A DNA stretch of 64,000 bases from Patescibacteria group bacterium. GTDB lineage: Bacteria > Patescibacteriota > Patescibacteriia > Patescibacteriales > UBA12465. The translations under genes were made by a program, and so were the position numbers. The notes beneath the pieces were generated by a model. That model searched no databases and had not been told where the DNA came from. It saw nothing but the letters and a program-made list of their open reading frames with translations. Location of the stretch: contig JALNZW010000001.1 in assembly GCA_023229115.1 (NCBI GenBank), positions 6,861 through 70,860 on the forward strand. Reading direction: 5' to 3'. Of the stretch, positions 1 to 64,000 are shown piece by piece. How positions within the stretch are numbered: the stretch's first letter is position 1; every line of letters begins with the position of its first letter.

Positions 1-372
1 TATATGTCTTCAGCTGTTGGTTCTCAAATGCAGGCTTTTATTATTAGAGACTTGGCTCTAGATAATAATGGTTTTAGTTTTTCCAAGTATTTATTTAGAC
101 ACTCTAGAGTTGTTTTTTCTATAGCTATTATTATCGCGATTCTTTTATATTCCTTAGTTTTGTTAATTTATAGCTCTGAGTCAGTTGCTTTGGTCTTGTC
201 CGTCTCTTTATTTTTTGCTGTTATTACCTCCATTTTTACTGGCTTAGTTGTTCCATACTTGTTTCATAAAATGAAATTAGATCCAGCTGATGCTTCTGGT
301 CCAGTGGCTACTATTATGCAAGACATCTTAAGTGTTTTGGTTTATCTGGCGGTAGCTTATTTGATGTTGTAA
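1..372 (+). CDS. mgtE: Mg2+ transporter MgtE, C-terminal membrane domain (5' end outside window)
   Basis: Frame is open from base 1. The C-terminal DPADASGPVATIMQDILSVLVYLAVAYL resembles the conserved last TM helices of MgtE. Confidence 0.75.
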   Translation, partial: YMSSAVGSQMQAFIIRDLALDNNGFSFSKYLFRHSRVVFSIAIIIAILLYSLVLLIYSSESVALVLSVSLFFAVITSIFTGLVVPYLFHKMKLDPADASGPVATIMQDILSVLVYLAVAYLML

Positions 373-412
373 ATAATAATTTTTAAATTAAATATACTAA
401 AATTAAAATAAT

Positions 413-625
413 ATGGATATAAAAAAAATTAAAAAAATTCTTAATATTATTAGAATGTTTGCTTTTGTAGGGACTTTACTGACAACCATTCCATTGTTTA
501 TTAATTATCTTTTAAATTTAGCTCCCAAGAATGAGTTAATAGTTCATCTACATGTTTGGTTGGGTATTTTATTTTTTGTTTTTGCTGTAATAAGTATGAT
601 ATTACAAAAAAAAGAAAATAAATAA
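413..625 (+). CDS. small membrane protein (2 TM), unknown function
   Basis: 70-aa ORF with two hydrophobic segments, followed by a terminator hairpin. Confidence 0.45.
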   Translation: MDIKKIKKILNIIRMFAFVGTLLTTIPLFINYLLNLAPKNELIVHLHVWLGILFFVFAVISMILQKKENK

Positions 626-643
626 ATTTTGTATAAAATAAAA

Positions 644-668
644 AAAGAGCTGATTTTAGCTCTTTTTT
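644..668 (+). terminator. rho-independent terminator
   Basis: AAAGAGCT-gatttt-AGCTCTTT stem-loop followed by a T-run. Confidence 0.6.
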
Positions 669-698
669 GACAATTATGTTTTTTACTGGTAATATCAT

Positions 699-1829
699 TT
701 GTTTCTTGATATGAACCTTAAAAACAAAATACTCATGAAAAAGATGATTAAAAGATTGAAGACGAAATTTTTTTCTAGTGAAGACAATAAGGCTTGGAAG
801 ACTTGGGTTGATCTGAGGTCAAGAAATTATAAGGACTTGATTAACCTTCTTTCTTCCGAGGTTAGGACTGAATTTAAAAGAAGGGCAATTTTTCTTTTAT
901 TGGTTCCTTTTGATAATTTTAATAATATTTATTGGAAGGGAAGTTTGGGAAAATTTGAACATGATTCAAATTTTTTAAAATTAATCGGTTCTCCTGCAGA
1001 ATTGGATTACGCTGCTGATTTGGTTTTTGATTTTTGTAGCGAATTAAAGTTTAAGCATATTGGCAGGAGCAAGGTTTCTGTTTTTGGTGGAGATGGTGTT
1101 ACTTTTTATGTGCCCGTTATGGAGAAATATCACACACCTCTTTCTTTTTATAATTCTTGTATTCTGGAATTCTTAAGTCTTCTTCCAGAAGAAAAAGCGA
1201 GAAAGCTTTTTTCTTTGTTTTCTTTGTTGGATATTTCAACTTATTCTAATATTGAATATGCTTCTGGCTACAATCCTTTTGCTAATTTGTTAAGTGATGA
1301 AAACATTGCTGAACATTGGAAGCGTTTGGCTGATTTTAAGATGACCTTAATTGTTGGGAATGAGTTATCTGGTAAAAAAAAGCCTCGAGAAAAATGGGAA
1401 AATGCTTTTTCGCAGTATGTTCATATTTTTCAGGCTATGCTACATGGAACTCCTAAATACTCTAAAGAGCTTTATGTTCGGCAAATAAGATTTATTTTGG
1501 AAATGTCTTCGCATAATCCTGAAATTTATGATTGGCAACTTATTCGAATTTTTAAGCTTTTGCCAAACAAAGAGTATAAAAGTATTCGCTACGCTTTGGC
1601 CAAGTATGTTTTATTGGAAAAAAACAATAGTTCTCCTAGTTTTTCTATTTATAATGAGGAAACTCAGTTTTTTGCTGATTGGGTAAAAAAAGAGTTTGCT
1701 CATGACAATGCTTTACTTGGAAGAATAAGTTTTTTGGAGAAGGAAAGAGATGAACGCAATTTGGCCAGAAAAATCATCATTGAGACCAAAAAAGCTCAAG
1801 AAGACGACGCTATGTCAAAAATGAAATAA
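699..1829 (+). CDS. hypothetical protein (376 aa), no family recognised
   Basis: Long uninterrupted ORF in an AT-rich context. It has a TTG start at 699, with alternative ATG starts at 711 and 735. A terminator-like hairpin follows. Confidence 0.6.
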   Translation: MFLDMNLKNKILMKKMIKRLKTKFFSSEDNKAWKTWVDLRSRNYKDLINLLSSEVRTEFKRRAIFLLLVPFDNFNNIYWKGSLGKFEHDSNFLKLIGSPAELDYAADLVFDFCSELKFKHIGRSKVSVFGGDGVTFYVPVMEKYHTPLSFYNSCILEFLSLLPEEKARKLFSLFSLLDISTYSNIEYASGYNPFANLLSDENIAEHWKRLADFKMTLIVGNELSGKKKPREKWENAFSQYVHIFQAMLHGTPKYSKELYVRQIRFILEMSSHNPEIYDWQLIRIFKLLPNKEYKSIRYALAKYVLLEKNNSSPSFSIYNEETQFFADWVKKEFAHDNALLGRISFLEKERDERNLARKIIIETKKAQEDDAMSKMK

Positions 1830-1924
1830 TCATCCTTTTTCAAAATAAACCCTAGATAAATCTGGGGTTTTTTGTGATATTTTGGCGTTTATGTAATAAA
1901 TTTTTATCAAAATGATAGAAATAG

Positions 1925-1953
1925 TTGACATATATTTTTATATTTGCTATAAT
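1925..1953 (+). promoter_or_regulatory. sigma70-type promoter (TTGACA-N17-TATAAT)
   Basis: Exact TTGACA at 1925-1930 and TATAAT at 1948-1953 with a 17-nt spacer, upstream of the 1992 gene. Confidence 0.55.
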
Positions 1954-1991
1954 AAAATTATCTAAACTTAATTATTATTAATTTTAAAATT

Positions 1992-2429
1992 ATGTTTGCT
2001 AAAAGAGAGTGGTTTCAAAGAAGAAAATATGGTGGTTGGGGGGTTACTCCTAAAACCAAAGAGGGTTGGTGGTATATAGCTTTAATCTGCTTGCCTTTAA
2101 TTGTTTTCCATTTTCTTCCTTTTTGGACTGATCAAATTAGAATGTATGTGACTGTGGTTTGGTTAATTATTTTAATGATAGACATGATTCCAATAATGTT
2201 GACTGTTAAAAAAGATGAATTGGAATTTAAAATTGAAGCGGTAGCTGAAAGAAATTCTTCTTGGTTTATGTCATTGGTTTTAGCTTTTGGCTTGGTTTAT
2301 GAAACTATAATTCACGCCTTAAAAGGTGAGGTTTATTTTAATATTATAATTTTAGTTGCCTTGTTAGGCGGAGCTTTAGTTAAAAGTGTTTCTAATTATA
2401 TTTTAGAGAAAAAGGGTATTAAGGATTAA
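1992..2429 (+). CDS. membrane protein paired with XRE regulator (DUF2178-like arrangement)
   Basis: 145 aa with 3-4 hydrophobic helices, located 10 nt upstream of a 63-aa XRE HTH gene. Confidence 0.6.
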
Positions 2430-2439
2430 ATTTACATCA

Positions 2440-2631
2440 ATGAAAACTAGAATAAAAGAGTTGAGAGCTAAATATAATATGACTCAGGAGGATTTGGCTG
2501 AGAAGGTTGGGGTTACTAGAATGACTATTGGTTTTTTAGAGAAAGGGAAGTATAATCCGTCACTTGTTTTGGCCTATAAGATAAGTAAGATTTTTAATTT
2601 AAAGATAGAGGATGTTTTTGTGCTTGAATAA
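2440..2631 (+). CDS. XRE-family helix-turn-helix transcriptional regulator
   Basis: [35 protein letters not shown] is a canonical Cro/C1 HTH. Confidence 0.85.
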
Positions 2632-2655
2632 AGATTTTTTGTAATAGGACATATT

Positions 2656-2684
2656 AAGCCGTAACAAATGTTACGGCTTTTTTT
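2656..2684 (+). terminator. rho-independent terminator
   Basis: AAGCCGTAAC-aaat-GTTACGGCTT followed by a T-run. Confidence 0.7.
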
Positions 2685-2695
2685 ATTTTTTAGTT

Positions 2696-2715
2696 TAAAT
2701 TTTGTTTGATTTTTG
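2696..2715 (+). repeat. 20-nt intergenic repeat copy A (TAAATTTTGTTTGATTTTTG)
   Basis: Identical 20-mer at 5656-5675, with a 15-nt core also at 3601-3615. Every copy lies just 3' of a terminator. Confidence 0.6.
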
Positions 2716-2801
2716 AGAAAAAAATAAATTATATTTTTATTTATAATTTTAAATGGCTTTATTTCGTTTGTGTTATATTTTGGTGTTAATTTATTAAACT
2801 C

Positions 2802-2830
2802 TTGACCTCTTATATCCTATTAGATATAAT
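2802..2830 (+). promoter_or_regulatory. sigma70-type promoter (TTGACC-N17-TATAAT)
   Basis: TTGACC at 2802-2807 and TATAAT at 2825-2830, 17 nt upstream of the ATG at 2848. Confidence 0.55.
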
Positions 2831-2847
2831 AGAGATAGACAGGATTT

Positions 2848-3249
2848 ATGGATATTGTTTATTATTATGATGATGTTTTGGGTTTTTGTCCTGTTAAAAA
2901 ATATTTAGAATTGAATGATTTTAGTTGTAATAAACGTTTAAAACTTTTAGCAGAGATTGATCAAAAGATAAATTTTATTAAAGAAAATAATGGAAAGCCA
3001 ATACTACCGATAGCAAAGCCAGTTCATTCTTATGGATTTTTTGAAATTAAAACTAGAAAAAACAAGAATATAGTTATTAGAATTTTATATTTTTGTTATA
3101 TGAATAAAATTGTTTTGTTAAATGTTTTTGAGAAACCTGATAACTATAAAAGTAACAGAGAGAAGAAAAAAATTATAAAACATTATGAAATTTCTCAAAA
3201 ATATTTAAATAAATTTAAATTAAATAATTATTATGAAAAATATAAATAA
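2848..3249 (+). CDS. type II toxin, Gp49/HigB/RelE-like
   Basis: YGFFEIKTRKNKNIVIRILYFCYMNKIVLLNVFEKP matches the Gp49-like toxin core pattern. The gene overlaps a downstream HTH gene. Confidence 0.65.
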   Translation: MDIVYYYDDVLGFCPVKKYLELNDFSCNKRLKLLAEIDQKINFIKENNGKPILPIAKPVHSYGFFEIKTRKNKNIVIRILYFCYMNKIVLLNVFEKPDNYKSNREKKKIIKHYEISQKYLNKFKLNNYYEKYK

Positions 3250-3565
3250 TAGAAAAACACAAAAAGATTCGATGGCAGAAGCTAGAAAAAGTAAAATTTT
3301 TAAAAAATATTCCAGGGAAGCTAGGGAAAGAATTAATTTGGGCGTGGAGATTTATAATGCTCGAGTTGCTCTAAATATCAGTCAGCAAGAATTAGCCAAA
3401 ATAACGAAAACAACCCAGAAAATGATTTCTAATATTGAGAGCGCCAATGTTGATGTTCGTTTTAGTACTTTAAATAAAATCAAAAAAGCTTTAAATTTTA
3501 AAGCTGAAAATTGGGCTAGAATTTATAGTTTTTCCCTTGAAGAAAAAAAAGCTTTGTCTAACTAG
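3233..3565 (+). CDS. HTH (XRE-type) antitoxin, HigA-like
   Basis: ALNISQQELAKITKTTQKMISNIESANVDVRFSTLNKI is an HTH motif. The gene overlaps the toxin gene by 17 nt. Confidence 0.7.
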   Translation: MKNINNRKTQKDSMAEARKSKIFKKYSREARERINLGVEIYNARVALNISQQELAKITKTTQKMISNIESANVDVRFSTLNKIKKALNFKAENWARIYSFSLEEKKALSN

Positions 3566-3581
3566 TTTTTTTCAATTAGAA

Positions 3582-3604
3582 AGAAGCTCTGAGCTTCTTT
3601 TTTT
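3582..3604 (+). terminator. rho-independent terminator
   Basis: AGAAGC-tctga-GCTTCT followed by a T-run. Confidence 0.65.
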
Positions 3605-3615
3605 GTTTGATTTTT
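3601..3615 (+). repeat. 15-nt core of the intergenic repeat (TTTTGTTTGATTTTT)
   Basis: Shares its core with the 20-mers at 2696 and 5656 and has the same post-terminator position. Confidence 0.4.
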
Positions 3616-3666
3616 AGATAAAATAATGGTATTTTAAAAGGAGATTAATAAACTAAGATAATCAAT

Positions 3667-4188
3667 TTGTTTATGTTTTTTCTGTCTATAAACGGTCCTT
3701 CATGTTCTGGAAAAAGTACTATTATTAAGGAGATAATGAAAACTGAAGAGAATGTATTTCATTTATCTTATGACTTTCTTAAATGGTCTTTTTCTAAGTA
3801 TAACTCTAAAACACATTATAATTTAGTTATTGATTTGCTCTTAAATATAGCCAAGCTTTCTTTTAAGAAGAAATATAATATAATTTCTGATTCTTCTTTG
3901 TATAAAAAAGATAGAGACAAATTAATTGATTTAGCCAAAAAATATAATTATAAAATAATAGAAATTAATTTAGAGGCTGATTTCTCTGTTTTGGAAAAGA
4001 GATTTGAGGAAAGAGTTGCTAGTGCTTTGGCTAATCCCGGCAGTAGAATTTCTAATACTTCCAAAGAAAGATTTAAAGAATTGGTTAAGATATTTGAAAA
4101 AGAAAAAAACAATAAAGCGATAGCGCTTAGAACTGATAATCAAAAATTAGAAGAAGTGGTTGAAGAAGTTTTAAAATTAATTAAATAG
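3667..4188 (+). CDS. P-loop kinase (AAA_33 / zeta-toxin / chloramphenicol-phosphotransferase-like)
   Basis: N-terminal Walker A, INGPSCSGKST. Its small size is typical of nucleotide or small-molecule kinases. ATG at 3673 is an alternative start. Confidence 0.6.
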   Translation: MFMFFLSINGPSCSGKSTIIKEIMKTEENVFHLSYDFLKWSFSKYNSKTHYNLVIDLLLNIAKLSFKKKYNIISDSSLYKKDRDKLIDLAKKYNYKIIEINLEADFSVLEKRFEERVASALANPGSRISNTSKERFKELVKIFEKEKNNKAIALRTDNQKLEEVVEEVLKLIK

Positions 4189-4189
4189 T

Positions 4190-4633
4190 ATGAAGATAAC
4201 GATTTGCGGGAGTATTGCTTTTTATGAGCAAATGTTGGAAATAAAACAAAAATTAGAATTATTGGGTTATGAAGTTGATTTACCTCCTTCTGAAGTAGAA
4301 GATGATCAGGGCAAAATGATTTCAGTCGCTGAATATTATTCAAGAAGAAAGGCGGGGCAGGAAAGTGATACTTGGATTTGGGATAGAAAGGAGTGGGCCA
4401 TAAGATTTCATTTTAAAAAAATAGAATGGGCTGATGCTGTTTTGGTTTTAAATTATGATAAAAATGATATTGCCAATTATATTGGTGGTAATACTTTTTT
4501 AGAGATAGGTATAGCTTTTTATCTTGGTAAAAAAATTTATTTATTTAATGATATTCCAGAAATTTCTTATAAAGAAGAGATTTTGGGAATGAAGCCAGTC
4601 GTTATTTTTGAGGATTTGAGTAAAATAATTTAA
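4190..4633 (+). CDS. nucleoside 2-deoxyribosyltransferase-like superfamily protein
   Basis: MKITICGS...ADAVLVLNYD...YIGGNTFLEIGIAFYLGKKIY follows the Rossmann-like NDT/Rcl pattern with a conserved Glu. The start lies 1 nt after the kinase stop. Confidence 0.45.
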   Translation: MKITICGSIAFYEQMLEIKQKLELLGYEVDLPPSEVEDDQGKMISVAEYYSRRKAGQESDTWIWDRKEWAIRFHFKKIEWADAVLVLNYDKNDIANYIGGNTFLEIGIAFYLGKKIYLFNDIPEISYKEEILGMKPVVIFEDLSKII

Positions 4634-4637
4634 AAAT

Positions 4638-4979
4638 ATGAAGACAACAAAAAGTGAAGCACAATTTGTGTCTAAATTTGGTATAAATCTTTGGGCTTAT
4701 AAAACCGGAAGCAATAAGGTCGGTTTTGTTCATACCGAGGTGGGGGAGGGGCACTTTGAAGAATTTTATCATAAAAAAAGTACTTTTATTTATTATATTT
4801 TAGAAGGCGAGGGAATTTTCTTTTTGGATGGAGTTAAAACACCCGTCAAGGCTACTGATTTATTGGTGATTCCACCCAACACTAAGATTTATTATTTCGG
4901 CAAAATGAAATTAAATTTAATAACAGTTCCGGCCTGGGATTCTAGCGAAGAGGTTCATGTTAGAAATATTGAGAAGTAA
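4638..4979 (+). CDS. cupin-domain protein
   Basis: GEGHFEEFYH...YYILEGEGIFFLDG...DLLVIPPNTKIYY is a two-motif cupin barrel pattern. Confidence 0.65.
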   Translation: MKTTKSEAQFVSKFGINLWAYKTGSNKVGFVHTEVGEGHFEEFYHKKSTFIYYILEGEGIFFLDGVKTPVKATDLLVIPPNTKIYYFGKMKLNLITVPAWDSSEEVHVRNIEK

Positions 4980-5019
4980 TTTATATCCGCACCTCTTTCT
5001 TTGGTTTATAAATTTTAGT

Positions 5020-5048
5020 TTGACAAATAATAGAAAATATGATATAAT
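5020..5048 (+). promoter_or_regulatory. sigma70-type promoter (TTGACA-N17-TATAAT)
   Basis: Exact hexamers at 5020-5025 and 5043-5048. Confidence 0.55.
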
Positions 5049-5094
5049 TGAAAGTAGTACTTTGAAAATATTATTTAATTAAAATATCTAGATC

Positions 5095-5373
5095 ATGGAA
5101 GGCATTATCATTTTGTTTGTTTCATTGTTGTTTTTATTTTGGATAACTAAGCTTATCGTTAAAAGTATCATTTTCCCTAATTGGGCAAAAATAAACTATA
5201 AAAATCCTTGGAAAATTATCTTCTTTGATAAAAATCCTTGGTTAAAGCTTGTATTAATTAGACTTAGTCAATCTGTTTTAGTGCTTATTTTACTTTTTGT
5301 TCTGGCTTTTAAGTTTTCAGTGAAAACGGCCGCCGGAATTATTTTTCCTAAAAAATTAAATCCAATAAAATAA
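5095..5373 (+). CDS. small membrane protein
   Basis: 92 aa with two hydrophobic helices. Confidence 0.5.
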   Translation: MEGIIILFVSLLFLFWITKLIVKSIIFPNWAKINYKNPWKIIFFDKNPWLKLVLIRLSQSVLVLILLFVLAFKFSVKTAAGIIFPKKLNPIK

Positions 5374-5420
5374 TTTACAATGAATTACATTCGATTTTTT
5401 TCGGAACCCCTAGAAGGCTT

Positions 5421-5600
5421 TTGGCTTCCTTGGTGGCTATAGGTGTGATACTGGCAATAATTTTCCCAAATTCTTTGGCAGAGGGTTTTCAAGTACTCAC
5501 TTATTCGGTTTTAAATGCTATCGGTCCCATGATAGGATCAATTTTGGTTATTTTAATTGTTTTGGCTGGATTAAAAATAATTTTTTCTGGTAAAAAATAA
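5421..5600 (+). CDS. possible 59-aa membrane peptide (TTG start), below the ORF-track cutoff
   Basis: The open frame reads LASLVAIGVILAIIFPNSLAEGFQVLTYSVLNAIGPMIGSILVILIVLAGLKIIFSGKK. It ends just before a strong terminator. Confidence 0.3.
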   Translation: MASLVAIGVILAIIFPNSLAEGFQVLTYSVLNAIGPMIGSILVILIVLAGLKIIFSGKK

Positions 5601-5615
5601 CTTTTTATTAATTTT

Positions 5616-5642
5616 AGGCTTGAATTCGTTCAAGCCTTTTTT
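5616..5642 (+). terminator. rho-independent terminator
   Basis: AGGCTTGAA-ttcg-TTCAAGCCT followed by a T-run. Confidence 0.7.
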
Positions 5643-5655
5643 ATTTATTTTAATA

Positions 5656-5675
5656 TAAATTTTGTTTGATTTTTG
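5656..5675 (+). repeat. 20-nt intergenic repeat copy B (TAAATTTTGTTTGATTTTTG)
   Basis: Exact match to 2696-2715. Confidence 0.6.
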
Positions 5676-5728
5676 CTTAATTCAATAAATTTAAAATAGC
5701 AGTATATTTATAGTGTGCTTAAAAAACC

Positions 5729-5757
5729 TTGACAAATCATTTTTTATTTGTTAAAAT
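5729..5757 (+). promoter_or_regulatory. sigma70-type promoter (TTGACA-N17-TAAAAT)
   Basis: TTGACA at 5729-5734 and TAAAAT at 5752-5757, just upstream of the half-size hsdS. Confidence 0.55.
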
Positions 5758-5763
5758 AGAGAT

Positions 5764-6333
5764 ATGAAAAAGAAAATCAATCAAATTGCATCCATTTTTG
5801 CCGGTTATACCTTTAGAACAGCTCTAAAAGATGATAAAAATGGTACAATGTCAGTTATTCAAGCTAGAGATGTTTTTTCTGACAATCTTTATGTTGATTA
5901 TTCTAGCTTACTAAAAATAGATTTTAAAACCGCTAGATCAAACTCTTTGGTGGAAAAATACGATGTTTTGATTTCTGCTCGAGGAATATTTAAGGCTAGC
6001 GTTTTTACAGAGGATAATAAAAATGTAATTAGCTCATCTTCTAATTATATAATTCGCTTAAAAGACAAAAATATCTTACCAGAATATTTAGCTATATATT
6101 TTAATTCCATTGTTGGTCAAAAAGAGATTAGTAAAAATCTAAGTGGCGGAACCATAAAGACAATTCTAAGAAAAGATTTGGGAGAAATTGAAATTAAAAT
6201 TGTTGATCTAGAAAAACAAAAAAAGATTATTAATTTATATCAGACTAGTAAAAAGATGCAAATTTTATTATCTAGAAAAAAAGAAATTGTTAATAATATC
6301 AGTGAAGCTAGTATTTGTAATATTTTAAAATAA
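5764..6333 (+). CDS. hsdS: type I R-M specificity subunit, half-size (single target-recognition domain)
   Basis: 189 aa, with N-terminal INQIASIFAGYTF and a C-terminal conserved helix, VDLEKQKKIINLYQ. It lies directly upstream of hsdM. Confidence 0.7.
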   Translation: MKKKINQIASIFAGYTFRTALKDDKNGTMSVIQARDVFSDNLYVDYSSLLKIDFKTARSNSLVEKYDVLISARGIFKASVFTEDNKNVISSSSNYIIRLKDKNILPEYLAIYFNSIVGQKEISKNLSGGTIKTILRKDLGEIEIKIVDLEKQKKIINLYQTSKKMQILLSRKKEIVNNISEASICNILK

Positions 6334-6380
6334 TTTTTTTTATTTTTTACTTAAATAATTTATAAACAAATTTAAATAAT

Positions 6381-7895
6381 ATGATAAACAAAAACATTAG
6401 CCAAGATCAATTAAATAAAACTCTTTGGTCGGCCGCTGACTCATCTCGAACATCTTTAGACGGTGCAGTTTACAAAAATTACGTTCTGGTAATGCTTTTT
6501 TATAAATATTTAAGCGATTTATCAAAAAAACAATACAACAAATATAAAGAAAGATTTGGTAGTGATGAAAGTCGTATAGAAGAAAAGATGAAACAAGATC
6601 GTTTTTATTTACCAAAAAGCACTTCCTTCTATTATATTTATAGCATTGTTGAAAGTGATAATATCGGCGAAGAAATAAACAAGGCTTTAGCTAAAATCGA
6701 AGATCATAACAAGCAAAAGCTGGAAGGTATTTTAACTTCAGTTGATTTTAATTCTGAGTCAACTTTGGGCAAGTTAGAGCAAAGAAATAAAATGCTTCGT
6801 GATTTAGTTCAAGATTTTAACAAAATAGATTTAAGTGAAGTTGACGACGATATTATTGGTAATGCCTATATGTATATGATAGAAAAGTTTGGCTCAGATG
6901 CCGGCAAAAAAGCGGGAGAGTTTTTTACTGTAAAATCGGTAGCTAAATTGCTAGCCAAATTATCAAAACCAAAAGATGGCGATAGAATTTGTGATCCGGC
7001 CTGTGGCTCGGGGGGGCTACTTCTTTTAGCTGGTGAGGAAATAGAAAAAAATGGTTCAAAAAATTATGCCTTGTATGGACAGGAATCAACTGGTTCAACT
7101 TATCAGTTGGCGAGAATGAATATGTTTTTACATGGCAAAGATTCAGCTCGTCTTGAGTGGGGTGATACTTTAAACCACCCTCTTTTAGTAGAAAATGACA
7201 AGTTAATGAAGTTTGATTTAGTAATAGCTAATCCACCCTTTTCTTTGAAAAAATGGGGAGCTGAAAATGCTACTAGTGATAAGTATAATAGATTTTTTAG
7301 AGGTATTCCGCCAAAAGATAAAGGTGATTTTGCCTTTATTTCTCATATGGTAGAAACAGCCAAAGCTAAGACCGGCAGAGTAGCAGTAATCGTTCCTCAT
7401 GGTGTTTTGTTTCGTGGTGGTTCAGAAGGAAAAATTCGTCAGGCAATGTTAGAGGAAAATATTATTGATGCTGTGATTGGTTTACCAGCCAACTTATTTC
7501 AAACAACTGGTATTCCGGTAGCAATTTTAATTATTGATAGATCAAGAGAAAAGGGAGGAGTTAATGAAGATAAGAAAGACGTTTTATTTATTGAAGCCTC
7601 GAAAGAATTTATCTCTGGCAAAGCTCAAAATTATTTGAGTGAAGAAAATATTGAAAAAATTTATGATACTTATGATAAACGAAAAACAATTGATAAATTT
7701 TCTCGTTCAGTCAAATTTGATGAAATTAAAGAAAATGATTTTAATTTAAATATTACTAGATATGTTGATACCTTTGAGGAGGAGGAAGAAATAGATATTA
7801 AAGCAAATTTGGAAGAATTAGAAAAAATTAATCCAGAAATTGAGGTTTTGGAAAAGGAGATGGACAAGTATTTAAAAGAATTAAATATTAAATAA
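6381..7895 (+). CDS. hsdM: type I R-M DNA methyltransferase subunit M (N6-adenine)
   Basis: HsdM N-terminal domain (LWSAADSSR..YKNYVLVMLFYKYLSD), AdoMet motif DPACGSGG and catalytic NPPF. Confidence 0.95.
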   Translation: MINKNISQDQLNKTLWSAADSSRTSLDGAVYKNYVLVMLFYKYLSDLSKKQYNKYKERFGSDESRIEEKMKQDRFYLPKSTSFYYIYSIVESDNIGEEINKALAKIEDHNKQKLEGILTSVDFNSESTLGKLEQRNKMLRDLVQDFNKIDLSEVDDDIIGNAYMYMIEKFGSDAGKKAGEFFTVKSVAKLLAKLSKPKDGDRICDPACGSGGLLLLAGEEIEKNGSKNYALYGQESTGSTYQLARMNMFLHGKDSARLEWGDTLNHPLLVENDKLMKFDLVIANPPFSLKKWGAENATSDKYNRFFRGIPPKDKGDFAFISHMVETAKAKTGRVAVIVPHGVLFRGGSEGKIRQAMLEENIIDAVIGLPANLFQTTGIPVAILIIDRSREKGGVNEDKKDVLFIEASKEFISGKAQNYLSEENIEKIYDTYDKRKTIDKFSRSVKFDEIKENDFNLNITRYVDTFEEEEEIDIKANLEELEKINPEIEVLEKEMDKYLKELNIK

Positions 7896-7902
7896 TTTAG
7901 AA

Positions 7903-7926
7903 CGTTTTCCCGACGTCGGGAAAACG
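7903..7926. terminator. GC-rich perfect 24-nt palindrome (possible bidirectional terminator)
   Basis: CGTTTTCCCGACGTCGGGAAAACG lies immediately 3' of hsdM. It has no clean T-run. Confidence 0.4.
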
Positions 7927-8004
7927 ATATGATCCTTATAAATAAATGCTAAAATCATTTTTTAATTTTTAGTTAAAATATTTTTTAATGATTAATTTAA
8001 AAAT

Positions 8005-8841
8005 ATGGAAAAACAAGTTATTTTATCACATTTAAGTAATTTTGAGTCGTTCGCTAATAAAACGGATAATGGGCTTGAATTTTGGTTTGCTAGAGATTTG
8101 CAGCATTTATTAGGGTATTCCAAGTGGGATAATTTTCAAAATATTATTTCTAAGGCTAAAACTGCTTGTGAACTTTCGGAGCAGAATATTTCTGATCATT
8201 TTGCTGAAGTTAGTAAGACGATAAAAATGCCAAAGAATGCCAAAAAAGAAGTTGATGATGTAATTTTAACTAGATATGCTTGCTATCTAATTGCTCAAAA
8301 TGGCGATAGCAAAAAAGAAGAAATAGCCTTTGCTCAAACTTATTTTGCTGTTCAAACTAGGAAGGCAGAGATTATAGAAAAAAGATTATTAGAGACTGAA
8401 AGGATTCAGGCTAGAAATAAATTAGCTGAAACAGAAAAAGAGCTATCTACTGTTATTTTTGAGCAGACAGGCGGTAATCAGAATTTTGCGCTTATTAGAA
8501 GTAAAGGCGACAAAGCTTTGTTTGATAAAACAACTCAACAAATGAAAGATAAGTGGAATATAAAGAACAAGCCTTTGGCCGATTTTATGCCGACAATTTT
8601 ATTGAAGGCTAAAGATTTTGCTACTGAAATAACAATTTTTAATGCTAAAGATAAAAAAATGAAAAATGAAAATCAAATATCAGCAGAACATGTCACAAAC
8701 AACAAAAGTGTTCGGAGTACTCTGATTTCTCGTGGGATTGTTCCAGAAAATTTATCTCCCGAAGAGGATGTGAAAAAAATAGAGAGAAAGTTAAAAACAG
8801 AAGAGAAAAAGAGTTTTAAAAATAAAAAATTAGAAAATTAA
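8005..8841 (+). CDS. dinD: DNA damage-inducible protein D (DinD)-like
   Basis: FWFARDLQHLLGYSKWDNFQNIISKAKTACE...LTRYACYLIAQNGDSKK...AQTYFAVQTR follows the DinD family pattern. The size (278 aa) also matches. Confidence 0.8.
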   Translation: MEKQVILSHLSNFESFANKTDNGLEFWFARDLQHLLGYSKWDNFQNIISKAKTACELSEQNISDHFAEVSKTIKMPKNAKKEVDDVILTRYACYLIAQNGDSKKEEIAFAQTYFAVQTRKAEIIEKRLLETERIQARNKLAETEKELSTVIFEQTGGNQNFALIRSKGDKALFDKTTQQMKDKWNIKNKPLADFMPTILLKAKDFATEITIFNAKDKKMKNENQISAEHVTNNKSVRSTLISRGIVPENLSPEEDVKKIERKLKTEEKKSFKNKKLEN

Positions 8842-8850
8842 TAAAAAAAG

Positions 8851-8872
8851 AATCTCTAAAAAGAGATTTTTT
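8851..8872 (+). terminator. rho-independent terminator
   Basis: AATCTCT-aaaa-AGAGATT followed by a T-run. Confidence 0.6.
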
Positions 8873-9032
8873 CCAAAATGAGTCCTATGCTGGAGGTCCC
8901 AGCCACGCCTCCATCCGGAGACAGTTCGGATATCAATTTTTTGTATTTATATTATATATTATTTTGAAAAATAAAACAATATTAAAAAATAAAGGTCGGT
9001 TTTAATATTTAATAAAAAATAATCTTAAAGAT

Positions 9033-9245
9033 ATGTATTATAATTATTATATAAATCTAAATGCTCAAGAAAATGGTGACAACGAAGTTCACAGAGAAGA
9101 TTGTAGTTATTTGAACTTGGTTAGTAACAAAAAACTGCTTGGAAGTTTTTTAAATTGTCATGATGCTATAATAGCAGCGAAAAGAATGGGATATTCAAAT
9201 GCAGATGGTTGTTATTATTGTTCAAAACCTTGTCACAGAAGCTAA
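9033..9245 (+). CDS. small Cys/His-rich protein (putative zinc-binding), unknown function
   Basis: 70 aa with HREDC, NCH and C-YY-C-SKP-C-H clusters. It has its own upstream AT-rich region and a downstream hairpin. Confidence 0.6.
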   Translation: MYYNYYINLNAQENGDNEVHREDCSYLNLVSNKKLLGSFLNCHDAIIAAKRMGYSNADGCYYCSKPCHRS

Positions 9246-9323
9246 GTTTGAAATCTATCACTTTTTTTTAGGTGGTAGATTCTAGATTTAGAATGAGATA
9301 TTTATAATTAAAATTAAAAAAAT

Positions 9324-10730
9324 ATGGCAAATGATATAAGCGATCTAATTTTAAAATTAGATTCTACAAAAAAGAATCCGAGCAAAGAAGAACTATATGA
9401 ACTGATTAAAAATACACTTTTACTTTTAAATGAAATTAGTTCTAAATATAAAAAATTTTTTGAAGGAGATGAAGAAAATCCTGCAATATTAGAAGATATA
9501 GAGAATAAGTATAAAAAAATAAAAAATGAATATGATAAATTTTTTGAAATTAATGAAGACGGAAAATCTCAATCTATTGACTTGGCGAATAAAATAGAGG
9601 AAATAAAAAAATTTCACAAAGAGTTGATGATTGGAAGTGAGGAAAAATCTTCAATTGAGCTAGATATTAATAATTCTAAAAAGCATATATCTAATTTTTA
9701 TGATTTTCTTTTTAATAAAAAAAACGATGAAAGGGAGACTAATGAAGAAAAAATAAAAAGAAATATTGAGGAAATAAATAATTTCCATAAAAAAATTTTT
9801 AATTTGGAGGATGGTCTTGAAAAGAAATTGTTGAGTTCATGCCAGGAGATGATTGATAAATATGAAGATCTTTATGGTCAGGATAAGGAAGGGGATAGTA
9901 AAATTGTCACGCTTGAGAAAGGAATTAATAAGATAAGTGATTTTAAAAATAAAATAGAAGAAGATATAGAACCCTTTATTTATAATGTAAAAGAAAATAT
10001 TTCATCCAGGAGTAAAGATGTTGATACTCTCCTGGAGGGGGCCACTGGCGGTTCTCTTGTTGAAGGTTTTTTGAGATCAAAAAATGAATATAGACAAATT
10101 CCTAATTACAAAAAGTTTAAAAAAATAGAAAAAAATGAAAAATTATCGAAACGTTTTTTTGTTTATTTAGAAAATATTTTTATTGTTAGCGTCTCAAGAT
10201 TTTTCGATTTTGTGTTTAGTGTTATTAGAACTTCTATTGACTATATTTTGTTTATACTTCCTTTGCTTGTTTCTGTGTTCATTTTTGTTCATCCTGAAAT
10301 GGTTGATAATATTATGGGATCTCAAAAATATGGAGGAGGAGTCTCTGACTATATAGGAAGGCTCAATTTTTGGAGTAGAATGATTATAAGTTTACCATTG
10401 TGGTGGATATCATGGTTTGGTCAAAGAAATATATCTCACAACAAGAGATTGTCGGAAGAATATAATCATAAGGCACAGGTGACTAAAATGTATTTAAATT
10501 TTTCTTCTCGTAATCGTAAAGAAAATTCTATTTACCCAATATCAGACAAAGCTAGGGATGAATTAGATTTACAGTTAATAAAAGTAATCAAAAGACATCC
10601 CGGAGCAGTTTATGGAAAAGATGAGACAATGATGGACAAAGTTATTCAAGCCATACAAGCTTTTAAGGGCAATGAGAATATTGAGGAAAATAATAATGAT
10701 ATTAAAGATGAACAAGATGACAAAAAATAA
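9324..10730 (+). CDS. coiled-coil plus multi-TM protein of unknown function, coupled to hsdS
   Basis: 468 aa. The N-terminal ~270 aa are K/E/N-rich helical with a recurring I-x-x-F-[HYK] motif, followed by three hydrophobic segments. TATAAT at 9303-9308. The stop overlaps the hsdS start. Confidence 0.7.
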   Translation: MANDISDLILKLDSTKKNPSKEELYELIKNTLLLLNEISSKYKKFFEGDEENPAILEDIENKYKKIKNEYDKFFEINEDGKSQSIDLANKIEEIKKFHKELMIGSEEKSSIELDINNSKKHISNFYDFLFNKKNDERETNEEKIKRNIEEINNFHKKIFNLEDGLEKKLLSSCQEMIDKYEDLYGQDKEGDSKIVTLEKGINKISDFKNKIEEDIEPFIYNVKENISSRSKDVDTLLEGATGGSLVEGFLRSKNEYRQIPNYKKFKKIEKNEKLSKRFFVYLENIFIVSVSRFFDFVFSVIRTSIDYILFILPLLVSVFIFVHPEMVDNIMGSQKYGGGVSDYIGRLNFWSRMIISLPLWWISWFGQRNISHNKRLSEEYNHKAQVTKMYLNFSSRNRKENSIYPISDKARDELDLQLIKVIKRHPGAVYGKDETMMDKVIQAIQAFKGNENIEENNNDIKDEQDDKK

Positions 10731-11910
10731 CAAACAAAAAAATATTTTATTTGGATGGTCGGAGTATAAGATGAATGATATTGGCAAAACTTATCCTGGA
10801 ATAACAGGAAAAGATAAAGATGATTTTGGAAAAGGCAAGCCTTTTGTTTCTTATATGAATGTTTATTCTAATTCAAAAACTAATTTAAATATCAAAACAT
10901 TGGTTGATATTTCCGATAATGAAAATCAGAATAGGGTAAAGTATGGAGATATATTTTTTACTACATCATCTGAAACTCCAAACGAGGTTGGTATGAGCTC
11001 TGTGTTGTTGAGCAAAAATTTTAAAGACTTATTTTTGAATAGTTTTTGTTTTGGTTTTAGATTAAATAATTTTAAAATTATTATTCCAGAATTTGCTCGT
11101 TTTTATTTTCGAGGAAGATATTTTAGGAAAGAGATGACAAGGATAGCCCAGGGGATTAGTCGTTTTAATTTATCCAAAAAATATTTTTTATATACATCAA
11201 TTGTTGTTCCTGATAGCATAGAAGAACAAAACAAAATCGTTCAAATCCTTGAAACTTGGGACAACTACCTTGAAAAACTAAACAAAAAAATAGAAATAAA
11301 AAAACAAATCAAAAAAGGTCTGATGCAAAATTTATTGACTGGCAAAGTTAGATTGAAGGGATTTAATGATGAGTGGAAAAATGTAAAACTGGGTGATGTT
11401 TGTAAATTATATCAACCTAAAACTATATCTTCTAATGAAATAAATAGAAATGGAAAATATTTGGTTTATGGTGCAAATGGAGTTATTGGTCGGTATGATA
11501 AATATAATCATGAAGAGTCAGAGGTTTTAATAACTTGCAGGGGTGCAACTTGTGGAAGGATAAATTTTTCCAAACCAAAAAGCTGGATAACTGGTAATGC
11601 TATGGTTGCTCAGCCGATTAAAAATAGAATAGACAAACTTTTTTTATTTTATTTGTTGAATAAAATAAATCTATTAAACGTTGTGACTGGTTTAGCACAA
11701 CCACAGATAACAAGAAAAGATTTAAGCCCTTTTAATATTTTTATTTCGCCATTAAAAGAACAACAGGCTATTGCCGAAATTCTTAGTTCAGCTGATAGAG
11801 AAATAGAGTCTTTAGAAAAAAAGAAAAAGATTGTTGAGGCGCAGAAGAAATTTTTACTAAATAATTTAATCAGCGGTAAAATCAGGCATCCCGAATTTAT
11901 TAATTCATAA
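10717..11910 (+). CDS. hsdS: type I R-M specificity subunit S (two TRDs)
   Basis: Two conserved-region helices are present (IEEQNKIVQILETWDNYLEKL and LKEQQAIAEILSSADREIESL). The start is set at ATG 10717 (MTKNNKQ) rather than the longest ORF at 10672. Confidence 0.9.
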   Translation: MTKNNKQKNILFGWSEYKMNDIGKTYPGITGKDKDDFGKGKPFVSYMNVYSNSKTNLNIKTLVDISDNENQNRVKYGDIFFTTSSETPNEVGMSSVLLSKNFKDLFLNSFCFGFRLNNFKIIIPEFARFYFRGRYFRKEMTRIAQGISRFNLSKKYFLYTSIVVPDSIEEQNKIVQILETWDNYLEKLNKKIEIKKQIKKGLMQNLLTGKVRLKGFNDEWKNVKLGDVCKLYQPKTISSNEINRNGKYLVYGANGVIGRYDKYNHEESEVLITCRGATCGRINFSKPKSWITGNAMVAQPIKNRIDKLFLFYLLNKINLLNVVTGLAQPQITRKDLSPFNIFISPLKEQQAIAEILSSADREIESLEKKKKIVEAQKKFLLNNLISGKIRHPEFINS

Positions 11911-11933
11911 TTTACAATTCATAATTAACATAT

Positions 11934-14900
11934 ATGGATATATCACAAATAAATTTCGATGAAACAAAACAATCACAACTTCCGTTTGTGGAAATGCTTA
12001 TCAACATGGGCTATCGCTACATCTCGTCTGAAGAAATAAACAAAGAAAGGCGAGGAGATAACACCCGCTTTATTCTCCGCAGAACTGCTTTCAAAAAACT
12101 ATCAGAAATAAATAGCTATGAAATAAAGGGTGAGACCTTTAAATTCAAAGACACCGATGTTTTTGATGTTATCAACGAATTGGAAAATATCCAGTTAGAG
12201 GGGCTAATTGATACCTCCCGAAAAGTTTATAGTATGATTATGCCAAGTTCTGGCGGAAAAACTATTCGAGTTTTTCATCGCGGTAGAAATGAATCCAAAA
12301 ACTTTCGTTTTATTGATTTTGAAAATCCAGAAAATAATGATTTTGCCGTAGCAGTAGAATTTGAAGCTATGGGTAAAAGTGGTATTAGAGTTGATATTGT
12401 TGTCTTTATAAATGGCATTCCTTTTGCAATTATAGAAAATAAAAAATCATCAGTTTCCGTAGAACAAGCACTAAGTCAATTAAATCGCAATCAGGGGAGT
12501 GATTATTGCCCTAAATTATTTATTTATCCACAGTTACTGGTGGGTGCCAACAAAAACGAACTTCGCTATGGAACAACTGCCACGCCTAATAAATTTTTTG
12601 TTAATTGGAAGGAAAAGGGAGTGGATGAAAATGTAATTAATCAAAAAGCCAAACAAATAATTTCTCAAAAAATAGATGAAAATTTATATCAACAAATTCT
12701 AAGCGATTTAAATGGAGACACATTTTCTCACCAACAACAATTAGATAGAGAAGCGACTGAACAGGATCGTTCGGTGATGTTATTGTTTGAAAAGAATAGA
12801 TTATTAGATTTGAGTAAAAATTTTGTTTTATATGATGCCGGAGTAAAAAAGATAATGCGTTATCAGCAATATTTTGCTATCAAAAAAATGTTAGATAGCG
12901 TCAAACAAGAAGAAGAGGGGATTGAAGGCACAAAAAGAAAAGGCGGGATGGTTTGGCACACTCAAGGATCTGGAAAATCCTTGACCATGGTAATGTTTGT
13001 CAAAGCTTTGATAGAAGATCCAGATATTTTAAACCCAAGAGTTTTGGTTGTAACCGATAGGCGGGATTTAGATAGACAAATAAAGACTACTTTTCAAAAT
13101 AGCGGACTAAAAAAAGAAACTATTCAAGCAATTTCCGGAACTCACTTACTGAAATTAATTAAGGAAAAAGAATTAAAGGTAATTACAACCTTGGTTCAGA
13201 AATTTGAGTCAGCCGGCAAGAAAAAAACAAATCTAAAAGATTTAGATAAAAATATTTTTGTTCTAATTGACGAAGCTCATCGCAGTCAAGGTGGTATGGC
13301 CAATTTAGAAATGAACAAAATTATTCCTAATGCTTGTTATATCGCTTTTACCGGAACGCCACTACTTAAAAAAGAAAAATCTCGCCAAAAGTTTGGTGAT
13401 TTTATTGATAAATATACAATTGATGATGCTTTGGCTGATAATATTATTTTGCCTTTGATTTATGAAGGGCGTTATGTTGGCTTAATTCAGGATAGCTCTG
13501 AAATAGACAAACAATACGAAAGATTGACTGCTGATTTTAGTGAAAGTCAAAAAAAGCAATTTCAAGCAATTATTAAAAATAAAATTATTTCCAATAATCC
13601 CAAAAGAATTGCCGAGATTGCTTATGATATAGAAAGACATTATTTGAGTAAATTCAAAGATAGTGGACTAAAAGCACAAATAGTAGCTCCGTCCAAATTT
13701 TCGGCTGTACTTTTTCAAAAATATTTTTCTCAAAGTGGAAAAATAAATTCAGCTATGGTTATTTCCGATGAAAATGGAATTATCAATGAAGACGATGAGC
13801 ACAAAAAAGAAGTAGATGAATATTTGAAAAAAATTAAAGAAAAACATCAAAGCTTATTATCTTATGAAAAAGAAATAATAGAAAGCTTTAAACACAGCGA
13901 TGACGGAGTAGAGCTTTTGATAGTGGTTGATAAACTGCTTACTGGTTTTGATGCTCCTCGAAATACTGTTTTATATTTAGCCAAGGAACTACGAGATCAC
14001 AATTTACTTCAAGCCATTGCTAGAGTAAATCGTTTGTATGAAAACAATATTTTACCAAAGACAGCTGGTTATATCGTTGACTATTCAGAAAACGCTCAGA
14101 ATATAAAAACAGCTATGCAGTTGTTTGGTAATTATGATGAAAATGACGTCAAGGGAGCTTTAATTGATTTGGATGATAAAATAAAAGAACTGCAAAAAAA
14201 TTATAATATTTTAAATGACACTTTTAAGGGACTAAAAGGAGACGATGAGGTTTATATAAAATATTTGGAAGAAGAGCCAAAAAGAAAAGAATTTTATGAT
14301 GACCTAAATCGCTTTTTAAAGAACTTTAATGAGTGCATGGTTTTGCAAGATTTTGCTCACAAGTTTGAACATCTAGATGTTTATCGCAAAGAGTTGAAAA
14401 AGTATATGGAACTTCGTAAGGCAGTTAGCTTGCGTTATGCCGATAGAGTTGACTTTAATAAGCATAAACAGACACTTATAAAAATAATGGACGATAATAT
14501 CAAGGCCGAAGAAGCAGAACTTTTAACCGCTCAAATTAATATTAGCGATAGAGAGCTATTTGCTCAAGCTATTGATAATTTGGGCTCCGATAGCTCCAAA
14601 GCAGAGGCTATTGCCGCTCAGACCCAAAAAGTTATTAGCGAAAAAGCCGATACTGACCCAAAGTTTTATCATAAATTTTCTCAAAGAATTGATGAAATTA
14701 TAAATAACATGAGACAAAAGAAGTTAGCCGATATTGAAGCCTTGAAACAAATGAAATTAATTGAGGATCAAGTTTTAAATAAAGAAGATGATAGTTTGCC
14801 GGAAGAAATTAAAGAGATAAAAGGGGTAGATATTTTTTATCGAAATTTACAGGACGATTTAAAAGAATTTGATTTGTCGGATAAGAATTATTTATCTTTA

Positions 14901-15110
14901 GTTTTAGATATATTTGCTATATTGAAACAAGAAGCTATAGTTGATTGGTACCGCAATTTAGAGGTTAAAAGAATTATCAGCAATAAATTAGATGACTATA
15001 TTTATGATGAATTAGTTGTTGAGCGAAACATAAAAATTTCCCCTGAAAAAAGCAGGGAAATAATTGAAAAGATTATTAAGCTAGCTTCCGAAAATTATCA
15101 AATAATTTAA
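11934..15110 (+). CDS. hsdR: type I restriction endonuclease subunit R
   Basis: N-terminal nuclease region (VDIVVFINGIPFAIIENKK), helicase motifs WHTQGSGKS and DEAHRSQ, plus QAIARVNR. Confidence 0.95.
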   Translation: MDISQINFDETKQSQLPFVEMLINMGYRYISSEEINKERRGDNTRFILRRTAFKKLSEINSYEIKGETFKFKDTDVFDVINELENIQLEGLIDTSRKVYSMIMPSSGGKTIRVFHRGRNESKNFRFIDFENPENNDFAVAVEFEAMGKSGIRVDIVVFINGIPFAIIENKKSSVSVEQALSQLNRNQGSDYCPKLFIYPQLLVGANKNELRYGTTATPNKFFVNWKEKGVDENVINQKAKQIISQKIDENLYQQILSDLNGDTFSHQQQLDREATEQDRSVMLLFEKNRLLDLSKNFVLYDAGVKKIMRYQQYFAIKKMLDSVKQEEEGIEGTKRKGGMVWHTQGSGKSLTMVMFVKALIEDPDILNPRVLVVTDRRDLDRQIKTTFQNSGLKKETIQAISGTHLLKLIKEKELKVITTLVQKFESAGKKKTNLKDLDKNIFVLIDEAHRSQGGMANLEMNKIIPNACYIAFTGTPLLKKEKSRQKFGDFIDKYTIDDALADNIILPLIYEGRYVGLIQDSSEIDKQYERLTADFSESQKKQFQAIIKNKIISNNPKRIAEIAYDIERHYLSKFKDSGLKAQIVAPSKFSAVLFQKYFSQSGKINSAMVISDENGIINEDDEHKKEVDEYLKKIKEKHQSLLSYEKEIIESFKHSDDGVELLIVVDKLLTGFDAPRNTVLYLAKELRDHNLLQAIARVNRLYENNILPKTAGYIVDYSENAQNIKTAMQLFGNYDENDVKGALIDLDDKIKELQKNYNILNDTFKGLKGDDEVYIKYLEEEPKRKEFYDDLNRFLKNFNECMVLQDFAHKFEHLDVYRKELKKYMELRKAVSLRYADRVDFNKHKQTLIKIMDDNIKAEEAELLTAQINISDRELFAQAIDNLGSDSSKAEAIAAQTQKVISEKADTDPKFYHKFSQRIDEIINNMRQKKLADIEALKQMKLIEDQVLNKEDDSLPEEIKEIKGVDIFYRNLQDDLKEFDLSDKNYLSLVLDIFAILKQEAIVDWYRNLEVKRIISNKLDDYIYDELVVERNIKISPEKSREIIEKIIKLASENYQII

Positions 15111-15113
15111 TCT

Positions 15114-15818
15114 ATGGAAAGACATATTTTTAAATATGGGAGTTTTTCTTATCAATATTTTGTTGTTAGGCAGGATAGAAAAACTGTAAGCTTAAGTGTT
15201 CAGCCTAGCTTGAATATAGTTTTGAGGTGCCCAAAAGATTTTTCTCATGATAAAATAGAAAAATTTTTGAAAAGAAAGTGGTCTTGGTTAGAAAAACAAA
15301 TAAAGTATTTCAAAAAATTCAAAACTGATTTAAGTAAAAAAGAATATATTTCAGGGGAGAGTTTTTTGTATTTAGGTCGTCAGTATAAACTGTTAGTCAA
15401 AAAATCTTCAGAAAATAGAGTTATTTTGAAATATGGGCAAATTTTATTATACACTACAAATAGTGTGCGTAATAAAAAAAATAATAAAGAAATTCTAGAA
15501 AAATGGTATTTGGATAGGGCAAATATTATTTTTATTGAACAATATAAAAAAGTTATAAAAAATTTTAGCTATAATTTTGAACCAAGATTAATTATTAGAA
15601 AAATGAATAAAAGATGGGGGAGCTTTTTAAGCGATAAAAAAATAATATTAAATCCAAAACTTATTCAGGCTCCGAAGGAATGTATTGATTATGTTATTAG
15701 TCATGAATTATGCCATATGAAGCACAAAAATCATGATAGCAAATTTTATACACTGCTTAAGTCTAAGGTTAAAAATTGGGAAGAAGTGAAGGAGAAATTG
15801 GAATTAAGGTTTATTTAA
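15114..15818 (+). CDS. YgjP/DUF45 (M48-like, SprT-like) zinc metallopeptidase
   Basis: HELCHMKHKNH contains the HExxH motif near the C-terminus, with typical DUF45 length. It starts 3 nt after the hsdR stop. Confidence 0.85.
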   Translation: MERHIFKYGSFSYQYFVVRQDRKTVSLSVQPSLNIVLRCPKDFSHDKIEKFLKRKWSWLEKQIKYFKKFKTDLSKKEYISGESFLYLGRQYKLLVKKSSENRVILKYGQILLYTTNSVRNKKNNKEILEKWYLDRANIIFIEQYKKVIKNFSYNFEPRLIIRKMNKRWGSFLSDKKIILNPKLIQAPKECIDYVISHELCHMKHKNHDSKFYTLLKSKVKNWEEVKEKLELRFI

Positions 15819-15825
15819 ATATTTT

Positions 15826-16278
15826 ATGGATAACAAATTGAACAGAAAATTTATTGTTTGGGGTGTATTAATGGGTGCTTTTTTTGGTTTTTTGATAAAT
15901 ATTTTAGCCAATTTTTTTTACGATGTTTTTATTATTGAGATTTATTCTTTTGAAAAAGTAAATTTAACAAATATTTTAGTTTGTTGCTTTTCTTTAGTGG
16001 CCCTAATTGGCTATTTATGGTTTTTTGTTTATGATTATCCCAATTCTCCAGAATTGACAAAAGACTATTTAAAAAGATTTTGGGATTATTTTACTAAAAC
16101 TTTTTGGTTGGGAAGAATTTTAGCTGTTTTTTTTGCTTTGTGCATACTAATTGCTTCCATTTCTCTATTGGCAGTTACTTTCATGTCTCTCTCAAGGATT
16201 TTAGGGTATTTATCAGCTTCAATAGTTTTTATTATTATTTTTGGATTAACTTGGTTTAAGAAATTGAAAAATAAGTAG
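15826..16278 (+). CDS. membrane protein (4 TM), unknown
   Basis: 150 aa, strongly hydrophobic, 7 nt after the DUF45 gene. Confidence 0.55.
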   Translation: MDNKLNRKFIVWGVLMGAFFGFLINILANFFYDVFIIEIYSFEKVNLTNILVCCFSLVALIGYLWFFVYDYPNSPELTKDYLKRFWDYFTKTFWLGRILAVFFALCILIASISLLAVTFMSLSRILGYLSASIVFIIIFGLTWFKKLKNK

Positions 16279-16299
16279 TTATTATTAATTATAAAAAAT

Positions 16300-16617
16300 A
16301 TGAATGCTTCAAATTTTTTTCCTCAAATCTCTCTTTTTAATAAAGGAGGTAAGACATTGTCTATTTTACCTATAAATGTTGTGGAGTTTTGGTCTATATT
16401 TATTGCTTTTATAATGATAATGATAATTATTTGGTTTATAGTAAGGGAATTAAGATGTTGGTACTGGAAAATTAATCTTAGGACTGAATTATTGAGTGAT
16501 ATATCTTGTGAGCTAAAAGAAATTAAAGAGATTTTAAAAAGTGATAATAAAGATAAAGAAAATGCAAATATAGAAAAAGATAGTTTGGAAGATTTTGGTT
16601 TAAAAATAAAAGAATAA
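16300..16617 (+). CDS. small membrane protein (1 TM), unknown
   Basis: 105 aa with one TM (FWSIFIAFIMIMIIIWFIV) and a charged tail. Confidence 0.5.
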   Translation: MNASNFFPQISLFNKGGKTLSILPINVVEFWSIFIAFIMIMIIIWFIVRELRCWYWKINLRTELLSDISCELKEIKEILKSDNKDKENANIEKDSLEDFGLKIKE

Positions 16618-16632
16618 TTAATTTAAAAAAAT

Positions 16633-17223
16633 ATGAAACTAGCAATAATCTCCGACATCCACGATAATTTCCACAACTTAGTTTTGGTTTTAAAGAAAAT
16701 CAAAGAAAACCAAGACATAGAGAAAATTATTTTCTTAGGTGATTTTATAAACAATGGCATAGCCAAAATACTTGCTGAATCAGATATTCCTGTTCACGCT
16801 ATTTGGGGAAATAACGATGGTGATAAAAGCGCTCTTACCAAAACATCATTAAGCCCTCAAAGTAATATGACCATAGCTGATAATATTTACGATTTTTTAG
16901 AAATTGATAACAGAAAAATATTTATAACTCATTATCCTGACTTAGCTAAGCCGATGGCTAAATCCGGTGAATTTGATGCTGTCTTTTATGGTCATAATCA
17001 TATAAAAAATAAAGATAGAATTAATGATTGTTTAGTTATTAATCCAGGGGAGGTGTCTGGACATAAAAATAGCCAAATTTCTTTTGCTATTTATGATACT
17101 GAAAAAAATGAGGCTGACATTATAGGTGTAGAAGGTGGAGTGTTTGTTAAGAACAAAGAAGTTGAGGAATATTTAGATGACCTAGGTTTTGAGTTTTCTA
17201 AAACCAAAGGGCATCAGTATTAG
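16633..17223 (+). CDS. metallophosphoesterase, YfcE/MJ0936 family
   Basis: Motifs ISDIHDN, LGDF, GNNDGD and GHNH. Confidence 0.85.
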   Translation: MKLAIISDIHDNFHNLVLVLKKIKENQDIEKIIFLGDFINNGIAKILAESDIPVHAIWGNNDGDKSALTKTSLSPQSNMTIADNIYDFLEIDNRKIFITHYPDLAKPMAKSGEFDAVFYGHNHIKNKDRINDCLVINPGEVSGHKNSQISFAIYDTEKNEADIIGVEGGVFVKNKEVEEYLDDLGFEFSKTKGHQY

Positions 17224-17227
17224 TTTT

Positions 17228-17317
17228 ATGAAAAAGCTATTTATCAAAAACCGTAAAAATCAAAACATTTCTGTTTTAGTTGAAAAAGCAAAAAATCCTA
17301 GGGGTTTGGCACGTTAG
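17228..17317 (+). pseudogene. 29-codon stub resembling the N-terminus of an alpha/beta hydrolase
   Basis: MKKLFIKNRKNQNISVLVEKAKNPRGLAR-stop resembles the beginning of a longer hydrolase, cut just before the expected HG motif. Confidence 0.35.
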
Positions 17318-17358
17318 TTTTTGTTATAATTAATAAATTTATATAAATTTGCAAACTT

Positions 17359-17982
17359 ATGTCAGTTAATAAAACTATTTTAATAGCCACCGCCAACAAG
17401 GGTAAGGCCGAGGAGATAAAAAAAATTTTTCAAGATACAAACTTTGATATTAAGTTTTTATTTGATTTTTCTGACAAACTAGAAAATTTGAACATATTTG
17501 AGAATGCCAAGAGCTTTGAAGGAAATGCCCTGATCAAAGCCATTGTTGTTGGCGATATTTTAAATATGATCACCTTGGCAGATGATAGTGGTCTTTGCGT
17601 TGATTATTTAGATGGTCGGCCAGGAGTTATTTCGGCTCGTTATTCAGGACTTGGAACGGATGAGGCTAATTATTTAAAGGTACTGAAAGAGATGAACGGA
17701 GTTGCTTTTGACAAAAGAGATTGTCATTATAATTGTACTGTTGCTATTTATGATCCGCAAACAAAATTTGTAGATACTGTTTCAGGAATTTGGGAAGCTA
17801 AGATAGCTCTAGAACCAAAAGGAAACAAAAGTTTTGGCTATGCTCCAATAGTTTTAGCTAAAGATTTTAATTATCAAAAAACTAATGCCGAATTTGACCC
17901 CGAAGACCTTATTAATATTAATCACAGAGGAAAAGCTTTCCGCAAGGCTATTGAGGTTTTGGGTGATTATTTGAAAAAATAG
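17359..17982 (+). CDS. rdgB: non-canonical purine NTP pyrophosphatase (RdgB/HAM1)
   Basis: LIATANKGKAEEI, ENALIKA, LADDSGLCVDYLDGRPGVISARY and HRGKA motifs. Confidence 0.85.
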   Translation: MSVNKTILIATANKGKAEEIKKIFQDTNFDIKFLFDFSDKLENLNIFENAKSFEGNALIKAIVVGDILNMITLADDSGLCVDYLDGRPGVISARYSGLGTDEANYLKVLKEMNGVAFDKRDCHYNCTVAIYDPQTKFVDTVSGIWEAKIALEPKGNKSFGYAPIVLAKDFNYQKTNAEFDPEDLININHRGKAFRKAIEVLGDYLKK

Positions 17983-17993
17983 GAATGCATGAT

Positions 17994-18245
17994 GCTTTAT
18001 CCAAAATTATGATCAGGCTATTATAGTATCTAGCGATGGAGATTTTTATTGCTTAGTTAAATATTTATATGAACAAAATAAGTTAGCCAGAGTGATAAGC
18101 CCAGATGTTCAAAATTGTTCAAAATTATTAAAGAAAACAGCAAAAGAAAAGATTGTTTTTATGGACAATTTAAGAAATAAGTTGGAGTATTTTTCTAAAC
18201 AAAAAAGCACCGCTTAAAGACGAAACTTTAAGAGGTGCTTTTTAA
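17994..18245 (+). pseudogene. 5'-truncated NYN/LabA-like domain gene remnant
   Basis: The frame opens right after a stop and has no start codon. It encodes ..YDQAIIVSSDGDFYCLVKYLYEQNKLARVISPD.., the C-terminal part of an NYN domain. Confidence 0.5.
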
Positions 18246-18448
18246 TAGAAATTCTATTGTTATGATAGCATATAAAAATAAAAAAAGCAATAGCTTTATA
18301 TTTATTGTTAAACAATATTTAAAAAACTTTTACATTTCTAAATAATAAAAATGTTAAATATAGATTGGTTTAGAATGATATTTCTGAGATGTTCGCAAGA
18401 TATATCAAATTTAGTATAAAAAGCGAAGTATTTTATTAAAAACAACAA

Positions 18449-18501
18449 GTTTGTATATACCTCTTAACTTCATGTATACAAACTGCTATACTTTGTATAC
18501 A
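18449..18501 (+). promoter_or_regulatory. three TGTATA(C/T)A palindromic boxes (operator-like)
   Basis: GTTTGTATA (18449-57) and TATACAAAC (18475-83) form a 9-bp inverted repeat. A third TTTGTATACA lies at 18492-18501. TATAAT at 18521-26 precedes the 18545 gene. Confidence 0.3.
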
Positions 18502-18544
18502 TTACAATTTAATGAATATTTATAATAAATAAATAGATAAAAAT

Positions 18545-19099
18545 ATGAAAAAAGTTTATATTATTCATAGCTGGGGAGCTGATTCCAAATCAGATTGGAT
18601 TCCTTGGTTAAAAAAAGAATTAGAAAACAAAGACTTCGAGATTCATACTCCAGACATGCCAGAAACTGATGAGCCAATTATTGAAAAATGGGTAGGGAAA
18701 CTAGAAGAATTATTACCAAATCCAGACGAGAATTGTATTTTGATTGGCCACAGTATTGGCTGTCAGACTATTATGAGATATTTGCAAAATTTAGATAATA
18801 AAAAAATTGACAAGATTGTTTTAGTTGCTCCTTGGTTTAATTTAAAAGGTTTAGAGAACGAAGAATTACCAATTGCCAAGCCTTGGTTGGAAACGCTAAT
18901 TGATTTTGATAAAGTAAAAGAAGCTACTAAAGATATTGTATGTTTATTTTCCGACAACGATCCAGTTGTTCCTGTTGAGGATGAAAAATTATTTAAAGAA
19001 AAATTGGGGGCAAAAACTATTATTTTTAGCAACAAAGGTCATTTTAAAAGTGAAGATGGGATAATAGAAATACCAGAAATTTTGGAATTTATAAAATGA
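18545..19099 (+). CDS. RBBP9/YdeN-family serine hydrolase
   Basis: YIIHSWGADSKSDWIPWL and the nucleophile elbow GHSIG. The ~180 aa size is typical. Confidence 0.75.
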   Translation: MKKVYIIHSWGADSKSDWIPWLKKELENKDFEIHTPDMPETDEPIIEKWVGKLEELLPNPDENCILIGHSIGCQTIMRYLQNLDNKKIDKIVLVAPWFNLKGLENEELPIAKPWLETLIDFDKVKEATKDIVCLFSDNDPVVPVEDEKLFKEKLGAKTIIFSNKGHFKSEDGIIEIPEILEFIK

Positions 19100-19134
19100 A
19101 AAAATAAACTATTTAATATTCAAAAACAAAATAA

Positions 19135-19165
19135 ACAACAGGAGTTTTGCGACTCCTGTTGTTTT
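19135..19165 (+). terminator. rho-independent terminator
   Basis: ACAACAGGAGT-tttgcg-ACTCCTGTTGT followed by a T-run. Confidence 0.7.
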
Positions 19166-19288
19166 ATTTAAAATTTACCTTAAATTTATCGGTATTATGC
19201 TATAATTTGTATTGAAAGTGGATATATTGCTATTTTTTTAGTTTTAGTGTATAATATGTATAGAAAGTAATATAATTAAGATTACTAT

Positions 19289-20071
19289 ATGAGCAAAAAA
19301 AACACAATAACTCTAAGTAAATCAGAGTTAAAAATATTAGAAGATTTAGTACTGGACTATGGGAGCGTGGTTGATTTTAATATGATTAGTAAAAAAATTG
19401 GGAAAAATAAGAATAAACAAGAAATCAAAAATATTATTGGAAAATTAGTAAAAAAGGGTTGGTTAGTTAGGATTAAGAGAGGTTTATTTGCTGTTTCAGA
19501 TATTTATAGTCGAGGGAGTGTTACTTTTAGTCAGCAAACCATAGCTCAGATTATTGATGTTAATTCTTATGTTTCTTTTGAGGGTGCTTTGCAATATTAT
19601 GGAATGTTTGATCAATATTTAAAAACTATAACCTCTATAGGTTTAAAAAGAGCTTATTATAAAAAATTTTCTAACTGGGTTTTTAGATATATTAAATCTA
19701 AAAAAGAATTATTTGGTGATTTTAAAGAATATAATATTGATGGTCGTTTAGTAAAGATTGCTATCAGAGAAAAGGCGATTCTTGATTTTTTGGAATATCG
19801 AAGAAGTTTTTATAGTGTTGATTTAGTGATTGAGAGATTGAAGGATTACAAAAATGATATTGACATGAAAAAACTTATTAGTATTAGCAAAAAATATTCT
19901 TTAACTAGTAAAAGGGTTTTGGGTTTTATTTTAGATTTTCTTAATTATAATTCAGACGATTTATATAATGAAATTAAAAAAAATAAAAATCATAGTTTTA
20001 TGACCTCTAAAAGTAAAAACTTTAATGCTAAATGGAGGTTGTATGTTGATGATTATTTTGTTAATAAATAA
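19289..20071 (+). CDS. abiEi: AbiEi-family type IV antitoxin / transcriptional regulator
   Basis: N-terminal winged-helix region with the KRGLFAV motif and SFEGALQYYGM. It lies directly upstream of the AbiEii gene. Confidence 0.75.
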   Translation: MSKKNTITLSKSELKILEDLVLDYGSVVDFNMISKKIGKNKNKQEIKNIIGKLVKKGWLVRIKRGLFAVSDIYSRGSVTFSQQTIAQIIDVNSYVSFEGALQYYGMFDQYLKTITSIGLKRAYYKKFSNWVFRYIKSKKELFGDFKEYNIDGRLVKIAIREKAILDFLEYRRSFYSVDLVIERLKDYKNDIDMKKLISISKKYSLTSKRVLGFILDFLNYNSDDLYNEIKKNKNHSFMTSKSKNFNAKWRLYVDDYFVNK

Positions 20072-20077
20072 TTTTTT

Positions 20078-20848
20078 ATGAGTGATATTAAATTGATTGA
20101 TAGAAGAAAATTGGAAGCTGTTAACAGAGTTTTATTAAAATATCCCTTAGCCATTGCTGAGAAGGATTATTTTTTGGCTATTATTTCCAAAATTATATTT
20201 GAATCCAAAATAAAAAATAAATTAATTTTCAAAGGTGGTACTGCACTGCACCATGTTTATTTGCCTCAATTAAGATTTTCTGAAGACTTAGATTTTTCTA
20301 GTGGTGGTGCCAAAATAGAAATAGACGAAGTCAGGGAGATTTTTTCTGATTTTGATTTTCTGAAAATAAAAAAAGATTATGTTTCCGGCGCTACTGTCAA
20401 GATTGAAAAGCTTCAATATTCTGGGCCGCTTGTTCAGCCCGATAGCATAAAAGTTGAAATTGATTTTTTGCAAAATGTTATTTTGCCACCCTTGGAGATG
20501 AATTATGTTAATGTTTACGGAGTAAAAACTAAGGTTCGAGTTATGGATATTAGAGAGATAATGGCCGAAAAAATTAGGGCTATGAGTGATAGGGTAAAAT
20601 ATAGAGATTTTTATGATTTTTCTATGATTATGACGAGACTCGAAGTTGATTTAAATGAAGTTTTATCTCTAGTTGAGAAAAAGGAAGTTCGCTCAACTAT
20701 AAGTGTTGAAAAGATTTTAAATAATTGGAATTTAGCTATTTTAGAAAAAGAAAATGACTTTGACAGTATTTACTATACTCAAAAATTAGATAATAATATA
20801 ATTGAAAGAGAATTAAAAAAACTTAATTTTAAAGATTTTAAAGTTTAA
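20078..20848 (+). CDS. abiEii: AbiEii/AbiGii nucleotidyltransferase toxin
   Basis: FKGGTALHHVYLPQLRFSEDLDF is the signature NTase motif of AbiEii. Confidence 0.85.
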   Translation: MSDIKLIDRRKLEAVNRVLLKYPLAIAEKDYFLAIISKIIFESKIKNKLIFKGGTALHHVYLPQLRFSEDLDFSSGGAKIEIDEVREIFSDFDFLKIKKDYVSGATVKIEKLQYSGPLVQPDSIKVEIDFLQNVILPPLEMNYVNVYGVKTKVRVMDIREIMAEKIRAMSDRVKYRDFYDFSMIMTRLEVDLNEVLSLVEKKEVRSTISVEKILNNWNLAILEKENDFDSIYYTQKLDNNIIERELKKLNFKDFKV

Positions 20849-20866
20849 AGTTAATTATTCTAAATT

Positions 20867-21475
20867 ATGAAAATCCTCATCGCCACTCACAACCCCGGAA
20901 AACTTAAACGATATCAAAATCTTTTTGCTGATTTTACTGATTTAGAATTAATAAGTCTAAGAGATTTAAATATTACTACTAAAATTGATGAACCTCACAA
21001 TAGCCCTGAGGAAAATTCTATTTTTAAAGCTAGGGAATATAGTAAAATTAGTCTTTTGCCAACCATAGCAGTTGATGAGGCCCTTACTACTAACTTTCTT
21101 CCCGAAAACGAACAACCAGGAGTTTTTGTTCGTCGTTTTAATAAAGAAAAAAGAGAGCTAAATGATTTGGAGGTTATAGAAATCTGGAAAAAAATTTCTC
21201 AACTTTATCCCGGAAAAAATCGTCGTTTTGTTTGGGATTTTAGAATGTCTTATTTTGATATTCAATCTAATTTTTTAAAAACAGCCAAGGCTATTCAAAA
21301 TGATTTTTTAGCTGATGAATTTTCTAATAAAATAAATCCCGGATATCCAATGTCTTCTTTTCTTGTTCCTGAAGGTTATAGCAAGCCTTATGTTGAGCTT
21401 GACTCTCAAGAGTTGTTAAAAATAGATAAGAAAAATTTGGAACCTTTTTCACTTCTTTTAAAATCAATTTTATAA
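20867..21475 (+). CDS. divergent Ham1-family NTP pyrophosphatase-like protein
   Basis: MKILIATHNPGKLKRY and ENSIFKA match Ham1. The usual DDSGL motif is replaced by VDEAL. Confidence 0.55.
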   Translation: MKILIATHNPGKLKRYQNLFADFTDLELISLRDLNITTKIDEPHNSPEENSIFKAREYSKISLLPTIAVDEALTTNFLPENEQPGVFVRRFNKEKRELNDLEVIEIWKKISQLYPGKNRRFVWDFRMSYFDIQSNFLKTAKAIQNDFLADEFSNKINPGYPMSSFLVPEGYSKPYVELDSQELLKIDKKNLEPFSLLLKSIL

Positions 21476-21579
21476 TAATAAAATTGAAGATTTTTTTATT
21501 TTTTGCGTATTAATAACAGAAACTATATCTTATATTTTTTTTTAACCAAGATAATTAAACTTATAAATTTTCAATTTGA

Positions 21580-22158
21580 ATGGATGTTTTAGATGATAAA
21601 AATAATTTAAGTGATGAACAATTAGTTGTTTTGAGCTTAGAAAATCATTTGGCTTTTTCAGTACTTGTAGATCGCTACAGGGATAAGCTTTTGAATTTTA
21701 TTCGTAAAATGTCGAATTTAGCTGTTGAAGATGCTCAAGATGTTTTGCAGGATGTCTTTTTAAAAGTATATTTAAATTTAAATAGTTTTGATGATGATTT
21801 AAAGTTTTCTTCTTGGATTTATTCTATTACTAGGAATCAGATTATTAGTAATTATCGTAAAATCAAAGTTCGACCAGAGGGTAATTCTATTAAAATTGAC
21901 GAAACATTAATTGAAAGATTAGTTTCTGATTTTAATATTGAAAAAGAATTAGATCTTAAAATATTAAATCAACAAATTTTTTCAGTCTTGAATGAGTTAA
22001 AGAGTAAGTGGAAAGAGGTTTTAGTTTTAAAGTTTTTTGAAGAAAAAGATTATGAAGAGATTTCCGATATTATTAAAAAACCTTCCGGCACTGTAGCTTC
22101 AATGCTCAATAAGGCTAAAAAAGAGTTTAAAGAAAAATATCAGGAAATGTATAATTAA
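21580..22158 (+). CDS. ECF-type RNA polymerase sigma-70 factor
   Basis: Region 2 (DAQDVLQDVFLKVY..FSSWIYSITRNQIISNYRK) and region 4 (YEEISDIIKKPSGTVASMLNKAKKEF). Confidence 0.85.
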   Translation: MDVLDDKNNLSDEQLVVLSLENHLAFSVLVDRYRDKLLNFIRKMSNLAVEDAQDVLQDVFLKVYLNLNSFDDDLKFSSWIYSITRNQIISNYRKIKVRPEGNSIKIDETLIERLVSDFNIEKELDLKILNQQIFSVLNELKSKWKEVLVLKFFEEKDYEEISDIIKKPSGTVASMLNKAKKEFKEKYQEMYN

Positions 22159-22168
22159 TTTTAAATTT

Positions 22169-22999
22169 ATGATAGAAAAAAATTTTTCAGATAAGATAAT
22201 GTCTGAAATTGAAAAGAAAAAATTAAAACCAAAGCCTCGTTGGGAGTTTGTTTTTAAAAATTATTTTTTATGGATAATTGGTTTTTTTTCTTTGATTTTT
22301 GGAGCCTTATCTTTTTCTTTGATTATTTATCTTTTTAATTCTAGTGGAGAGATTTTTTCCGATAGATTTGGTGCTTCTTTTTGGGAGGTTTTTTTAACTG
22401 TTGTTCCTATTTTTTGGTTAATCTTTTTAGCTTTGTTTGTTTTTCTTTTTTATTTAAATTTAAAGAAAACTAAAAAGGCTTATAAATATTCACCTCTTTT
22501 AATAATTGCTATTGGTCTAATTGCTAGTTTGGCTTTAGGTTCTAGTTTTTATATGCTTGGTTTTAGCAAAAAATTAGACAATCTTTTAGGTAAAAATATA
22601 AATCCTTTTGTTTATGGTCATCTTATGAATCCTCAACTTGAATTTTGGTCAAATCCGGAAAATGGTCGTTTAGCTGGAATTATTTCTGAAACAGGAGATG
22701 GTCAAAAATTATTTTTAATCGATAAAGATTCTAAGGAGTGGTTGGTTTATTATGATCAAGCCGAAATTAAACCTGCTGTCAATCTGGAAAAAGGATATCC
22801 GGTTAAATTTTTTGGCGAAATATTAGAGGATAATCAATTTGGGGCTATTAGAGTTATGCCTATGCACTCTGCTAATGATTTTTTTGAGAGGCCAGGAATT
22901 AGAAGACACTTGGAAGATTCTCTTTTTAGGCCTAGAATGGAATCAAGGGGAAGGGTTTTGGAAAAATGTGCTCTTCATAAAGATTGTTTGTTCGAATAA
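22169..22999 (+). CDS. membrane protein, possible anti-sigma partner
   Basis: Located 10 nt after the sigma gene. It has a cytoplasmic N-terminus, four TM segments and an extracytoplasmic C-terminal domain. No zf-HC2 motif was seen. Confidence 0.45.
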   Translation: MIEKNFSDKIMSEIEKKKLKPKPRWEFVFKNYFLWIIGFFSLIFGALSFSLIIYLFNSSGEIFSDRFGASFWEVFLTVVPIFWLIFLALFVFLFYLNLKKTKKAYKYSPLLIIAIGLIASLALGSSFYMLGFSKKLDNLLGKNINPFVYGHLMNPQLEFWSNPENGRLAGIISETGDGQKLFLIDKDSKEWLVYYDQAEIKPAVNLEKGYPVKFFGEILEDNQFGAIRVMPMHSANDFFERPGIRRHLEDSLFRPRMESRGRVLEKCALHKDCLFE

Positions 23000-23075
23000 A
23001 AAATGAAGGAATTTTTTTATCTTACGTATTAGTTTATAGGAGGCCATCCTAATTAATAATTAATTTAAAAAAATT

Positions 23076-23504
23076 ATGAAGAAAAATTATAAGAAATTAA
23101 TTTTTCCAGCTCTGGCTTTAGCAATTTTTGTTCCTTTAGTTTCCATGGCTGCTAGTGATACTTTTTCTTTCCCAGAGAGGGGGCAAAAAGCTATCCAATA
23201 TAAACAATCATCTTCAGAGAATTTTAATCCTTCTTTAGTTGATAGAGAGACTCGTCTAGCCGAAAGAGATGCTAGAAGATTAGCAAACAGAGCGAAGCAC
23301 ACAGAAATGATGAGTGTTTTAGAGTCAGGTGATTATAATGCTTGGTTAGAATTTGCTCAAAACAATGATTGCCCAATGATTTCTCAAGTAAATGAAGAAA
23401 ATTTTGCAGAATTTGTTGAAGCTCACAAGGAAAGAGTTGCCAACAGAAATAGTGAAACTAAAGAATTTAACCGAGGTGGTGGTTCTGGTAATAGGCTTAA
23501 ATAA
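23076..23504 (+). CDS. secreted protein, unknown
   Basis: Signal peptide MKKNYKKLIFPALALAIFVPLVSMAAS, then a charged helical body. Confidence 0.55.
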   Translation: MKKNYKKLIFPALALAIFVPLVSMAASDTFSFPERGQKAIQYKQSSSENFNPSLVDRETRLAERDARRLANRAKHTEMMSVLESGDYNAWLEFAQNNDCPMISQVNEENFAEFVEAHKERVANRNSETKEFNRGGGSGNRLK

Positions 23505-23536
23505 TTTTATTATTTTTTCTTAGAATTATTAAATAA

Positions 23537-23562
23537 AAAACCTGATTTAATTCAGGTTTTTT
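23537..23562 (+). terminator. rho-independent terminator
   Basis: AAAACCTGA-tttaat-TCAGGTTTT followed by a T-run. Confidence 0.65.
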
Positions 23563-23625
23563 ATTTGCTTTTATTCTGTTTTTGAAATAGAATCTAAGTA
23601 TAGAAATTAATTATTATTTTTATAT

Positions 23626-24021
23626 ATGCCAAAATTAAGCAATAAACTTTATCGCAACTGGATTTTTATAGTTGGAGTCTTAGCTACTATCGCTTATAGA
23701 ATTATTGTAGTTTTAAATCACTATAGTCCTGTTTTAGTGCAAATAGCTTGGTATATTGGAACCGTTGGTTTTGTTTGGTATTTTGCCCATCGTTTTAGAA
23801 TTGAAAATAGAAGGAATAAAACAATTAAAGAGATGAAGTTGGTGGAGAAAATAAATACTAACAATTGTTTAAGTGTTGAAGAAAAAAAATCACTAACTTA
23901 TATACTTGAAAGTTTGCAAACTAGTTTGGCTAAATGGAATTATATCATTATTTTTATTTTTTCAGCCTTAGCTTTGGTTTATGGTATTTATCAGGATTTT
24001 TTGATGAATTTCTTTAAATAA
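23626..24021 (+). CDS. membrane protein (3 TM), unknown
   Basis: 131-aa hydrophobic ORF. Confidence 0.5.
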   Translation: MPKLSNKLYRNWIFIVGVLATIAYRIIVVLNHYSPVLVQIAWYIGTVGFVWYFAHRFRIENRRNKTIKEMKLVEKINTNNCLSVEEKKSLTYILESLQTSLAKWNYIIIFIFSALALVYGIYQDFLMNFFK

Positions 24022-24050
24022 GTTTAGGCTAAAAAATAGTTTAAAAAATA

Positions 24051-24072
24051 AAAACCCGTTTGAGGGTTTTTT
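24051..24072 (+). terminator. rho-independent terminator
   Basis: AAAACCC-gtttga-GGGTTTT followed by a T-run. Confidence 0.6.
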
Positions 24073-24108
24073 GGTTTTTTATAGCTTTTTTTAGAATTGG
24101 CCTTTTAC

Positions 24109-24137
24109 TTGACAAAAATATATTATGGGTATATACT
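24109..24137 (+). promoter_or_regulatory. sigma70-type promoter (TTGACA-N17-TATACT)
   Basis: TTGACA at 24109-24114 and TATACT at 24132-24137. Confidence 0.6.
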
Positions 24138-24190
24138 CATAATAGATAACTTAGTCGAATTGTCTCTTTATAAAAAATAATTTTAAAATT

Positions 24191-24397
24191 ATGCCAAGAT
24201 TAGATGGAACTGGTCCAACTGGCCAAGGAAAAATGACAGGAAGAGGAATGGGTAAATGTGAAGGCGCTTCTGATAGGCAAGGAGACGGACGTGGAATGGG
24301 TAGAGGTTTCGGTGGTGGTTGTGGTCGAAGAAGAGGAATGGGCAGAGGAAGATGTTTCGATAATGACACCAATACTCAAGTCAGTGACCAAAAGTAA
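24191..24397 (+). CDS. DUF5320-family Gly/Arg-rich small protein
   Basis: MPRLDGTGPTGQGKMTGRGMGKC matches the characteristic DUF5320 N-terminus. Confidence 0.75.
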   Translation: MPRLDGTGPTGQGKMTGRGMGKCEGASDRQGDGRGMGRGFGGGCGRRRGMGRGRCFDNDTNTQVSDQK

Positions 24398-24400
24398 AAA

Positions 24401-24456
24401 GAAGGCTTGAGATCCGGTCTCTCTGTTAAACAGGGAGACCGAGAGGCCTTCTTTTT
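24401..24456 (+). terminator. long GC-rich hairpin plus T-run
   Basis: GAAGGC...CGGTCTCTCTG-ttaaa-CAGGGAGACCG...GCCTTC followed by TTTTTT. Confidence 0.65.
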
Positions 24457-24490
24457 TAAAATTATAACAAATTTATTTAAAATATCAATT

Positions 24491-24766
24491 ATGCCTAGAC
24501 CAAGACTTTGTCGTCAAGTTAATTTCAATCCTCATATTACTTATTTTAAACCTCAGGGAATTTCTCTGAGAGAGCTTAAGGTGGTTGAATTAAGTTTGGA
24601 AGAAATTGAAGCTTACCGTTTGAGGCACATTGAGGGTTTAGATCAAAAAGATTCTGCTTCTAAAATGGCTACTTCGACGGCCACTTATCAAAGGATACTT
24701 TATTCAGCTTCAGAGAAAATTGCTGATGCCTTAATTAATGGTAAAGCTATTAAGATTAATAAATAG
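24491..24766 (+). CDS. DUF134 (UPF0251) putative DNA-binding protein
   Basis: MPRPRLCRQVNFNPHITYFKPQG and LSLEEIEAYRLRHIEGLDQKDSASKM are typical of DUF134. The start is moved to ATG 24491 because the longer ORF runs through the terminator hairpin. Confidence 0.75.
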   Translation: MPRPRLCRQVNFNPHITYFKPQGISLRELKVVELSLEEIEAYRLRHIEGLDQKDSASKMATSTATYQRILYSASEKIADALINGKAIKINK

Positions 24767-24795
24767 CTATATTTTAATGCTTATTTCTTTATTGT

Positions 24796-24822
24796 TTAGC
24801 ACTCTTGACATAAGAGTGCTAA
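24796..24822 (+). promoter_or_regulatory. CIRCE operator (HrcA binding site)
   Basis: TTAGCACTC-N9-GAGTGCTAA is an exact match to the CIRCE consensus. It lies 30 nt upstream of hrcA. Confidence 0.9.
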
Positions 24823-24833
24823 TTTTATATAAT
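24805..24833 (+). promoter_or_regulatory. sigma70-type promoter overlapping CIRCE (TTGACA-N17-TATAAT)
   Basis: The -35 TTGACA (24805-24810) lies inside the CIRCE spacer. TATAAT is at 24828-24833. Confidence 0.6.
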
Positions 24834-24852
24834 TGTTTTGTAAATAAAAAAT

Positions 24853-25545
24853 ATGACAATTAGTGAAAGAAAAAAAAGTATTTTGTTAGCCATTATTAAA
24901 GAATATATTAAGAACGTTCAAGCGGTTAGTTCTGGTATGTTAGTTGAAAGATGTAAGTTGGATGTTTCTTCGGCTACGGTTAGAAATGAAATGGCTGAGT
25001 TAGAAGAGGAGGGCTATATATTTCAGCCCCATACTTCTGCTGGTCGAATTCCAACTGAATTAGCTTATAGATTGTTTGTTGATGAGTATGTTCTTTCTAA
25101 GAAAAAAAAGATTGATGATAGATACAAAAAAGTTTTAGATGAAACTTTTGATTATAACCAGGAATCTTTTAAAAAGGTAGCTAAAAAATTAGCCGATATT
25201 TCTGGTAATGCTATTTTCTGGGCTTTTCACAAAAATGATCTTTATTATACTGGAATATCAAATTTGTTTATTCAGCCGGAATTTAAACAGTCTAATGTGG
25301 TTTGTGATGTTTCTATTGTTATTGATCGAATGGAAGAAATAATTGCTGATATTTTTGATAAATTAAAAATTGGAGAAAATATTTTTATTGGTAGTGAAAA
25401 TCCCTTTGGTCAATTTTTGAGTTCTTTGGTTTTGAAATATGAACAAAAAAAACAAAGTGGTGTTATTGGAATTATGGGACCACTTAGAATGGATTATGAG
25501 AAAAATTTAGATTTGATTAATTATTTAAAAAGTAAGTTTCAATAG
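24853..25545 (+). CDS. hrcA: heat-inducible transcription repressor HrcA (short form)
   Basis: N-terminal winged helix (SSATVRNEMAELEEEGYIFQPHTSAGRIPT). Its position is upstream of grpE-dnaK and behind CIRCE. Confidence 0.85.
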   Translation: MTISERKKSILLAIIKEYIKNVQAVSSGMLVERCKLDVSSATVRNEMAELEEEGYIFQPHTSAGRIPTELAYRLFVDEYVLSKKKKIDDRYKKVLDETFDYNQESFKKVAKKLADISGNAIFWAFHKNDLYYTGISNLFIQPEFKQSNVVCDVSIVIDRMEEIIADIFDKLKIGENIFIGSENPFGQFLSSLVLKYEQKKQSGVIGIMGPLRMDYEKNLDLINYLKSKFQ

Positions 25546-25550
25546 TTTTT

Positions 25551-26126
25551 ATGAGTGAAGATTTAAAAAAAGATTTTGATCAAGAAAATGAGTTAGTAGA
25601 AGAAAAATTATCAGAAAATTCATCCCAGGAAAAAGATGAACAAAAAAATGATGATTTGAATGATTCTCAAGACGATTCTCAAGACGATTCGTTAATTGAT
25701 TTACAGAAAAAAAATGATGAATTAGAAAGTAAATACAAAAGAGCTTTGGCTGATTATCAGAATTTACTTAGGAATTCAGCCGAAGAGAAGAAAGAGCTGT
25801 TAAAATATTCTTTAGAAGGGTTTTTACTAGAGATTTTACCAATTTATGATAATTTAAATACTTCTATTCATGCTTTAGACGAAGATCAAAGTAAAAATCC
25901 TTGGGTAGAGGGTGTAAAGTATACTATTAAGCAATTTGATGATTTTTTCTCCAGAAATGGAATTGAGAAAATAAAAACTGTTGGAGAAAAATTTGATTAT
26001 AACAGTATGGAGGCAGTTGAAGGTGAAGGGGATTACGTTGTTAAGGAGCTTCGACCTGGCTATAAGTTAAAAGATAAAATTATAATTCCAGCTAGAATTG
26101 TAGCTGGCAGTAAAAATAAAAATTAA
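25551..26126 (+). CDS. grpE: nucleotide exchange factor GrpE
   Basis: RALADYQNLLRNSAEEKKE and LLEILPIYDNL motifs. Confidence 0.9.
   Translation: MSEDLKKDFDQENELVEEKLSENSSQEKDEQKNDDLNDSQDDSQDDSLIDLQKKNDELESKYKRALADYQNLLRNSAEEKKELLKYSLEGFLLEILPIYDNLNTSIHALDEDQSKNPWVEGVKYTIKQFDDFFSRNGIEKIKTVGEKFDYNSMEAVEGEGDYVVKELRPGYKLKDKIIIPARIVAGSKNKN
25662..25690 (+). repeat. 12-nt in-frame tandem repeat (GATTCTCAAGAC x2.4) in the grpE acidic N-terminus
   Basis: Encodes DSQDDSQDDS. The repeat length is a multiple of 3. Confidence 0.8.
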
Positions 26127-26183
26127 ATTTTTTCTTTTTTCATCTATAGTGAAAAACTATTTTGAAAAAAGAATTTAAAATAT

Positions 26184-26618
26184 ATGTCTCTTATAAAATG
26201 GAGTCCTTTTTTAAGCGACAATTATTTTGATGAGATGGATAAGGTTTTTAGTGAGTTTTCACCATCAACTCGTTCCGTTTCTGGATTTATTCCAGCGGTT
26301 GATATGTATGAAGATAATGACAATGTTATTGTTGAGACTCAATTAGCTGGTATTGACCCCGAGAAAGTAGATATTTCTATTGAGAACGACATCTTGTCGA
26401 TTAAAGGTGAGGCTGAAAAGAAAACTGAAGTTGATGAAAAGAATTATTATCGCAAAGAAATTCGTCGCGGTAGTTTTTATCGTTCAGTTCCACTTCCTAC
26501 TAGGGTTTGTGGAGATGAGGCTTCGGCTGTAGCTGAAGGTGGAATTTTAAAGATTAGCATTCCCAAAGCGCCAGAAGCTAAGCCAAAGTCAATTAAAATT
26601 AAAACAGTTAAAAAATAA
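26184..26618 (+). CDS. Hsp20/alpha-crystallin small heat-shock protein
   Basis: PAVDMYEDNDNVIVETQLAGIDPEKVDISIENDILSIKGE and GILKISIPK. Confidence 0.9.
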   Translation: MSLIKWSPFLSDNYFDEMDKVFSEFSPSTRSVSGFIPAVDMYEDNDNVIVETQLAGIDPEKVDISIENDILSIKGEAEKKTEVDEKNYYRKEIRRGSFYRSVPLPTRVCGDEASAVAEGGILKISIPKAPEAKPKSIKIKTVKK

Positions 26619-26743
26619 ATTGAAGTTCTTAAGATTTCCAGGAATAAATCCTGGAAATTATAAGGGTTTTAATGAATCCGTAAAATAATTAATTAAATTT
26701 TTCAGTTGGTTTTTATTAATTATCAACTGATATATATCAAATT

Positions 26744-28660
26744 ATGTCAAAAGTATTAGGAATTGACTTGGGAACAACCAATTCAGCTATGGCTATTATT
26801 GAAGGTGGCCAAGCTAAAATTTTAGAAAATGTTGAGGGGAATAGAACTACACCTTCAGTGGTGGCTATTTCTAAGAGTGGAGAAAGATTAGTTGGTCAAT
26901 CAGCTAAAAGGCAGGCCGTAACTAATCCTAAAAACACTATTTACGCCGTTAAACGTTTGATTGGCAGAAAATATAGTGACGCTGATGTTAAGCGTGATCT
27001 TGAGCTTGTGCCTTATGAAATAACTCAGGCCGGTGAAGGAGTTAAAGTTAAAATGAATGACAAGGACTATACTCCACAAGAAGCTTCAGCTATGATTTTG
27101 TCTAAATTAAAAGCTGATGCTGAAGCTAAGATTGGAGAGAAAATAACCGAGGCGGTTATTACTGTTCCAGCTTATTTTGATGATGCTCAAAGACAAGCTA
27201 CTAAGGACGCTGGTAAAATAGCTGGCTTAGACGTTAAGAGAATTATTAACGAACCTACAGCAGCTGCTTTAGCTTATGGTTTTGATAAGAAAAAGGGCCA
27301 ACAAGCTGTAGTTTATGATTTAGGTGGTGGAACTTTTGATGTTTCAATTTTAGATATCGTTTCTGATGGTGAACTATCAGTTGAAGTAAAATCAACTAAT
27401 GGTGATACTCACTTGGGTGGAGAAGATTTTGATCAAAGAATTATTGATCATATTATTGCTGAATTTAAAAAGGACCAAGGAATTGATTTGTCAAAGGATT
27501 CTTTGGCTTTGCAAAGAATTAAAGAATCAGCTGAAAAAGCTAAAATTGAATTATCTACTTCTATTGAGACTGAAATTAATCAACCTTTTATTACTACTGA
27601 TGAAAACGGTCCAAAACATTTAGTTATGAAGTTAACTAGATCAAAATTGGAAGAATTAGTAATGGATTTAGTGGATAGAACTTTGGAGCCATGTAAAAAA
27701 GCTTTAGATGATGCTGGTTTGAAATTAGGCGACATTGAAGAAGTTATTATGGTTGGAGGCATGACTCGTATGCCTTTAGTTCAGAAAAAAGTAAAGGAAT
27801 TTTTTGGTAAAGAGCCTAATTTGAGTGTTAATCCTGATGAGGTGGTAGCCGTTGGGGCTGCTGTTCAAGCTGGTGTCTTGCAAGGAGATGTTAAAGATGT
27901 TTTACTTTTAGATGTTACTCCTTTAACCTTAGGTATTGAAACCATGGGCGGAGTTGCCACTCCTTTGATTGAAAGAAATACAACTATTCCTACTTCTAAA
28001 TCGCAGATTTTTTCAACTGCTGCTGATAATCAACCTAGCGTAGAAATTCATGTGGTTCAAGGAGAAAGACCAATGGCAGCTGATAATAAAACATTAGGTA
28101 GATTTATTCTAGATGGTATTCCACCAGCACCTCGTGGAGTTCCACAAGTTGAAGTTACTTTCGATTTAGATGCTAATGGTATTTTAAATGTTTTAGCCAA
28201 AGATAAAGCAACTAATAAAGAGCAAAAAATAACCATTACAGCTTCTTCTGGTTTAAGTAAAGAAGAGATTGAAAAAATGAAAAATGAAGCTGAAATTTAC
28301 GCTGACGAAGACAAGAAGAAAAAAGATAATATTGAAATTAAAAATCAAGCTGAAGCTGTTGTCTTCACTACCGAAAAATTATTAAAAGAATCTGGAGATA
28401 AAATGAAAGAAGAAGATAAAAAAGAATTAGAGGCTAAATTAGAGGAATTGAAAAAAATAAAAGATGGAGAGGATTACGAAGATATGAAAAAGAAAATGGA
28501 GGAATTAAATACCATTGCTCAAAAAATTGGAACTGCTATGTATCAGCAGAATCAATCTGCTCCTGGAGCTGGGGCTAATCCTGGAGAAAATCCAGCAGGT
28601 GCTACCGAAGAGAAAAAAGATGACGGAGTTGTTGAAGGCGAGGTAGAAGAAAAAAAATAA
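26744..28660 (+). CDS. dnaK: molecular chaperone DnaK (Hsp70)
   Basis: [17 protein letters not shown] and VGGMTRMP signatures, at full length. Confidence 0.98.
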
Positions 28661-28739
28661 TTTATTCTATAAATTTGTTTTTAGGCCGTTCTAGTTTTGA
28701 ATTAGAACGGCTATAAAAATAAATTTATTTTTAATTTTT

Positions 28740-29825
28740 ATGGCAGGTAAGGATTATTACAGTGCTTTAGGTGTTTCGAAGACGGCCAGTCAAGCTGAAA
28801 TCAAAAATGCTTTTAGGAAATTAGCTCATAAACATCATCCTGATAAAGGTGGTGATGCTAACAAATTTAAAGAAATAAATGAAGCCTATCAAATTTTAGG
28901 CAATGAGCAGAAAAGAAAACAATATGATCAATTTGGCTCTTCAGCTTTTTCTGGTGGTGGAGGTCCAGGTGGTTTTGATTTTTCTGGTTTTCAAGGAGGT
29001 AATTTCTCTGGCTCAGGTATAGATTTTGAAGATTTGGGTGATATTTTTGGTGGATTTGGTGATATGTTCGGCTTCTCAGGGCGTTCTTCTGGTCGTGCTC
29101 AAAGTAAAAGGGGAGCTGACATGGAAGCTATTTTAAATATTGATTTTTTAGAAGCAGCTTTCGGTGCTACTAAAGAAATATTAATTGATAAGAATATTAA
29201 ATGTGAGAAATGTAATGGTAATGGAGCTGAGCCAGGAACTAAAATAGAAACTTGTAAAACTTGCGGTGGTCGAGGAAAAATTTTGAAAAATCAAAGAACT
29301 ATTTTTGGCGCAATGCAAGTAGAAGCTATTTGCCCTGATTGTCAGGGAGAAGGTCAAAGCTATGCTCACAAATGTTCAAAATGTTCGGGCACAGGAATAC
29401 ATAAGGGACAGGAAAAATTAAAAGTTAAAATTCCGGCTGGCATAGACAATGGTGAAGCAATTAGATTGTCTGGTAGGGGAAATGCTGGGTTAAAAGGATC
29501 TCCTAGTGGTGATTTGATTTTAATTATCAAGATTAAACCATCTGATGATTTTAAGAGAGATTCTTATGATATTTATACTAAAAAATCTATTAGTATCAAG
29601 CAGGCTATTTTAGGTGATAAAATTGATATTAAAACTATTCACGGAGATGTTGTTTTAAAAATACCAGAGGGTACTCAATCGGGCACAACCTTTAAAATTA
29701 AAGGCAAGGGGATTGAAAAGTTAAGAGGTTCTGGCCTTGGTGATCATTTCGTTGAAATATTAGTAAATATTCCCAAGGGACTTCCTCGCAAGGATCGAAA
29801 AACTTTAGAAGAATTAGATATTTAA
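28740..29825 (+). CDS. dnaJ: molecular chaperone DnaJ
   Basis: J-domain HPD (HKHHPDKGG), a G/F region and four CxxCxGxG zinc motifs. Confidence 0.97.
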   Translation: MAGKDYYSALGVSKTASQAEIKNAFRKLAHKHHPDKGGDANKFKEINEAYQILGNEQKRKQYDQFGSSAFSGGGGPGGFDFSGFQGGNFSGSGIDFEDLGDIFGGFGDMFGFSGRSSGRAQSKRGADMEAILNIDFLEAAFGATKEILIDKNIKCEKCNGNGAEPGTKIETCKTCGGRGKILKNQRTIFGAMQVEAICPDCQGEGQSYAHKCSKCSGTGIHKGQEKLKVKIPAGIDNGEAIRLSGRGNAGLKGSPSGDLILIIKIKPSDDFKRDSYDIYTKKSISIKQAILGDKIDIKTIHGDVVLKIPEGTQSGTTFKIKGKGIEKLRGSGLGDHFVEILVNIPKGLPRKDRKTLEELDI

Positions 29826-29828
29826 TTT

Positions 29829-30677
29829 ATGTATATTGATACTCATTGTCACTTAAATTTTAAAGATTTCAAGGATGATTATAGACAAGTAGCTGAAAGG
29901 GCTTTGTCTAATCAAGTTGAGATGGTTGTGGTTGGTTCGGAGTTAAAAACTTCGAATCGATCTGTTTCTTTGTCTAAAGAATTTGAACAAGGTGTTTATA
30001 GTGCTGTCGGTCTTCATCCTATACATTTGCAGGACATTTTAGTTAAAAATGATAATGAAAATAGTAAATATGAATTTAGAAGTAAAAAAGAGGAGTATCA
30101 AGAAGAGCCTTATTTAAAATTAGTTAAGTCTAGTAATAAGGTAGCAGCTATTGGTGAAATTGGTCTTGATTATTATCATATTGATGCTAATTCTGAGCAG
30201 AAAATTAAAGGTGTTAAAAATTTACAACAGGAAGTTTTTTATAAACAACTAGAGCTGGCTAAAAAAGTTGAACTGCCAGTTATTATTCATTGTCGTGAAG
30301 CTCATGACGATTTACTTCCCATTTTAAAAGACTTTTATTCTAAGAATAGTTTTCAAAAAGAATGGGGAGTTATTCATTGTTTTTCTGGCGATTTAGATTT
30401 GGCTAAAAAATATTGGGATATGGGATTACTTACTTCTTTTACCGGACTTATAACTTTTGTTAAACAATGGGATTCTTTAATTGAGAAAGCTCCTTTTGAC
30501 AAAATAATGATTGAAACTGACTCTCCCTATTTATCACCGACTCCTCACAGAGGACAAAGAAATGAACCTTTGTATGTAAAAGAGGTCGCCAAAAGAATAG
30601 CTGAATTAAAAAAACAGGATATCTTACTGGTAGAAGAAGAGCTTTACAAAACTTCTAAAAGATTTTTCAGTATTTAA
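29829..30677 (+). CDS. tatD: TatD-family metal-dependent hydrolase/DNase
   Basis: IDTHCHL, GEIGLDY, IIHCR and ETDSPYL motifs. Confidence 0.9.
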   Translation: MYIDTHCHLNFKDFKDDYRQVAERALSNQVEMVVVGSELKTSNRSVSLSKEFEQGVYSAVGLHPIHLQDILVKNDNENSKYEFRSKKEEYQEEPYLKLVKSSNKVAAIGEIGLDYYHIDANSEQKIKGVKNLQQEVFYKQLELAKKVELPVIIHCREAHDDLLPILKDFYSKNSFQKEWGVIHCFSGDLDLAKKYWDMGLLTSFTGLITFVKQWDSLIEKAPFDKIMIETDSPYLSPTPHRGQRNEPLYVKEVAKRIAELKKQDILLVEEELYKTSKRFFSI

Positions 30678-30704
30678 TTTAATATTTATTTCTTTATTTT
30701 TCTT

Positions 30705-30729
30705 AACGAGCAGAGCCTGCTCGTTATTT
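30705..30729 (+). terminator. rho-independent terminator
   Basis: AACGAGCAG-agc-CTGCTCGTT followed by a T-rich tract. Confidence 0.65.
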
Positions 30730-30803
30730 GTTTATTTTTCTTTTTTATTGTATAATGAGGATAGAGATAAAATAAACTAATTGCCTTTTTTGGGCTCAAA
30801 AAT

Positions 30804-31295
30804 ATGAAAAAATTTTTTTTATTTATTTTTTTAATTTCAGGCTTGGTGTTTTTTTCAGCTTGTTCTCTAGGTAAAAATAAAGTTGATAAAGTTAGCCACG
30901 AGGCTAATGCTAAAAATATTTGTGATTACCTTTGTGTCTCTGCCTCTAAAAGCTGTTTAGAGCTATCTTCTAATTTGTGTTCTAAGCTTTGTGATAGTTG
31001 GGATGATAGTCAAAAGGATTGTGTTCGAGCAGCTACTAACTGTGATGATTTATATAATAAATGTCAAATCGGAAAAGATTTTGTTTTTAAGCCAAAACTA
31101 GATAGTCCTTGCTCTTTAGCTTGCAAGAATTATGTTGGAAAATGTGATATTCAGTCTAAGCAGACTAAAGATGTTAACGATCAAAATGTTTTTGATGAGT
31201 GTTTATTGCAATGTGAAAATTGGACATCTAAACAAGTGGAATGCGTAAAAAACGCTGAGCTTTGTTCAGGCATAATGATTGAGTGCGGATCTTAA
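30804..31295 (+). CDS. Cys-rich lipoprotein with an internally duplicated module
   Basis: Lipobox VFFSAC and about 20 Cys. The repeat units are LCDSWDDSQKDCVRAATNCDDLYNKC and QCENWTSKQVECVKNAELCSGIMIEC. Confidence 0.6.
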   Translation: MKKFFLFIFLISGLVFFSACSLGKNKVDKVSHEANAKNICDYLCVSASKSCLELSSNLCSKLCDSWDDSQKDCVRAATNCDDLYNKCQIGKDFVFKPKLDSPCSLACKNYVGKCDIQSKQTKDVNDQNVFDECLLQCENWTSKQVECVKNAELCSGIMIECGS

Positions 31296-31316
31296 TTTGA
31301 TTTTAAATATAAATTT

Positions 31317-32537
31317 ATGAAGAAAAAAATTCTTCTTTTATTTCTTTTGTTGATGGTTATTGTTTTTGCCATCTTTTTTTATTTTATAAGTAGGAATAAA
31401 AATAAAACTATTAAAATAGTGGCAGTGGCTACTATGCGTGGAATTAGTGCTGGAGTTGAAACTGTTAATGGGATGAAAATTGCTTTAAAAGAGAACAATA
31501 ATCTTGGTAAAGATTACAAAGAAAGCAATTATTTTACCGGTGATTATACAATTGAACTAGAGGTTATGGATAATGGTGATGAAAATGGTTTGTGGCGTGA
31601 TTATTTAGAGAAAGAAATAGTTGAAAGAGCTGTTGCTGACAAGGATGTTCTTGTTTATTTAGGGCCAATAGATAGCGGAGCTTCTAAAATTAGCATACCT
31701 GTAACCAATAAGGCGGGTTTGGCTCAAATTAGTTCTATAAATACTTGGCCAGGATTAACTCAGCCTGGTTTTGCTATTGGAGAGCCAGGAATATTTTATC
31801 CAACTGGGGTTCGTAATTATTTTAGAGTTTGCCCAACTGATTCTTTACAAGGTGTTTATGGGGCTGTTTGGGCTAAAGAAATGGGTTTCGAAAATATTTT
31901 AATTTTTGATGATGGTGAGTCTTATGGTCGAGGCTTGGCTGGTATTTTTAAACAAAAAGCGACAAATTTGGGGCTAAATATTTTAGCTCATAATTCTTTT
32001 AATAGGGAAGATGATTTGTTGTTAACTGAAATTGCTCTAGTTCAAGAATTGAAACCCGATTTAGTTTATTTTTCAGGGACTACTTCTATTGGCTTGATAT
32101 CTTTAATCAATAGTATTTCCGATCTTAATATGGGGATTAAATTTATGGGCGTTGATGGAATCATGGATCAGGCTTTGATTGATCAAACTGGTCGTAATTC
32201 TGAAGGCCTCATGCTTACCTCCGTTGGTTTACCGATAGAGAAGATTGACAATGATAAAGCTAGGCAGTTTTATAAAAATTACTATGATGAATATGGCGAG
32301 TATCCAACTATTTATTCTGGTTTTGGTTATGAGGCTATGTCAGCTGCTTTGATGGCTATTAATCGTATTGACTCTCCAGATAGAAAAAAAGTAATAGACG
32401 AACTTTCTTCTTTGGATAATTTTTCTGGTCTTTTTGGTCAGTGGGGCTTTGACTCTAATGGAGATACTAGTCTGTCTTTGATTAGTGCTAATGTGGTTAA
32501 GGAGGGAAAATTTGTTTTTGAAAAATTGTTAAAATAA
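31317..32537 (+). CDS. periplasmic-binding-protein type 1 (LivK/Peripla_BP_6-like) substrate-binding protein, membrane-anchored
   Basis: N-terminal TM, then LGPIDSGASK, YFRVCPTD and similar patterns typical of branched-chain amino-acid-type binding proteins. Confidence 0.7.
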   Translation: MKKKILLLFLLLMVIVFAIFFYFISRNKNKTIKIVAVATMRGISAGVETVNGMKIALKENNNLGKDYKESNYFTGDYTIELEVMDNGDENGLWRDYLEKEIVERAVADKDVLVYLGPIDSGASKISIPVTNKAGLAQISSINTWPGLTQPGFAIGEPGIFYPTGVRNYFRVCPTDSLQGVYGAVWAKEMGFENILIFDDGESYGRGLAGIFKQKATNLGLNILAHNSFNREDDLLLTEIALVQELKPDLVYFSGTTSIGLISLINSISDLNMGIKFMGVDGIMDQALIDQTGRNSEGLMLTSVGLPIEKIDNDKARQFYKNYYDEYGEYPTIYSGFGYEAMSAALMAINRIDSPDRKKVIDELSSLDNFSGLFGQWGFDSNGDTSLSLISANVVKEGKFVFEKLLK

Positions 32538-32540
32538 TAA

Positions 32541-34574
32541 ATGAGAAGGAAAGCTGATAAAAATATTAGATTTTTAAAAAGGAAGGAGATAAAATTTCTT
32601 TTCCCTTATTTTTTATTTTCTTTGTTTATTTTTGTTTTGTTTTTTTCTTTTGTTTTTTATAGTTACAATGAACAAATATCGTTTGTAGAAAAAAGCCAAG
32701 AGGAATTAGGACTTCGAGTAAGTGGAGAAATCAATTCTTTTATTATTAGGGTTTTTGATGACTTGGAGATTTTAAGTAAAGGCTTAGCTTGCTTTGAATG
32801 CGAGGATAGGAACAAAGAAATGATTGAATCTTTGTTTGATGTAAATCCTTACATTTATAGTGTTTGTGTTTTTGCCGAAGAAAGTAATGATAAGATTTTT
32901 TCTTTAAATCGTTATTCTTCTGATAGCTTTAATGCATCCGAACAAACTTTTAATGATTTGTTGAGTGTTCAAAAAGATTATTATCTTAGTTCGGTTAATA
33001 TTTCTGATTATGGTCTTCCTTTTATTTTGGTTTCCATTCCTGTTTTTGATAATAACGAGAAGAAAGTAGCCACTTTGGTTTCTCAAGTAGATTTAACCGC
33101 TCTCTGGGATATTGTTTCTAAAAGTTCTTTTCAAGATAGTGGCTATGTTTATTTGTTAGATGATAGTGCTCGTTTAATTTCTTATAAGGATATTTCTGTT
33201 GTAATGAACGAGAGCAATTTGGGTGACGTTGAGATTGTTAGGGACTTTCTGGAGCACAAGCATTCCTTTGCTTTTTATTCATCTTATTTTACTAATAAGG
33301 TTTTTGGTTCTTGGTCCTATATTGAAACAACTGCTTGGGGATTATTTGTAGAGCTTCCAGTGCGAGAATTTGTTTTTGATTTCTTGCCTTTTATAGTTTT
33401 TAGTATTTTTGTTTTTATTCTTTTGTTGATATTTATTTTTAAAATACTTTCTTTAATGTATAAACTGGAGAGGGCCAATATTAGAATAAGCGAGAGTGAG
33501 AAAAAGTTTAGAAGTTATATAGACGAAGCTCCTGATGGTATTATGGTTATCGATTATAGTGGTAAGATAATAGAGTTTAATAATGCTTTAGTTAAAACTA
33601 CTATGTATTCTCAAGCTAAATTAAGGAATTTTAAAATTTATGATTTAATATGTGAAGATAGTCATGATTTAATTAAGAATCATATTAATGAAGTTATTAA
33701 AAGGGGGAGTGATGAAATTGATGTTTTGCATAAAAGAGCCAACCTTAAAAATGTTTGTAGTTATTATTTTAATCTTAGCAGTGTTAGATTGTCCGATCAA
33801 TTTATCTTAGTTTTTGCTAAGGACGTAACTAGAGAAAGGGAGGTTGATAAAGCTAAAACTGAGTTCGTTTCTTTGGCTTCTCATCAACTTAGAACACCTT
33901 TATCGGCTATAAATTGGTATTCAGAGATGTTGTTGGCTGGTGATGGTGGAAAGCTTAGCAAGAACCAAAAGAAATTTGCTCAAGAAATATCTGATAGCAA
34001 TAAAAGAATGGTCGAATTAGTTAATTCTTTGCTTAACGTTTCTCGCTTAGAAACAGGAACTTTTATGATTGATCCTGAACCAACTAATTTTATTGCTGTC
34101 ATGGATGACGTTTTAAAAGAGCAAACAGTAACTGTACTTGAGAAGAATATAAATATTAAAAAGAACTACGATAAAAAAATAGCTAATTTAAATTATGATC
34201 CTAAACTTTTAAGAATAGTCTTTCAGAATTTGGTTTCTAATGCTGTTAAATATAGCCCTCCAGATAGCACGGTTTCACTTAAAATAAAAATTAATCAAAA
34301 AAAGAAGAATGTTGATATTAAGATTAGTGACCAGGGTTATGGAATACAAAGTAATCAGCAAAATCAAGTATTTCAAAAACTTTTTCGAGCTGATAATATT
34401 AAAAAAAGAAACACTGAAGGTACTGGATTGGGCCTCTATATCGTAAAGGCAATTATTACTAGTTTTGGTGGTAGCGTTGATTTCAAATCTCAAGAAAACA
34501 AAGGCACAACTTTTTATATCTCTCTGCCCTTGAAGGGTGTGGCTAAAAAAGAAGGTAATAAGTCTTTGTCTTAG
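32541..34574 (+). CDS. sensor histidine kinase (extracytoplasmic sensor, PAS, HisKA, HATPase_c)
   Basis: H-box SLASHQLRTPLSAI, N-box LVSNAVKYSP and G-boxes DQGYGI and GTGLGLYIV. Confidence 0.9.
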   Translation: MRRKADKNIRFLKRKEIKFLFPYFLFSLFIFVLFFSFVFYSYNEQISFVEKSQEELGLRVSGEINSFIIRVFDDLEILSKGLACFECEDRNKEMIESLFDVNPYIYSVCVFAEESNDKIFSLNRYSSDSFNASEQTFNDLLSVQKDYYLSSVNISDYGLPFILVSIPVFDNNEKKVATLVSQVDLTALWDIVSKSSFQDSGYVYLLDDSARLISYKDISVVMNESNLGDVEIVRDFLEHKHSFAFYSSYFTNKVFGSWSYIETTAWGLFVELPVREFVFDFLPFIVFSIFVFILLLIFIFKILSLMYKLERANIRISESEKKFRSYIDEAPDGIMVIDYSGKIIEFNNALVKTTMYSQAKLRNFKIYDLICEDSHDLIKNHINEVIKRGSDEIDVLHKRANLKNVCSYYFNLSSVRLSDQFILVFAKDVTREREVDKAKTEFVSLASHQLRTPLSAINWYSEMLLAGDGGKLSKNQKKFAQEISDSNKRMVELVNSLLNVSRLETGTFMIDPEPTNFIAVMDDVLKEQTVTVLEKNINIKKNYDKKIANLNYDPKLLRIVFQNLVSNAVKYSPPDSTVSLKIKINQKKKNVDIKISDQGYGIQSNQQNQVFQKLFRADNIKKRNTEGTGLGLYIVKAIITSFGGSVDFKSQENKGTTFYISLPLKGVAKKEGNKSLS

Positions 34575-34590
34575 TAGTAATTATAAAAAA

Positions 34591-34971
34591 ATGAAAGTAA
34601 ATAAAAAGATTTTAATAGTTGAGGATGAAAGACCCTTGGCCGATGCTATTAAATTAAAGTTAGAGATTAATAATTTTATTGTTTTTGTGGCTAAATCAGT
34701 TGTTGAGGCTTTTGAAATTATTAAGGATAACAAGATTGATTTTATTTGGCTTGATCATTATTTGCCAGGAGAGGAGAGTGGTCTTGATTTTGTAATTAAA
34801 ATAAGATCCTCTAAATCTGTTAATAAGAACATCCCTATTTTTGTGGTTTCCAATACAGCCGGTAATGATAAGATAAAATCTTATATAAATTTTGGAATTA
34901 ATAAATATTATGTTAAATCTGATTATAGTTTAGAGGATATAATTTCTGATTTAAAAATAGTTTTGAAATAA
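34591..34971 (+). CDS. single-domain response regulator (receiver only)
   Basis: KILIVEDE, the phospho-acceptor context FIWLDHYLPG, and no output domain. The start is set at ATG 34591. Confidence 0.85.
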   Translation: MKVNKKILIVEDERPLADAIKLKLEINNFIVFVAKSVVEAFEIIKDNKIDFIWLDHYLPGEESGLDFVIKIRSSKSVNKNIPIFVVSNTAGNDKIKSYINFGINKYYVKSDYSLEDIISDLKIVLK

Positions 34972-35715
34972 TCAGCCGTGAGCCAATACCAAGCCCCAAA
35001 TTTCTGAGGCTTGGTATTTTTTTATAACTTTACTAATTTCTTCTAGGGTTGAACCACTAGTGCTAATATCGTCTACAATTATTATTTTTTTGCCTTTTAT
35101 TTCTATTTGAGCCTTCTTCTCATCTAAAAAAGAAAAGCATTTATTGAGATTGGTTTTTCTCTCAGAAAGTTTTAGCTTAGCTTGATTATCGCTTTCTCTA
35201 ATCTTAATTAAATTTTTAGAAATTTTTATCCCTTCTTTTTCTGATATTATTTGAGCTAGTATTTCACTTTGATTAAATCCTCGCCATCTCAATCTCTTAG
35301 AGGAAAGGGGAACTGGGATTAAAAGTGAGTTTTGTTTAGTAAATTTTTTTTCTTTTTTTCTTTTAAATAATATTGGATTATTTTCGTTTTTTTCTTTAAA
35401 AAAATTAAATAAAAATAGGCCAAGATAATAGCCTATTTCTTTTACGAAGTTGTATTTAAAGTTTGTAATTAATTTTTCTATTTTAGAATCATTGAGATTT
35501 GTAGCAACCATCACTCCTTGATAACTGAAATTATCTTGACAGTTTGAACAGAACTGACCATTTTCATTTTTAGAGCCGCAATTTAAGCAAGATTGCTCTT
35601 TGAATTTTAATGATTTAAAACATTTTTGACATAAATAGACACCTAATTCTTTTTCACACAATAAACATTCTCTAGGAAATAAAGAGTTAATTAAAAAATT
35701 TATTATTCTTTTCAC
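34972..35715 (-). CDS. comF: ComF-family protein (zinc-finger plus phosphoribosyltransferase domain)
   Basis: N-terminal CxxC pairs (CLLCEKE..CQKC..CLNC) and the C-terminal PRTase motif IIIVDDISTSGST. Confidence 0.8.
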   Translation of the reverse strand: MKRIINFLINSLFPRECLLCEKELGVYLCQKCFKSLKFKEQSCLNCGSKNENGQFCSNCQDNFSYQGVMVATNLNDSKIEKLITNFKYNFVKEIGYYLGLFLFNFFKEKNENNPILFKRKKEKKFTKQNSLLIPVPLSSKRLRWRGFNQSEILAQIISEKEGIKISKNLIKIRESDNQAKLKLSERKTNLNKCFSFLDEKKAQIEIKGKKIIIVDDISTSGSTLEEISKVIKKYQASEIWGLVLAHG

Positions 35716-35745
35716 TTTCTTAAGTTGGAGCTAGAAAGAAAGGTT

Positions 35746-37014
35746 TTATTTTAAATTTATTTTATGGATTTGACCAGTAATATGATCAGTAAAAAATAGA
35801 TTATCTTGATTTTTATCAACTACTATAGATGATATGTTATAAGCTTGATCAGGAACTGCTATTAAGGTTTTTAGGCCAGTTTCAACGTTTATTTTGTATA
35901 AATCATCGGATGTTTTTAAAGCTAATTCTGGGAACATTCCAGCCATTTCATCTAGTTCTTTTGGCACGGCACAATAAACTTCAGAGTCGCTAGCAAAGGT
36001 ACATTTTTCGGCCCATGTTTCTAGTTGTAAGCTTCTGCGATCAGTTCCAATATTATTGCCACTAGCATTAACAATCCAGATTTTTGGTTTTAAATTGTCT
36101 TTAGGTGAATAAACACTATAAAGTAATTTGTCTCCGTCTTGTGACCACTGTGGTTGAAAACCCCAACCCTCAACAATGGTAGATTTAAAATTTTGACCGT
36201 ATTCTCCTATAAAGAAAACTTCTCTTCGATTGGCGTCAACTCCTTGAGTGTACATTCCGACTGATTGAGTGTTAGGTGACCAGGAAGGTATAACCCATTT
36301 ATCATTCTCTCCTATATGCTCCAATTTTTTAGTCTGAGTTCCATCACTATTAGAAACAACTAACCATCTATTATCAGGATCGATTCCTAAGCTTTTGTTA
36401 ACTAGCTTTTCGCTGTCAGGGGAAAAGGTAAAATCTTCCCAGTGTTTAGGAAGAGTTACTTGTTTGCTGGTAGAGAAGTCATAAATTATTTTAGTTTGAT
36501 CAGGGTATTCAATTACAGCCTTGGTTTTGTTGGGAGCCCATTCAACATCACTTACATTATGAAAGACTTTATCACTTAAAGGAATTAAATCCCCCTCGTC
36601 GTTTACTAAATAAAATTTTCCATCGTCTTTGTTGTAAAACTGAACTGAACCTCCATCTCTTCCAAGTGTTGGTTCCATTGTTTTGGATTCAACTATAGTG
36701 GTTGTTTTAGTTATTCCGCCAACTGCTATTTGATCGGCATCACCGACACCTTCTACTTGTTGGGCTTCTTGTGGTGAACTTGGCTTGTCGTCACTAACAT
36801 CAATTGGTTTCGTTGGTTCAGTGCCATCTATTATCGGTGTTCCGTCTGGTGAGGTTGGTAATCCGTCTATGATCGTTTTGTCTGGGTCTTTTTGTTTTCC
36901 TGGTATTATTGATTCTTGTTTAAAAAATACTTTCCAAATAAAAAAACCAACAATGAAGACTATTGCTAAGAAGGCTAGGACCAATAGAGCTTTTTTTATT
37001 TTGTTCTTTTCCAT
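35746..37014 (-). CDS. membrane-anchored TolB-like beta-propeller protein
   Basis: N-terminal TM, a Pro-rich linker, and repeated FSPDS, WSPN and WSQDGDKLLYS blades. Confidence 0.6.
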   Translation of the reverse strand: MEKNKIKKALLVLAFLAIVFIVGFFIWKVFFKQESIIPGKQKDPDKTIIDGLPTSPDGTPIIDGTEPTKPIDVSDDKPSSPQEAQQVEGVGDADQIAVGGITKTTTIVESKTMEPTLGRDGGSVQFYNKDDGKFYLVNDEGDLIPLSDKVFHNVSDVEWAPNKTKAVIEYPDQTKIIYDFSTSKQVTLPKHWEDFTFSPDSEKLVNKSLGIDPDNRWLVVSNSDGTQTKKLEHIGENDKWVIPSWSPNTQSVGMYTQGVDANRREVFFIGEYGQNFKSTIVEGWGFQPQWSQDGDKLLYSVYSPKDNLKPKIWIVNASGNNIGTDRRSLQLETWAEKCTFASDSEVYCAVPKELDEMAGMFPELALKTSDDLYKINVETGLKTLIAVPDQAYNISSIVVDKNQDNLFFTDHITGQIHKINLK

Positions 37015-37146
37015 TTTTTATTTTTGTGTTATAATTATACTAGATATAGTTATAACGACTATTTACTTATTTTGTATATCTGTTGAAATAATAGCATATT
37101 TTTTTGATAAAATCAATTTTGCTTAAAAATAAATAAAATAAAAATT

Positions 37147-38193
37147 ATGGGAATATTTTCATCTTCCAATGATAATCATTTTTTAGGTATAGATATTGGC
37201 AATTCATCTTTAAAGATGGTTGAATTATTAAAAAAAGGAAAGAAAATTTCTTTATCTAATTATGGTTTTTCAGAGAATATTGAGGGAGCCGATTTTACTT
37301 ACTCCGATGATGTTGTTTTTTTGGCTAAATCAATAGTTAAACTTAAAAATGAATTAGGTATAAAAACTACCAAGGCAAATGCTTCTCTTCCTAGTTGGTC
37401 TGTTTTTTCTTCTGTTATTAATCTTTATAACTTTGATAAAAAGAAAATTAATGAACAGGTTATAAAAGAGGCCAAAAAAGTTATTCCATTACCCCTAGAT
37501 GAGATGGTTTTAGACTGGAAAATTATTCCTAATAAAACTAGTGGCAGTAGTAATGTTAAAGTTTTTTTAACTGGTTCCCCTAAAAAGCTTATAAAAAAAT
37601 ATATTGATGTTTTTAAGGAGGCTAAGTTAACTTTGGCTAATCTAGAGACTGAAACATTTTCTTTAATCAGAGCTTTATTGGGCAATGATCCAGCCACGGT
37701 AATGATTGTGGAGATGGGCGAAAATAGCACTGACTTTTCTATAGTTAAAGAAAGTATTCCTTTTTTAAATAGAAGTATAAATATTTCCGGTAAAAGTATT
37801 ACTAACGAAATTAGCGCTAAAATGGGAATTAGCCCAGAACAAGCAGAACAATTTAAATTTGACTTGGGCATGTCCAAAGATGAGCAAAAAAAGGATATTC
37901 CTAAAGTTGTTTTAGATGCTATTAATCCTGTTGTTGATGAAATAAAATACATGATTGATCTTTTTTATAATGGTAATAATGAAAATATTGAAAAAATAGT
38001 TTTATCTGGTGGTGGTTGTTTGTTGTATGATTTTTCTGATTATTTAGAAAAAATATTAGACATGAGAGTTGTAATCGGTAATCCTTGGTTTAAGGTGACT
38101 TATCCTCCAGAAATTGAAACAGTTTTATCAGAGGTTGGACCAAAACTTTCAGTGGCAACTGGTTTAGCCTTGAGAGGGGCCGATAAAAATTAA
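37147..38193 (+). CDS. pilM: type IV pilus assembly protein PilM
   Basis: Actin-like ATPase fold pattern (LGIDIGNSSLKMVEL ... VLSGGG) in the first position of the pilus operon. Confidence 0.85.
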   Translation: MGIFSSSNDNHFLGIDIGNSSLKMVELLKKGKKISLSNYGFSENIEGADFTYSDDVVFLAKSIVKLKNELGIKTTKANASLPSWSVFSSVINLYNFDKKKINEQVIKEAKKVIPLPLDEMVLDWKIIPNKTSGSSNVKVFLTGSPKKLIKKYIDVFKEAKLTLANLETETFSLIRALLGNDPATVMIVEMGENSTDFSIVKESIPFLNRSINISGKSITNEISAKMGISPEQAEQFKFDLGMSKDEQKKDIPKVVLDAINPVVDEIKYMIDLFYNGNNENIEKIVLSGGGCLLYDFSDYLEKILDMRVVIGNPWFKVTYPPEIETVLSEVGPKLSVATGLALRGADKN

Positions 38194-38204
38194 TTTTTTA
38201 AAAT

Positions 38205-38993
38205 ATGGATAAAGATAATAAAAAAAAGCCAGACTTTAAGGATGATAAAATTAATAAAGACGAAAAACCAAGTGACAACCTCGAAAAAAAGGATGACTTA
38301 AACAAAAAAGATAAAAAGGAGAAAAAAGAAAATAAGAAGGAGTCTTTTTCTTTTATTAAATCTCTCTGGTCTAAAATAAAAAATAGAAAAATAAAAGCAG
38401 AAGATGATCTTGATAATCTGCACTTATTGGAATCGGACTTGATTAAGGGGGAGGTTCCAATTTATTTTGAACTAAACAAGCATTTAATTGCTTTTTTTGC
38501 TTTATTGTTGGTTTCTTTTGTTTTAATTATGGAGTTGTATTTTTTATTATCTTGGTGGGAGAAAAATAGAAGTATTGAAAATTCTTATTATTTGCAAGAT
38601 GAAATTTCAGTTGTTAATAAAGAAAAGAGTGAATTGGAACAAAAATATGTTGAGGTTTTTAATTTTAAAAATAAAATGAGCAGTTCTTTTTCTGTTTTAG
38701 ATAAGCATACTTATTGGACTAGATTTTTTTCTTTCTTAGAACAAAATACTTTAAAAAATGTTTATTTTAAAAAATTTAGTGGAGATATTGGCGGTTCATA
38801 TATTTTGCCATCGGTTACTGACGATGTTCGAGCTATTAGTTATCAGTCAAAATATTTTTCAGCTGATAGAAGAGCTGTTAATGTTTTTATTTCTGATGAA
38901 GAAATTGGTGAAGGGGGAATCGGACCTGACTCTGGTTTTGTCAATTTCAATATTAATCTTAATTTAGATCCTAAAACATTTACCAACTTTTAA
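38205..38993 (+). CDS. PilN-like bitopic membrane protein
   Basis: Lys-rich N-terminus and a single TM (LIAFFALLLVSFVLIMELYFLL). Its position is after pilM. Confidence 0.5.
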   Translation: MDKDNKKKPDFKDDKINKDEKPSDNLEKKDDLNKKDKKEKKENKKESFSFIKSLWSKIKNRKIKAEDDLDNLHLLESDLIKGEVPIYFELNKHLIAFFALLLVSFVLIMELYFLLSWWEKNRSIENSYYLQDEISVVNKEKSELEQKYVEVFNFKNKMSSSFSVLDKHTYWTRFFSFLEQNTLKNVYFKKFSGDIGGSYILPSVTDDVRAISYQSKYFSADRRAVNVFISDEEIGEGGIGPDSGFVNFNINLNLDPKTFTNF

Positions 38994-38994
38994 T

Positions 38995-39711
38995 ATGGAA
39001 AATAATAAAAATTTTAAAAAAGAACAAGAAGAGCAATTGGAAAAAAAAGCTTCTTCTAATAGAAGGATAAAAAATAAAATAAATTCTTTTCTTAATAATA
39101 ATTTTCAATATTTTTCTTTTTTGATGTTGTTTTTTGTATTTTGGTTTTCCTTTAATTATATTTTGCTTCCAAAATATGAGAAAGTTGTTATGACTTCTAA
39201 TGAAGTTTTAGAAACAAAGAAGAAAATGTTTATTGATGAATATAGAGAATTAGTTTCCTACAAAAGAAATATTGAGGTTTTTGAAGGTATTAGTCAGGAT
39301 GATATTGATAAAATAAATAAAATGGTACCAGGAAGTACTCCCAAGGATGATATTTTTATGGAATTTGCTTATTTTTTGATGAAAAATAATTTTAATATTA
39401 AAGCCTTAAAAGTTTCTGACCCTTTAGAGCTTTCATCTGCTTCTCAGCCTGGGTCAAGAAGAACTATGGTTGCTCCCGGCAGTAATTTAGAAATTGATTC
39501 AAGGCTAACTCAAATAACTTATTCTTTGCCCTCCAACATTGGTTCTTGGTTGATAAAAGCTGAAATTTCTGGCGTTAATTACGTTGATTTGAAGTATTTA
39601 TTGGATATTATTGAAAATAATTTGAAAATCACAGATGTTATATATTTGGATTTTGATCCAGTAAGTAAAACAGTTAAGTTTGATGCTTTAACCTATTATT
39701 TTAAAAATTAA
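38995..39711 (+). CDS. PilO-like bitopic membrane protein
   Basis: Single TM followed by a coiled-coil. The call is by synteny. Confidence 0.45.
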   Translation: MENNKNFKKEQEEQLEKKASSNRRIKNKINSFLNNNFQYFSFLMLFFVFWFSFNYILLPKYEKVVMTSNEVLETKKKMFIDEYRELVSYKRNIEVFEGISQDDIDKINKMVPGSTPKDDIFMEFAYFLMKNNFNIKALKVSDPLELSSASQPGSRRTMVAPGSNLEIDSRLTQITYSLPSNIGSWLIKAEISGVNYVDLKYLLDIIENNLKITDVIYLDFDPVSKTVKFDALTYYFKN

Positions 39712-39739
39712 TTTATTATTTTTTTAAGAATATTTTTTT

Positions 39740-40138
39740 ATGAGTAAATTATACAAAATAGTTTTTATTATAATTATTTCTTTGTTGGCAGTTTTGAATG
39801 TTATTTTTTTGATTTATAATAAAAAAATAGCTAGTTATTTTAAGTTTAGTGTTGATGTTGAAAAACCCGAACTTATAATGAAAGAAATAGAGAAGGAAGC
39901 TAGCGATAGTTTTTTTGATTTAAGTCGTCTTTCCAATCCTAAATTTTTAAATTTAAAAGAATTCCAAGTAGACTTGACTGGATTTAACTTACCGGGCGAC
40001 TTAGCTGAAGGTGATTCTATTTTTGATGAAGGTGAAGAGCCTTTAGGGGAAGATCCTTTAATTCCCTCTGATCCAGAAATAGAAATTCCAGCTTTTGAAG
40101 TTGGTAATGATAATCCTTTTAGTCCTATTAAAAAATAA
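39740..40138 (+). CDS. small bitopic pilus-cluster protein with acidic/Pro-rich tail
   Basis: N-terminal TM. The call is by synteny between the pilO-like gene and pilB. Confidence 0.45.
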   Translation: MSKLYKIVFIIIISLLAVLNVIFLIYNKKIASYFKFSVDVEKPELIMKEIEKEASDSFFDLSRLSNPKFLNLKEFQVDLTGFNLPGDLAEGDSIFDEGEEPLGEDPLIPSDPEIEIPAFEVGNDNPFSPIKK

Positions 40139-40155
40139 GTTTTTTAAGATATATT

Positions 40156-41931
40156 ATGTTCAATAATAAGAAGTTCTTAAGTTTACTAAAAATAAAGAAG
40201 ATACTTCCAGACGATAAATTTTTGGAATTGGAGAATTTATCCAATAAAGATAAAAATTTTAATTTGGAAGATTTTTTAATTAGGCAAAAATATTTAAATA
40301 ATGAAGACTTGGTGAAGGTTAAAGCAGAGGTTTATAATCTGCCTTACAGAAATCTAGTTGATGAAAAAATTCCTGATAATTTTTTAGAAACAATAAGTGA
40401 AGATTTATCTAAAAATTATTTAGCTATTTGTTTCTTGGTAGACGAGCAAAAAATGAGTATTGGTTTGGTTGAGCCTAATTTAAAGGCAATGGAGGCTTTA
40501 AATTTTTTGGCCAATGGAAAAAAACTAAAAGTTGAATACTATTTGATATCTAAAAATAGTTTTAATTCAGCTTTTAGGCAATATAAAAAGATGGAAGAAG
40601 AGATTTCTTCTGCTTTGGAAATTAAATCAAAATCAGAGGGAGGGGAGGATTTGGTTCAAGTAAAAAGAGAGGATGACAAGGAAGACTTGAATGTTGATGA
40701 TGCTAACAGTGCTCCAGTTGCCAAAATAGTTTCTGTTATTATTAAAAATGCCATTGATAGTCGTGCTAGTGATATTCATGTTGAGCCTTATGAAGGCGAG
40801 AGTCGTGTTCGTTATAGAATTGATGGTATTTTAAAAAATGCTTTATTTTTACCTAAAAATATTCATGGAGCTGTGGTGGCTAGAATTAAGGTTATGGCCA
40901 AAATGAAACTTGACGAAACTCGTGTTCCTCAGGATGGACGTATTGTATTGGTTCTAGATAATCGTGAGATAGATTTTCGTATTTCTACCTTGCCGGTCGG
41001 TAGTGGCAAAGAGAAGGTTGTTATGCGTATTTTGGATACAGCTAAAGGTGTTATTGGTTTGGATGAGTTAGGTTTTAATTCTTATGTTTTAGATGTTTTT
41101 AGAAAGAATGTTAAAAAAACTAATGGTATTATTTTGGTAACTGGTCCAACTGGTTCTGGTAAAACAACCACGCTTTATTCAATTCTAAATATTTTAAATA
41201 AAGAAGGAGTTAATATTTCCACCTTAGAAGATCCGATTGAGTATCAATTAAAAGGTATTAATCAGTCTCAGATAAGGCCTAAAATAGGTTATTCTTTCGC
41301 CACTGGTCTTAGGTCTCTGGTTCGTCAAGATCCCGATGTTATTATGGTGGGTGAAATCAGAGACGAAGAAACGGTAGAACTTTCAATTCATGCTGGTCTT
41401 ACTGGTCATTTAGTTTTATCTACTATTCATACCAATGATGCTATTGGAACAATTTTTCGTTTAATAGATATGAAAGCCGAACCGGTTCTTCTTTGTTCTA
41501 TTTTAAGAATAGTTATTGCCCAACGTTTAAGTAGAAGATTGTGTGAGAATTGCAAAAAAGAAGCTGACAAGGAATATCGGGAGAAATTCATGAACGATGC
41601 TCTTGCGATTATTAAAGACGTCGATCTTGATCGTTTAAAACAGGAGCTTCCTGGAATAAATGGTCTTGATGATATAAAAAATATAAAAATATATCAACCA
41701 GTTGGTTGTTCTAAGTGCCAAAACAGTGGTTATTTGGATCGTGTTTCTATTGGAGAAGTTATTGAAATAGATGATAATCTAAAAGATATAATTATGAATA
41801 AAATAACTAGTTTAAATGTTGAAAATATTAGAAAAAGTCAAAAATTTGTATCGTTAAAGCAGGACGGTTTTCTTAAAGTATTAAAAGGAATAACTAATAT
41901 CGAAGAAGTTCTTAGAGTTATTGAAATGTAA
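40156..41931 (+). CDS. pilB: type IV pilus assembly ATPase PilB (GspE family)
   Basis: Walker A GPTGSGKTTT, Asp box, Walker B VIMVGEIRD, His box, and a tetracysteine motif (CENC...CSKC). Confidence 0.95.
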   Translation: MFNNKKFLSLLKIKKILPDDKFLELENLSNKDKNFNLEDFLIRQKYLNNEDLVKVKAEVYNLPYRNLVDEKIPDNFLETISEDLSKNYLAICFLVDEQKMSIGLVEPNLKAMEALNFLANGKKLKVEYYLISKNSFNSAFRQYKKMEEEISSALEIKSKSEGGEDLVQVKREDDKEDLNVDDANSAPVAKIVSVIIKNAIDSRASDIHVEPYEGESRVRYRIDGILKNALFLPKNIHGAVVARIKVMAKMKLDETRVPQDGRIVLVLDNREIDFRISTLPVGSGKEKVVMRILDTAKGVIGLDELGFNSYVLDVFRKNVKKTNGIILVTGPTGSGKTTTLYSILNILNKEGVNISTLEDPIEYQLKGINQSQIRPKIGYSFATGLRSLVRQDPDVIMVGEIRDEETVELSIHAGLTGHLVLSTIHTNDAIGTIFRLIDMKAEPVLLCSILRIVIAQRLSRRLCENCKKEADKEYREKFMNDALAIIKDVDLDRLKQELPGINGLDDIKNIKIYQPVGCSKCQNSGYLDRVSIGEVIEIDDNLKDIIMNKITSLNVENIRKSQKFVSLKQDGFLKVLKGITNIEEVLRVIEM

Positions 41932-41941
41932 TTAAAAAAAT

Positions 41942-43147
41942 ATGCCTATTTTTAGATATAAAGCCAAAAATAATAAGGGTAAAACCAAAGTTGGTAAAGT
42001 TATTGCCTTAAGTGAGGGTGATGCTCTTAAAAGGTTGAGTAAAAAATTATTAAATGTTAGCAAGATAGATGATATATCTAATTCTTTGGAAATAAAGATA
42101 AATGAAAAGCTTAGTCCTGTCAAGAATAAGGATTTGGTTGTTTTCTCGAGACAGTTTGCTGTTATGATTTCTGCTCACGTTACCATCACAGAAGCACTGT
42201 ATACAATAATTGAACAGACAGAAAATGATCATTTTAGAAATATAATCTCTAAAATAGCTTATGAGGTTGATGGTGGAGCTCTTTTGTCAGACGCTTTAAA
42301 ACAATATAATAGGATTTTTTCTGATTTTTATTGCAATATAATCAAGGCCGGTGAAACTTCTGGTAAATTAGACGAAGTTTTAAATTACTTGGCCGATGAA
42401 ATGGAGAAAGACTATGACATGTTAAAGAAGTTCAAAGGTGCCATGATTTATCCAGCCTTCATTTTGGCTGGTTTGTTAGGAGTGGGTGTCGTTTTTATCT
42501 TTTTTGTTTTACCAGAATTAACAACCATGCTTCAAGAAACTGGAGCTGTTTTGCCACTGCCAACTAGAATAGTTATTGGGATAACTGAGTTTGGGCAAAA
42601 ATATTATTTATTGCTCATTGCTCTTTTGATAGCCTTTATAATCGCTTTTAGAGCCTTCCTTAAAACTAAACTTGGTAAAAAAACTTTTGATTATTTTCTT
42701 TTAAAGGTTCCCTCTATTGGAAAGTTATTTCAATTAATTTATTTAGTTAGATTTTGTAGATCGCTTAGTACTTTATTGAGGGGCGGTGTTAGCATGAATA
42801 AAAGTTTGGTTATTGTTGGTGATATTATTAAAAATACAGCTTATAAGGATATAATTGAAGAAACTATTGATAATGTTAGTGAAGGAGGTTCAATTATCAG
42901 TGCCTTGGAGGATAGTGTTTATGTTCCCAAGATGATTCCGGAAATGATGTCAGTTGGTGAAAAGACTGGTAAGCTTGATGATATCTTAGAGGAGGTAGCT
43001 AAGTTTTATGATAAAGATGTTAGAAATCAATTAAATAATATTAGCGCCATTATAGAGCCAGTTATTATGGTTATCATGGGTCTTGGTGTTGGTATCATGG
43101 TGGCGGCTATAATTTTACCGATGTATAATATGGCTAGTCAGTTTTAA
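41942..43147 (+). CDS. pilC: type IV pilus platform protein PilC (GspF family)
   Basis: Two T2SS_F repeats and a conserved C-terminus, EPVIMVIMGLGVGIMVAAIILPMY. Confidence 0.95.
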   Translation: MPIFRYKAKNNKGKTKVGKVIALSEGDALKRLSKKLLNVSKIDDISNSLEIKINEKLSPVKNKDLVVFSRQFAVMISAHVTITEALYTIIEQTENDHFRNIISKIAYEVDGGALLSDALKQYNRIFSDFYCNIIKAGETSGKLDEVLNYLADEMEKDYDMLKKFKGAMIYPAFILAGLLGVGVVFIFFVLPELTTMLQETGAVLPLPTRIVIGITEFGQKYYLLLIALLIAFIIAFRAFLKTKLGKKTFDYFLLKVPSIGKLFQLIYLVRFCRSLSTLLRGGVSMNKSLVIVGDIIKNTAYKDIIEETIDNVSEGGSIISALEDSVYVPKMIPEMMSVGEKTGKLDDILEEVAKFYDKDVRNQLNNISAIIEPVIMVIMGLGVGIMVAAIILPMYNMASQF

Positions 43148-43152
43148 TAAAT

Positions 43153-44163
43153 ATGGAAAAAGAAAGTATTGAATTTTTAAGTAGAGAAAATTTTGAAAAT
43201 ATAGATAATGCAGAATTTGCCGGTTTGTCCGGTTTTTTTGGCAAAAAAAGTTTTTTGCAGTCATCTTTTTGGGGGTTTGTTCAAGAATCTTATGGTCGTA
43301 AGTGTCATTATCTTTCAGTCAAAAAGGGTGGTTCTGTTGTTGGTTTAGCCATGGTAATTGAAATTTCTTTTTTGGCTAATAAATTTAAATATTGGTATTT
43401 ACCTAGGGGTCCAATATTTAAGAATGATCTTGAAAATAGTTTAAAGGAAAGTGTCTTACTTTCTTTAAGGGAAGAGGCCATGAAAAAAGGCGTTGTTTTT
43501 CTTCGATTAGAATTTTCGGATCATTTTTTGTCTAGAAGTAGTTTTTTAAAAAAAACGAAAGATGTTCAACCTTCTAAAACTATTTTTATAGATTTGAGAA
43601 AGGATTTGGCAGAAATTTTGGCCAACATGAAACAAAAAACAAGGTATAATATTAGACTGGCCGAAAAAAAAGAAGTTGTCGCCTTGGAGGAGACAGATAA
43701 GGATAAAGCTTTTGTTAATTTTTGGGATTTAATAAGACAAACTTCAGTTCGAGATGATTTTTCCATTCACGATAAAGATTATTATTATAATTTAATTACA
43801 TCAGGCGGTAAGAATATCAGAGTTTTTGAGGCTAGTTATGAAAAACAGGTTGTTGCCTCTGGAATTTTCTGTTTTCATAAAGATTGTGTTTCTTATTTAC
43901 ATGGCGCTTCCTCTGATAGTCAAAGAAATGTAATGGGACCCTATCTTTTACATTTTTATTTAATAAAATTAGCCAAGGAAAATAATTTTTCTTTTTATGA
44001 TTTTTATGGAGTTGATGATTTAAAGTGGCCAGGTGTTAGTCGGTTTAAGAAGGGGTTTGGTGGTGAAGATTTTGAATATCCAGGAACATTTGATTTAGTG
44101 GTAAATAATTTTTCTTATTTAGTTTATAAAACATTTAGATTTTTTAGGAGATTATTGTTTTAG
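43153..44163 (+). CDS. FemAB-family peptidoglycan interpeptide-bridge aminoacyltransferase
   Basis: FLQSSFWGFVQ, KTRYNIRLAEKK, YLHGASS and GVSRFKKGFGG patterns. Confidence 0.8.
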   Translation: MEKESIEFLSRENFENIDNAEFAGLSGFFGKKSFLQSSFWGFVQESYGRKCHYLSVKKGGSVVGLAMVIEISFLANKFKYWYLPRGPIFKNDLENSLKESVLLSLREEAMKKGVVFLRLEFSDHFLSRSSFLKKTKDVQPSKTIFIDLRKDLAEILANMKQKTRYNIRLAEKKEVVALEETDKDKAFVNFWDLIRQTSVRDDFSIHDKDYYYNLITSGGKNIRVFEASYEKQVVASGIFCFHKDCVSYLHGASSDSQRNVMGPYLLHFYLIKLAKENNFSFYDFYGVDDLKWPGVSRFKKGFGGEDFEYPGTFDLVVNNFSYLVYKTFRFFRRLLF

Positions 44164-44164
44164 T

Positions 44165-44566
44165 ATGACAATTGATATAAATAATTTAAGTAAAGACAGG
44201 CTTAATTTGAGTCGAATTAAATTAATAACAGAATTTTTTTCCAAGAAATATAAGCTTAAAGGTGACATCTCAATTGCTTTTATTGGTGATAAAAGAATGA
44301 GAGAGATAAACAAAGCTTATCGTGGTTTTGATAAAACAACAGATGTTTTGTCTTTTGAGGATTTAAATGAAGTGATTATAAATATTAAACAAATCAAAAG
44401 ACAAGCTAAAGAATTTAAAAAAACATTTCAGTCCGAACTTGATTTTATCCTGGTTCATGGTTTGTTGCACTTAGTTGGTTTTAGAGATGATTCGGAAAAA
44501 GATCGTTTAAAAATGATTTCTTTAGGTGATAAATTTTTGTCAAATTTTAATCTAAAAAAAGTATGA
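44165..44566 (+). CDS. ybeY: rRNA maturation endoribonuclease YbeY
   Basis: TDVLSF and HGLLHLVGFRDD motifs. The third zinc-ligand His of the usual GYDH appears to be replaced. Confidence 0.8.
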   Translation: MTIDINNLSKDRLNLSRIKLITEFFSKKYKLKGDISIAFIGDKRMREINKAYRGFDKTTDVLSFEDLNEVIINIKQIKRQAKEFKKTFQSELDFILVHGLLHLVGFRDDSEKDRLKMISLGDKFLSNFNLKKV

Positions 44567-45162
44567 AGAGAAATGCCTTTACTTTAATAGAAGCTTTAGT
44601 CAGTTTATCAATTATTATTATTCTTAGCTCTTTATTGGTGGCTAACTATAAAGTAGGAGAGGATTATTCTTCTTTAAATAATTTTCAAATTTCTCTTGTT
44701 TCCGACCTCGAATCTCTTAAGTGGAAAGCTTTAAATTTAGAGTATTATAATGATCAATTACCAGTTTATTGGGGCGCTAGTTTAAATTTGGCTTCTTCTT
44801 CTTATCAAATTTTTGCTGATTTAGATGGAGACATGTTAGTCGACAGCGATGAAATTAATCCCTCTTTTGGAGCTAAAGAATATTCCTCTGCCGGTAATAT
44901 TATTAGTAATATAAGTTTGTCTGATGAAGTGTTGATTCTATTTCCAACTGATTCTTTTTTTCCTTTTTTTTATGATGCCACCAATTATTCAACCTCAAGT
45001 TCTGATTTAATAATTGAATTAAAAAGTATTGAATCTAATATGGCCAAATTAGTGATTGCTAACCAGTTTGGCCTAAATGATGCTGAAGATTGTTCTTGTG
45101 GTGATTCTGGTAAATATTGTTGTTCCTTTTGTTCTGTTGGTTCTTCTTGCATCTCTTATTAA
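44563..45162 (+). CDS. type IV pilin-like protein with Cys/Ser-rich C-terminal tail
   Basis: Prepilin leader and N-methylation motif KRNAFTLIEALVS. The tail is CSCGDSGKYCCSFCSVGSSCISY. The ATGA start overlaps the ybeY stop. Confidence 0.75.
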   Translation: MKRNAFTLIEALVSLSIIIILSSLLVANYKVGEDYSSLNNFQISLVSDLESLKWKALNLEYYNDQLPVYWGASLNLASSSYQIFADLDGDMLVDSDEINPSFGAKEYSSAGNIISNISLSDEVLILFPTDSFFPFFYDATNYSTSSSDLIIELKSIESNMAKLVIANQFGLNDAEDCSCGDSGKYCCSFCSVGSSCISY

Positions 45163-45175
45163 TTATTTTTCTGTT

Positions 45176-45691
45176 ATGAAAAAGAAATCAAAAAATAAGA
45201 AAGCTTTTACTTTGATGGAAACAGTTGTCATCCTTTTTGTTTTGAGCGTTGGGCTTTTATCGATTATATCGCTAGTTAGAAAGAGCTTGTATTTCCAGAG
45301 TATTAAAAAAAATTTAGTGGTTGCTTCTTATTTATCACAAGAAGGAATAGAGCTGATGAAAAATATTAGAGATACTAATATTATTTTAGATTTAGATTAT
45401 GATTTGTGGGATGGAATATCGTCGGCCGGTGTTGGTGAATATACTTACAAGATTGATTATTATTCTTTAATTGCTACTAGTTGCCCAAGCATAGATCAGG
45501 CGATTTTGCAAAATGATGGTGGATTTTTTAGGCATTTAGATGGGGGAGAAGATACTATTTTTAAAAGACTGATAACTGTTAGGGCTGAAACTTTGGCTAG
45601 TACAATTGTTGAGTCTTGGGTTAGCTGGACGGATCGTGGTCAGAATTATGATTATAAATTAGAGACTGTTTTATATGATCTATCAAATTAA
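45176..45691 (+). CDS. type IV pilin-like (minor pilin) protein
   Basis: KKAFTLMETVVILFVLSVGLL is a prepilin motif. The start is set at ATG 45176. Confidence 0.75.
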   Translation: MKKKSKNKKAFTLMETVVILFVLSVGLLSIISLVRKSLYFQSIKKNLVVASYLSQEGIELMKNIRDTNIILDLDYDLWDGISSAGVGEYTYKIDYYSLIATSCPSIDQAILQNDGGFFRHLDGGEDTIFKRLITVRAETLASTIVESWVSWTDRGQNYDYKLETVLYDLSN

Positions 45692-46206
45692 AAAAAATAA
45701 AAAAGCTTTTACCTTAATAGAGATATTAGTTTCTATTTCAATTGTTTCTTTTGTGATTTTAGCAACAACTAGTATTTTCAGATCAACCATGAATAGCCAG
45801 AAAAAGTTGGTTATGGATTCAGCGGTCCTAAACGATATTAATTATTTTTTAAAATTAGCTACCGATAATATTAGAAATTCGGAGATTAGTGATGGATCGA
45901 TTTGTGGTATTGCAGCTGACAAATTTTTTGATGTTCAAGCAAATTTTATTGCTTTCATTAAAGATGGTCAGTGTCATTATTTTGAGGCAATAGATGATGA
46001 TGGGGTTATGAGATTGGTTATGTATACTGATTCTAAGGGAGAAAATTATATCACTAGTAAAAAAACAAATATTACTAGTTTTAATTTTGAGGTAGAGGAT
46101 TTTATTGAATTTGGTCAGCCTTTAGTTACAATATCTATTAAGGCAACACCAGTTGATGAGCCCGAAAATGATGTTCAGACTCAAACTAGTGTGTCAATTG
46201 ATTATT

Positions 46207-46214
<8 letters not shown>
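45675..46214 (+). CDS. type IV pilin-like (minor pilin) protein
   Basis: KKAFTLIEILVSISIVSF is a prepilin motif. Confidence 0.75.
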
Positions 46215-49721
<3,507 letters not shown>

Positions 49722-49722
<1 letters not shown>

Positions 49723-51191
49723 TGGAATATAATAAACTAACAATTAGTGAGCTTCATGATCTTTTGCAAGCTGGAAAGCTTAGTTCTTTGGATTTGACTG
49801 AGTTCTTTTTGGCTAGAATAGAGAAAATAGATAGTAGCTTAAAAGCTTGTATTAGTATTTTTAAGGAAGAGGCTAGACGGCAAGCTAAAAAAGCTGATGA
49901 AAGAATTGCTCAGGGTGAAAAAAATAAATTGTTAGGCATTCCTTATTTATGTAAAGACAATATTTTAACTAAGGGTTTAAAGACAACGGCTGCTTCTAAA
50001 ATGTTGGAAAATTATATTGCTCCTTACAATGCCACTGTTATAGAAAAATTAAATAATGAAGGAGCTGTTTTATTGGGTAAAACCAATTTAGATGAATTTG
50101 CTCATGGAGCTTCAACTGAGAATTCAGCCTTTTTTGTAACCAGAAATCCTTGGGATTTAGAAAGAGTTCCTGGTGGTAGTTCTGGCGGATCAGCAGCGGC
50201 TGTGTCTGCTGGCTTGTCTGTTTTTGCTTTAGGAAGTGATACTGGCGGTTCAATTCGTCAACCAGCTAGTTTTTGTGGGGTGAGTGGTTTGAAACCAAGT
50301 TATTCTCGCGTATCAAGATATGGTTTGATTTCCATGACATCTTCAACGGATGTTATCGGACCAATTACTAAAAATGTTGAAGACTCTGCCTTGGTCATGA
50401 ATGTTATTTCTGGCTTTGATCAAAATGATTTAAGTTCTTGTTCCTTGGAAATTGATGATTATCTTAAAAATTTAAATAAAAATTTAAAAGGTTTGAAATT
50501 GGGTGTGGAGTATAATTTTATTGATAGTCTAGATGTTAAAATGTCAGATCAAATCAAAAAATCATTAGCTGTTTTTGAATCCTTGGGAGTAGAAATTATT
50601 CCAATCTCTTTGCCTTATAACAAATATGCTGGTTCAGTTTATTATATAATAACTCCAGCTGAGATTAGCTCTAACTTAGCTAGGTTGGATGGAATTAGAT
50701 ATGGCTTTTCTTCTGATTTAAAAGTTGAGCAATCAAATAATAATTTAAATGATATTTATTTAAAAAATAGAGGACAGTCTTTCGGTGAAGAAGTTAAGCG
50801 TCGTGTAATTTTAGGAACCTATACTTTAAGCTCTGGTTATTTCGATGCTTATTATAAAAAAGCTATGGCTGTTAAAGAGAAGATAAAACGGGAATTTGAA
50901 AATATTTTTGAGACAGTAGATGCTGTTTTAACCCCCAGCTCTCCACACATTGCTTTTAAAGTTGGCGAACAAGTTGATGATCCGCTTAAAATGTATTTAG
51001 AAGATATTTTTGTTACCGGCCCTTCATTGGCTGGGCTTCCGGCTATATCTATACCAGCCGGTTTTGTTGATAATTTGCCAATTGGAATTCAATTATTTTC
51101 TAAAAAATTTAATGAAACTATTGTTTTGAATTTAGCCGATCAATTTCAGAAAAAAACAGATTATCACCAAAAAAATCCTAATATAAATTAG
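49722..51191 (+). CDS. gatA: Asp/Glu-tRNA amidotransferase subunit A
   Basis: Amidase signature GGSSGGSAAAV..GSDTGGSIRQPA. Confidence 0.97.
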
Positions 51192-51218
51192 TTTATAAAT
51201 ATAATTAATTTTAAAAAT

Positions 51219-51950
51219 ATGATAAAAAGTTTTTTCAAAGACAAGAGAATAACTTCAGTTTTCATGATTGTTTTTATTCTAATTTTAACAATGATTGTTT
51301 TTGCTATCTATGGTGGCAATAAAATTAAGAGAGTGGTTGATACTATGAGCCCAGAAGAAGTTGCTTCAGTAGTGGAGGCGGGTAATTTTTTAGCTGATGG
51401 ATTAAGAGGAATGGACAACTCTGATATTATTCTTGGTAAAAAGAATGCCAAGATTAAGGTGATTGTTTATGAAGATTTGTCTAGCTATTATTCAGCTGAA
51501 TTTGACGAAACTTTAGATTTAATCAGAAGAGAAGTCGGCGATGATGTGGCTATTGCTTTTAGACCTTATGCGGACAAAATGTTTTCTAATTCTGTTTCTG
51601 TTAATTTATGGTCTCAATGTGCGAACGAACAGGGAAAATTTTTTGAAGCAAGAGATTTGCTTTTAGATGAAGTTAAAAAAGATTCATTATCAGTTGATTA
51701 TTTAGGTGACTATGGACAAAAAATTGGCTTAAATCAAGGTTTGATTGATGATTGTTTAAATAAAGAAAAATATTTACCTAGATTAGAGAAAATAAAATCT
51801 GAAGCTGAAAGATTTGACGTTTATGGTGTACCAACTATCTTTGTTGATAATGAAATGATTGTTGGTGCTAGATCTTTTAATGATACTGTTAATAATAATG
51901 GTGAAAAATTAGAAGGAATGAGAAATATAATTTATAGACATTTAAATTAA
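51219..51950 (+). CDS. DsbA/thioredoxin-like protein with the CxxC active site replaced by SxxS
   Basis: N-terminal TM. YEDLSSYYSAEF aligns to the usual DfqCPfC segment. SQCANEQGKFFE and GVPTIFVDN are conserved DsbA-like elements. Confidence 0.65.
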   Translation: MIKSFFKDKRITSVFMIVFILILTMIVFAIYGGNKIKRVVDTMSPEEVASVVEAGNFLADGLRGMDNSDIILGKKNAKIKVIVYEDLSSYYSAEFDETLDLIRREVGDDVAIAFRPYADKMFSNSVSVNLWSQCANEQGKFFEARDLLLDEVKKDSLSVDYLGDYGQKIGLNQGLIDDCLNKEKYLPRLEKIKSEAERFDVYGVPTIFVDNEMIVGARSFNDTVNNNGEKLEGMRNIIYRHLN

Positions 51951-51962
51951 TTTTTTAAAAAT

Positions 51963-52079
51963 ATGGATAATTTGTTTTTGTTATTTGGTTGGGGATCTCC
52001 AATTGGAACTGGCTTTTTCTTGGTTTGTCTTGGTTTGTTTATTTTTTTATTATCTAAGTCTGACAAGAAAAACAAATAA
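51963..52079 (+). CDS. possible 38-aa membrane peptide
   Basis: MDNLFLLFGWGSPIGTGFFLVCLGLFIFLLSKSDKKNK. It is below the ORF-track cutoff. Confidence 0.25.
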   Translation: MDNLFLLFGWGSPIGTGFFLVCLGLFIFLLSKSDKKNK

Positions 52080-52143
52080 AAAAATTTAGCCACGTAAATT
52101 ATCTTTCAAAAGGTTTAGGCGTGGCTTTATTAGTGATTTTCTA

Positions 52144-52169
52144 GGAGAGTTCGCATAGTGGTCTAGTGC
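52144..52169 (+). pseudogene. tRNA-Ser 5' fragment (positions 1-26 duplicated)
   Basis: GGAGAGTTCGCATAGTGGTCTAGTGC is identical to 52266-52291. No T-arm or 3' acceptor strand follows. Confidence 0.7.
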
Positions 52170-52197
52170 CAGTCTACGGCTGATCAGCCGTAGGCTG
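52170..52197. repeat. 28-nt near-perfect palindrome (core CTACGGCTGATCAGCCGTAG)
   Basis: The 20-nt perfect palindrome at 52174-52193 is extended by CAGT/GCTG, including one G-T pair. It abuts the tRNA fragment. Confidence 0.8.
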
Positions 52198-52265
52198 ACG
52201 CTAATATCAAATTAAATGTTTTATTAAATATTTTTTATAAAACCATGTTTTATACATAAAATTTT

Positions 52266-52353
52266 GGAGAGTTCGCATAGTGGTCTAGTGCGCACGCTTG
52301 GAAAGCGTGTATACCGCAAGGTATCAAGGGTTCGAATCCCTTACTCTCCGCCA
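52266..52353 (+). tRNA. tRNA-Ser (anticodon GGA), class II with long variable arm, CCA encoded
   Basis: Manual fold gives acceptor GGAGAGT/ACTCTCC, a D-arm, anticodon stem CACGC/GCGTG with loop TTGGAAA, variable arm ATACC-GCAA-GGTAT, T-arm AAGGG-TTCGAAT-CCCTT, and discriminator G plus CCA. Confidence 0.9.
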
Positions 52354-52381
52354 AGACAATTTAGTATCGGATAGACCCAAG

Positions 52382-52405
52382 AGCCTAGCTTATGCTAGGT
52401 TTTTT
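52382..52405 (+). terminator. rho-independent terminator after the tRNA
   Basis: AGCCTAGC-ttat-GCTAGGTT followed by a T-run. Confidence 0.7.
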
Positions 52406-52469
52406 GATATTATTTAGTAATTTTAATTTTAGCCTGAATAATTTAAAAAAAAGAGGTATAATTATATAT

Positions 52470-53372
52470 ATGAAGAAAGTAGGAAGAAATGATCCATGTC
52501 CATGTGGAAGTGGAAATAAATATAAAAAGTGCTGTATGAATAGTTTAAAAGAAGTTGGCGTTTTGCGCAAAGCTTATGATATAGGTAAAGATAAAGATTT
52601 TTACGCAAGGTTTTTATTTGGACTAAGTGATATAAGAAATTGTGTTTATAAGAATGATGAAAGATCAGAGTATGATAAAAGTTTTGACGCAGTGTTTCAA
52701 AATATACTGGAAATGCATATTGTTAAAAATAAATGTTTTGAACTGATTAGCAGACATTCCACAGCAATAGAAAAGGAAGAGGATGGGAAGTTTCATGGTA
52801 ATCAAATTGATGTAAATGAAGGAATCGATGATGAGTTAAATATTTTCTTTAAAGATTTTTTTATAAGAGGAGAGATGGCAATACAAAATTTAATCTCTCA
52901 CTCTCGATATATGGGTTCCAACATAAGCTTCTTTTTTACAGATGAGAAGAAAAAGTTTCGTAAAGGTTTGGATAAGTTTGTTTTAGAAGAAAATGATTCT
53001 AGATTTAAGGCCCTTAGCTTGTTTATAAAAGAACATAGAGCTGCTTGGTATGAATCTGTAAATGATTTACGTAATAAAATAGAGCATCAGGGATGGCGTT
53101 TGCCAATAATACGTTACAGCGTAAATGATATGGGAAAAGTTAAAATCATTTTACCGAAATTTTATGAACAAAGCATTGTGGATTTTCTAGAAAATATTTG
53201 GATAAATATAAGTACATTTTGTGAAGAGGTTATTGTTTTTCTTTTAAGTCTTAAATTAAAAAAAGATATGATTTTAGTTTTCATACCAGAAGAAAAAAGA
53301 GATAAGGATTTGCCAGTAAAATACATTGTTAGTCACAAAGATTTTCCTGGAGTTAAACTGCAATGCGGTTGA
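52470..53372 (+). CDS. SEC-C motif protein with a C-terminal RNxxxH (HEPN-like) motif, unknown function
   Basis: The N-terminus [18 protein letters not shown] is a SEC-C zinc motif. [10 protein letters not shown] is at 53067-53096. The start is set at ATG 52470, with TATAAT at 52457-52462. Confidence 0.65.
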
Positions 53373-53437
53373 TAATGTTTTAACATTAATTTAAATAAAG
53401 CATTTATTTACATTTAGAAAGAGTTGCTAGTAAAAAA

Positions 53438-54802
53438 TTATAACATTAATAAAGATAATTTTTTATCTTTTAGCACAATCTTACTCCTTAAATTAACCAG
53501 TAACTCACGTTTCTCAATAGAACTTCCTTCTTTTAGCACGTATTTAGCATAAACCCGCATATCAACTGCGGGTTTTGTTTTTCTTTTAGGATTTTTATCC
53601 ATTAGGATCATGTTTTGAAACTTATTAAATCTATTAACCTCAGCTTCTAATTTAACTCTCATTCCAAGCTCATTAATATCTACTTTATCCATAATTTTTA
53701 AAAGCTCAAATATCAATTCTTCTTCTCTTATGTATTTATTTTTACAGAATCTGTCTCTTGCTCTTGAGCAACCATAATAAATGTAATGAGCAGTAGTTCC
53801 GTCTTTTAATTTTTTATACTTATCTTCTGCTGATATTCCTGATCCACAACATCCGCAAGTTATTAATTTAGTAAAAGCAAATTCTTTACTTTCTCTTTGA
53901 ATATTATCTCTTTTAAGTTGAGCTTTAGCTTTCTCAAATAAGTCTTGGGAGATAAGTGGTTTATGTTTACCTTGATACCAATTACCACTACCTTTTGGTC
54001 GTTCAAAGATTCCATAATAGAAAGGGTTATCTAATATTCTATATATTCCACTTAGTGTTAAAGGTTTATTACCTCTAGTATAGAAGTTGAGTTCATGTTT
54101 TAGCCAGTGATAGAGTTTTCGACCACTATATTTTTCATAAGCAACTTTTTCAAACATTTTCTTAATAGCGGGAGCTCTTAATGGATCAACAATAACTTGG
54201 CATTTTCTATCCATTCTATTTTGGTTTAGATATCCCAGTGGAGCAGGTCCAACCCATAATCCCATTTCACATCTAGTTCTTAGTCCTCTTTTAACATTAA
54301 TACTTCTGTTGTCATTTTCTAACTTTGCTTGTGATCCTAAAATCATTAAGAGAAATTTCTCATTGGGATTGTTAGTAAATTTTTGACTATGCGTTCTTAT
54401 CTCTTTTAATATTCCTTGATCTATTAAATCTACTACTTTTCCTAGGTCTCCTGCATTTCTAGATATTCTATCAGGAGCCCAGGTTAGTATGCTATTAAAT
54501 TTATTTTGCCTAATATCCTCAATTAATTCATTGAATATTGGCCTTTGACCTGTATCTTTGGCACTGTGAGATTCTCGTTTTATCTCTACAACATTTATAT
54601 TTTCCTTAGCAGCTAAATCTAGCATCTCTTTAATTTGGCTATCTATTGATAGCACCTGTCTTTCCTCTGATTCCGTTGATTTTCTTGCGTAAAGGCAATA
54701 TCTTAGCGGAATTTCGCTAACGCTTGAATTTGCCCCATTAGGGCTTGAAATTAGCCCAGTTTGGCTCTTAGTTGTCATTAATTGTTTAAAATCTTGTATC
54801 AT
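53438..54802 (-). CDS. large serine recombinase (integrase)
   Basis: Resolvase catalytic domain (YARKSTESEERQVLSIDSQ), a recombinase domain, and a zinc ribbon (CGCCGS...YYGCSR). Confidence 0.9.
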   Translation of the reverse strand: MIQDFKQLMTTKSQTGLISSPNGANSSVSEIPLRYCLYARKSTESEERQVLSIDSQIKEMLDLAAKENINVVEIKRESHSAKDTGQRPIFNELIEDIRQNKFNSILTWAPDRISRNAGDLGKVVDLIDQGILKEIRTHSQKFTNNPNEKFLLMILGSQAKLENDNRSINVKRGLRTRCEMGLWVGPAPLGYLNQNRMDRKCQVIVDPLRAPAIKKMFEKVAYEKYSGRKLYHWLKHELNFYTRGNKPLTLSGIYRILDNPFYYGIFERPKGSGNWYQGKHKPLISQDLFEKAKAQLKRDNIQRESKEFAFTKLITCGCCGSGISAEDKYKKLKDGTTAHYIYYGCSRARDRFCKNKYIREEELIFELLKIMDKVDINELGMRVKLEAEVNRFNKFQNMILMDKNPKRKTKPAVDMRVYAKYVLKEGSSIEKRELLVNLRSKIVLKDKKLSLLML

Positions 54803-55010
54803 ATAGTCTTGTTAACTGCTATCTACTAGATTAATGACGTATAAGGGGATATATGTCTAGAGCCATAAAGTTGATAAGATGTAGATAAATAGGCTATTTA
54901 TTTCTCTAAGATTCAATAAAATTTAAATTGATTTTTTAGTAAATTTATGATAAATTAAATGTAAAGAATTAATAAATAAATTCTGATTATTTTTTATTAA
55001 ATTAATTTAT

Positions 55011-56528
55011 ATGGCTAAAGAAAAAGAGAAAAATGGAAAATTTGAAGCACAGCTTTTTAAGGCAGCGGATAAACTTCGTAAAAATATTGATGCGGCAGAA
55101 TACAAGAATGTTGCTCTTGGGTTGATTTTTCTTAAATATATTTCTGAAAGTTTTCAAGAGTTGTATGACAAACTCTCACAAGATGAGTTTTCTGACCCAG
55201 AAGATAGAGATGAATATAAAGCGGAAAATATCTTTTTTGTACCTGAAAAAGCAAGGTGGAAAAACTTACAAGCCAAAGCAAAATTACCAACTATTGGACA
55301 AGAGCTTGATGATGCAATGGAGGCGATAGAAAAAGAAAATTCCGAACTTCGTAATGTTTTGCCAAAAGTATTTGGAAAGCCAAATCTTGATACAACTTCT
55401 CTTGGTCAATTGATTGATCTTATTTCAAATACAGAGCTCAAAGCAACTAGTGAAAACTCTAAAGATCTTTTTGGTCGTGTGTATGAATATTTTTTGGGTG
55501 AATTTGCCAACGCTGAGGGAAAAAAAGGAGGACAATTTTACACTCCTAAGTCTATTGTAAAACTGATGGTTGAGATGATCGAACCATATAAGGGTCGTGT
55601 CTATGATCCGGCCTGTGGTAGTGGTGGCATGTTTGTTATGAGTGAAAAATTTATTCAAGAACATCGAGGAAATATTAAAGACATTACAATTTATGGACAA
55701 GAATCAAATCAGACCACTTGGAAATTATCTAAAATGAATCTAGCTATCCGAAATATAAATTCGCAATTTGTTGTTTGGAACACAGGAGGAAGTTTTTTAA
55801 AAGATGCTCATCCTGATCTCAAAGCTGACTATATTCTAGCAAATCCTCCGTTCAATCAGTCTGATTGGGGACGAGAAATTTTACAAGATGATGCAAGGTG
55901 GAAATATGGAGTACCACCAAATGGAAATGCTAATTTTGCTTGGATGCAACACATGCTTTATCACCTAGCATCTAATGGGGTAATGGCAACTGTTTTGGCA
56001 AATGGAAGTCTTAGTTCTAATACTTCAGGTGAAGGAGAGATAAGAAAAAATCTGATAGAAAATGACTTGGTAGAATGTATTGTGGCTCTTCCAAAACAAC
56101 TTTTTTATAATACTGGAATCCCTGCTTGTATTTGGTTTCTTCGTAGAGAAAGACAAGTCAGAAAAAACGAGATTCTTTTTATAGATGCTTCAGAAATGGG
56201 TTTTTTGAAAGATCGTGTTCATAGAGAATTTACAGATGAAGATATGGATAAAATAAGCGAAACATATCACAACTGGAAAAAAAATTCGGAGAAATATGAA
56301 AATATCAAAGGCTTTTGTAAGTCTGCAAAAAGAGGTGAGGTGGAAAAAAACAACTTTGTGTTGACTCCTGGCCCTTATGTTGGAATTACCGATGCAATAG
56401 ATGACGGCATTCCTTTTGAGGAAAAGATGGAAAAATTGACAAATATTTTAAAAGAACAGTTTGCTAAGGAAGAAAAAATGAATGAAGAGATTAAAAAACA
56501 AATGAAAAAAATAGGTTTTAGTATCTAA
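55011..56528 (+). CDS. hsdM: type I R-M DNA methyltransferase subunit M
   Basis: LFKAADKLRKNIDAAEYKNVALGLIFLKYISE, DPACGSGG and NPPF. Confidence 0.95.
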   Translation: MAKEKEKNGKFEAQLFKAADKLRKNIDAAEYKNVALGLIFLKYISESFQELYDKLSQDEFSDPEDRDEYKAENIFFVPEKARWKNLQAKAKLPTIGQELDDAMEAIEKENSELRNVLPKVFGKPNLDTTSLGQLIDLISNTELKATSENSKDLFGRVYEYFLGEFANAEGKKGGQFYTPKSIVKLMVEMIEPYKGRVYDPACGSGGMFVMSEKFIQEHRGNIKDITIYGQESNQTTWKLSKMNLAIRNINSQFVVWNTGGSFLKDAHPDLKADYILANPPFNQSDWGREILQDDARWKYGVPPNGNANFAWMQHMLYHLASNGVMATVLANGSLSSNTSGEGEIRKNLIENDLVECIVALPKQLFYNTGIPACIWFLRRERQVRKNEILFIDASEMGFLKDRVHREFTDEDMDKISETYHNWKKNSEKYENIKGFCKSAKRGEVEKNNFVLTPGPYVGITDAIDDGIPFEEKMEKLTNILKEQFAKEEKMNEEIKKQMKKIGFSI

Positions 56529-56539
56529 TAATAAAGGAT

Positions 56540-57745
56540 ATGACTGAAAAAAAATTAAATACTAAAAATAATAAAAATCTACCTCCGATTAATTGGGTAG
56601 AAACAACTTTGGGAAAGGTTATAAAAATTGGAAGAGGGTCATCACCTAGACCAATCCAAAATTATATCGTTGAAAAAAAAGGTATTCCTTGGGTAAAAAT
56701 TGCAGACGCAACAGCATCCCGTAGTAGATATATAGAAAAAACAAAAGAATTCATTAAAGAAGAAGGAAGAAGTACGTCTGTCTCTCCTGGTGATTTAATA
56801 GTTTCAAATAGCGCAACTCCAGGTATTCCAAAATTTATGAAAATTGAGGCATGCGTTCATGATGGTTGGTTAGTTTTTAGTGAGTACAAAAATCTTGATA
56901 AATTATATCTTTATTACTTTTTCCTTGATTATAGAATAAGATTAGAACGATCTGCATTTGGTACAGTTTTTAAAAATTTAACAACAGAAATTGTAAGAAG
57001 TGTTCCAATTTTTCTTCCCCCTCTCCGTGAACAAAAAGCCATTGCTTCGTTGCTTTCGGCTTATGATGACAAGATTGAGCTTTTGAAATATCAAAACAAG
57101 ACGCTGGAAGAGATTGGGCAAGTAATTTTTCAGGAGTGGTTTGGGAAGTATGAATTGGATGATTTTATAAAAGTTCAGGAAATTTTAGAGTTTGAAAAAG
57201 GAGTTGAAATTGGATCAAATAATTATTTTGTTAATAAAAATGATTTAGAAAAACCAGAAATGTTTTATAGAGTTGGAGATATAGCAAATAATGGAAATAA
57301 TTCATCTATTTATTGTGAAAAAGATTTATTGAAGGGTAAAATATTTAAAAACGATGATGTTTTAGTAAGCTTTGATGGAACAGTTGGAAGGGTTTTTATA
57401 GGCGGAAATGGTGGTTATTCTTCTGGAATTAGAAAGATTTTTGATAAAAATGTAAATATTAAAAATTCATTTTTATATTTTTGGGCAAAATCAGAACAAG
57501 TTCAAGAAACAATAAATTTATATTCAGAAGGAACAACAATTCAGCATGCTGGTAGGTCAATTCCGTATTTAGAAATTATTTCTAATCGAGAAAATATTGA
57601 TGAAATAACAGAAAGTTTAAACCCAGTTTTTATAAAGATTTTAGAAAATCTTAATCAAATAAGAATACTTTCAAGCGCTCGTGATGAAATTCTGCCAAAA
57701 CTTATGTCCGGAATTGTTAGAGTTAATGATTTTAGTAGTAATTAG
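56540..57745 (+). CDS. hsdS: type I R-M specificity subunit S
   Basis: Two TRDs separated by LPPLREQKAIASLLSAYDDKIELL, with a C-terminal conserved helix RDEILPKLMSG. Confidence 0.9.
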   Translation: MTEKKLNTKNNKNLPPINWVETTLGKVIKIGRGSSPRPIQNYIVEKKGIPWVKIADATASRSRYIEKTKEFIKEEGRSTSVSPGDLIVSNSATPGIPKFMKIEACVHDGWLVFSEYKNLDKLYLYYFFLDYRIRLERSAFGTVFKNLTTEIVRSVPIFLPPLREQKAIASLLSAYDDKIELLKYQNKTLEEIGQVIFQEWFGKYELDDFIKVQEILEFEKGVEIGSNNYFVNKNDLEKPEMFYRVGDIANNGNNSSIYCEKDLLKGKIFKNDDVLVSFDGTVGRVFIGGNGGYSSGIRKIFDKNVNIKNSFLYFWAKSEQVQETINLYSEGTTIQHAGRSIPYLEIISNRENIDEITESLNPVFIKILENLNQIRILSSARDEILPKLMSGIVRVNDFSSN

Positions 57746-57753
57746 AAATTTAT

Positions 57754-58776
57754 ATGGAAAAAGTAATTTTTGATACAAATATTCTTAGAAATTTAGAACC
57801 TAAAAATTTTCTTGGTGGTAGAGATGAGTTAAAAAAATTTTCCGAGGTAGCAGAAATTATTTTCCCTGACTTGGTGATAGAAGAGTTAAAATATCAAAAA
57901 AGGAAACAACTTGAAAAACATAAAAAATCATTTTTGGACAATCCATTTCATTGGTTAATAAAGATTAACCAACAAGATATAGAAAAATTTGACAATGAAG
58001 CTCATATTACGGATCTGGAAAATAGCGAAGACATAAAATATACTGTTATAAGGTTACAAGATTATTCAATCTTGGAGCGAATAAAAGTGTTAGCGCTTAA
58101 AAAGATTTCTCCATTTGAAAAAGGAGATAATACAGATAAGGGATTTAAGGATGCTTATATATATTTTACAATCTTAGAATATTTACAAACAATTGCAGAT
58201 AAACATATTTTTGTTTGCACGAAAGATGGAAGATTAAAAGAAGCATTACAAAAACATTCTAATATTAAGACTGTACAAAACTTTGAAGAATTTGAAAAAT
58301 ACAGTGTTACATCTTTTTATGATGAATATTTTATAAACAAGCTAAAAGAATCTGTTCATTTAGATATAGTAAAAGATAGTATAAAAGATTTTTGGTTTGG
58401 CGCAGAAGAAAACCAATTTTTATTAATAGAGGTTGAAGATGAAAAATTGGTAATTGAAATAGATCAAAGAGAGATAGTTTCTAATATTAACTACAATTTA
58501 ATCAAAGATGATATAGAAAAAATAATAGTATCTGATAATTGGAAAAACACCCATGCTAGGTGTAAAAATATTTTGTTAAATGTAAAATATATAACACCAT
58601 CTGATTCAAAAAGATTATTTAGTGCTTTACTCGATAATGACCAGATTTATGAAACTTATAGTTATGGCGTACAAAATTTTTACAATAAATTATTTAAAAT
58701 TCATTATCATTTATTAGATCATAGTGATTTAGAAAAAATGAAAAGTGAGTTTAAGCTATATTATAGTAATGATTAA
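57754..58776 (+). CDS. PIN-like domain (PIN_12/DUF4935-type) protein with an unknown C-terminal half
   Basis: Acidic-residue spacing VIFDTNIL ... VIEEL ... FKDAYIYFTILEY ... VCTKDGRL fits a PIN fold. It is inserted between hsdS and hsdR. Confidence 0.6.
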   Translation: MEKVIFDTNILRNLEPKNFLGGRDELKKFSEVAEIIFPDLVIEELKYQKRKQLEKHKKSFLDNPFHWLIKINQQDIEKFDNEAHITDLENSEDIKYTVIRLQDYSILERIKVLALKKISPFEKGDNTDKGFKDAYIYFTILEYLQTIADKHIFVCTKDGRLKEALQKHSNIKTVQNFEEFEKYSVTSFYDEYFINKLKESVHLDIVKDSIKDFWFGAEENQFLLIEVEDEKLVIEIDQREIVSNINYNLIKDDIEKIIVSDNWKNTHARCKNILLNVKYITPSDSKRLFSALLDNDQIYETYSYGVQNFYNKLFKIHYHLLDHSDLEKMKSEFKLYYSND

Positions 58777-58802
58777 GCTTTTTGAGAATTAATTAAAATA
58801 TT

Positions 58803-61800
58803 ATGACCACACTAAACGAATCAAATATCGAACAAAATCTTATAGACTTGCTCACAGCACAAGGATATATGTATTTTTATGGTCCAGATATTGCTCCTTA
58901 TTCTGCTAATCCTCAAAGAGAAAGTTTTGCTTCTGTTGTTTTAGAAAGTCACCTCAAAGAATCTTTAAAGAGGCTTAATCCTGATATCCCAGAATCTGCG
59001 CGACAAGAAGCGTGTCAACAAATTGTTAATCTGGGCTCTCAAGACTTAATGGCAAATAATGAAAAGTTTCACAATTTTCTCACTGATGGAATTACAGTTG
59101 AATATTTTAAAGATGGGAACACTAAAGGAATTAATGTTAAACTTCTTGACCTAGAAAATATAGAGAATAATAGTTTTTGGGCAGTTAATCAATTTGTTAT
59201 TAAAGAAAATAATAATGAAAAAAGGCTTGATGTCGTAATTTTTGTAAATGGAATCCCTTTGGTTGTAGTGGAACTTAAAAGTGCCATTGACGAAAAAGCG
59301 ACGTTAGATAGAGCTTTTACTCAAATTCAAAATTATAAGAAAGCTGTGCCTAGTATTTTTTACTATAATTCATTATGCGTTATTTCCGATGGAATAGATG
59401 CTAGATCCTCTAGCATCTCTGCTCCTTTTTCTCGTTATCTTGCATGGAAAAGTCCTGAGAAAATAGAAAACGGAAAGCTTACAGAAATGCAGATTATGGT
59501 AGAAAGAATGCTTAATAAAGAAGTATTACTTCGTCTTGTCAGATATAATACAGTTTTTGAAGAAGAAGAAATAAAAGATGAAAAAACAGGACTTTTGTCA
59601 GTTATAAAAGTAAAGAAAATCGCAGCATATCATCAATATTATGCCGTAGAGAAAGCTATTAGAGAAACTCTTCGAGCTACTAATTCAGACATAGGCGACA
59701 GAAAGGTTGGAGTAGTTTGGCATACCCAAGGATCCGGAAAGTCTCTCTCTATGGTTTTTTATACTGGACAAATTGTTGTTCAACCAGAAATGAAGAATCC
59801 AACTATTGTGATTTTAACCGATAGGAATGATCTTGATGATCAACTTTTTGGAACTTTTGGAAATTGTAAACAATTGCTTAGACAAACACCTGTGCAGGCG
59901 GAAAATAGAGAGCATTTAAAAGAGCTTCTTAAAGTTTCTGGAGGGGGAATTGTTTTTACCACTATTCAAAAATTTGCCCCAAGCGAAGGAAATGTTTATG
60001 AAACTTTATCTGAAAGATCAAATATTGTAGTTGTAGCAGATGAGGCTCATCGAAGCCAATATGGATTCAAAGGAAGAGAGGTAGAGACAGAAGATGGATC
60101 AGAAATCAGATATGGAAACGCAAAGTATTTAAGAGATGCTCTACCAAAGGCCTCTTTTATTGGGTTTACTGGGACTCCGATAGAAAAAGAAGACAGGTCA
60201 ACTAGAAATGTTTTTGGCGATGAGATAGATATTTACGATATTAAACAAGCTGTAGATGATGGAGCAACTGTACCAATCAATTACGAATCAAGGCTTGTGA
60301 AGATTAGGCTTAACAAAGAAGTGGTAGATAAAATTGATTATGCAGTTGATGAAATTCCAGGGGCGACAGAAGAGCAAAAAGAAAAAGCTAAAAAGAAAAA
60401 TGCTAAAATAGATGCAATAGTTGGGCATCCCGAAAGATTGCAAGATATTTCAAAAGATATTGTTTCTCATTTTGAAGCAAGACAAAAAACTTTTGAAGGT
60501 AAAGCAATGGTCGTGTGTATGACAAGACAAATTGCAGTATGGTTGTACCAAGAAATTATTAATCTTCGCCCAGATTGGCATAGTGAGGATTTGGATAAAG
60601 GTAATATAAAGATAGTAATGACATCTTCCTCTGACGATCCAGAAAGCTTTCAATCGCATCATACTAGTAAGAGTGATCGTAAGAAATTAGCTAATAGATT
60701 TAAAAATGAAAATGATGAATTAAATATCGTTATTGTTCAGTCTATGTGGCTCACAGGTTTTGATGTTCCTTGTTTACATACCATGTATATTGATAAAAAA
60801 ATGCAAGGCGCAAACCTAATGCAAGCCATTGCTCGTGTTAATCGTGTGTACAAAGATAAGCCAGGTGGACTTATTGTGGATTATATTGGAATCGGGCAAG
60901 ACCTTAGAAATGCAATGGGCGTCTATATTAAAAGTGGCGGAGAAGGAGAAGCCGTGCTTGATATTGCTGAAATTATAGCAGGAATGAAAACAAAGTTTGA
61001 AATTGTGGAACAAATGTTTCATGGTTTTGAATATAAAAAATATTTTAAATCTGAAAATAATGAGAAATTAAAAATCATTCTTGGTGCTACCAACTTTATA
61101 TTGCAAGATGAAAAGCTAAAAAATAGATTTATTGCTGAAATTACTGCATTATCAAAACTTTTTGCAATGGCAGTCCCTAGTTTTGAATCAGAGCAAATAA
61201 GAGATGAAGTTGCCTTTTTTCAATCAATAAAAGCTCGTATTAATAAATTTACTCCAAGTGGAGGAAAGTCAGATAAACAAGTAGAAACAGCGGTTAAGCA
61301 AATAGTAGATGAAGCACTCGCAAGTGACGGAGTTGTGGATATATTTGAGGCCGCAGGAGTAAAAACTCCAACACTTGATATCTTGTCAGAGGAATTTTTG
61401 CTTGAAGTTAAAAATATGGAGCAAAAAAATCTTGCTTTTGAGTTACTTCGTAAATTATTGAATGATGAAGTAAAAATTAGAAAAAGAAAAAACATGACAC
61501 AGGGAAAAATATTCTCCGAGATGTTGGAAAATATAATTAAAAAATATCATAATAATCAAATTGATACGGCTCAAGTTATTCAAGAGCTTTCAGAAATTGC
61601 TCGTGAGATGAAATTAGAAGATAAAAAAGCAGAAGATATTGGACTTACGCCAGAGGAGTATGCTTTCTATTCAGTACTTTCAGAAAATGATTCAACTAAG
61701 TTTTTAGAAGATCATAAGATGAAAGAATTAATTCATGTAATAGTTGATATTATTAGAAAAAATGCAACAGTAGACTGGGAAAAAAGAGAAGATGTTAGAG

Positions 61801-61931
61801 CTAAACTTCGTTTAACTGTTAAAAAGATACTGATGAAATATGGTTATCCTCCTGATTTAGCCAGAATTGAAGCGGATAGAGTTTTGGAACAAGGTGAATT
61901 GTTGGCAAGTGAATTAACAAGATTAAAGTAA
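58803..61931 (+). CDS. hsdR: type I restriction endonuclease subunit R
   Basis: LDVVIFVNGIPLVVVELKS, WHTQGSGKS, DEAHRSQ and QAIARVNR. Confidence 0.95.
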   Translation: MTTLNESNIEQNLIDLLTAQGYMYFYGPDIAPYSANPQRESFASVVLESHLKESLKRLNPDIPESARQEACQQIVNLGSQDLMANNEKFHNFLTDGITVEYFKDGNTKGINVKLLDLENIENNSFWAVNQFVIKENNNEKRLDVVIFVNGIPLVVVELKSAIDEKATLDRAFTQIQNYKKAVPSIFYYNSLCVISDGIDARSSSISAPFSRYLAWKSPEKIENGKLTEMQIMVERMLNKEVLLRLVRYNTVFEEEEIKDEKTGLLSVIKVKKIAAYHQYYAVEKAIRETLRATNSDIGDRKVGVVWHTQGSGKSLSMVFYTGQIVVQPEMKNPTIVILTDRNDLDDQLFGTFGNCKQLLRQTPVQAENREHLKELLKVSGGGIVFTTIQKFAPSEGNVYETLSERSNIVVVADEAHRSQYGFKGREVETEDGSEIRYGNAKYLRDALPKASFIGFTGTPIEKEDRSTRNVFGDEIDIYDIKQAVDDGATVPINYESRLVKIRLNKEVVDKIDYAVDEIPGATEEQKEKAKKKNAKIDAIVGHPERLQDISKDIVSHFEARQKTFEGKAMVVCMTRQIAVWLYQEIINLRPDWHSEDLDKGNIKIVMTSSSDDPESFQSHHTSKSDRKKLANRFKNENDELNIVIVQSMWLTGFDVPCLHTMYIDKKMQGANLMQAIARVNRVYKDKPGGLIVDYIGIGQDLRNAMGVYIKSGGEGEAVLDIAEIIAGMKTKFEIVEQMFHGFEYKKYFKSENNEKLKIILGATNFILQDEKLKNRFIAEITALSKLFAMAVPSFESEQIRDEVAFFQSIKARINKFTPSGGKSDKQVETAVKQIVDEALASDGVVDIFEAAGVKTPTLDILSEEFLLEVKNMEQKNLAFELLRKLLNDEVKIRKRKNMTQGKIFSEMLENIIKKYHNNQIDTAQVIQELSEIAREMKLEDKKAEDIGLTPEEYAFYSVLSENDSTKFLEDHKMKELIHVIVDIIRKNATVDWEKREDVRAKLRLTVKKILMKYGYPPDLARIEADRVLEQGELLASELTRLK

Positions 61932-61951
61932 ATAGATAATTACAGACATTG

Positions 61952-61978
61952 AAAAACGAGGCAACGCCTCGTTTTTTT
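61952..61978 (+). terminator. rho-independent terminator of hsdR
   Basis: AAACGAGGC-aac-GCCTCGTTT followed by TTTT. Confidence 0.8.
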
Positions 61979-62040
61979 GTTGTAGACAAGATGTAGGTAA
62001 CTATTCTTTACTTTTAGGCTATTTTAAGCTATATTTTAAG

Positions 62041-62185
62041 TGCGAAACCACAATTGAATATTCCGAAAGAAGCATGAAACATGCTGTCATTTGTATACAG
62101 GAACGGGCACTCCGACCCTATACAAGTGGCAGTCTTTCGGGACACCAATTGTGGTTTCGCAACCAAGGTCGGGTGTCCGTTTTTG
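62041..62185 (+). ncRNA. unclassified highly structured RNA-like element (candidate cis-regulatory leader or sRNA)
   Basis: A 16-bp closing helix (62041-56/62146-61), an 8-10-bp P2 (62063-70/62133-40), a hairpin at 62071-85, and a 12-bp P3 (62086-97/62119-30). A terminator-like hairpin plus T-run (62140-62184) overlaps the 3' strands. G-U pairs favour the + strand. Confidence 0.5.
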
Positions 62186-62240
62186 TTTATTAGAGCCTTG
62201 CCTTATCTAATAAATTAATTAGCCATAAGGCTACAAAGTT

Positions 62241-62822
62241 ATGACTACAACACCTGTTGAATTATTTTTCAACATCATAATTTTCTCATTTCTAATTATT
62301 GGTTTGGTTAAACCAAGTATATTAGAAAAAGTTTTTAAAAGAAAAATGACTAGAGGAAAGACAATCCTTTATAGTTTTTTAGCTTTTTTTGCATTAACCA
62401 TGGTTACAATGGATTGGAGTTCTACTGAAACTACAAACAATAATCAAGTAAATAATGGATATGGATTAGTTTCAGGACAAGATTTAGTTATAGAAGAACC
62501 TAAAGAGCCAGAGTATCTTTTACAAGTGGAAAGTTTTAACTGCTATGAAGAATATGGTTACTTCCACATTACTGGGGAAGTAACCAATATCTCCAATCGT
62601 TCTTTAAGTAATATTGAGGCCGTTGGTGGTATGTATACTGATGAAGGGGAATTTGTTAAGTCAGACTCTGCTTTAATAGACTATAATCCTGTCCTAAGTA
62701 ATCAAACATCTCCATTTTCTATTATATCAACAATGAATCCAGCTATTAGTAAGTGCAATGTTAATTTTAAGACTTTAATGGGTGGGACAATTGCAACTAA
62801 AAGTGCAGATGATTCAGAGTAG
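62241..62822 (+). CDS. membrane protein with an extracytoplasmic FxLYD-like beta domain
   Basis: Two N-terminal TM segments. The C-terminal FHITGEVTNISNRSLSNIEAVGGMYTDEGEFV resembles FxLYD-type domains. Confidence 0.5.
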   Translation: MTTTPVELFFNIIIFSFLIIGLVKPSILEKVFKRKMTRGKTILYSFLAFFALTMVTMDWSSTETTNNNQVNNGYGLVSGQDLVIEEPKEPEYLLQVESFNCYEEYGYFHITGEVTNISNRSLSNIEAVGGMYTDEGEFVKSDSALIDYNPVLSNQTSPFSIISTMNPAISKCNVNFKTLMGGTIATKSADDSE

Positions 62823-63341
62823 TTAACCTCTTACAAGGATTTTGCTATTATCAACGTCATCATCTTCATCATCGTCGTCATCATTAGAGTTGTCATGCCA
62901 CATTGCGAATCTTTTATTTATTTCTTCAGCCTTTTCTTTACTGATTTCTCCTGGCTTACTTTCTTCAGAGTCCTTAATCTGTAGAGGGAAGAAATATTCA
63001 TGATGTCTTCTGCTAAGATGATATTTAATCATACCGCTATCACCCATATTTATTTTTTCTATTAGTTTACTTTTAGCTAAGTCATTTATAATATCATTAC
63101 CAATAGAAGTTGCCTCTTTTACTCTTTTACTAAATTCAATATCTTCTCGCATCCAACGATATATTGTTGACCGAGGGACATTTAATTTACGACAGGCAGT
63201 TTCTTTAATTGAACTCTTAGATATTTCTTCTATAAATCTTTCTTTAATTTTCTCTTGTCTACTAATAATGTCTTTGTTATTATATTTTTTCTGAGTATAA
63301 TTTCTTTTAATCTGTGGTTTTGTTGTATTTCTCTTTGTCAT
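62823..63341 (-). CDS. HTH DNA-binding protein with poly-acidic tail (terminase-small-subunit-like or transposase-HTH-like)
   Basis: ACRKLNVPRSTIYRWMRED is an HTH motif. The C-terminus is NSNDDDDDEDDDVDN. The start is set at ATG 63341. Confidence 0.5.
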   Translation of the reverse strand: MTKRNTTKPQIKRNYTQKKYNNKDIISRQEKIKERFIEEISKSSIKETACRKLNVPRSTIYRWMREDIEFSKRVKEATSIGNDIINDLAKSKLIEKINMGDSGMIKYHLSRRHHEYFFPLQIKDSEESKPGEISKEKAEEINKRFAMWHDNSNDDDDDEDDDVDNSKILVRG

Positions 63342-64000
63342 ACAATGAAACATTAGATTTATTAGAATCGTTAATTGCATTGTATTGTTTCCTAATAATT
63401 TCACAGTAATCTTTATCAATCTCTATCATAAGACACTTCCTTTTTGTCTGCTCGCAAGCCAGAAGGGCTCCACCACTTCCACCAAAGGGATCAAATACCA
63501 CATCTCCTACCTTAGAACTATTAAGAATCAATCTTCTTAGTAGTGATATTGGTTTTTGAGTAGGATGAAGTTTGCTCCTGTTTGGTTTTGGGCAAAATAA
63601 GATACTTTTGTCTTTGCTCTTTTTGAATGAATGTCTGCCGTGCCAAGCATAGGCTATAAGTTCGTGTTGGGGTAGATAGTCCAGTCTTCCGATAACAGCG
63701 TTACTTTTTATCCAAATTAAAAGCTGGGAAAAGTATAGACCAACATTTATCATCGCCTGTCTTAAGGCAAATATCATCTTATCTGAATTGAATATATAGA
63801 TAGTATTTTTATTATTTAAAAATGGTATTAAAATTTTTAACCATTTTTCACTAAATGTTATATATTCACTTTCAGTTTGAAGATGATCATTTTCAATCTC
63901 CTTTGGTTTAGCTAGGTTTTGAGTAAAGCCTGCCTTACTCTCAACGTAGGAAACGCCATAGGGTGGGTCAGTTAAAACAATATCTATTTTATCTTCGCCA
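63307..64000 (-). CDS. N4/N6 DNA methyltransferase (PF01555-type), N-terminus beyond the window
   Basis: My translation is open to the window edge. DPPY lies at about 63958-63969 and the AdoMet motif is VFDPFGGSGG. It is longer than the track ORF 63307-63777. Confidence 0.85.
   Translation of the reverse strand, partial: GEDKIDIVLTDPPYGVSYVESKAGFTQNLAKPKEIENDHLQTESEYITFSEKWLKILIPFLNNKNTIYIFNSDKMIFALRQAMINVGLYFSQLLIWIKSNAVIGRLDYLPQHELIAYAWHGRHSFKKSKDKSILFCPKPNRSKLHPTQKPISLLRRLILNSSKVGDVVFDPFGGSGGALLACEQTKRKCLMIEIDKDYCEIIRKQYNAINDSNKSNVSLYDKEKYNKTTD

Follow-up and report, generated by a model that had tools for sequence, protein, structure and literature searches.

The window analyzed here is a 64,000-nucleotide stretch of a Patescibacteria contig (JALNZW010000001.1), and its right end raises the question of what kind of entity begins directly behind a tRNA-Ser(GGA) gene and runs past the last base. 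A sequence-only reading had described a tRNA-adjacent stack of candidate defense modules whose right boundary was out of sight, and every part of that stack was recovered in place. The 11.6 kb that start at 52352 are very probably the left portion of a mobile island that a large serine recombinase (LSR) integrated into the 3' end of the tRNA gene and that combines a conserved backbone with exchangeable cargo.

The tRNA gene (52266-52353, + strand) is called by ARAGORN and matches the Rfam tRNA model with 57.8 bits. The same chromosomal site exists without the block. Metagenome contig L004 (JGI 3300028602) aligns to window positions 41219-52354 with 99.991% identity over 11.1 kb, and the sole mismatch is at the junction: 41219-52351 is 100% identical, and divergence sets in right after the tRNA-Ser discriminator base. 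L004 lacks all island sequence right of the tRNA and has core genes there instead, encoding a 140-aa protein, a 159-aa protein, UDG and BipA. Four further read-set assemblies also have the empty site, and five have the attR junction at the same place. Horizontal acquisition, which the sequence-only reading had proposed together with a comparison against island-free strains, is thereby borne out: the flank is identical, the island is absent and the core genes continue. A further check proposed there, a GC and k-mer comparison with the core, is uninformative: the GC content of the island equals that of the core, and the tetranucleotide distance is only slightly raised.

The 3' half of tRNA-Ser(GGA) is the B arm of the att site. 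With a slash at the join, attB reads ...CTCTCCGC/TAAAAAAAAG, attL ...CTCTCCGC/CAAGACAATTT, attR ...GTAGCCCGC/TAAAAAAAAG and the P-core-P' junction ...GTAGCCCGC/CAAGACAATTT. In alignments and junction listings, CCGC (52348-52351) is the only sequence common to all of them. Since the att sites have CCGC alone in common, they carry the signature of an LSR, whereas a tyrosine integrase would leave a different one. The island begins on the left with the P' arm of attL (52352-52378, + strand; CAAGACAATTTAGTATCGGATAGACCC), which adjoins tRNA-Ser genes with GGA, TGA, GCT and CGA anticodons in at least eight genomes; it lies next to tRNA-Ser in loci L125, L025/L069, L098, L124, L080, L114 and L109, and next to the P arm in L024. 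The P-core-P' of L024 need not be a free attP, since a tandem arrangement or a remnant could produce such a junction, and no excised circle was observed. The attR contig (L049), from the same sample, belongs to a variant element, with 90.6% identity in the overlap and 95.6% in the flank.

The island also contributes to the tRNA gene that it occupies. The terminal CA of the encoded CCA is island-supplied, the empty-site contig reading CTA at that point, and a hairpin with a T-run (CCTAGC-TTAT-GCTAGG-TTTTTT; 52384-52405, + strand) has the form of an island-supplied terminator for the tRNA gene. An equivalent hairpin, differing in stem sequence, is present in siblings. We propose that the island's own LSR inserted it by conservative crossover inside CCGC at the extreme 3' end of tRNA-Ser(GGA); the inserted DNA rebuilds the tRNA end and adds a terminator.

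The LSR is encoded at 53438-54802 on the - strand, and the earlier description of a large serine recombinase opposite to its neighbors holds, all three LSR domains being present. The N-terminal resolvase catalytic domain (PF00239, 5.8e-20) contains a YARKST catalytic-serine motif at residues 38-43, and the C-terminal part consists of a Recombinase domain (PF07508, 9.5e-13) and a zinc ribbon (Zn_ribbon_recom, PF13408, 5.4e-9). The protein matches the integrase family phrog_95 with 4e-65. Relatives with 52-87% identity occupy the same position adjoining tRNA genes, and one distant relative of the element lies 120 bp from a tRNA-Gln gene. As in serine integrase systems, the att sites are short, attP and attB share few identical bases, and long flanking direct repeats are missing. 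No candidate for a recombination directionality factor was identified. Because the full three-domain architecture is present and attL/attR/attB/attP-type junctions could be reconstructed, the recombinase reads as an integrase-type LSR and not merely as an invertase or resolvase, and we infer that it is the enzyme that moves the island.

These junctions also bear on a quite different explanation: a hypervariable chromosomal locus behind a tRNA gene, reshuffled by homologous recombination, in which the recombinase would be only an invertase or resolvase. A composition equal to that of the core and the clear swapping of cargo among siblings would suit it. However, across unrelated genomic contexts the break falls with single-base precision at one and the same 4-bp core, the join between P arm and B' is exactly what site-specific crossover predicts, and the recombinase carries the integrase-type Recombinase and zinc-ribbon domains. 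We regard this explanation as extremely improbable.

How far the inserted island extends was judged from its siblings. Contig L001 adds 1151 bases past 64000, to 65151, and the right end lies beyond that. By sibling length, the island would end outside the window, roughly at 67-72 kb, and would probably measure 15-20 kb in all. The junction expected there is ...GGTGGTAYYTAACTCNNGTAGCCCGC/TAAAAAAAAGAAAAAACTGATTC, followed by the 140-aa, 159-aa, UDG and BipA genes. One complete sibling (L025), with both ends present, is about 15.4 kb long; genes for capsid, tail or replication are missing from it. A near-identical sibling (L125, 91-94% nucleotide identity) sits at another tRNA-Ser gene in another genomic context. 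The conserved backbone consists of the LSR gene, a structured RNA, a TerS-like helix-turn-helix (HTH) gene, an orphan methyltransferase gene and a ParB-methyltransferase gene. It is syntenic in about 30 metagenome loci, with MAGs labeled Patescibacteria, Paceibacterota or Moranbacteria (a few are labeled otherwise), and also occurs in IMG/VR contigs listed as viral.

The right part of the backbone has phage affinities. The sequence-only reading had noted an HTH protein and a phage-type DPPY methyltransferase running past the window; both are present on the - strand, and the HTH protein can now be further described as TerS-like. Its gene (62823-63353) matches PHROG TerS families with 1e-8 to 1e-6 and Pfam Sf6_terminase with 3.7e-6, a marginal match at 27.4 bits against a cut-off of 27, and it adjoins the methyltransferase genes in all relatives. 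The N6/N4 DNA methyltransferase gene (N6_N4_Mtase, 2e-36) runs from 63307 to the window-equivalent position 64113. Next to it, just outside the window on L001, is a ParB_N-methyltransferase fusion gene, whose full-length product (ParB_N plus N6_N4_Mtase) has 424 aa in sibling L125.

A prophage in decay, that is, a temperate phage with an LSR integrase that lost its structural genes and its mobility, would account for the TerS-like, ParB-methyltransferase and methyltransferase genes, all typical of phages, and for the TerL-like gene found directly before the LSR gene in more distant relatives (Terminase_6C 1e-5, GpA_ATPase 2e-4), as well as for the listing of relatives as viral contigs by IMG/VR. 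What argues against decay is the repeated occurrence of one compact set of genes, bounded by two intact att ends, at various tRNA-Ser genes of many genomes. Moreover, neither the window nor L025 nor the other sibling right arms examined contain a portal, capsid, tail or lysis gene. Strains with an identical 11-kb flank differ in having or lacking the block, an indication that the short form is mobile at present rather than the product of independent decay, and we consider a decayed prophage unlikely. The prophage-remnant or defense-island character suggested earlier does stand, in the sense that a phage-like backbone is joined to cargo dominated by restriction-modification (R-M).

Movement by conjugation, as an integrative conjugative or mobilizable element, is less likely still, and we give it very little weight. 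The ParB-like domain would be at home in such an element, and LSRs drive some integrative mobilizable elements and cassette chromosomes. Against this, the window, L025 and the other right arms contain no relaxase, coupling protein or type IV secretion gene and no oriT-like feature, and no transfer genes were identified in the siblings. Because a TerS-like gene is present and structural genes are absent, the mobile island may instead travel in a satellite-like manner, with a helper phage as its vehicle. In the siblings, neither a primase or replicase nor a repressor pair, as known from satellites, was detected.

On the backbone hangs cargo that, as the sibling comparison shows, is swappable. 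In the window it consists of a SEC-C/Rx4H protein, a 193-aa membrane protein and, between them, a type I R-M cassette. Cargo is exchanged in at least four slots, between attL and the LSR gene, between the LSR gene and the RNA, in the ORF directly behind the RNA, and in the right arm past the window. Among siblings, one right arm has a type VI retron and a Cas4-like nuclease, and another has Abi-like ATPases. The family's cargo is dominated by type I and type IIG R-M, and its probable role is defense against phage.

Slot 1 (52470-53372, + strand) encodes the SEC-C/RNxxxH protein recognized earlier behind the tRNA (Pfam SEC-C, 3e-9; motif LRNKIEH). In sibling L125 a YaaC-family protein takes its place. 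About 70 full-length homologs exist, mostly in Patescibacteria, and R202 and H207, forming an Rx4H motif of the HEPN Rx4-6H type, are invariant in 31 homologs. A PADLOC Csx1 match covers the motif (0.0065). The AF2 model has a pLDDT of 90; Foldseek returned no match with E <0.001, the best being Csx1 (E 0.028, not significant), and an HEPN-MNT toxin reached E 1.0. A profile-versus-PDB sequence search recovered the SEC-C motif alone. The protein is a candidate HEPN-like RNase.

Slot 2 separates the start of the LSR gene from the promoter of the RNA and holds a 7.1-kb type I R-M cassette (54861-61980, + strand). An imperfect direct repeat, GAYAAGATGTAGRTAA, flanks the cassette on both sides (54873-54888 and 61985-62000). 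In L024 the cassette is absent and positions 13924 and 13916 are contiguous, and in L125 it is identical in kind and location. Its operon comprises hsdM (55011-56528; HsdM_N and N6_Mtase, 7e-113; PADLOC MTase_I, 1e-201), hsdS with two target recognition domains (56540-57745; two Methylase_S stretches; PADLOC Specificity_I), a PIN_12 (DUF4935) gene for a predicted nuclease (57754-58776) and hsdR (58803-61931). HsdR is of the HindI-like C-terminal domain type and combines nuclease and SF2 motor domains (HSDR_N, SWI2_SNF2, T1R_D3-like and T1RH-like_C; PADLOC REase_I, 1197 bits), so that all the components of a type I system are found in one operon. The second type I locus with a PIN-like insert that had been described is indeed complete and does contain PIN_12, but the gene is not an accidental insert. 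The profile match (PF16289, 6e-11) scores 43 bits against a cut-off of 32, and the invariant PIN_12 acidic residues are D7, E44, D128/D133 and D158. The gene has 198 homologs; in all four distant contexts inspected, hsdS precedes it and hsdR follows, and hsdM-hsdS-PIN_12-hsdR is a conserved four-gene cassette of several phyla. It resembles type I loci with embedded nucleases, such as prrC between hsd genes, in having an extra nuclease gene between hsdS and hsdR across phyla, and differs from prrC-type loci in that the embedded protein is PIN_12/DUF4935, a predicted nuclease. A survey of the PIN superfamily described DUF4935 genes as mostly monocistronic (PMC5499597), and the linkage to R-M is therefore unrecorded in that survey.

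The window contains another type I locus, outside the island, whose hsdM is 6381-7895. As noted in the sequence-only reading, the two systems lack obvious DNA identity; none was found, and at the protein level the identity is about 30% for HsdM and likewise for HsdR.

Behind the cassette, the structured RNA element and the membrane protein that had been noted were both recovered. A promoter-like site found by consensus scan (TTTACT-17 nt-TATATT; 62007-62035, + strand) puts the predicted first base of the transcript at the 5' edge of helix P1, and its -10 box and spacing are kept in 59 relatives. The RNA (about 62040-62188, + strand) has a fold z-score of -7.7 and comprises helix P1 (62042-62056 paired with 62146-62160), P2, a P3 hairpin that varies, and P4. 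The loop of P4 (62098-62118) is conserved and could pair with the 3' tail (62167-62179), to which it is complementary; a U-run (62180-62188) comes directly after the tail. Sixty metagenome loci and one viral contig carry the element. In their alignment 98.7% of paired cells are occupied by pairs, versus 31-42% with the partners slid, and 21 of the 29 nested pairs show compensatory changes; the search pattern for relatives fixed the loop and tail, so that loop-tail covariation lies outside the reach of this alignment. G-U pairs number 123 and A-C combinations 16, an excess that places the RNA on the + strand. Divergent copies were not found by nhmmer over the collected loci.

Several identities for this RNA were rejected. 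No Rfam covariance model reached its gathering threshold, 61900-62300 giving only noise (E >1), which dismisses a known riboswitch or sRNA. A retron msr/msd is contradicted by L024, in which the RNA is 95% identical yet the scanned ORFs include no reverse transcriptase, and by the sibling with the type VI retron, where several kb separate the RNA from the reverse transcriptase gene in the right arm. An obligatory, bridge-RNA-like partner or guide of the LSR does not fit either: LSRs that are 57-72% identical with <90 nt upstream have no copy, and LSR-less derivatives retain the RNA. No complementarity was seen between the RNA and the att arms or the LSR leader. The 123-to-16 ratio and the 21 compensatory pairs disfavor a DNA-level inverted repeat or protein operator.

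The ORF in slot 3 (62241-62822, + strand) encodes a 193-aa protein with an N-terminal hydrophobic helix (residues 5-25) and has no Pfam, PHROG or PADLOC match. In most relatives an ORF starts 39-65 nt behind the RNA tail, and these ORFs differ between loci. We infer that the RNA, about 150 nt long and presumably transcribed divergently from the LSR, serves the ORF that follows as a leader or attenuator. P4 CI RNA and P1 c4 antisense RNA are immunity RNAs that pair with repeated boxes of their own transcript. The present RNA may be likened to them as a mobile-element RNA with complementarity between its 3' tail and a box farther upstream, here the P4 loop. In 17 of 59 relatives, a second, similar box that complements the tail is found just downstream. 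Unlike P4 CI and P1 c4, the RNA has no sequence or Rfam similarity to them, and the window copy is without a downstream box. A broader proposal is put forward tentatively, as something short of an even chance: that the locus represents an undescribed family of tRNA-Ser-targeting, LSR-driven, satellite-like Patescibacteria defense islands, whose core would be a ~150-nt RNA of a new class, a three-way junction with its apical loop and own 3' tail pairing into a terminator, that would gate an exchangeable effector ORF at fixed distance as an attenuator or a P4-CI/c4-like immunity RNA.

The island was compared with known kinds of element. In PICI and P4-like satellites, the counterparts are the 15-20 kb sibling size, the integrase, the TerS-like gene (a marginal match), the absence of capsid and tail genes, and interchangeable defense cargo in fixed slots; unlike in those satellites, no replication or primase module, repressor pair or helper phage was identified here, and the likeness is one of architecture only. 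The LSR-mobilized cassette chromosomes (SCCmec/ccr, the Enterococcus cassette chromosome) and the phage LSR integrases Bxb1 and phiC31 target protein-coding genes (rlmH, groEL1 and others). The island resembles them in its three-domain LSR, short minimal-identity att sites and cargo without transfer genes, whereas the targets of the present family are Patescibacteria tRNA-Ser genes with several different anticodons, and a conserved structured RNA is part of it. Islander-type tRNA/tmRNA islands, as described in PMC4383910, use tyrosine integrases, and a displaced fragment of the tRNA gene marks their boundary. Like them, the island uses the 3' end of a tRNA gene, regenerates the tRNA end, is absent from close strains and has its integrase gene near the tRNA-proximal end. 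Unlike those islands, it has a serine enzyme, its ends have only CCGC in common, and the sibling attR is without a tRNA fragment.

The genomes of Patescibacteria are tiny and contain few CRISPR systems, and to our knowledge the mobile elements of these bacteria are poorly known. The hsdM-hsdS-PIN_12-hsdR cassette across phyla and a covariation-supported RNA family absent from Rfam are by-products of the analysis. The LSR and the deduced tRNA-Ser att sites with their 4-bp core are a possible integration tool for organisms so far without genetics. For the biology of these CPR bacteria, the locus is a base-precise case of the gain and loss of defense genes, through a compact serine-integrase island with defined attB, attP, attL and attR and four cargo slots.

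To the right of tRNA-Ser(GGA) (52266-52353), the sole tRNA gene in the window, every gene listed by the sequence-only reading was found. A SEC-C-motif protein (52470-53372, +) is followed on the opposite strand by a 454-aa large serine recombinase (LSR; 53438-54802) with Resolvase, Recombinase and Zn_ribbon_recom domains. A type I R-M set, comprising hsdM, hsdS, a PIN_12 gene and hsdR, occupies 55011-61931 (+). Next come a strongly folding element near 62040-62190 (fold z = -7.7), a 193-aa protein (62241-62822) whose N-terminal part includes a membrane helix and, on the minus strand, a TerS-like HTH protein (62823-63353) and a DPPY N6/N4 methyltransferase (MTase) that runs out of the window. 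The G+C of the window is about 30%. As had been claimed, this R-M locus has no DNA identity in common with the other type I system of the window (half hsdS, 5764-6333; hsdM, 6381-7895; hsdS, 10672-11910; hsdR, 11934-15110), and protein identity is only about 30%.

Horizontal acquisition of the island, also proposed earlier, is borne out by a strain that lacks it. A search for exact copies of the DsbA-like protein whose gene precedes the tRNA recovered L004, a 37-kb JGI contig equal to window 41219-52354 with one mismatch, at the junction. Past the tRNA, L004 carries genes for a 140-aa and a 159-aa protein, UDG and BipA, with no island sequence. The two split directly after ...CTCTCCGC, the window reading CAAGACAATTT and L004 TAAAAAAAAG. 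A search with the 140-aa protein yielded ten more contigs, five with the empty site and five with attR; in the latter another left flank, ...GGTGGTACTTAACTC(AG/TA)GTAGCCCGC, is joined to the same TAAAAAAAAG as in the empty site. This flank recurs in L024, a Paceibacterota MAG contig, where it is joined to CAAGACAATTTAGTATCGG, a P-core-P' junction. All four junction types were found and only CCGC is common to them, a pattern that large serine recombinases leave and tyrosine integrases at tRNA genes do not. We infer CC as the probable crossover dinucleotide, since it is the sole non-palindromic one within CCGC. An exact copy of the initial 26 nt of tRNA-Ser(GGA) lies at 52144-52169, 122 nt upstream of the gene, with a GC-rich hairpin (CAGTCTACGGCTGATCAGCCGTAGGCTGAC) after the copy, to about 52200. 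Since the empty-site contig has this repeat too, it has nothing to do with the island and may be what is left of a tRNA duplication, or a pseudo-tRNA.

Judging from sibling lengths, the island would end on the right at roughly 67-72 kb (window coordinates), where a P-arm/CCGC/TAAAAAAAAG junction is expected. On the P-arm side of related islands, about 130 nt inside the right end are conserved in blocks in the contigs L049 (7480-7600), L024, L025 and L051: AGTGTCTCATTTGTCTCATT with a GTCTCATT direct repeat, CCCGACCCACTTACTTA and AAAAANCCCTTATAA. They could serve as accessory binding sites or as a promoter at the end of the island.

Protein-guided scans of IMG/VR and GTDB representative genomes revealed a syntenic module of ParB-MTase (ParB_N fused to a methyltransferase), MTase, HTH and LSR genes, all on the same strand, in IMG/VR contigs listed as viral. 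MAGs carry it as well; their labels are Patescibacteria, Paceibacterota, Moranbacteria and, in a few cases, others. In at least eight genomes the P' arm found in the window directly adjoins a tRNA-Ser gene, with GGA, TGA, GCT and CGA all represented among the anticodons, and a tRNA-Gln lies 120 bp from a more distant LSR. Both ends are present in L025 (about 15.4 kb), which reads tRNA-Ser(GCT), type IIG R-M, LSR, RNA, Zn-ribbon protein, HTH, MTase, ParB-MTase, DUF6119, three small ORFs, AbiJ_NTD3-AAA_21, HNH-like protein, attR. The sibling L125 is 91-94% identical to the window island but sits at tRNA-Ser(TGA), with a YaaC-family gene where the window has the SEC-C gene and a 1080-aa ORF right of ParB-MTase. 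L049 carries attR and comes from the sample that also gave the window-identical contig; it holds a variant island (90.6% identity in the overlap) whose right arm encodes an HTH_VI/RT_VI type VI retron, a Cas4-like PD-(D/E)XK protein, HTH_17, GNAT and a 530-aa protein. The retron (HTH_VI 3e-20, RT_VI 2e-65) and then the Cas4-like gene span L049 2099-4370, and the 900 nt upstream (1202-2099) are non-coding and could be where the retron ncRNA lies. PADLOC matches among 82 large non-backbone family proteins were by far most commonly to type I and type IIG R-M components.

Among the siblings and relatives examined, L025, L125 and L049 included, genes for portal, capsid, tail, lysis, replication or conjugation functions were not seen. 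More distant relatives have a TerL-like gene flanked by the TerS-like gene and the LSR. A satellite-like lifestyle is possible, hinted at by the marginal TerS-like match and the absence of structural genes. Two backbone modules, meaning two LSRs or two RNA copies, occur on each of IMGVR_UViG_3300014205_009253 (L019/L022) and IMGVR_UViG_3300042286_000458 (L063/L064); together with the P-core-P' junction of L024 (6640-6745), they suggest tandem or nested arrays.

Cargo occupies four slots. Slot 1, from attL to the LSR stop codon, holds the SEC-C protein, which has about 70 full-length homologues, mostly in Patescibacteria and some without the SEC-C motif. R202-x4-H207 is invariant in 31 of the homologues. 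The AF2 model is confident and has no significant PDB neighbour, the top hits being Csx1 at E 0.028 and a HEPN toxin at E 1.0; PADLOC likewise gives Csx1 a weak match that covers the Rx4H motif. On these grounds a predicted HEPN-like RNase is plausible. Slot 2 spans 54861-61980, a block inserted between the start of the LSR and the promoter of the RNA when compared with the relatives L024, L025 and L026, and other loci carry 0.4-3.5 kb of different DNA at the same place. Imperfect 16-nt direct repeats (54873-54888 and 61985-62000; GATAAGATGTAGATAA / GACAAGATGTAGGTAA) flank the 7.1-kb R-M cassette, the uninterrupted L024 having the right-hand version only (TGTAGGTAA); they may be the footprint of cassette entry. 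Slot 3 is the ORF behind the RNA, and slot 4 the right arm, beyond the window.

Within the cassette, the PIN-like gene noticed earlier is present, but "insert" does not describe it. A protein search gave 198 PIN_12/DUF4935 homologues in many phyla. In each of four distant contexts, from Flavobacterium, Sulfurimonas, Carboxylicivirga and a JGI metagenome, it has hsdS on one side and a T1RH-like_C-type hsdR, the type found in the window, on the other. Because of this position and the invariant acidic residues, PIN_12 is, at the level of sequence, a conserved fourth component of an hsdM-hsdS-PIN_12-hsdR cassette type. A published survey of PIN domains gives DUF4935 no known function and lists its genes as mostly monocistronic (PMC5499597). 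In the cassette its predicted role would be that of a second nuclease that either works alongside the R-M system or guards it. Cassettes in other phyla, among them those of L059, L061 and the JGI 3300072015 locus, have further inserts: GmrSD (Flavobacterium), RhuM (Sulfurimonas) or a HepT-like/nucleotidyltransferase pair fused with or beside hsdS. A SMODS or Abi_2 gene lies just downstream.

The first R-M locus (5764-15818) is interrupted too, in the order half hsdS, hsdM, Bro-N (8005-8841), RNA, a 468-aa ORF of unknown kind (9324-10730), hsdS, hsdR and YgjP-like metallopeptidase. Its RNA is an Rfam DUF3800-IX match on the minus strand (8871-8939, 46.8 bits), and none of the scanned neighbouring ORFs matched Pfam DUF3800. 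Window 1-25000 has lower GC (0.27-0.29) and a tetranucleotide distance to the 26-51 kb core of 17-23, equal to or higher than the 15-18 of the island (x1e-3); it may be another accessory region.

The structured RNA of the backbone (about 62040-62188, +) has no Rfam match. It is conserved at 95% in L024 and 71-75% in L025 and L026, each time next to the LSR. Searching with a pattern derived from the loop and the tail turned up 60 loci in JGI metagenomes plus a single IMG/VR contig. Among 59 distinct sequences, 21 pairs show compensatory changes in helices P1 (12 bp), P2 (6 bp) and P4 (11 bp). Paired cells reach 98.7%, versus 31-42% with partners slid, and 0 of 500 shuffles attain the observed covariation score. 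G-U pairs exceed A-C pairs (123 versus 16), which fixes the window plus strand as the transcribed one. A conserved promoter-like site, TTTACT-17-TATATT, ends 6-7 nt before P1. The 21-nt P4 loop (CAGGAACGGRCAYNCCGACC) and the 3' tail (GGTCGGGTGTCCG), after which comes a U-run, share a complementary stretch of 13 bases. The search left three loop positions unconstrained. Without exception, a purine faces U at one of them and a pyrimidine faces G at another; at the third, which is bulged, any base occurs. This fits loop-tail pairing, yet is not covariation.

The LSR starts divergently some 190-250 nt upstream of the RNA in about 30 loci, with the HTH and MTase genes convergent downstream. An ORF begins 39-65 nt past the tail in about 50 of 59 loci; these ORFs are mutually unrelated, and most encode small membrane or zinc-ribbon proteins. 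A loop-like box lies 11-13 nt past the tail in 17 of 59 loci (0.5 expected) and is absent from the window copy. A role as recombinase cofactor was considered and rejected: LSR-less loci with tRNA-Ser, P' arm and ORF keep the RNA, and relatives with 57-72% identical LSRs go without it. Three LSR-less derivatives, L080 (4165-4600), L114 (150-561) and L109, have lost the recombinase and slots 1-2 and kept the RNA-ORF module, within about 180 nt of the P' arm. From its conservation, position and loop-tail complementarity, and from these LSR-less loci and RNA-less LSRs, we infer that the RNA is probably a backbone-encoded leader or small RNA. The loop-tail helix would act as a terminator, and the RNA would regulate the exchangeable ORF behind it or, at any rate, lie ahead of it.

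The island is real, and the earlier reading of it as horizontally acquired, with a defence-island or prophage-remnant character, is right. An integrase-bearing, tRNA-adjacent defence island is a well-known kind of object. The literature searched, itself incomplete, held no description of LSR islands at Patescibacteria tRNA genes or of this structured RNA. Three features set this one apart: its serine-recombinase mechanism, at a tRNA-Ser of CPR bacteria; a conserved, compact backbone that leaves room for four cargo slots; and the covariation-supported RNA together with a four-gene R-M/PIN cassette.

Follow-up and report, generated by a model that had tools for sequence, protein, structure and literature searches.

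A new family of compact structured RNAs predicted in mobile islands, mostly of Patescibacteria

Comparative analysis of a 64-kb stretch of DNA from a Patescibacteria group bacterium (hereafter the window) indicates that its + strand segment 62041-62184 encodes one member of a compact, structured RNA family that had not been described before (Table 1). Our searches yielded 72 distinct homologs, the majority of them in metagenomes and in MAGs with a Patescibacteria or CPR label, and because these preserve the fold through compensatory changes, we consider the fold to be real beyond chance. What is conserved is a promoter-RNA-terminator module of about 200 bp residing in mobile islands, with variable DNA on both of its sides. 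As to its function, we judge the chances to be about even that the module serves as an attenuating leader and a small RNA in one, whose fold would contain its own terminator and would gate read-through into the cargo genes.

Table 1. Features of the RNA element and of its surroundings in the window
Feature	Position	Strand	Remarks
tRNA-Ser(GGA), then conserved trailer AGACAATTTAGTATCGGATAGACCC	52266-52353	+	
Large serine recombinase gene of the island	53438-54802	-	Resolvase, Recombinase and Zn_ribbon_recom domains
Repeat GTAGACAAGATGTAGGTAAC	61982-62001	+	Immediately upstream of the -35 element
Sigma-70-type promoter	62007-62035	+	TTTACT (62007-62012)-17 bp-TATATT (62030-62035)
P1, 5' strand	62041-62056	+	62041 is the inferred 5' end of the RNA
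P2, 5' strand	62061-62070	+	Fold and covariation
P2a, variable hairpin	62071-62085	+	6 bp, AAA loop in the window
P3, 5' strand	62086-62097	+	Two U.G pairs with the 3' strand
Segment A (GGGCACUCCGACC), P3 apical region	62105-62117	+	5' strand of the proposed 12-bp pseudoknot; 62111 bulged
P3, 3' strand	62119-62130	+	Fold and covariation
P2, 3' strand	62133-62142	+	Fold and covariation
Segment B (GGACACC)	62140-62146	+	5' strand, outer stem of the terminator hairpin
P1, 3' strand	62146-62161	+	16 perfect bp with 62041-62056
Segment C (GGUCGGGUGUCC), pairing hub	62167-62178	+	Complementary to A (12 bp) and B (7 bp)
U-tract (UUUUUGUUU)	62180-62188	+	Inferred 3' end of the short RNA; TTTTT is 62180-62184
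Cargo ORF, 193 aa, N-terminal TM segment	62241-62822	+	Slot variable across homologs

The nested helices that a sequence-only reading of this DNA had put forward, i.e., P1, P2, a hairpin (P2a) and P3, were all recovered, position for position, when the window was folded. The predicted architecture proceeds from the long closing helix P1 through an internal loop to P2 and from there to a three-way junction carrying P2a and P3; the core of P2 (62063-62070 with 62133-62140) is extended in the MFE fold by two pairs (62061-62062 with 62141-62142). The fold comprises about 47 bp plus a pseudoknot in an RNA of about 144 nt, a length that ranges from 143 to 156 nt across the homologs. The + strand between positions 62041 and 62184 has a folding energy of -67.1 kcal/mol (z -7.9); P1 by itself amounts to about -25 kcal/mol. 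Shuffled sequences average -36.3 +/- 3.9 kcal/mol and none of 200 shuffles matches the stability of the element. The - strand folds less stably (-59.7 kcal/mol).

The collection of homologs and the covariation check that the sequence-only reading had advised yielded compensatory changes in each of P1, P2 and P3: 26 of the 40 modelled pairs have changed on both sides, and 96.9% of the cells are paired, compared to 36-45% when the partners are slid. The covariation score was reached by none of 500 shuffles, a significance that such controls exaggerate because the homologs share ancestry. Both sides have changed in 11/11 pairs of P3 (99.9% of the cells paired), in 8/9 pairs of P2 in the CM-fitted alignment and in 7/15 pairs of P1 (97% of the cells paired), which is a perfect helix of 13-16 bp among the homologs. 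The three-way-junction topology was independently predicted for 71 of the 72 sequences, and a hairpin at the position of P2a, differing in sequence and length, was likewise predicted in 71 of them. A protein-coding reading of the element was rejected, given that the changes in the stems are compensatory and the indels fall into loops; the ORFs that run through the element are only TTG-start extensions of downstream genes. In the alignment, all variable positions are base-paired, and a guide RNA was rejected on this ground. One P3 pair is U.G in 51 of the 72 sequences, and the CM scores amount to 110-156 bits on the + strand versus 23-31 bits on the - strand; the many G.U pairs and this gap in score establish the strand specificity. 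Taken as evidence from comparative sequence analysis, the G.U pairs, the geometry of promoter and terminator and the covariation confirm that a structured RNA is encoded on the + strand, as had been supposed.

The element had been matched to no recognized class, and this holds after the Rfam check that had been recommended: in the window, none of the 4227 models of Rfam 15 gives a hit across the element with the threshold relaxed to E<=10, and no family matches it at the gathering threshold in 12 diverse homologous loci. Phage and plasmid collections queried by BLASTN contained no match to the element, and our literature search found no description of this RNA, of an RNA partner of large serine recombinases, or of a regulatory RNA or island element of such kind in Patescibacteria. 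A housekeeping RNA (SRP, 6S, tRNA-like) was rejected in view of the missing Rfam match, the mobile-island setting and the presence of two diverged copies in some MAGs. Several candidate matches were discarded as well. A scan of viral contigs with a 15-mer from a P1 arm gave 60 matches (L004-L063), which were single-arm hits in unrelated, mostly coding sequence and hence chance. Four candidates from the large scans (L074, L076, L087, L119) proved to be chance matches in GC-rich coding DNA and were dropped. The window also contains, as a separate feature, a DUF3800-IX RNA motif.

A conserved sigma-70-type promoter would drive transcription of the RNA, which would begin with the first base of P1 and stop at the U-tract. 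The promoter that had been called plausible from the letters alone is present, about 3 nt to the right of its originally approximated span, and exactly 5 nt separate it from the first P1 base, also in homologs with a different promoter sequence. Of 73 homologs, 72 have a TAnnnT motif at positions -11 to -6, as do 46 of the 47 that were not selected on their promoter; eight loci among these 47 retain the promoter geometry with an unrelated promoter sequence. The -35 element reads TTTACT or TTGnnn at a distance of 17 bp, again also where the promoter sequence is unrelated; the promoter gap that follows TTTACTTTT measures 14 nt. The repeat that precedes the -35 element, of which a degenerate copy is found at 54870-54899 across the R-M cargo, may serve as an operator or in recombination; where an integrase is adjacent, the motif GTAGGTAAnTTGTTGGTAAC is conserved. 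At the other end of the module, GUUUUU is kept in all homologs, and the full arrangement GGUGUCC-G-UUUUU, as in an intrinsic terminator, is likewise present in all of them.

A perfect inverted repeat such as P1, located in mobile islands beside a recombinase and flanked by variable DNA, might also act at the level of the DNA itself, be it as a MITE- or REP-like palindrome, an att- or attC-like site, an oriT or an sso, in which case the apparent covariation would reflect the upkeep of an inverted repeat. The intergenic position of some 120 bp between the arms of a perfect 16-bp repeat is indeed MITE- or REP-like, and the break points of a hybrid (L166) and of a deletion (L134) both lie inside the invariant apical block. 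Nevertheless, we rate this explanation as highly improbable. There is one copy in the 64-kb window and one per homologous locus, and in a scan of 185,579 genomes 38 of the 41 MAGs had a single matching contig; the other three had two, the maximum per MAG, and the pairs inspected differ in sequence. No target-site duplication was found at the element, whose flanks (TAAGT and AACCA) are not repeats. Because of the single copy in the window and the missing duplication, the element is not a MITE; evidence for a MITE was what the sequence-only reading had named as speaking against itself. Moreover, the three nested helices covary independently, their G.U pairs would be A.C on the other strand, and the fixed-distance promoter and the U-tract terminator are kept even where the promoter has been replaced; palindromes need neither. 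Integron attC sites differ further in that the element is present in one copy per locus and its recombinase is of the serine type, not an IntI tyrosine enzyme.

We propose that the invariant apical block of P3 (segment A) and the invariant 3' tail (segment C) form a 12-bp pseudoknot that would close the molecule and directly abut the U-tract. Segment A is nearly invariant; its common variation is confined to an R at 62107 (opposite U), a Y at 62110 (opposite G) and any base at the bulge, so that the A:C pairing, with 99.7% of its cells paired, varies only by wobble-compatible R/Y exchanges and in the bulge. It should be noted that the invariance of A and C is in part an artefact of the search patterns; each of the two blocks was unconstrained in only one of the two large scans. 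The changes found in L078 and L130 preserve A:C yet disrupt the alternative pairing of C with segment B. Formation of the A:C duplex would yield -24.5 kcal/mol, at a cost of about 9 kcal/mol to the apical stem. Viewed as bare complementarity, A:C is compatible with either intramolecular or intermolecular pairing.

The second hairpin of the sequence-only reading, in which GGACACC (62140-62146) pairs with GGTGTCC (62172-62178) around an inner TGGTT/AACCA stem and ahead of TTTTT, is present as well and amounts to -18.2 kcal/mol alone. Its outer stem, B:C, is formed with GGUGUCC in 97.8% of the cells; C/U variation is wobble-compatible, and an A.G mismatch occurs in five sequences. For the inner stem, bases 62152-62156 (UGGUU) of the P1 3' strand pair alternatively with 62161-62165 (AACCA), and its alignment columns 134 and 145 hold GC (34), AU (18) and UA (9) combinations. 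Column 134 covaries also with its P1 partner, column 9, and for column 145 mutual information is highest with columns 9 and 134; this three-way covariation connects one P1 base with two alternative partners. Because column 134 covaries with both 145 and 9, the data point to alternative structures, and the mutually exclusive terminator that had been postulated is thereby corroborated. In most homologs, segment C has yet a further complementary stretch, segment D, past the U-tract: the 30 nt that follow the U-tract pair with C at a mean of -12.3 kcal/mol (shuffles: -6.1 kcal/mol), and in 56 of 71 loci the duplex reaches -8 kcal/mol or lower, with D located upstream of the start codon and not over it. 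P1 forms before the 3' strand of the terminator is made, and P1 together with the pseudoknot exceeds the terminator-hairpin state in stability by about 9 kcal/mol, a rough figure in which loop penalties of the pseudoknot are ignored.

Such an arrangement is reminiscent of the attenuators and riboswitch platforms whose pseudoknot and intrinsic terminator have a strand in common, as in the ZTP and preQ1-I classes. Like these, the element begins with a structured 5' region, to which a hairpin with its U-tract and finally an ORF are joined, and its pairings are mutually exclusive (C with A or with B; column 134 with 9 or with 145, with covariation for both). A small-molecule riboswitch, with the three-way junction and the pseudoknot as aptamer and the B:C hairpin as expression platform, would account for the sharing of the pseudoknot 3' strand with the terminator stem, for that of the P1 3' strand with its inner stem, for the three-way covariation and for the same-strand gene that follows. 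We nevertheless hold it to be unlikely, with only a slim chance of being correct. A ligand-tuned P1 is implausible because this helix is perfect, very stable and already formed before the terminator 3' strand exists, conserved unpaired nucleotides are nearly absent from the junction, and pairing accounts for every invariant block, which leaves no obvious unpaired pocket. The shared strand is here the 3' strand of the terminator, with three partners (A, B and D), unlike in ZTP and preQ1-I, no Rfam riboswitch matches, and the downstream genes, i.e., heterogeneous envelope proteins of mobile islands, lack the functional coherence of a riboswitch regulon. Of the riboswitch- or attenuator-like design that had been suggested for the element, the conserved exclusive terminator is supported and tuning by a ligand is not.

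The downstream ORFs bear on the attenuating leader directly. In nearly all loci, an ORF on the same strand starts no more than about 75 nt past the RNA, and the distance can be as short as 8-20 nt; the encoded proteins include Zn-ribbon membrane proteins, bPH_2, an OB-fold tRNA_anti-like protein, an SNase nuclease, a trypsin-like protease and proteins without a Pfam match. The membrane-protein gene noted earlier is indeed located downstream in the window, its ATG at 62241 lying 56 nt past the U-run; its 193-aa product has no Pfam match, and no relatives of it were found in viral contigs. As the conserved module has variable flanks, the element is tied neither to this gene nor to the R-M genes, and the co-occurrence that had been contemplated with the 62241 gene or with the end of the R-M island did not materialize. 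In the leader model, the completed fold, or else the local B:C hairpin, would terminate transcription, so that the module would produce an abundant short RNA, and the choice of the tail among A, B and the downstream D would set the read-through into the envelope-protein ORF 8-75 nt further on. Control would then be exerted by RNA folding or by a macromolecular partner and not by a small metabolite. This model has to contend with the greater stability and earlier formation of P1 relative to the terminator-hairpin state, and with the fact that A:C and B:C both end at the U-tract; both may terminate, and the gate would then perhaps be a constitutive terminator. In addition, a TATAAAT-like motif, present in many of the spacers, could provide the ORF with a promoter of its own, and the heterogeneity of the ORFs, of which at least five different ones follow a single RNA subtype, fits an autonomous RNA equally well.

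That the element is an autonomous, trans-acting or protein-binding island RNA, with the downstream ORFs as unrelated hotspot cargo, is in our view possible but not probable. It might function in P4 CI- or P1 c4-style immunity or exclusion, or as a decoy, or it might regulate, or be a cofactor of, the serine recombinase, an HTH protein or a methyltransferase module. This reading gains from the fact that conservation covers the RNA together with its promoter and terminator, between varying flanks, that the extent of the fold is far beyond the needs of an attenuator, and that one transcription unit holds both the invariant tail C and its complement D, in the manner of c4 and CI and their targets. 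A large serine recombinase gene is divergent from the RNA or nearby in 38 of 67 loci, being located divergently 100-330 nt upstream in 31 of them and farther upstream in seven more. On the other hand, the remaining 29 loci have no recombinase homolog upstream within the sequence examined (in nine of these, the RNA directly follows a tRNA), the variable positions offer no obvious programmable guide loop, and no trans targets complementary to the invariant blocks, nor any enrichment of such sites, were found when every locus was searched within +/-4 kb, D aside. In one more of the 29 loci without a recombinase homolog, L080, the N-terminal sequence of an encoded protein suggests that a tyrosine integrase takes the place of the serine recombinase.

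The islands themselves show recurrent traits. In the window, the tRNA-Ser(GGA) gene is probably the left boundary of the island, and 10 kb of island including type I R-M cargo lie between it and the RNA; this cargo also separates the recombinase gene from the RNA. At least 17 loci have a tRNA-Ser gene upstream of the RNA and in the same orientation. No attR, in the form of a repeat of the tRNA-Ser 3' end, was detected downstream within the available DNA. The cargo includes defence systems (R-M, Shedu-like SduA, DUF4238, PIN) and envelope proteins, and the labelled host genomes are mostly Patescibacteria. In a further variant, which we entertain tentatively and think rather improbable, a bistable, pseudoknot-closed RNA would be a functional part of a novel type of tRNA-Ser-targeting serine-recombinase CPR island and would control this island in trans, through RNA-based immunity or exclusion or as a regulator or cofactor of the recombinase/HTH module, and would not merely attenuate a cargo gene. 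Its two states would expose or hide the 5' strand and the invariant apical block.

Among known RNAs of mobile elements, immunity RNAs such as c4 of phages P1 and P7 (the Rfam C4 family) and the CI RNA of satellite P4 provide one comparison for such a role. Like these, the element is a small structured RNA of a mobile element that adjoins an integration module and has complementary sequence in its own transcription unit (C versus D), the target role of D being putative. It differs from them in showing no sequence or Rfam (C4) similarity, in its larger size, three-way junction and pseudoknot, and in ends that apparently derive from promoter and terminator rather than from RNase P processing. The phi29 pRNA (RF00044) has about 120-150 nt, a long helix of its 5' and 3' ends and a three-way-junction core, and thus resembles the element in size, end helix and junction; furthermore, the two distant complementary segments of the element could in principle pair between molecules, and a gene for a small-terminase-like HTH protein is located nearby. 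Unlike the pRNA, however, the element has no RF00044 match, its complementarity spans 12 bp instead of 4 and abuts a terminator, and no portal, capsid or packaging ATPase genes were seen in its context.

Comparative genomics has also uncovered mobile-element-associated orphan structured RNAs such as the HEARO and DUF3800 motifs (Weinberg et al. 2010, PMC2864571; 2017, PMC5737381). The element resembles these in having been found through covariation, in DNA rich in mobile and defence genes, and in being an orphan as to function; it is distinct in sequence and fold, with 0/4227 models of Rfam 15 matching. Bridge RNAs and seekRNAs are structured RNAs of IS110/IS1111 recombinases (review PMC13604230), and with these the element shares a configuration in which a mobile element encodes a structured RNA of about 150 nt directly beside the gene of a site-specific recombinase. 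Unlike them, it neighbours a large serine recombinase and not a DEDD enzyme, is divergent from the recombinase gene instead of upstream in the same orientation, and has no programmable internal loops; moreover, many copies lack an adjacent recombinase.

The CPR bacteria, ultra-small in size, represent a very large, mostly uncultured and poorly known share of bacterial diversity. Strong support for the new RNA family described here comes from its 72 distinct members, with three helices that covary, a proposed 12-bp pseudoknot and a defined promoter and terminator. The family is ready for experimental work, and it marks a class of mobile islands near tRNA-Ser genes, often with an adjoining large serine recombinase. 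Its architecture is unusual, with three alternative partners for a single invariant 3' segment and two covarying partners for a single helix base, which makes the element a tractable model for fold-embedded termination or for metabolite-free RNA switching. The covariance model can be used to find such islands in metagenomes and perhaps to assign their hosts, and the link to the recombinase, if true, would be of practical interest as well, since large serine recombinases are genome-engineering tools.

All of the helices that the sequence-only reading had proposed for the RNA were recovered when positions 61700-62500 were read and 62035-62190 was folded. The fold energy of the + strand is -67.1 kcal/mol, compared with -36.3 +/- 3.9 kcal/mol for dinucleotide shuffles (z -7.9; 0 of 200 match it), and the fold of the - strand is weaker by 7 kcal/mol. 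The competing hairpin of the same reading was likewise found; it pairs GGACACC (62140-46; segment B) with GGTGTCC (62172-78), contains an inner UGGUU/AACCA stem, is followed by UUUUU, and reaches -18.2 kcal/mol when folded alone.

Helices of the RNA and neighbouring genes in the window
Feature	Position	Strand	Remark
tRNA-Ser(GGA)	52266-353		
SEC-C protein			between tRNA-Ser(GGA) and recombinase
Large serine recombinase	53438-54802	-	
Type I R-M + PIN	55011-61931		before the RNA
P1	62041-56 with 62146-61	+	16 perfect bp
P2	62063-70 with 62133-40	+	from the fold
P2a (variable hairpin)	62071-85	+	6 bp, AAA loop
P3	62086-97 with 62119-30	+	two U.G pairs
193-aa membrane ORF	62241-62822	+	after the RNA
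HTH/small-terminase-like protein, then N6/N4 methyltransferase			beyond the 193-aa ORF; both on the - strand

Rfam 15 gave no match on the element (E<=10 locally; gathering score over the whole window) and detected only tRNAs, none on the element, in 12 diverse homologous loci; BLASTN against phage and plasmid collections also returned no match to it. Elsewhere in the window, the Rfam motif DUF3800-IX (8871-8939, - strand; 46.8 bits against a gathering threshold of 36.8) represents a second orphan structured-RNA motif. The 193-aa downstream protein has an exact match on metagenome contigs only, and its homologs led to three contigs (L064, L072, L073) in which the intergenic element is kept next to different upstream genes; a compensatory change in P1 was already seen there (GCGAAACCACAATTG to GCAAAACTACATTT, with the 3' arm altered to match). 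A pattern scan with two invariant blocks against the GTDB genomes (185,579 species representatives) yielded 44 true members, whose host taxonomy is that of the record titles: MAGs titled Patescibacteria, Parcubacteria, Falkowbacteria, Paceibacterota or Saccharibacteria account for 21, and third-party co-assembly MAGs recorded as 'uncultured Gammaproteobacteria' for 14; the remaining nine are titled just bacterium (four) or carry other labels (five: Rhizobiaceae, Tepidanaerobacteraceae, Muribaculaceae, Bacteroidota, Planctomycetota). In JGI and ENA metagenomes, another scan, in which only the promoter, GC.AAAC and GGAACGG were fixed and the remainder was free, added 48 stretches. Together, the searches provided 72 distinct full-length sequences (alignment A2).

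The P1 16-mer has a sole pair of matches within the window, even with 3 mismatches allowed, and the covariance model detects the element exactly once in the 64-kb window and once in each related locus. Among the 41 MAGs with a match in the genome scan, 38 have it on a single contig and three on two contigs. Since, in addition, the bases flanking P1 form no direct repeats, a MITE is excluded.

The RNA has a new, covarying secondary structure. RNAalifold recovered P1 and P3 from a MAFFT alignment, and single-sequence folds gave a common topology in 71 of 72 sequences, in which P1 is followed by an internal loop, P2, and a three-way junction with the variable hairpin and P3. In A5, the alignment fitted to the covariance model, 96.9% of cells are paired, compared with 36-45% when the 3' partners are shifted by 1-3 columns; A5 is fitted to the structure, a problem that affects neither the control with shifted partners nor the independent folds of single sequences. 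Changes on both sides occur at 26 of 40 pairs, distributed over P1 (7 of 15, the six base-proximal pairs never varying), P2 (8 of 9) and P3 (11 of 11), and 0 of 500 column shuffles reach the observed covariation score, a control that overstates significance because the sequences are related. G.U pairs are common (51 of the 72 sequences have U.G at one P3 pair), and the model reaches 110-156 bits on the + strand versus 23-31 bits on the reverse strand; hence, the secondary structure is under selection and the constraint acts on the + strand transcript. We therefore regard a site operating at the level of DNA as highly improbable.

The promoter-like site proposed in the sequence-only reading (TTTACT, placed here at 62007-12, a 17-bp spacer, TATATT at 62030-35) is part of a conserved geometry. 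In 46 of the 47 members whose selection did not depend on the promoter, TAnnnT lies at exactly -11 to -6 from the first P1 base, preceded 17 bp upstream by a TTTACT or TTGnnn hexamer, and this spacing is kept also in eight loci of otherwise unrelated promoter sequence. Every member ends in GUCC-G-UUUUU. From the promoter spacing and this conserved end we infer a 5' end at 62041 (+/- 1-2 nt) and, for the short form, a 3' end at 62180-88, giving an RNA of ~144 nt. Upstream of the RNA promoter, hsdR (58803-61931) has its own terminator (~61950-80). One subgroup (L082, L085, L104) combines a longer U-tract (UUUUUUU) with a promoter of unrelated sequence.

Two segments of the RNA, A in the apical region of P3 (GGRCAYNCCGACC; 62105-17) and C in the 3' tail (GGUCGGGUGUCC; 62167-78), are its most conserved blocks, an invariance that is in part imposed by the search patterns used; the block is nearly invariant in the metagenome set too, though it lay outside that search pattern. 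The complementarity of A and C, absent from the sequence-only reading, spans 12 bp and leaves the N of A bulged; 99.7% of the A:C cells are paired across the 72 sequences. The only frequent variants are R facing U, Y facing G and a free choice of base at the bulge. Segment C has two rare substitutions, U to C opposite G (L078) and G to A opposite U (L130), that keep A:C and break the pairing with B; three other rare changes produce an A:C mismatch (one each in L118, L172 and L130). The duplex amounts to -24.5 kcal/mol, at a cost of ~9 kcal/mol for opening the small apical stem, and the pseudoknot probably forms. The linker from P1 to C measures 5-6 nt (~1 nt in L098 and L156), and P3 plus the pseudoknot would stack over ~24 bp compared with ~26 bp for P1 plus P2; these matched lengths and the short linker suggest two antiparallel stacks with both ends closed. 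Two loci have rearrangements at the invariant apical block: L166 (10-161, - strand) is a hybrid RNA gene, its 5' half from one subtype and its 3' half from another, joined inside the block with loss of P1 pairing, and L134 (from ~3366 in RNA orientation) has a deletion from the block to past the terminator. These reflect either recombination at the block or assembly chimeras.

Segment C has further partners. The B:C pairing of the previously proposed terminator is possible in 97.8% of cells, with wobble-compatible C/U variation and an A.G mismatch in five sequences; its complementarity to segment D, past the U-tract, averages -12.3 kcal/mol versus -6.1 for shuffled sequences (<= -8 in 56 of 71 loci) and is weak in the window (-9.1). 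Covariation is seen in the inner terminator stem (columns 134-145 are GC in 34 sequences, AU in 18, UA in nine and unpaired in nine), column 134 covaries also with its P1 partner, column 9, and columns 9 and 134 are the strongest mutual-information partners of column 145. Both alternative pairings covary, so that both states are under selection, and the earlier idea of mutually exclusive structures is supported. A simple switch between them is disfavoured, however: P1 forms before C is transcribed, the state with P1 and the pseudoknot is more stable by a rough 9 kcal/mol (an approximate comparison, as ViennaRNA cannot score pseudoknots), and both A:C and B:C abut the U-tract.

The RNA resides in mobile islands whose hosts are labelled mostly as CPR bacteria. 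Among 67 loci with enough upstream DNA, a divergent recombinase starts 100-330 nt upstream of the RNA in 31; in seven, the window included, the recombinase lies further upstream with cargo in between; nine have a tRNA (tRNA-Ser in eight) on the same strand within 300 nt upstream; and 20 show other arrangements, one with an apparent tyrosine integrase (N-terminal sequence only). Genes for tRNA-Ser with GGA, GCU or CGA anticodons share a trailer, AGACAATTTAGTATCGGATAGACCC, and a terminator hairpin (window 52354-52410; L089, L097, L152, L164, L171), which looks like the island's left end or an att site at the tRNA-Ser 3' end. In a second group (L084, L103, L159, L167) a different junction directly follows CTCTCCGC, and the islands of both groups appear to sit at tRNA-Ser 3' ends; no attR, as a downstream repeat of the tRNA-Ser 3' end, was found in the flanking DNA examined, and no phage structural genes were seen in the loci examined. 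A 32.5-kb contig classed as viral (IMGVR_UViG_3300042286_000458; L075 and L077), the only IMG/VR contig with the element, has two diverged copies of the whole module (recombinase, RNA, 138-aa ORF, HTH/terS-like protein, methyltransferase, ParB-methyltransferase; 72-87% DNA identity) and a third serine recombinase. A ParB-methyltransferase also follows the N6/N4 methyltransferase homologs in related loci.

The position preceding the RNA acts as a hotspot for defence genes, and cargo there includes R-M systems, SduA (Shedu-like) and DUF4238. In the window, a 340-aa PIN_12-domain protein (57754-58776, + strand) is inserted between hsdS and hsdR. The type I R-M system of L064, a related locus, is a different one and has an SduA_C (Shedu-like) protein after it. 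The 7-kb cargo of the window lies between two copies of GT(T/A)GA(T/C)AAGATGTAG(A/G)TAA...TAGGCTATTT (54870-54899 and 61982-62029), the left one missing the -35 segment. In related loci GTAGGTAAnTTGTTGGTAAC lies shortly before the -35, whose sequence CTTTACT repeats the GGTAAAG motif in inverted orientation. This repeat may be an operator or a site of cargo insertion or recombination.

In nearly all loci, an ORF begins 8-75 nt past the U-tract. Where checked, these ORFs encode an N-terminal TM segment or signal peptide and are otherwise unrelated (Zn-ribbon proteins, bPH_2, an OB-fold tRNA_anti-like protein, an SNase nuclease, a trypsin-like protease), and the RNA subtype of the window precedes at least five different ORFs; a metabolite riboswitch is improbable in our estimate. 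The ATG of the 193-aa ORF is preceded, at a distance of 7 nt, by a small hairpin, TAGCC-ATAA-GGCTA (62220-62233), which is kept in L072 and L073 with one stem-end difference (TAGCC...GGCTC) and might influence how translation of this cargo subtype is initiated. In L082, L085 and L104, ~200 nt of conserved non-coding DNA, rather than a nearby ORF, follow the RNA, and L085 has a distant serine recombinase homolog ~5.7 kb downstream.

Homology between contexts starts right at the -35 and stops past segment D, so that the conserved unit is a promoter-RNA-terminator module of ~200 bp. That this module is kept independently of its neighbours, often adjoins the recombinase, and goes well beyond the complexity that an attenuator requires speaks for an autonomous island RNA that acts in trans or binds a protein, which we consider possible, if doubtful. 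We found no description in the literature of this RNA or of any RNA partner of large serine recombinases.

We give about an even chance to a fold-embedded terminator combined with an attenuating leader or sRNA, because an ORF always follows, sometimes too close to have its own promoter, and because the alternative pairings covary. Nearest in working are terminator-coupled leaders, in which the pseudoknot strand is likewise common to the terminator; the c4 and CI immunity RNAs follow a similar logic, being made from a transcription unit that carries the complementary sites. On the membership criteria tested, the element falls outside every catalogued family and is therefore filed as a new family within the general kind 'structured leader/sRNA of mobile elements'. 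In a leader of this type, formation of A:C (or B:C) would constitute the termination event, and the choice of partner by C would set the read-through into the cargo ORF.
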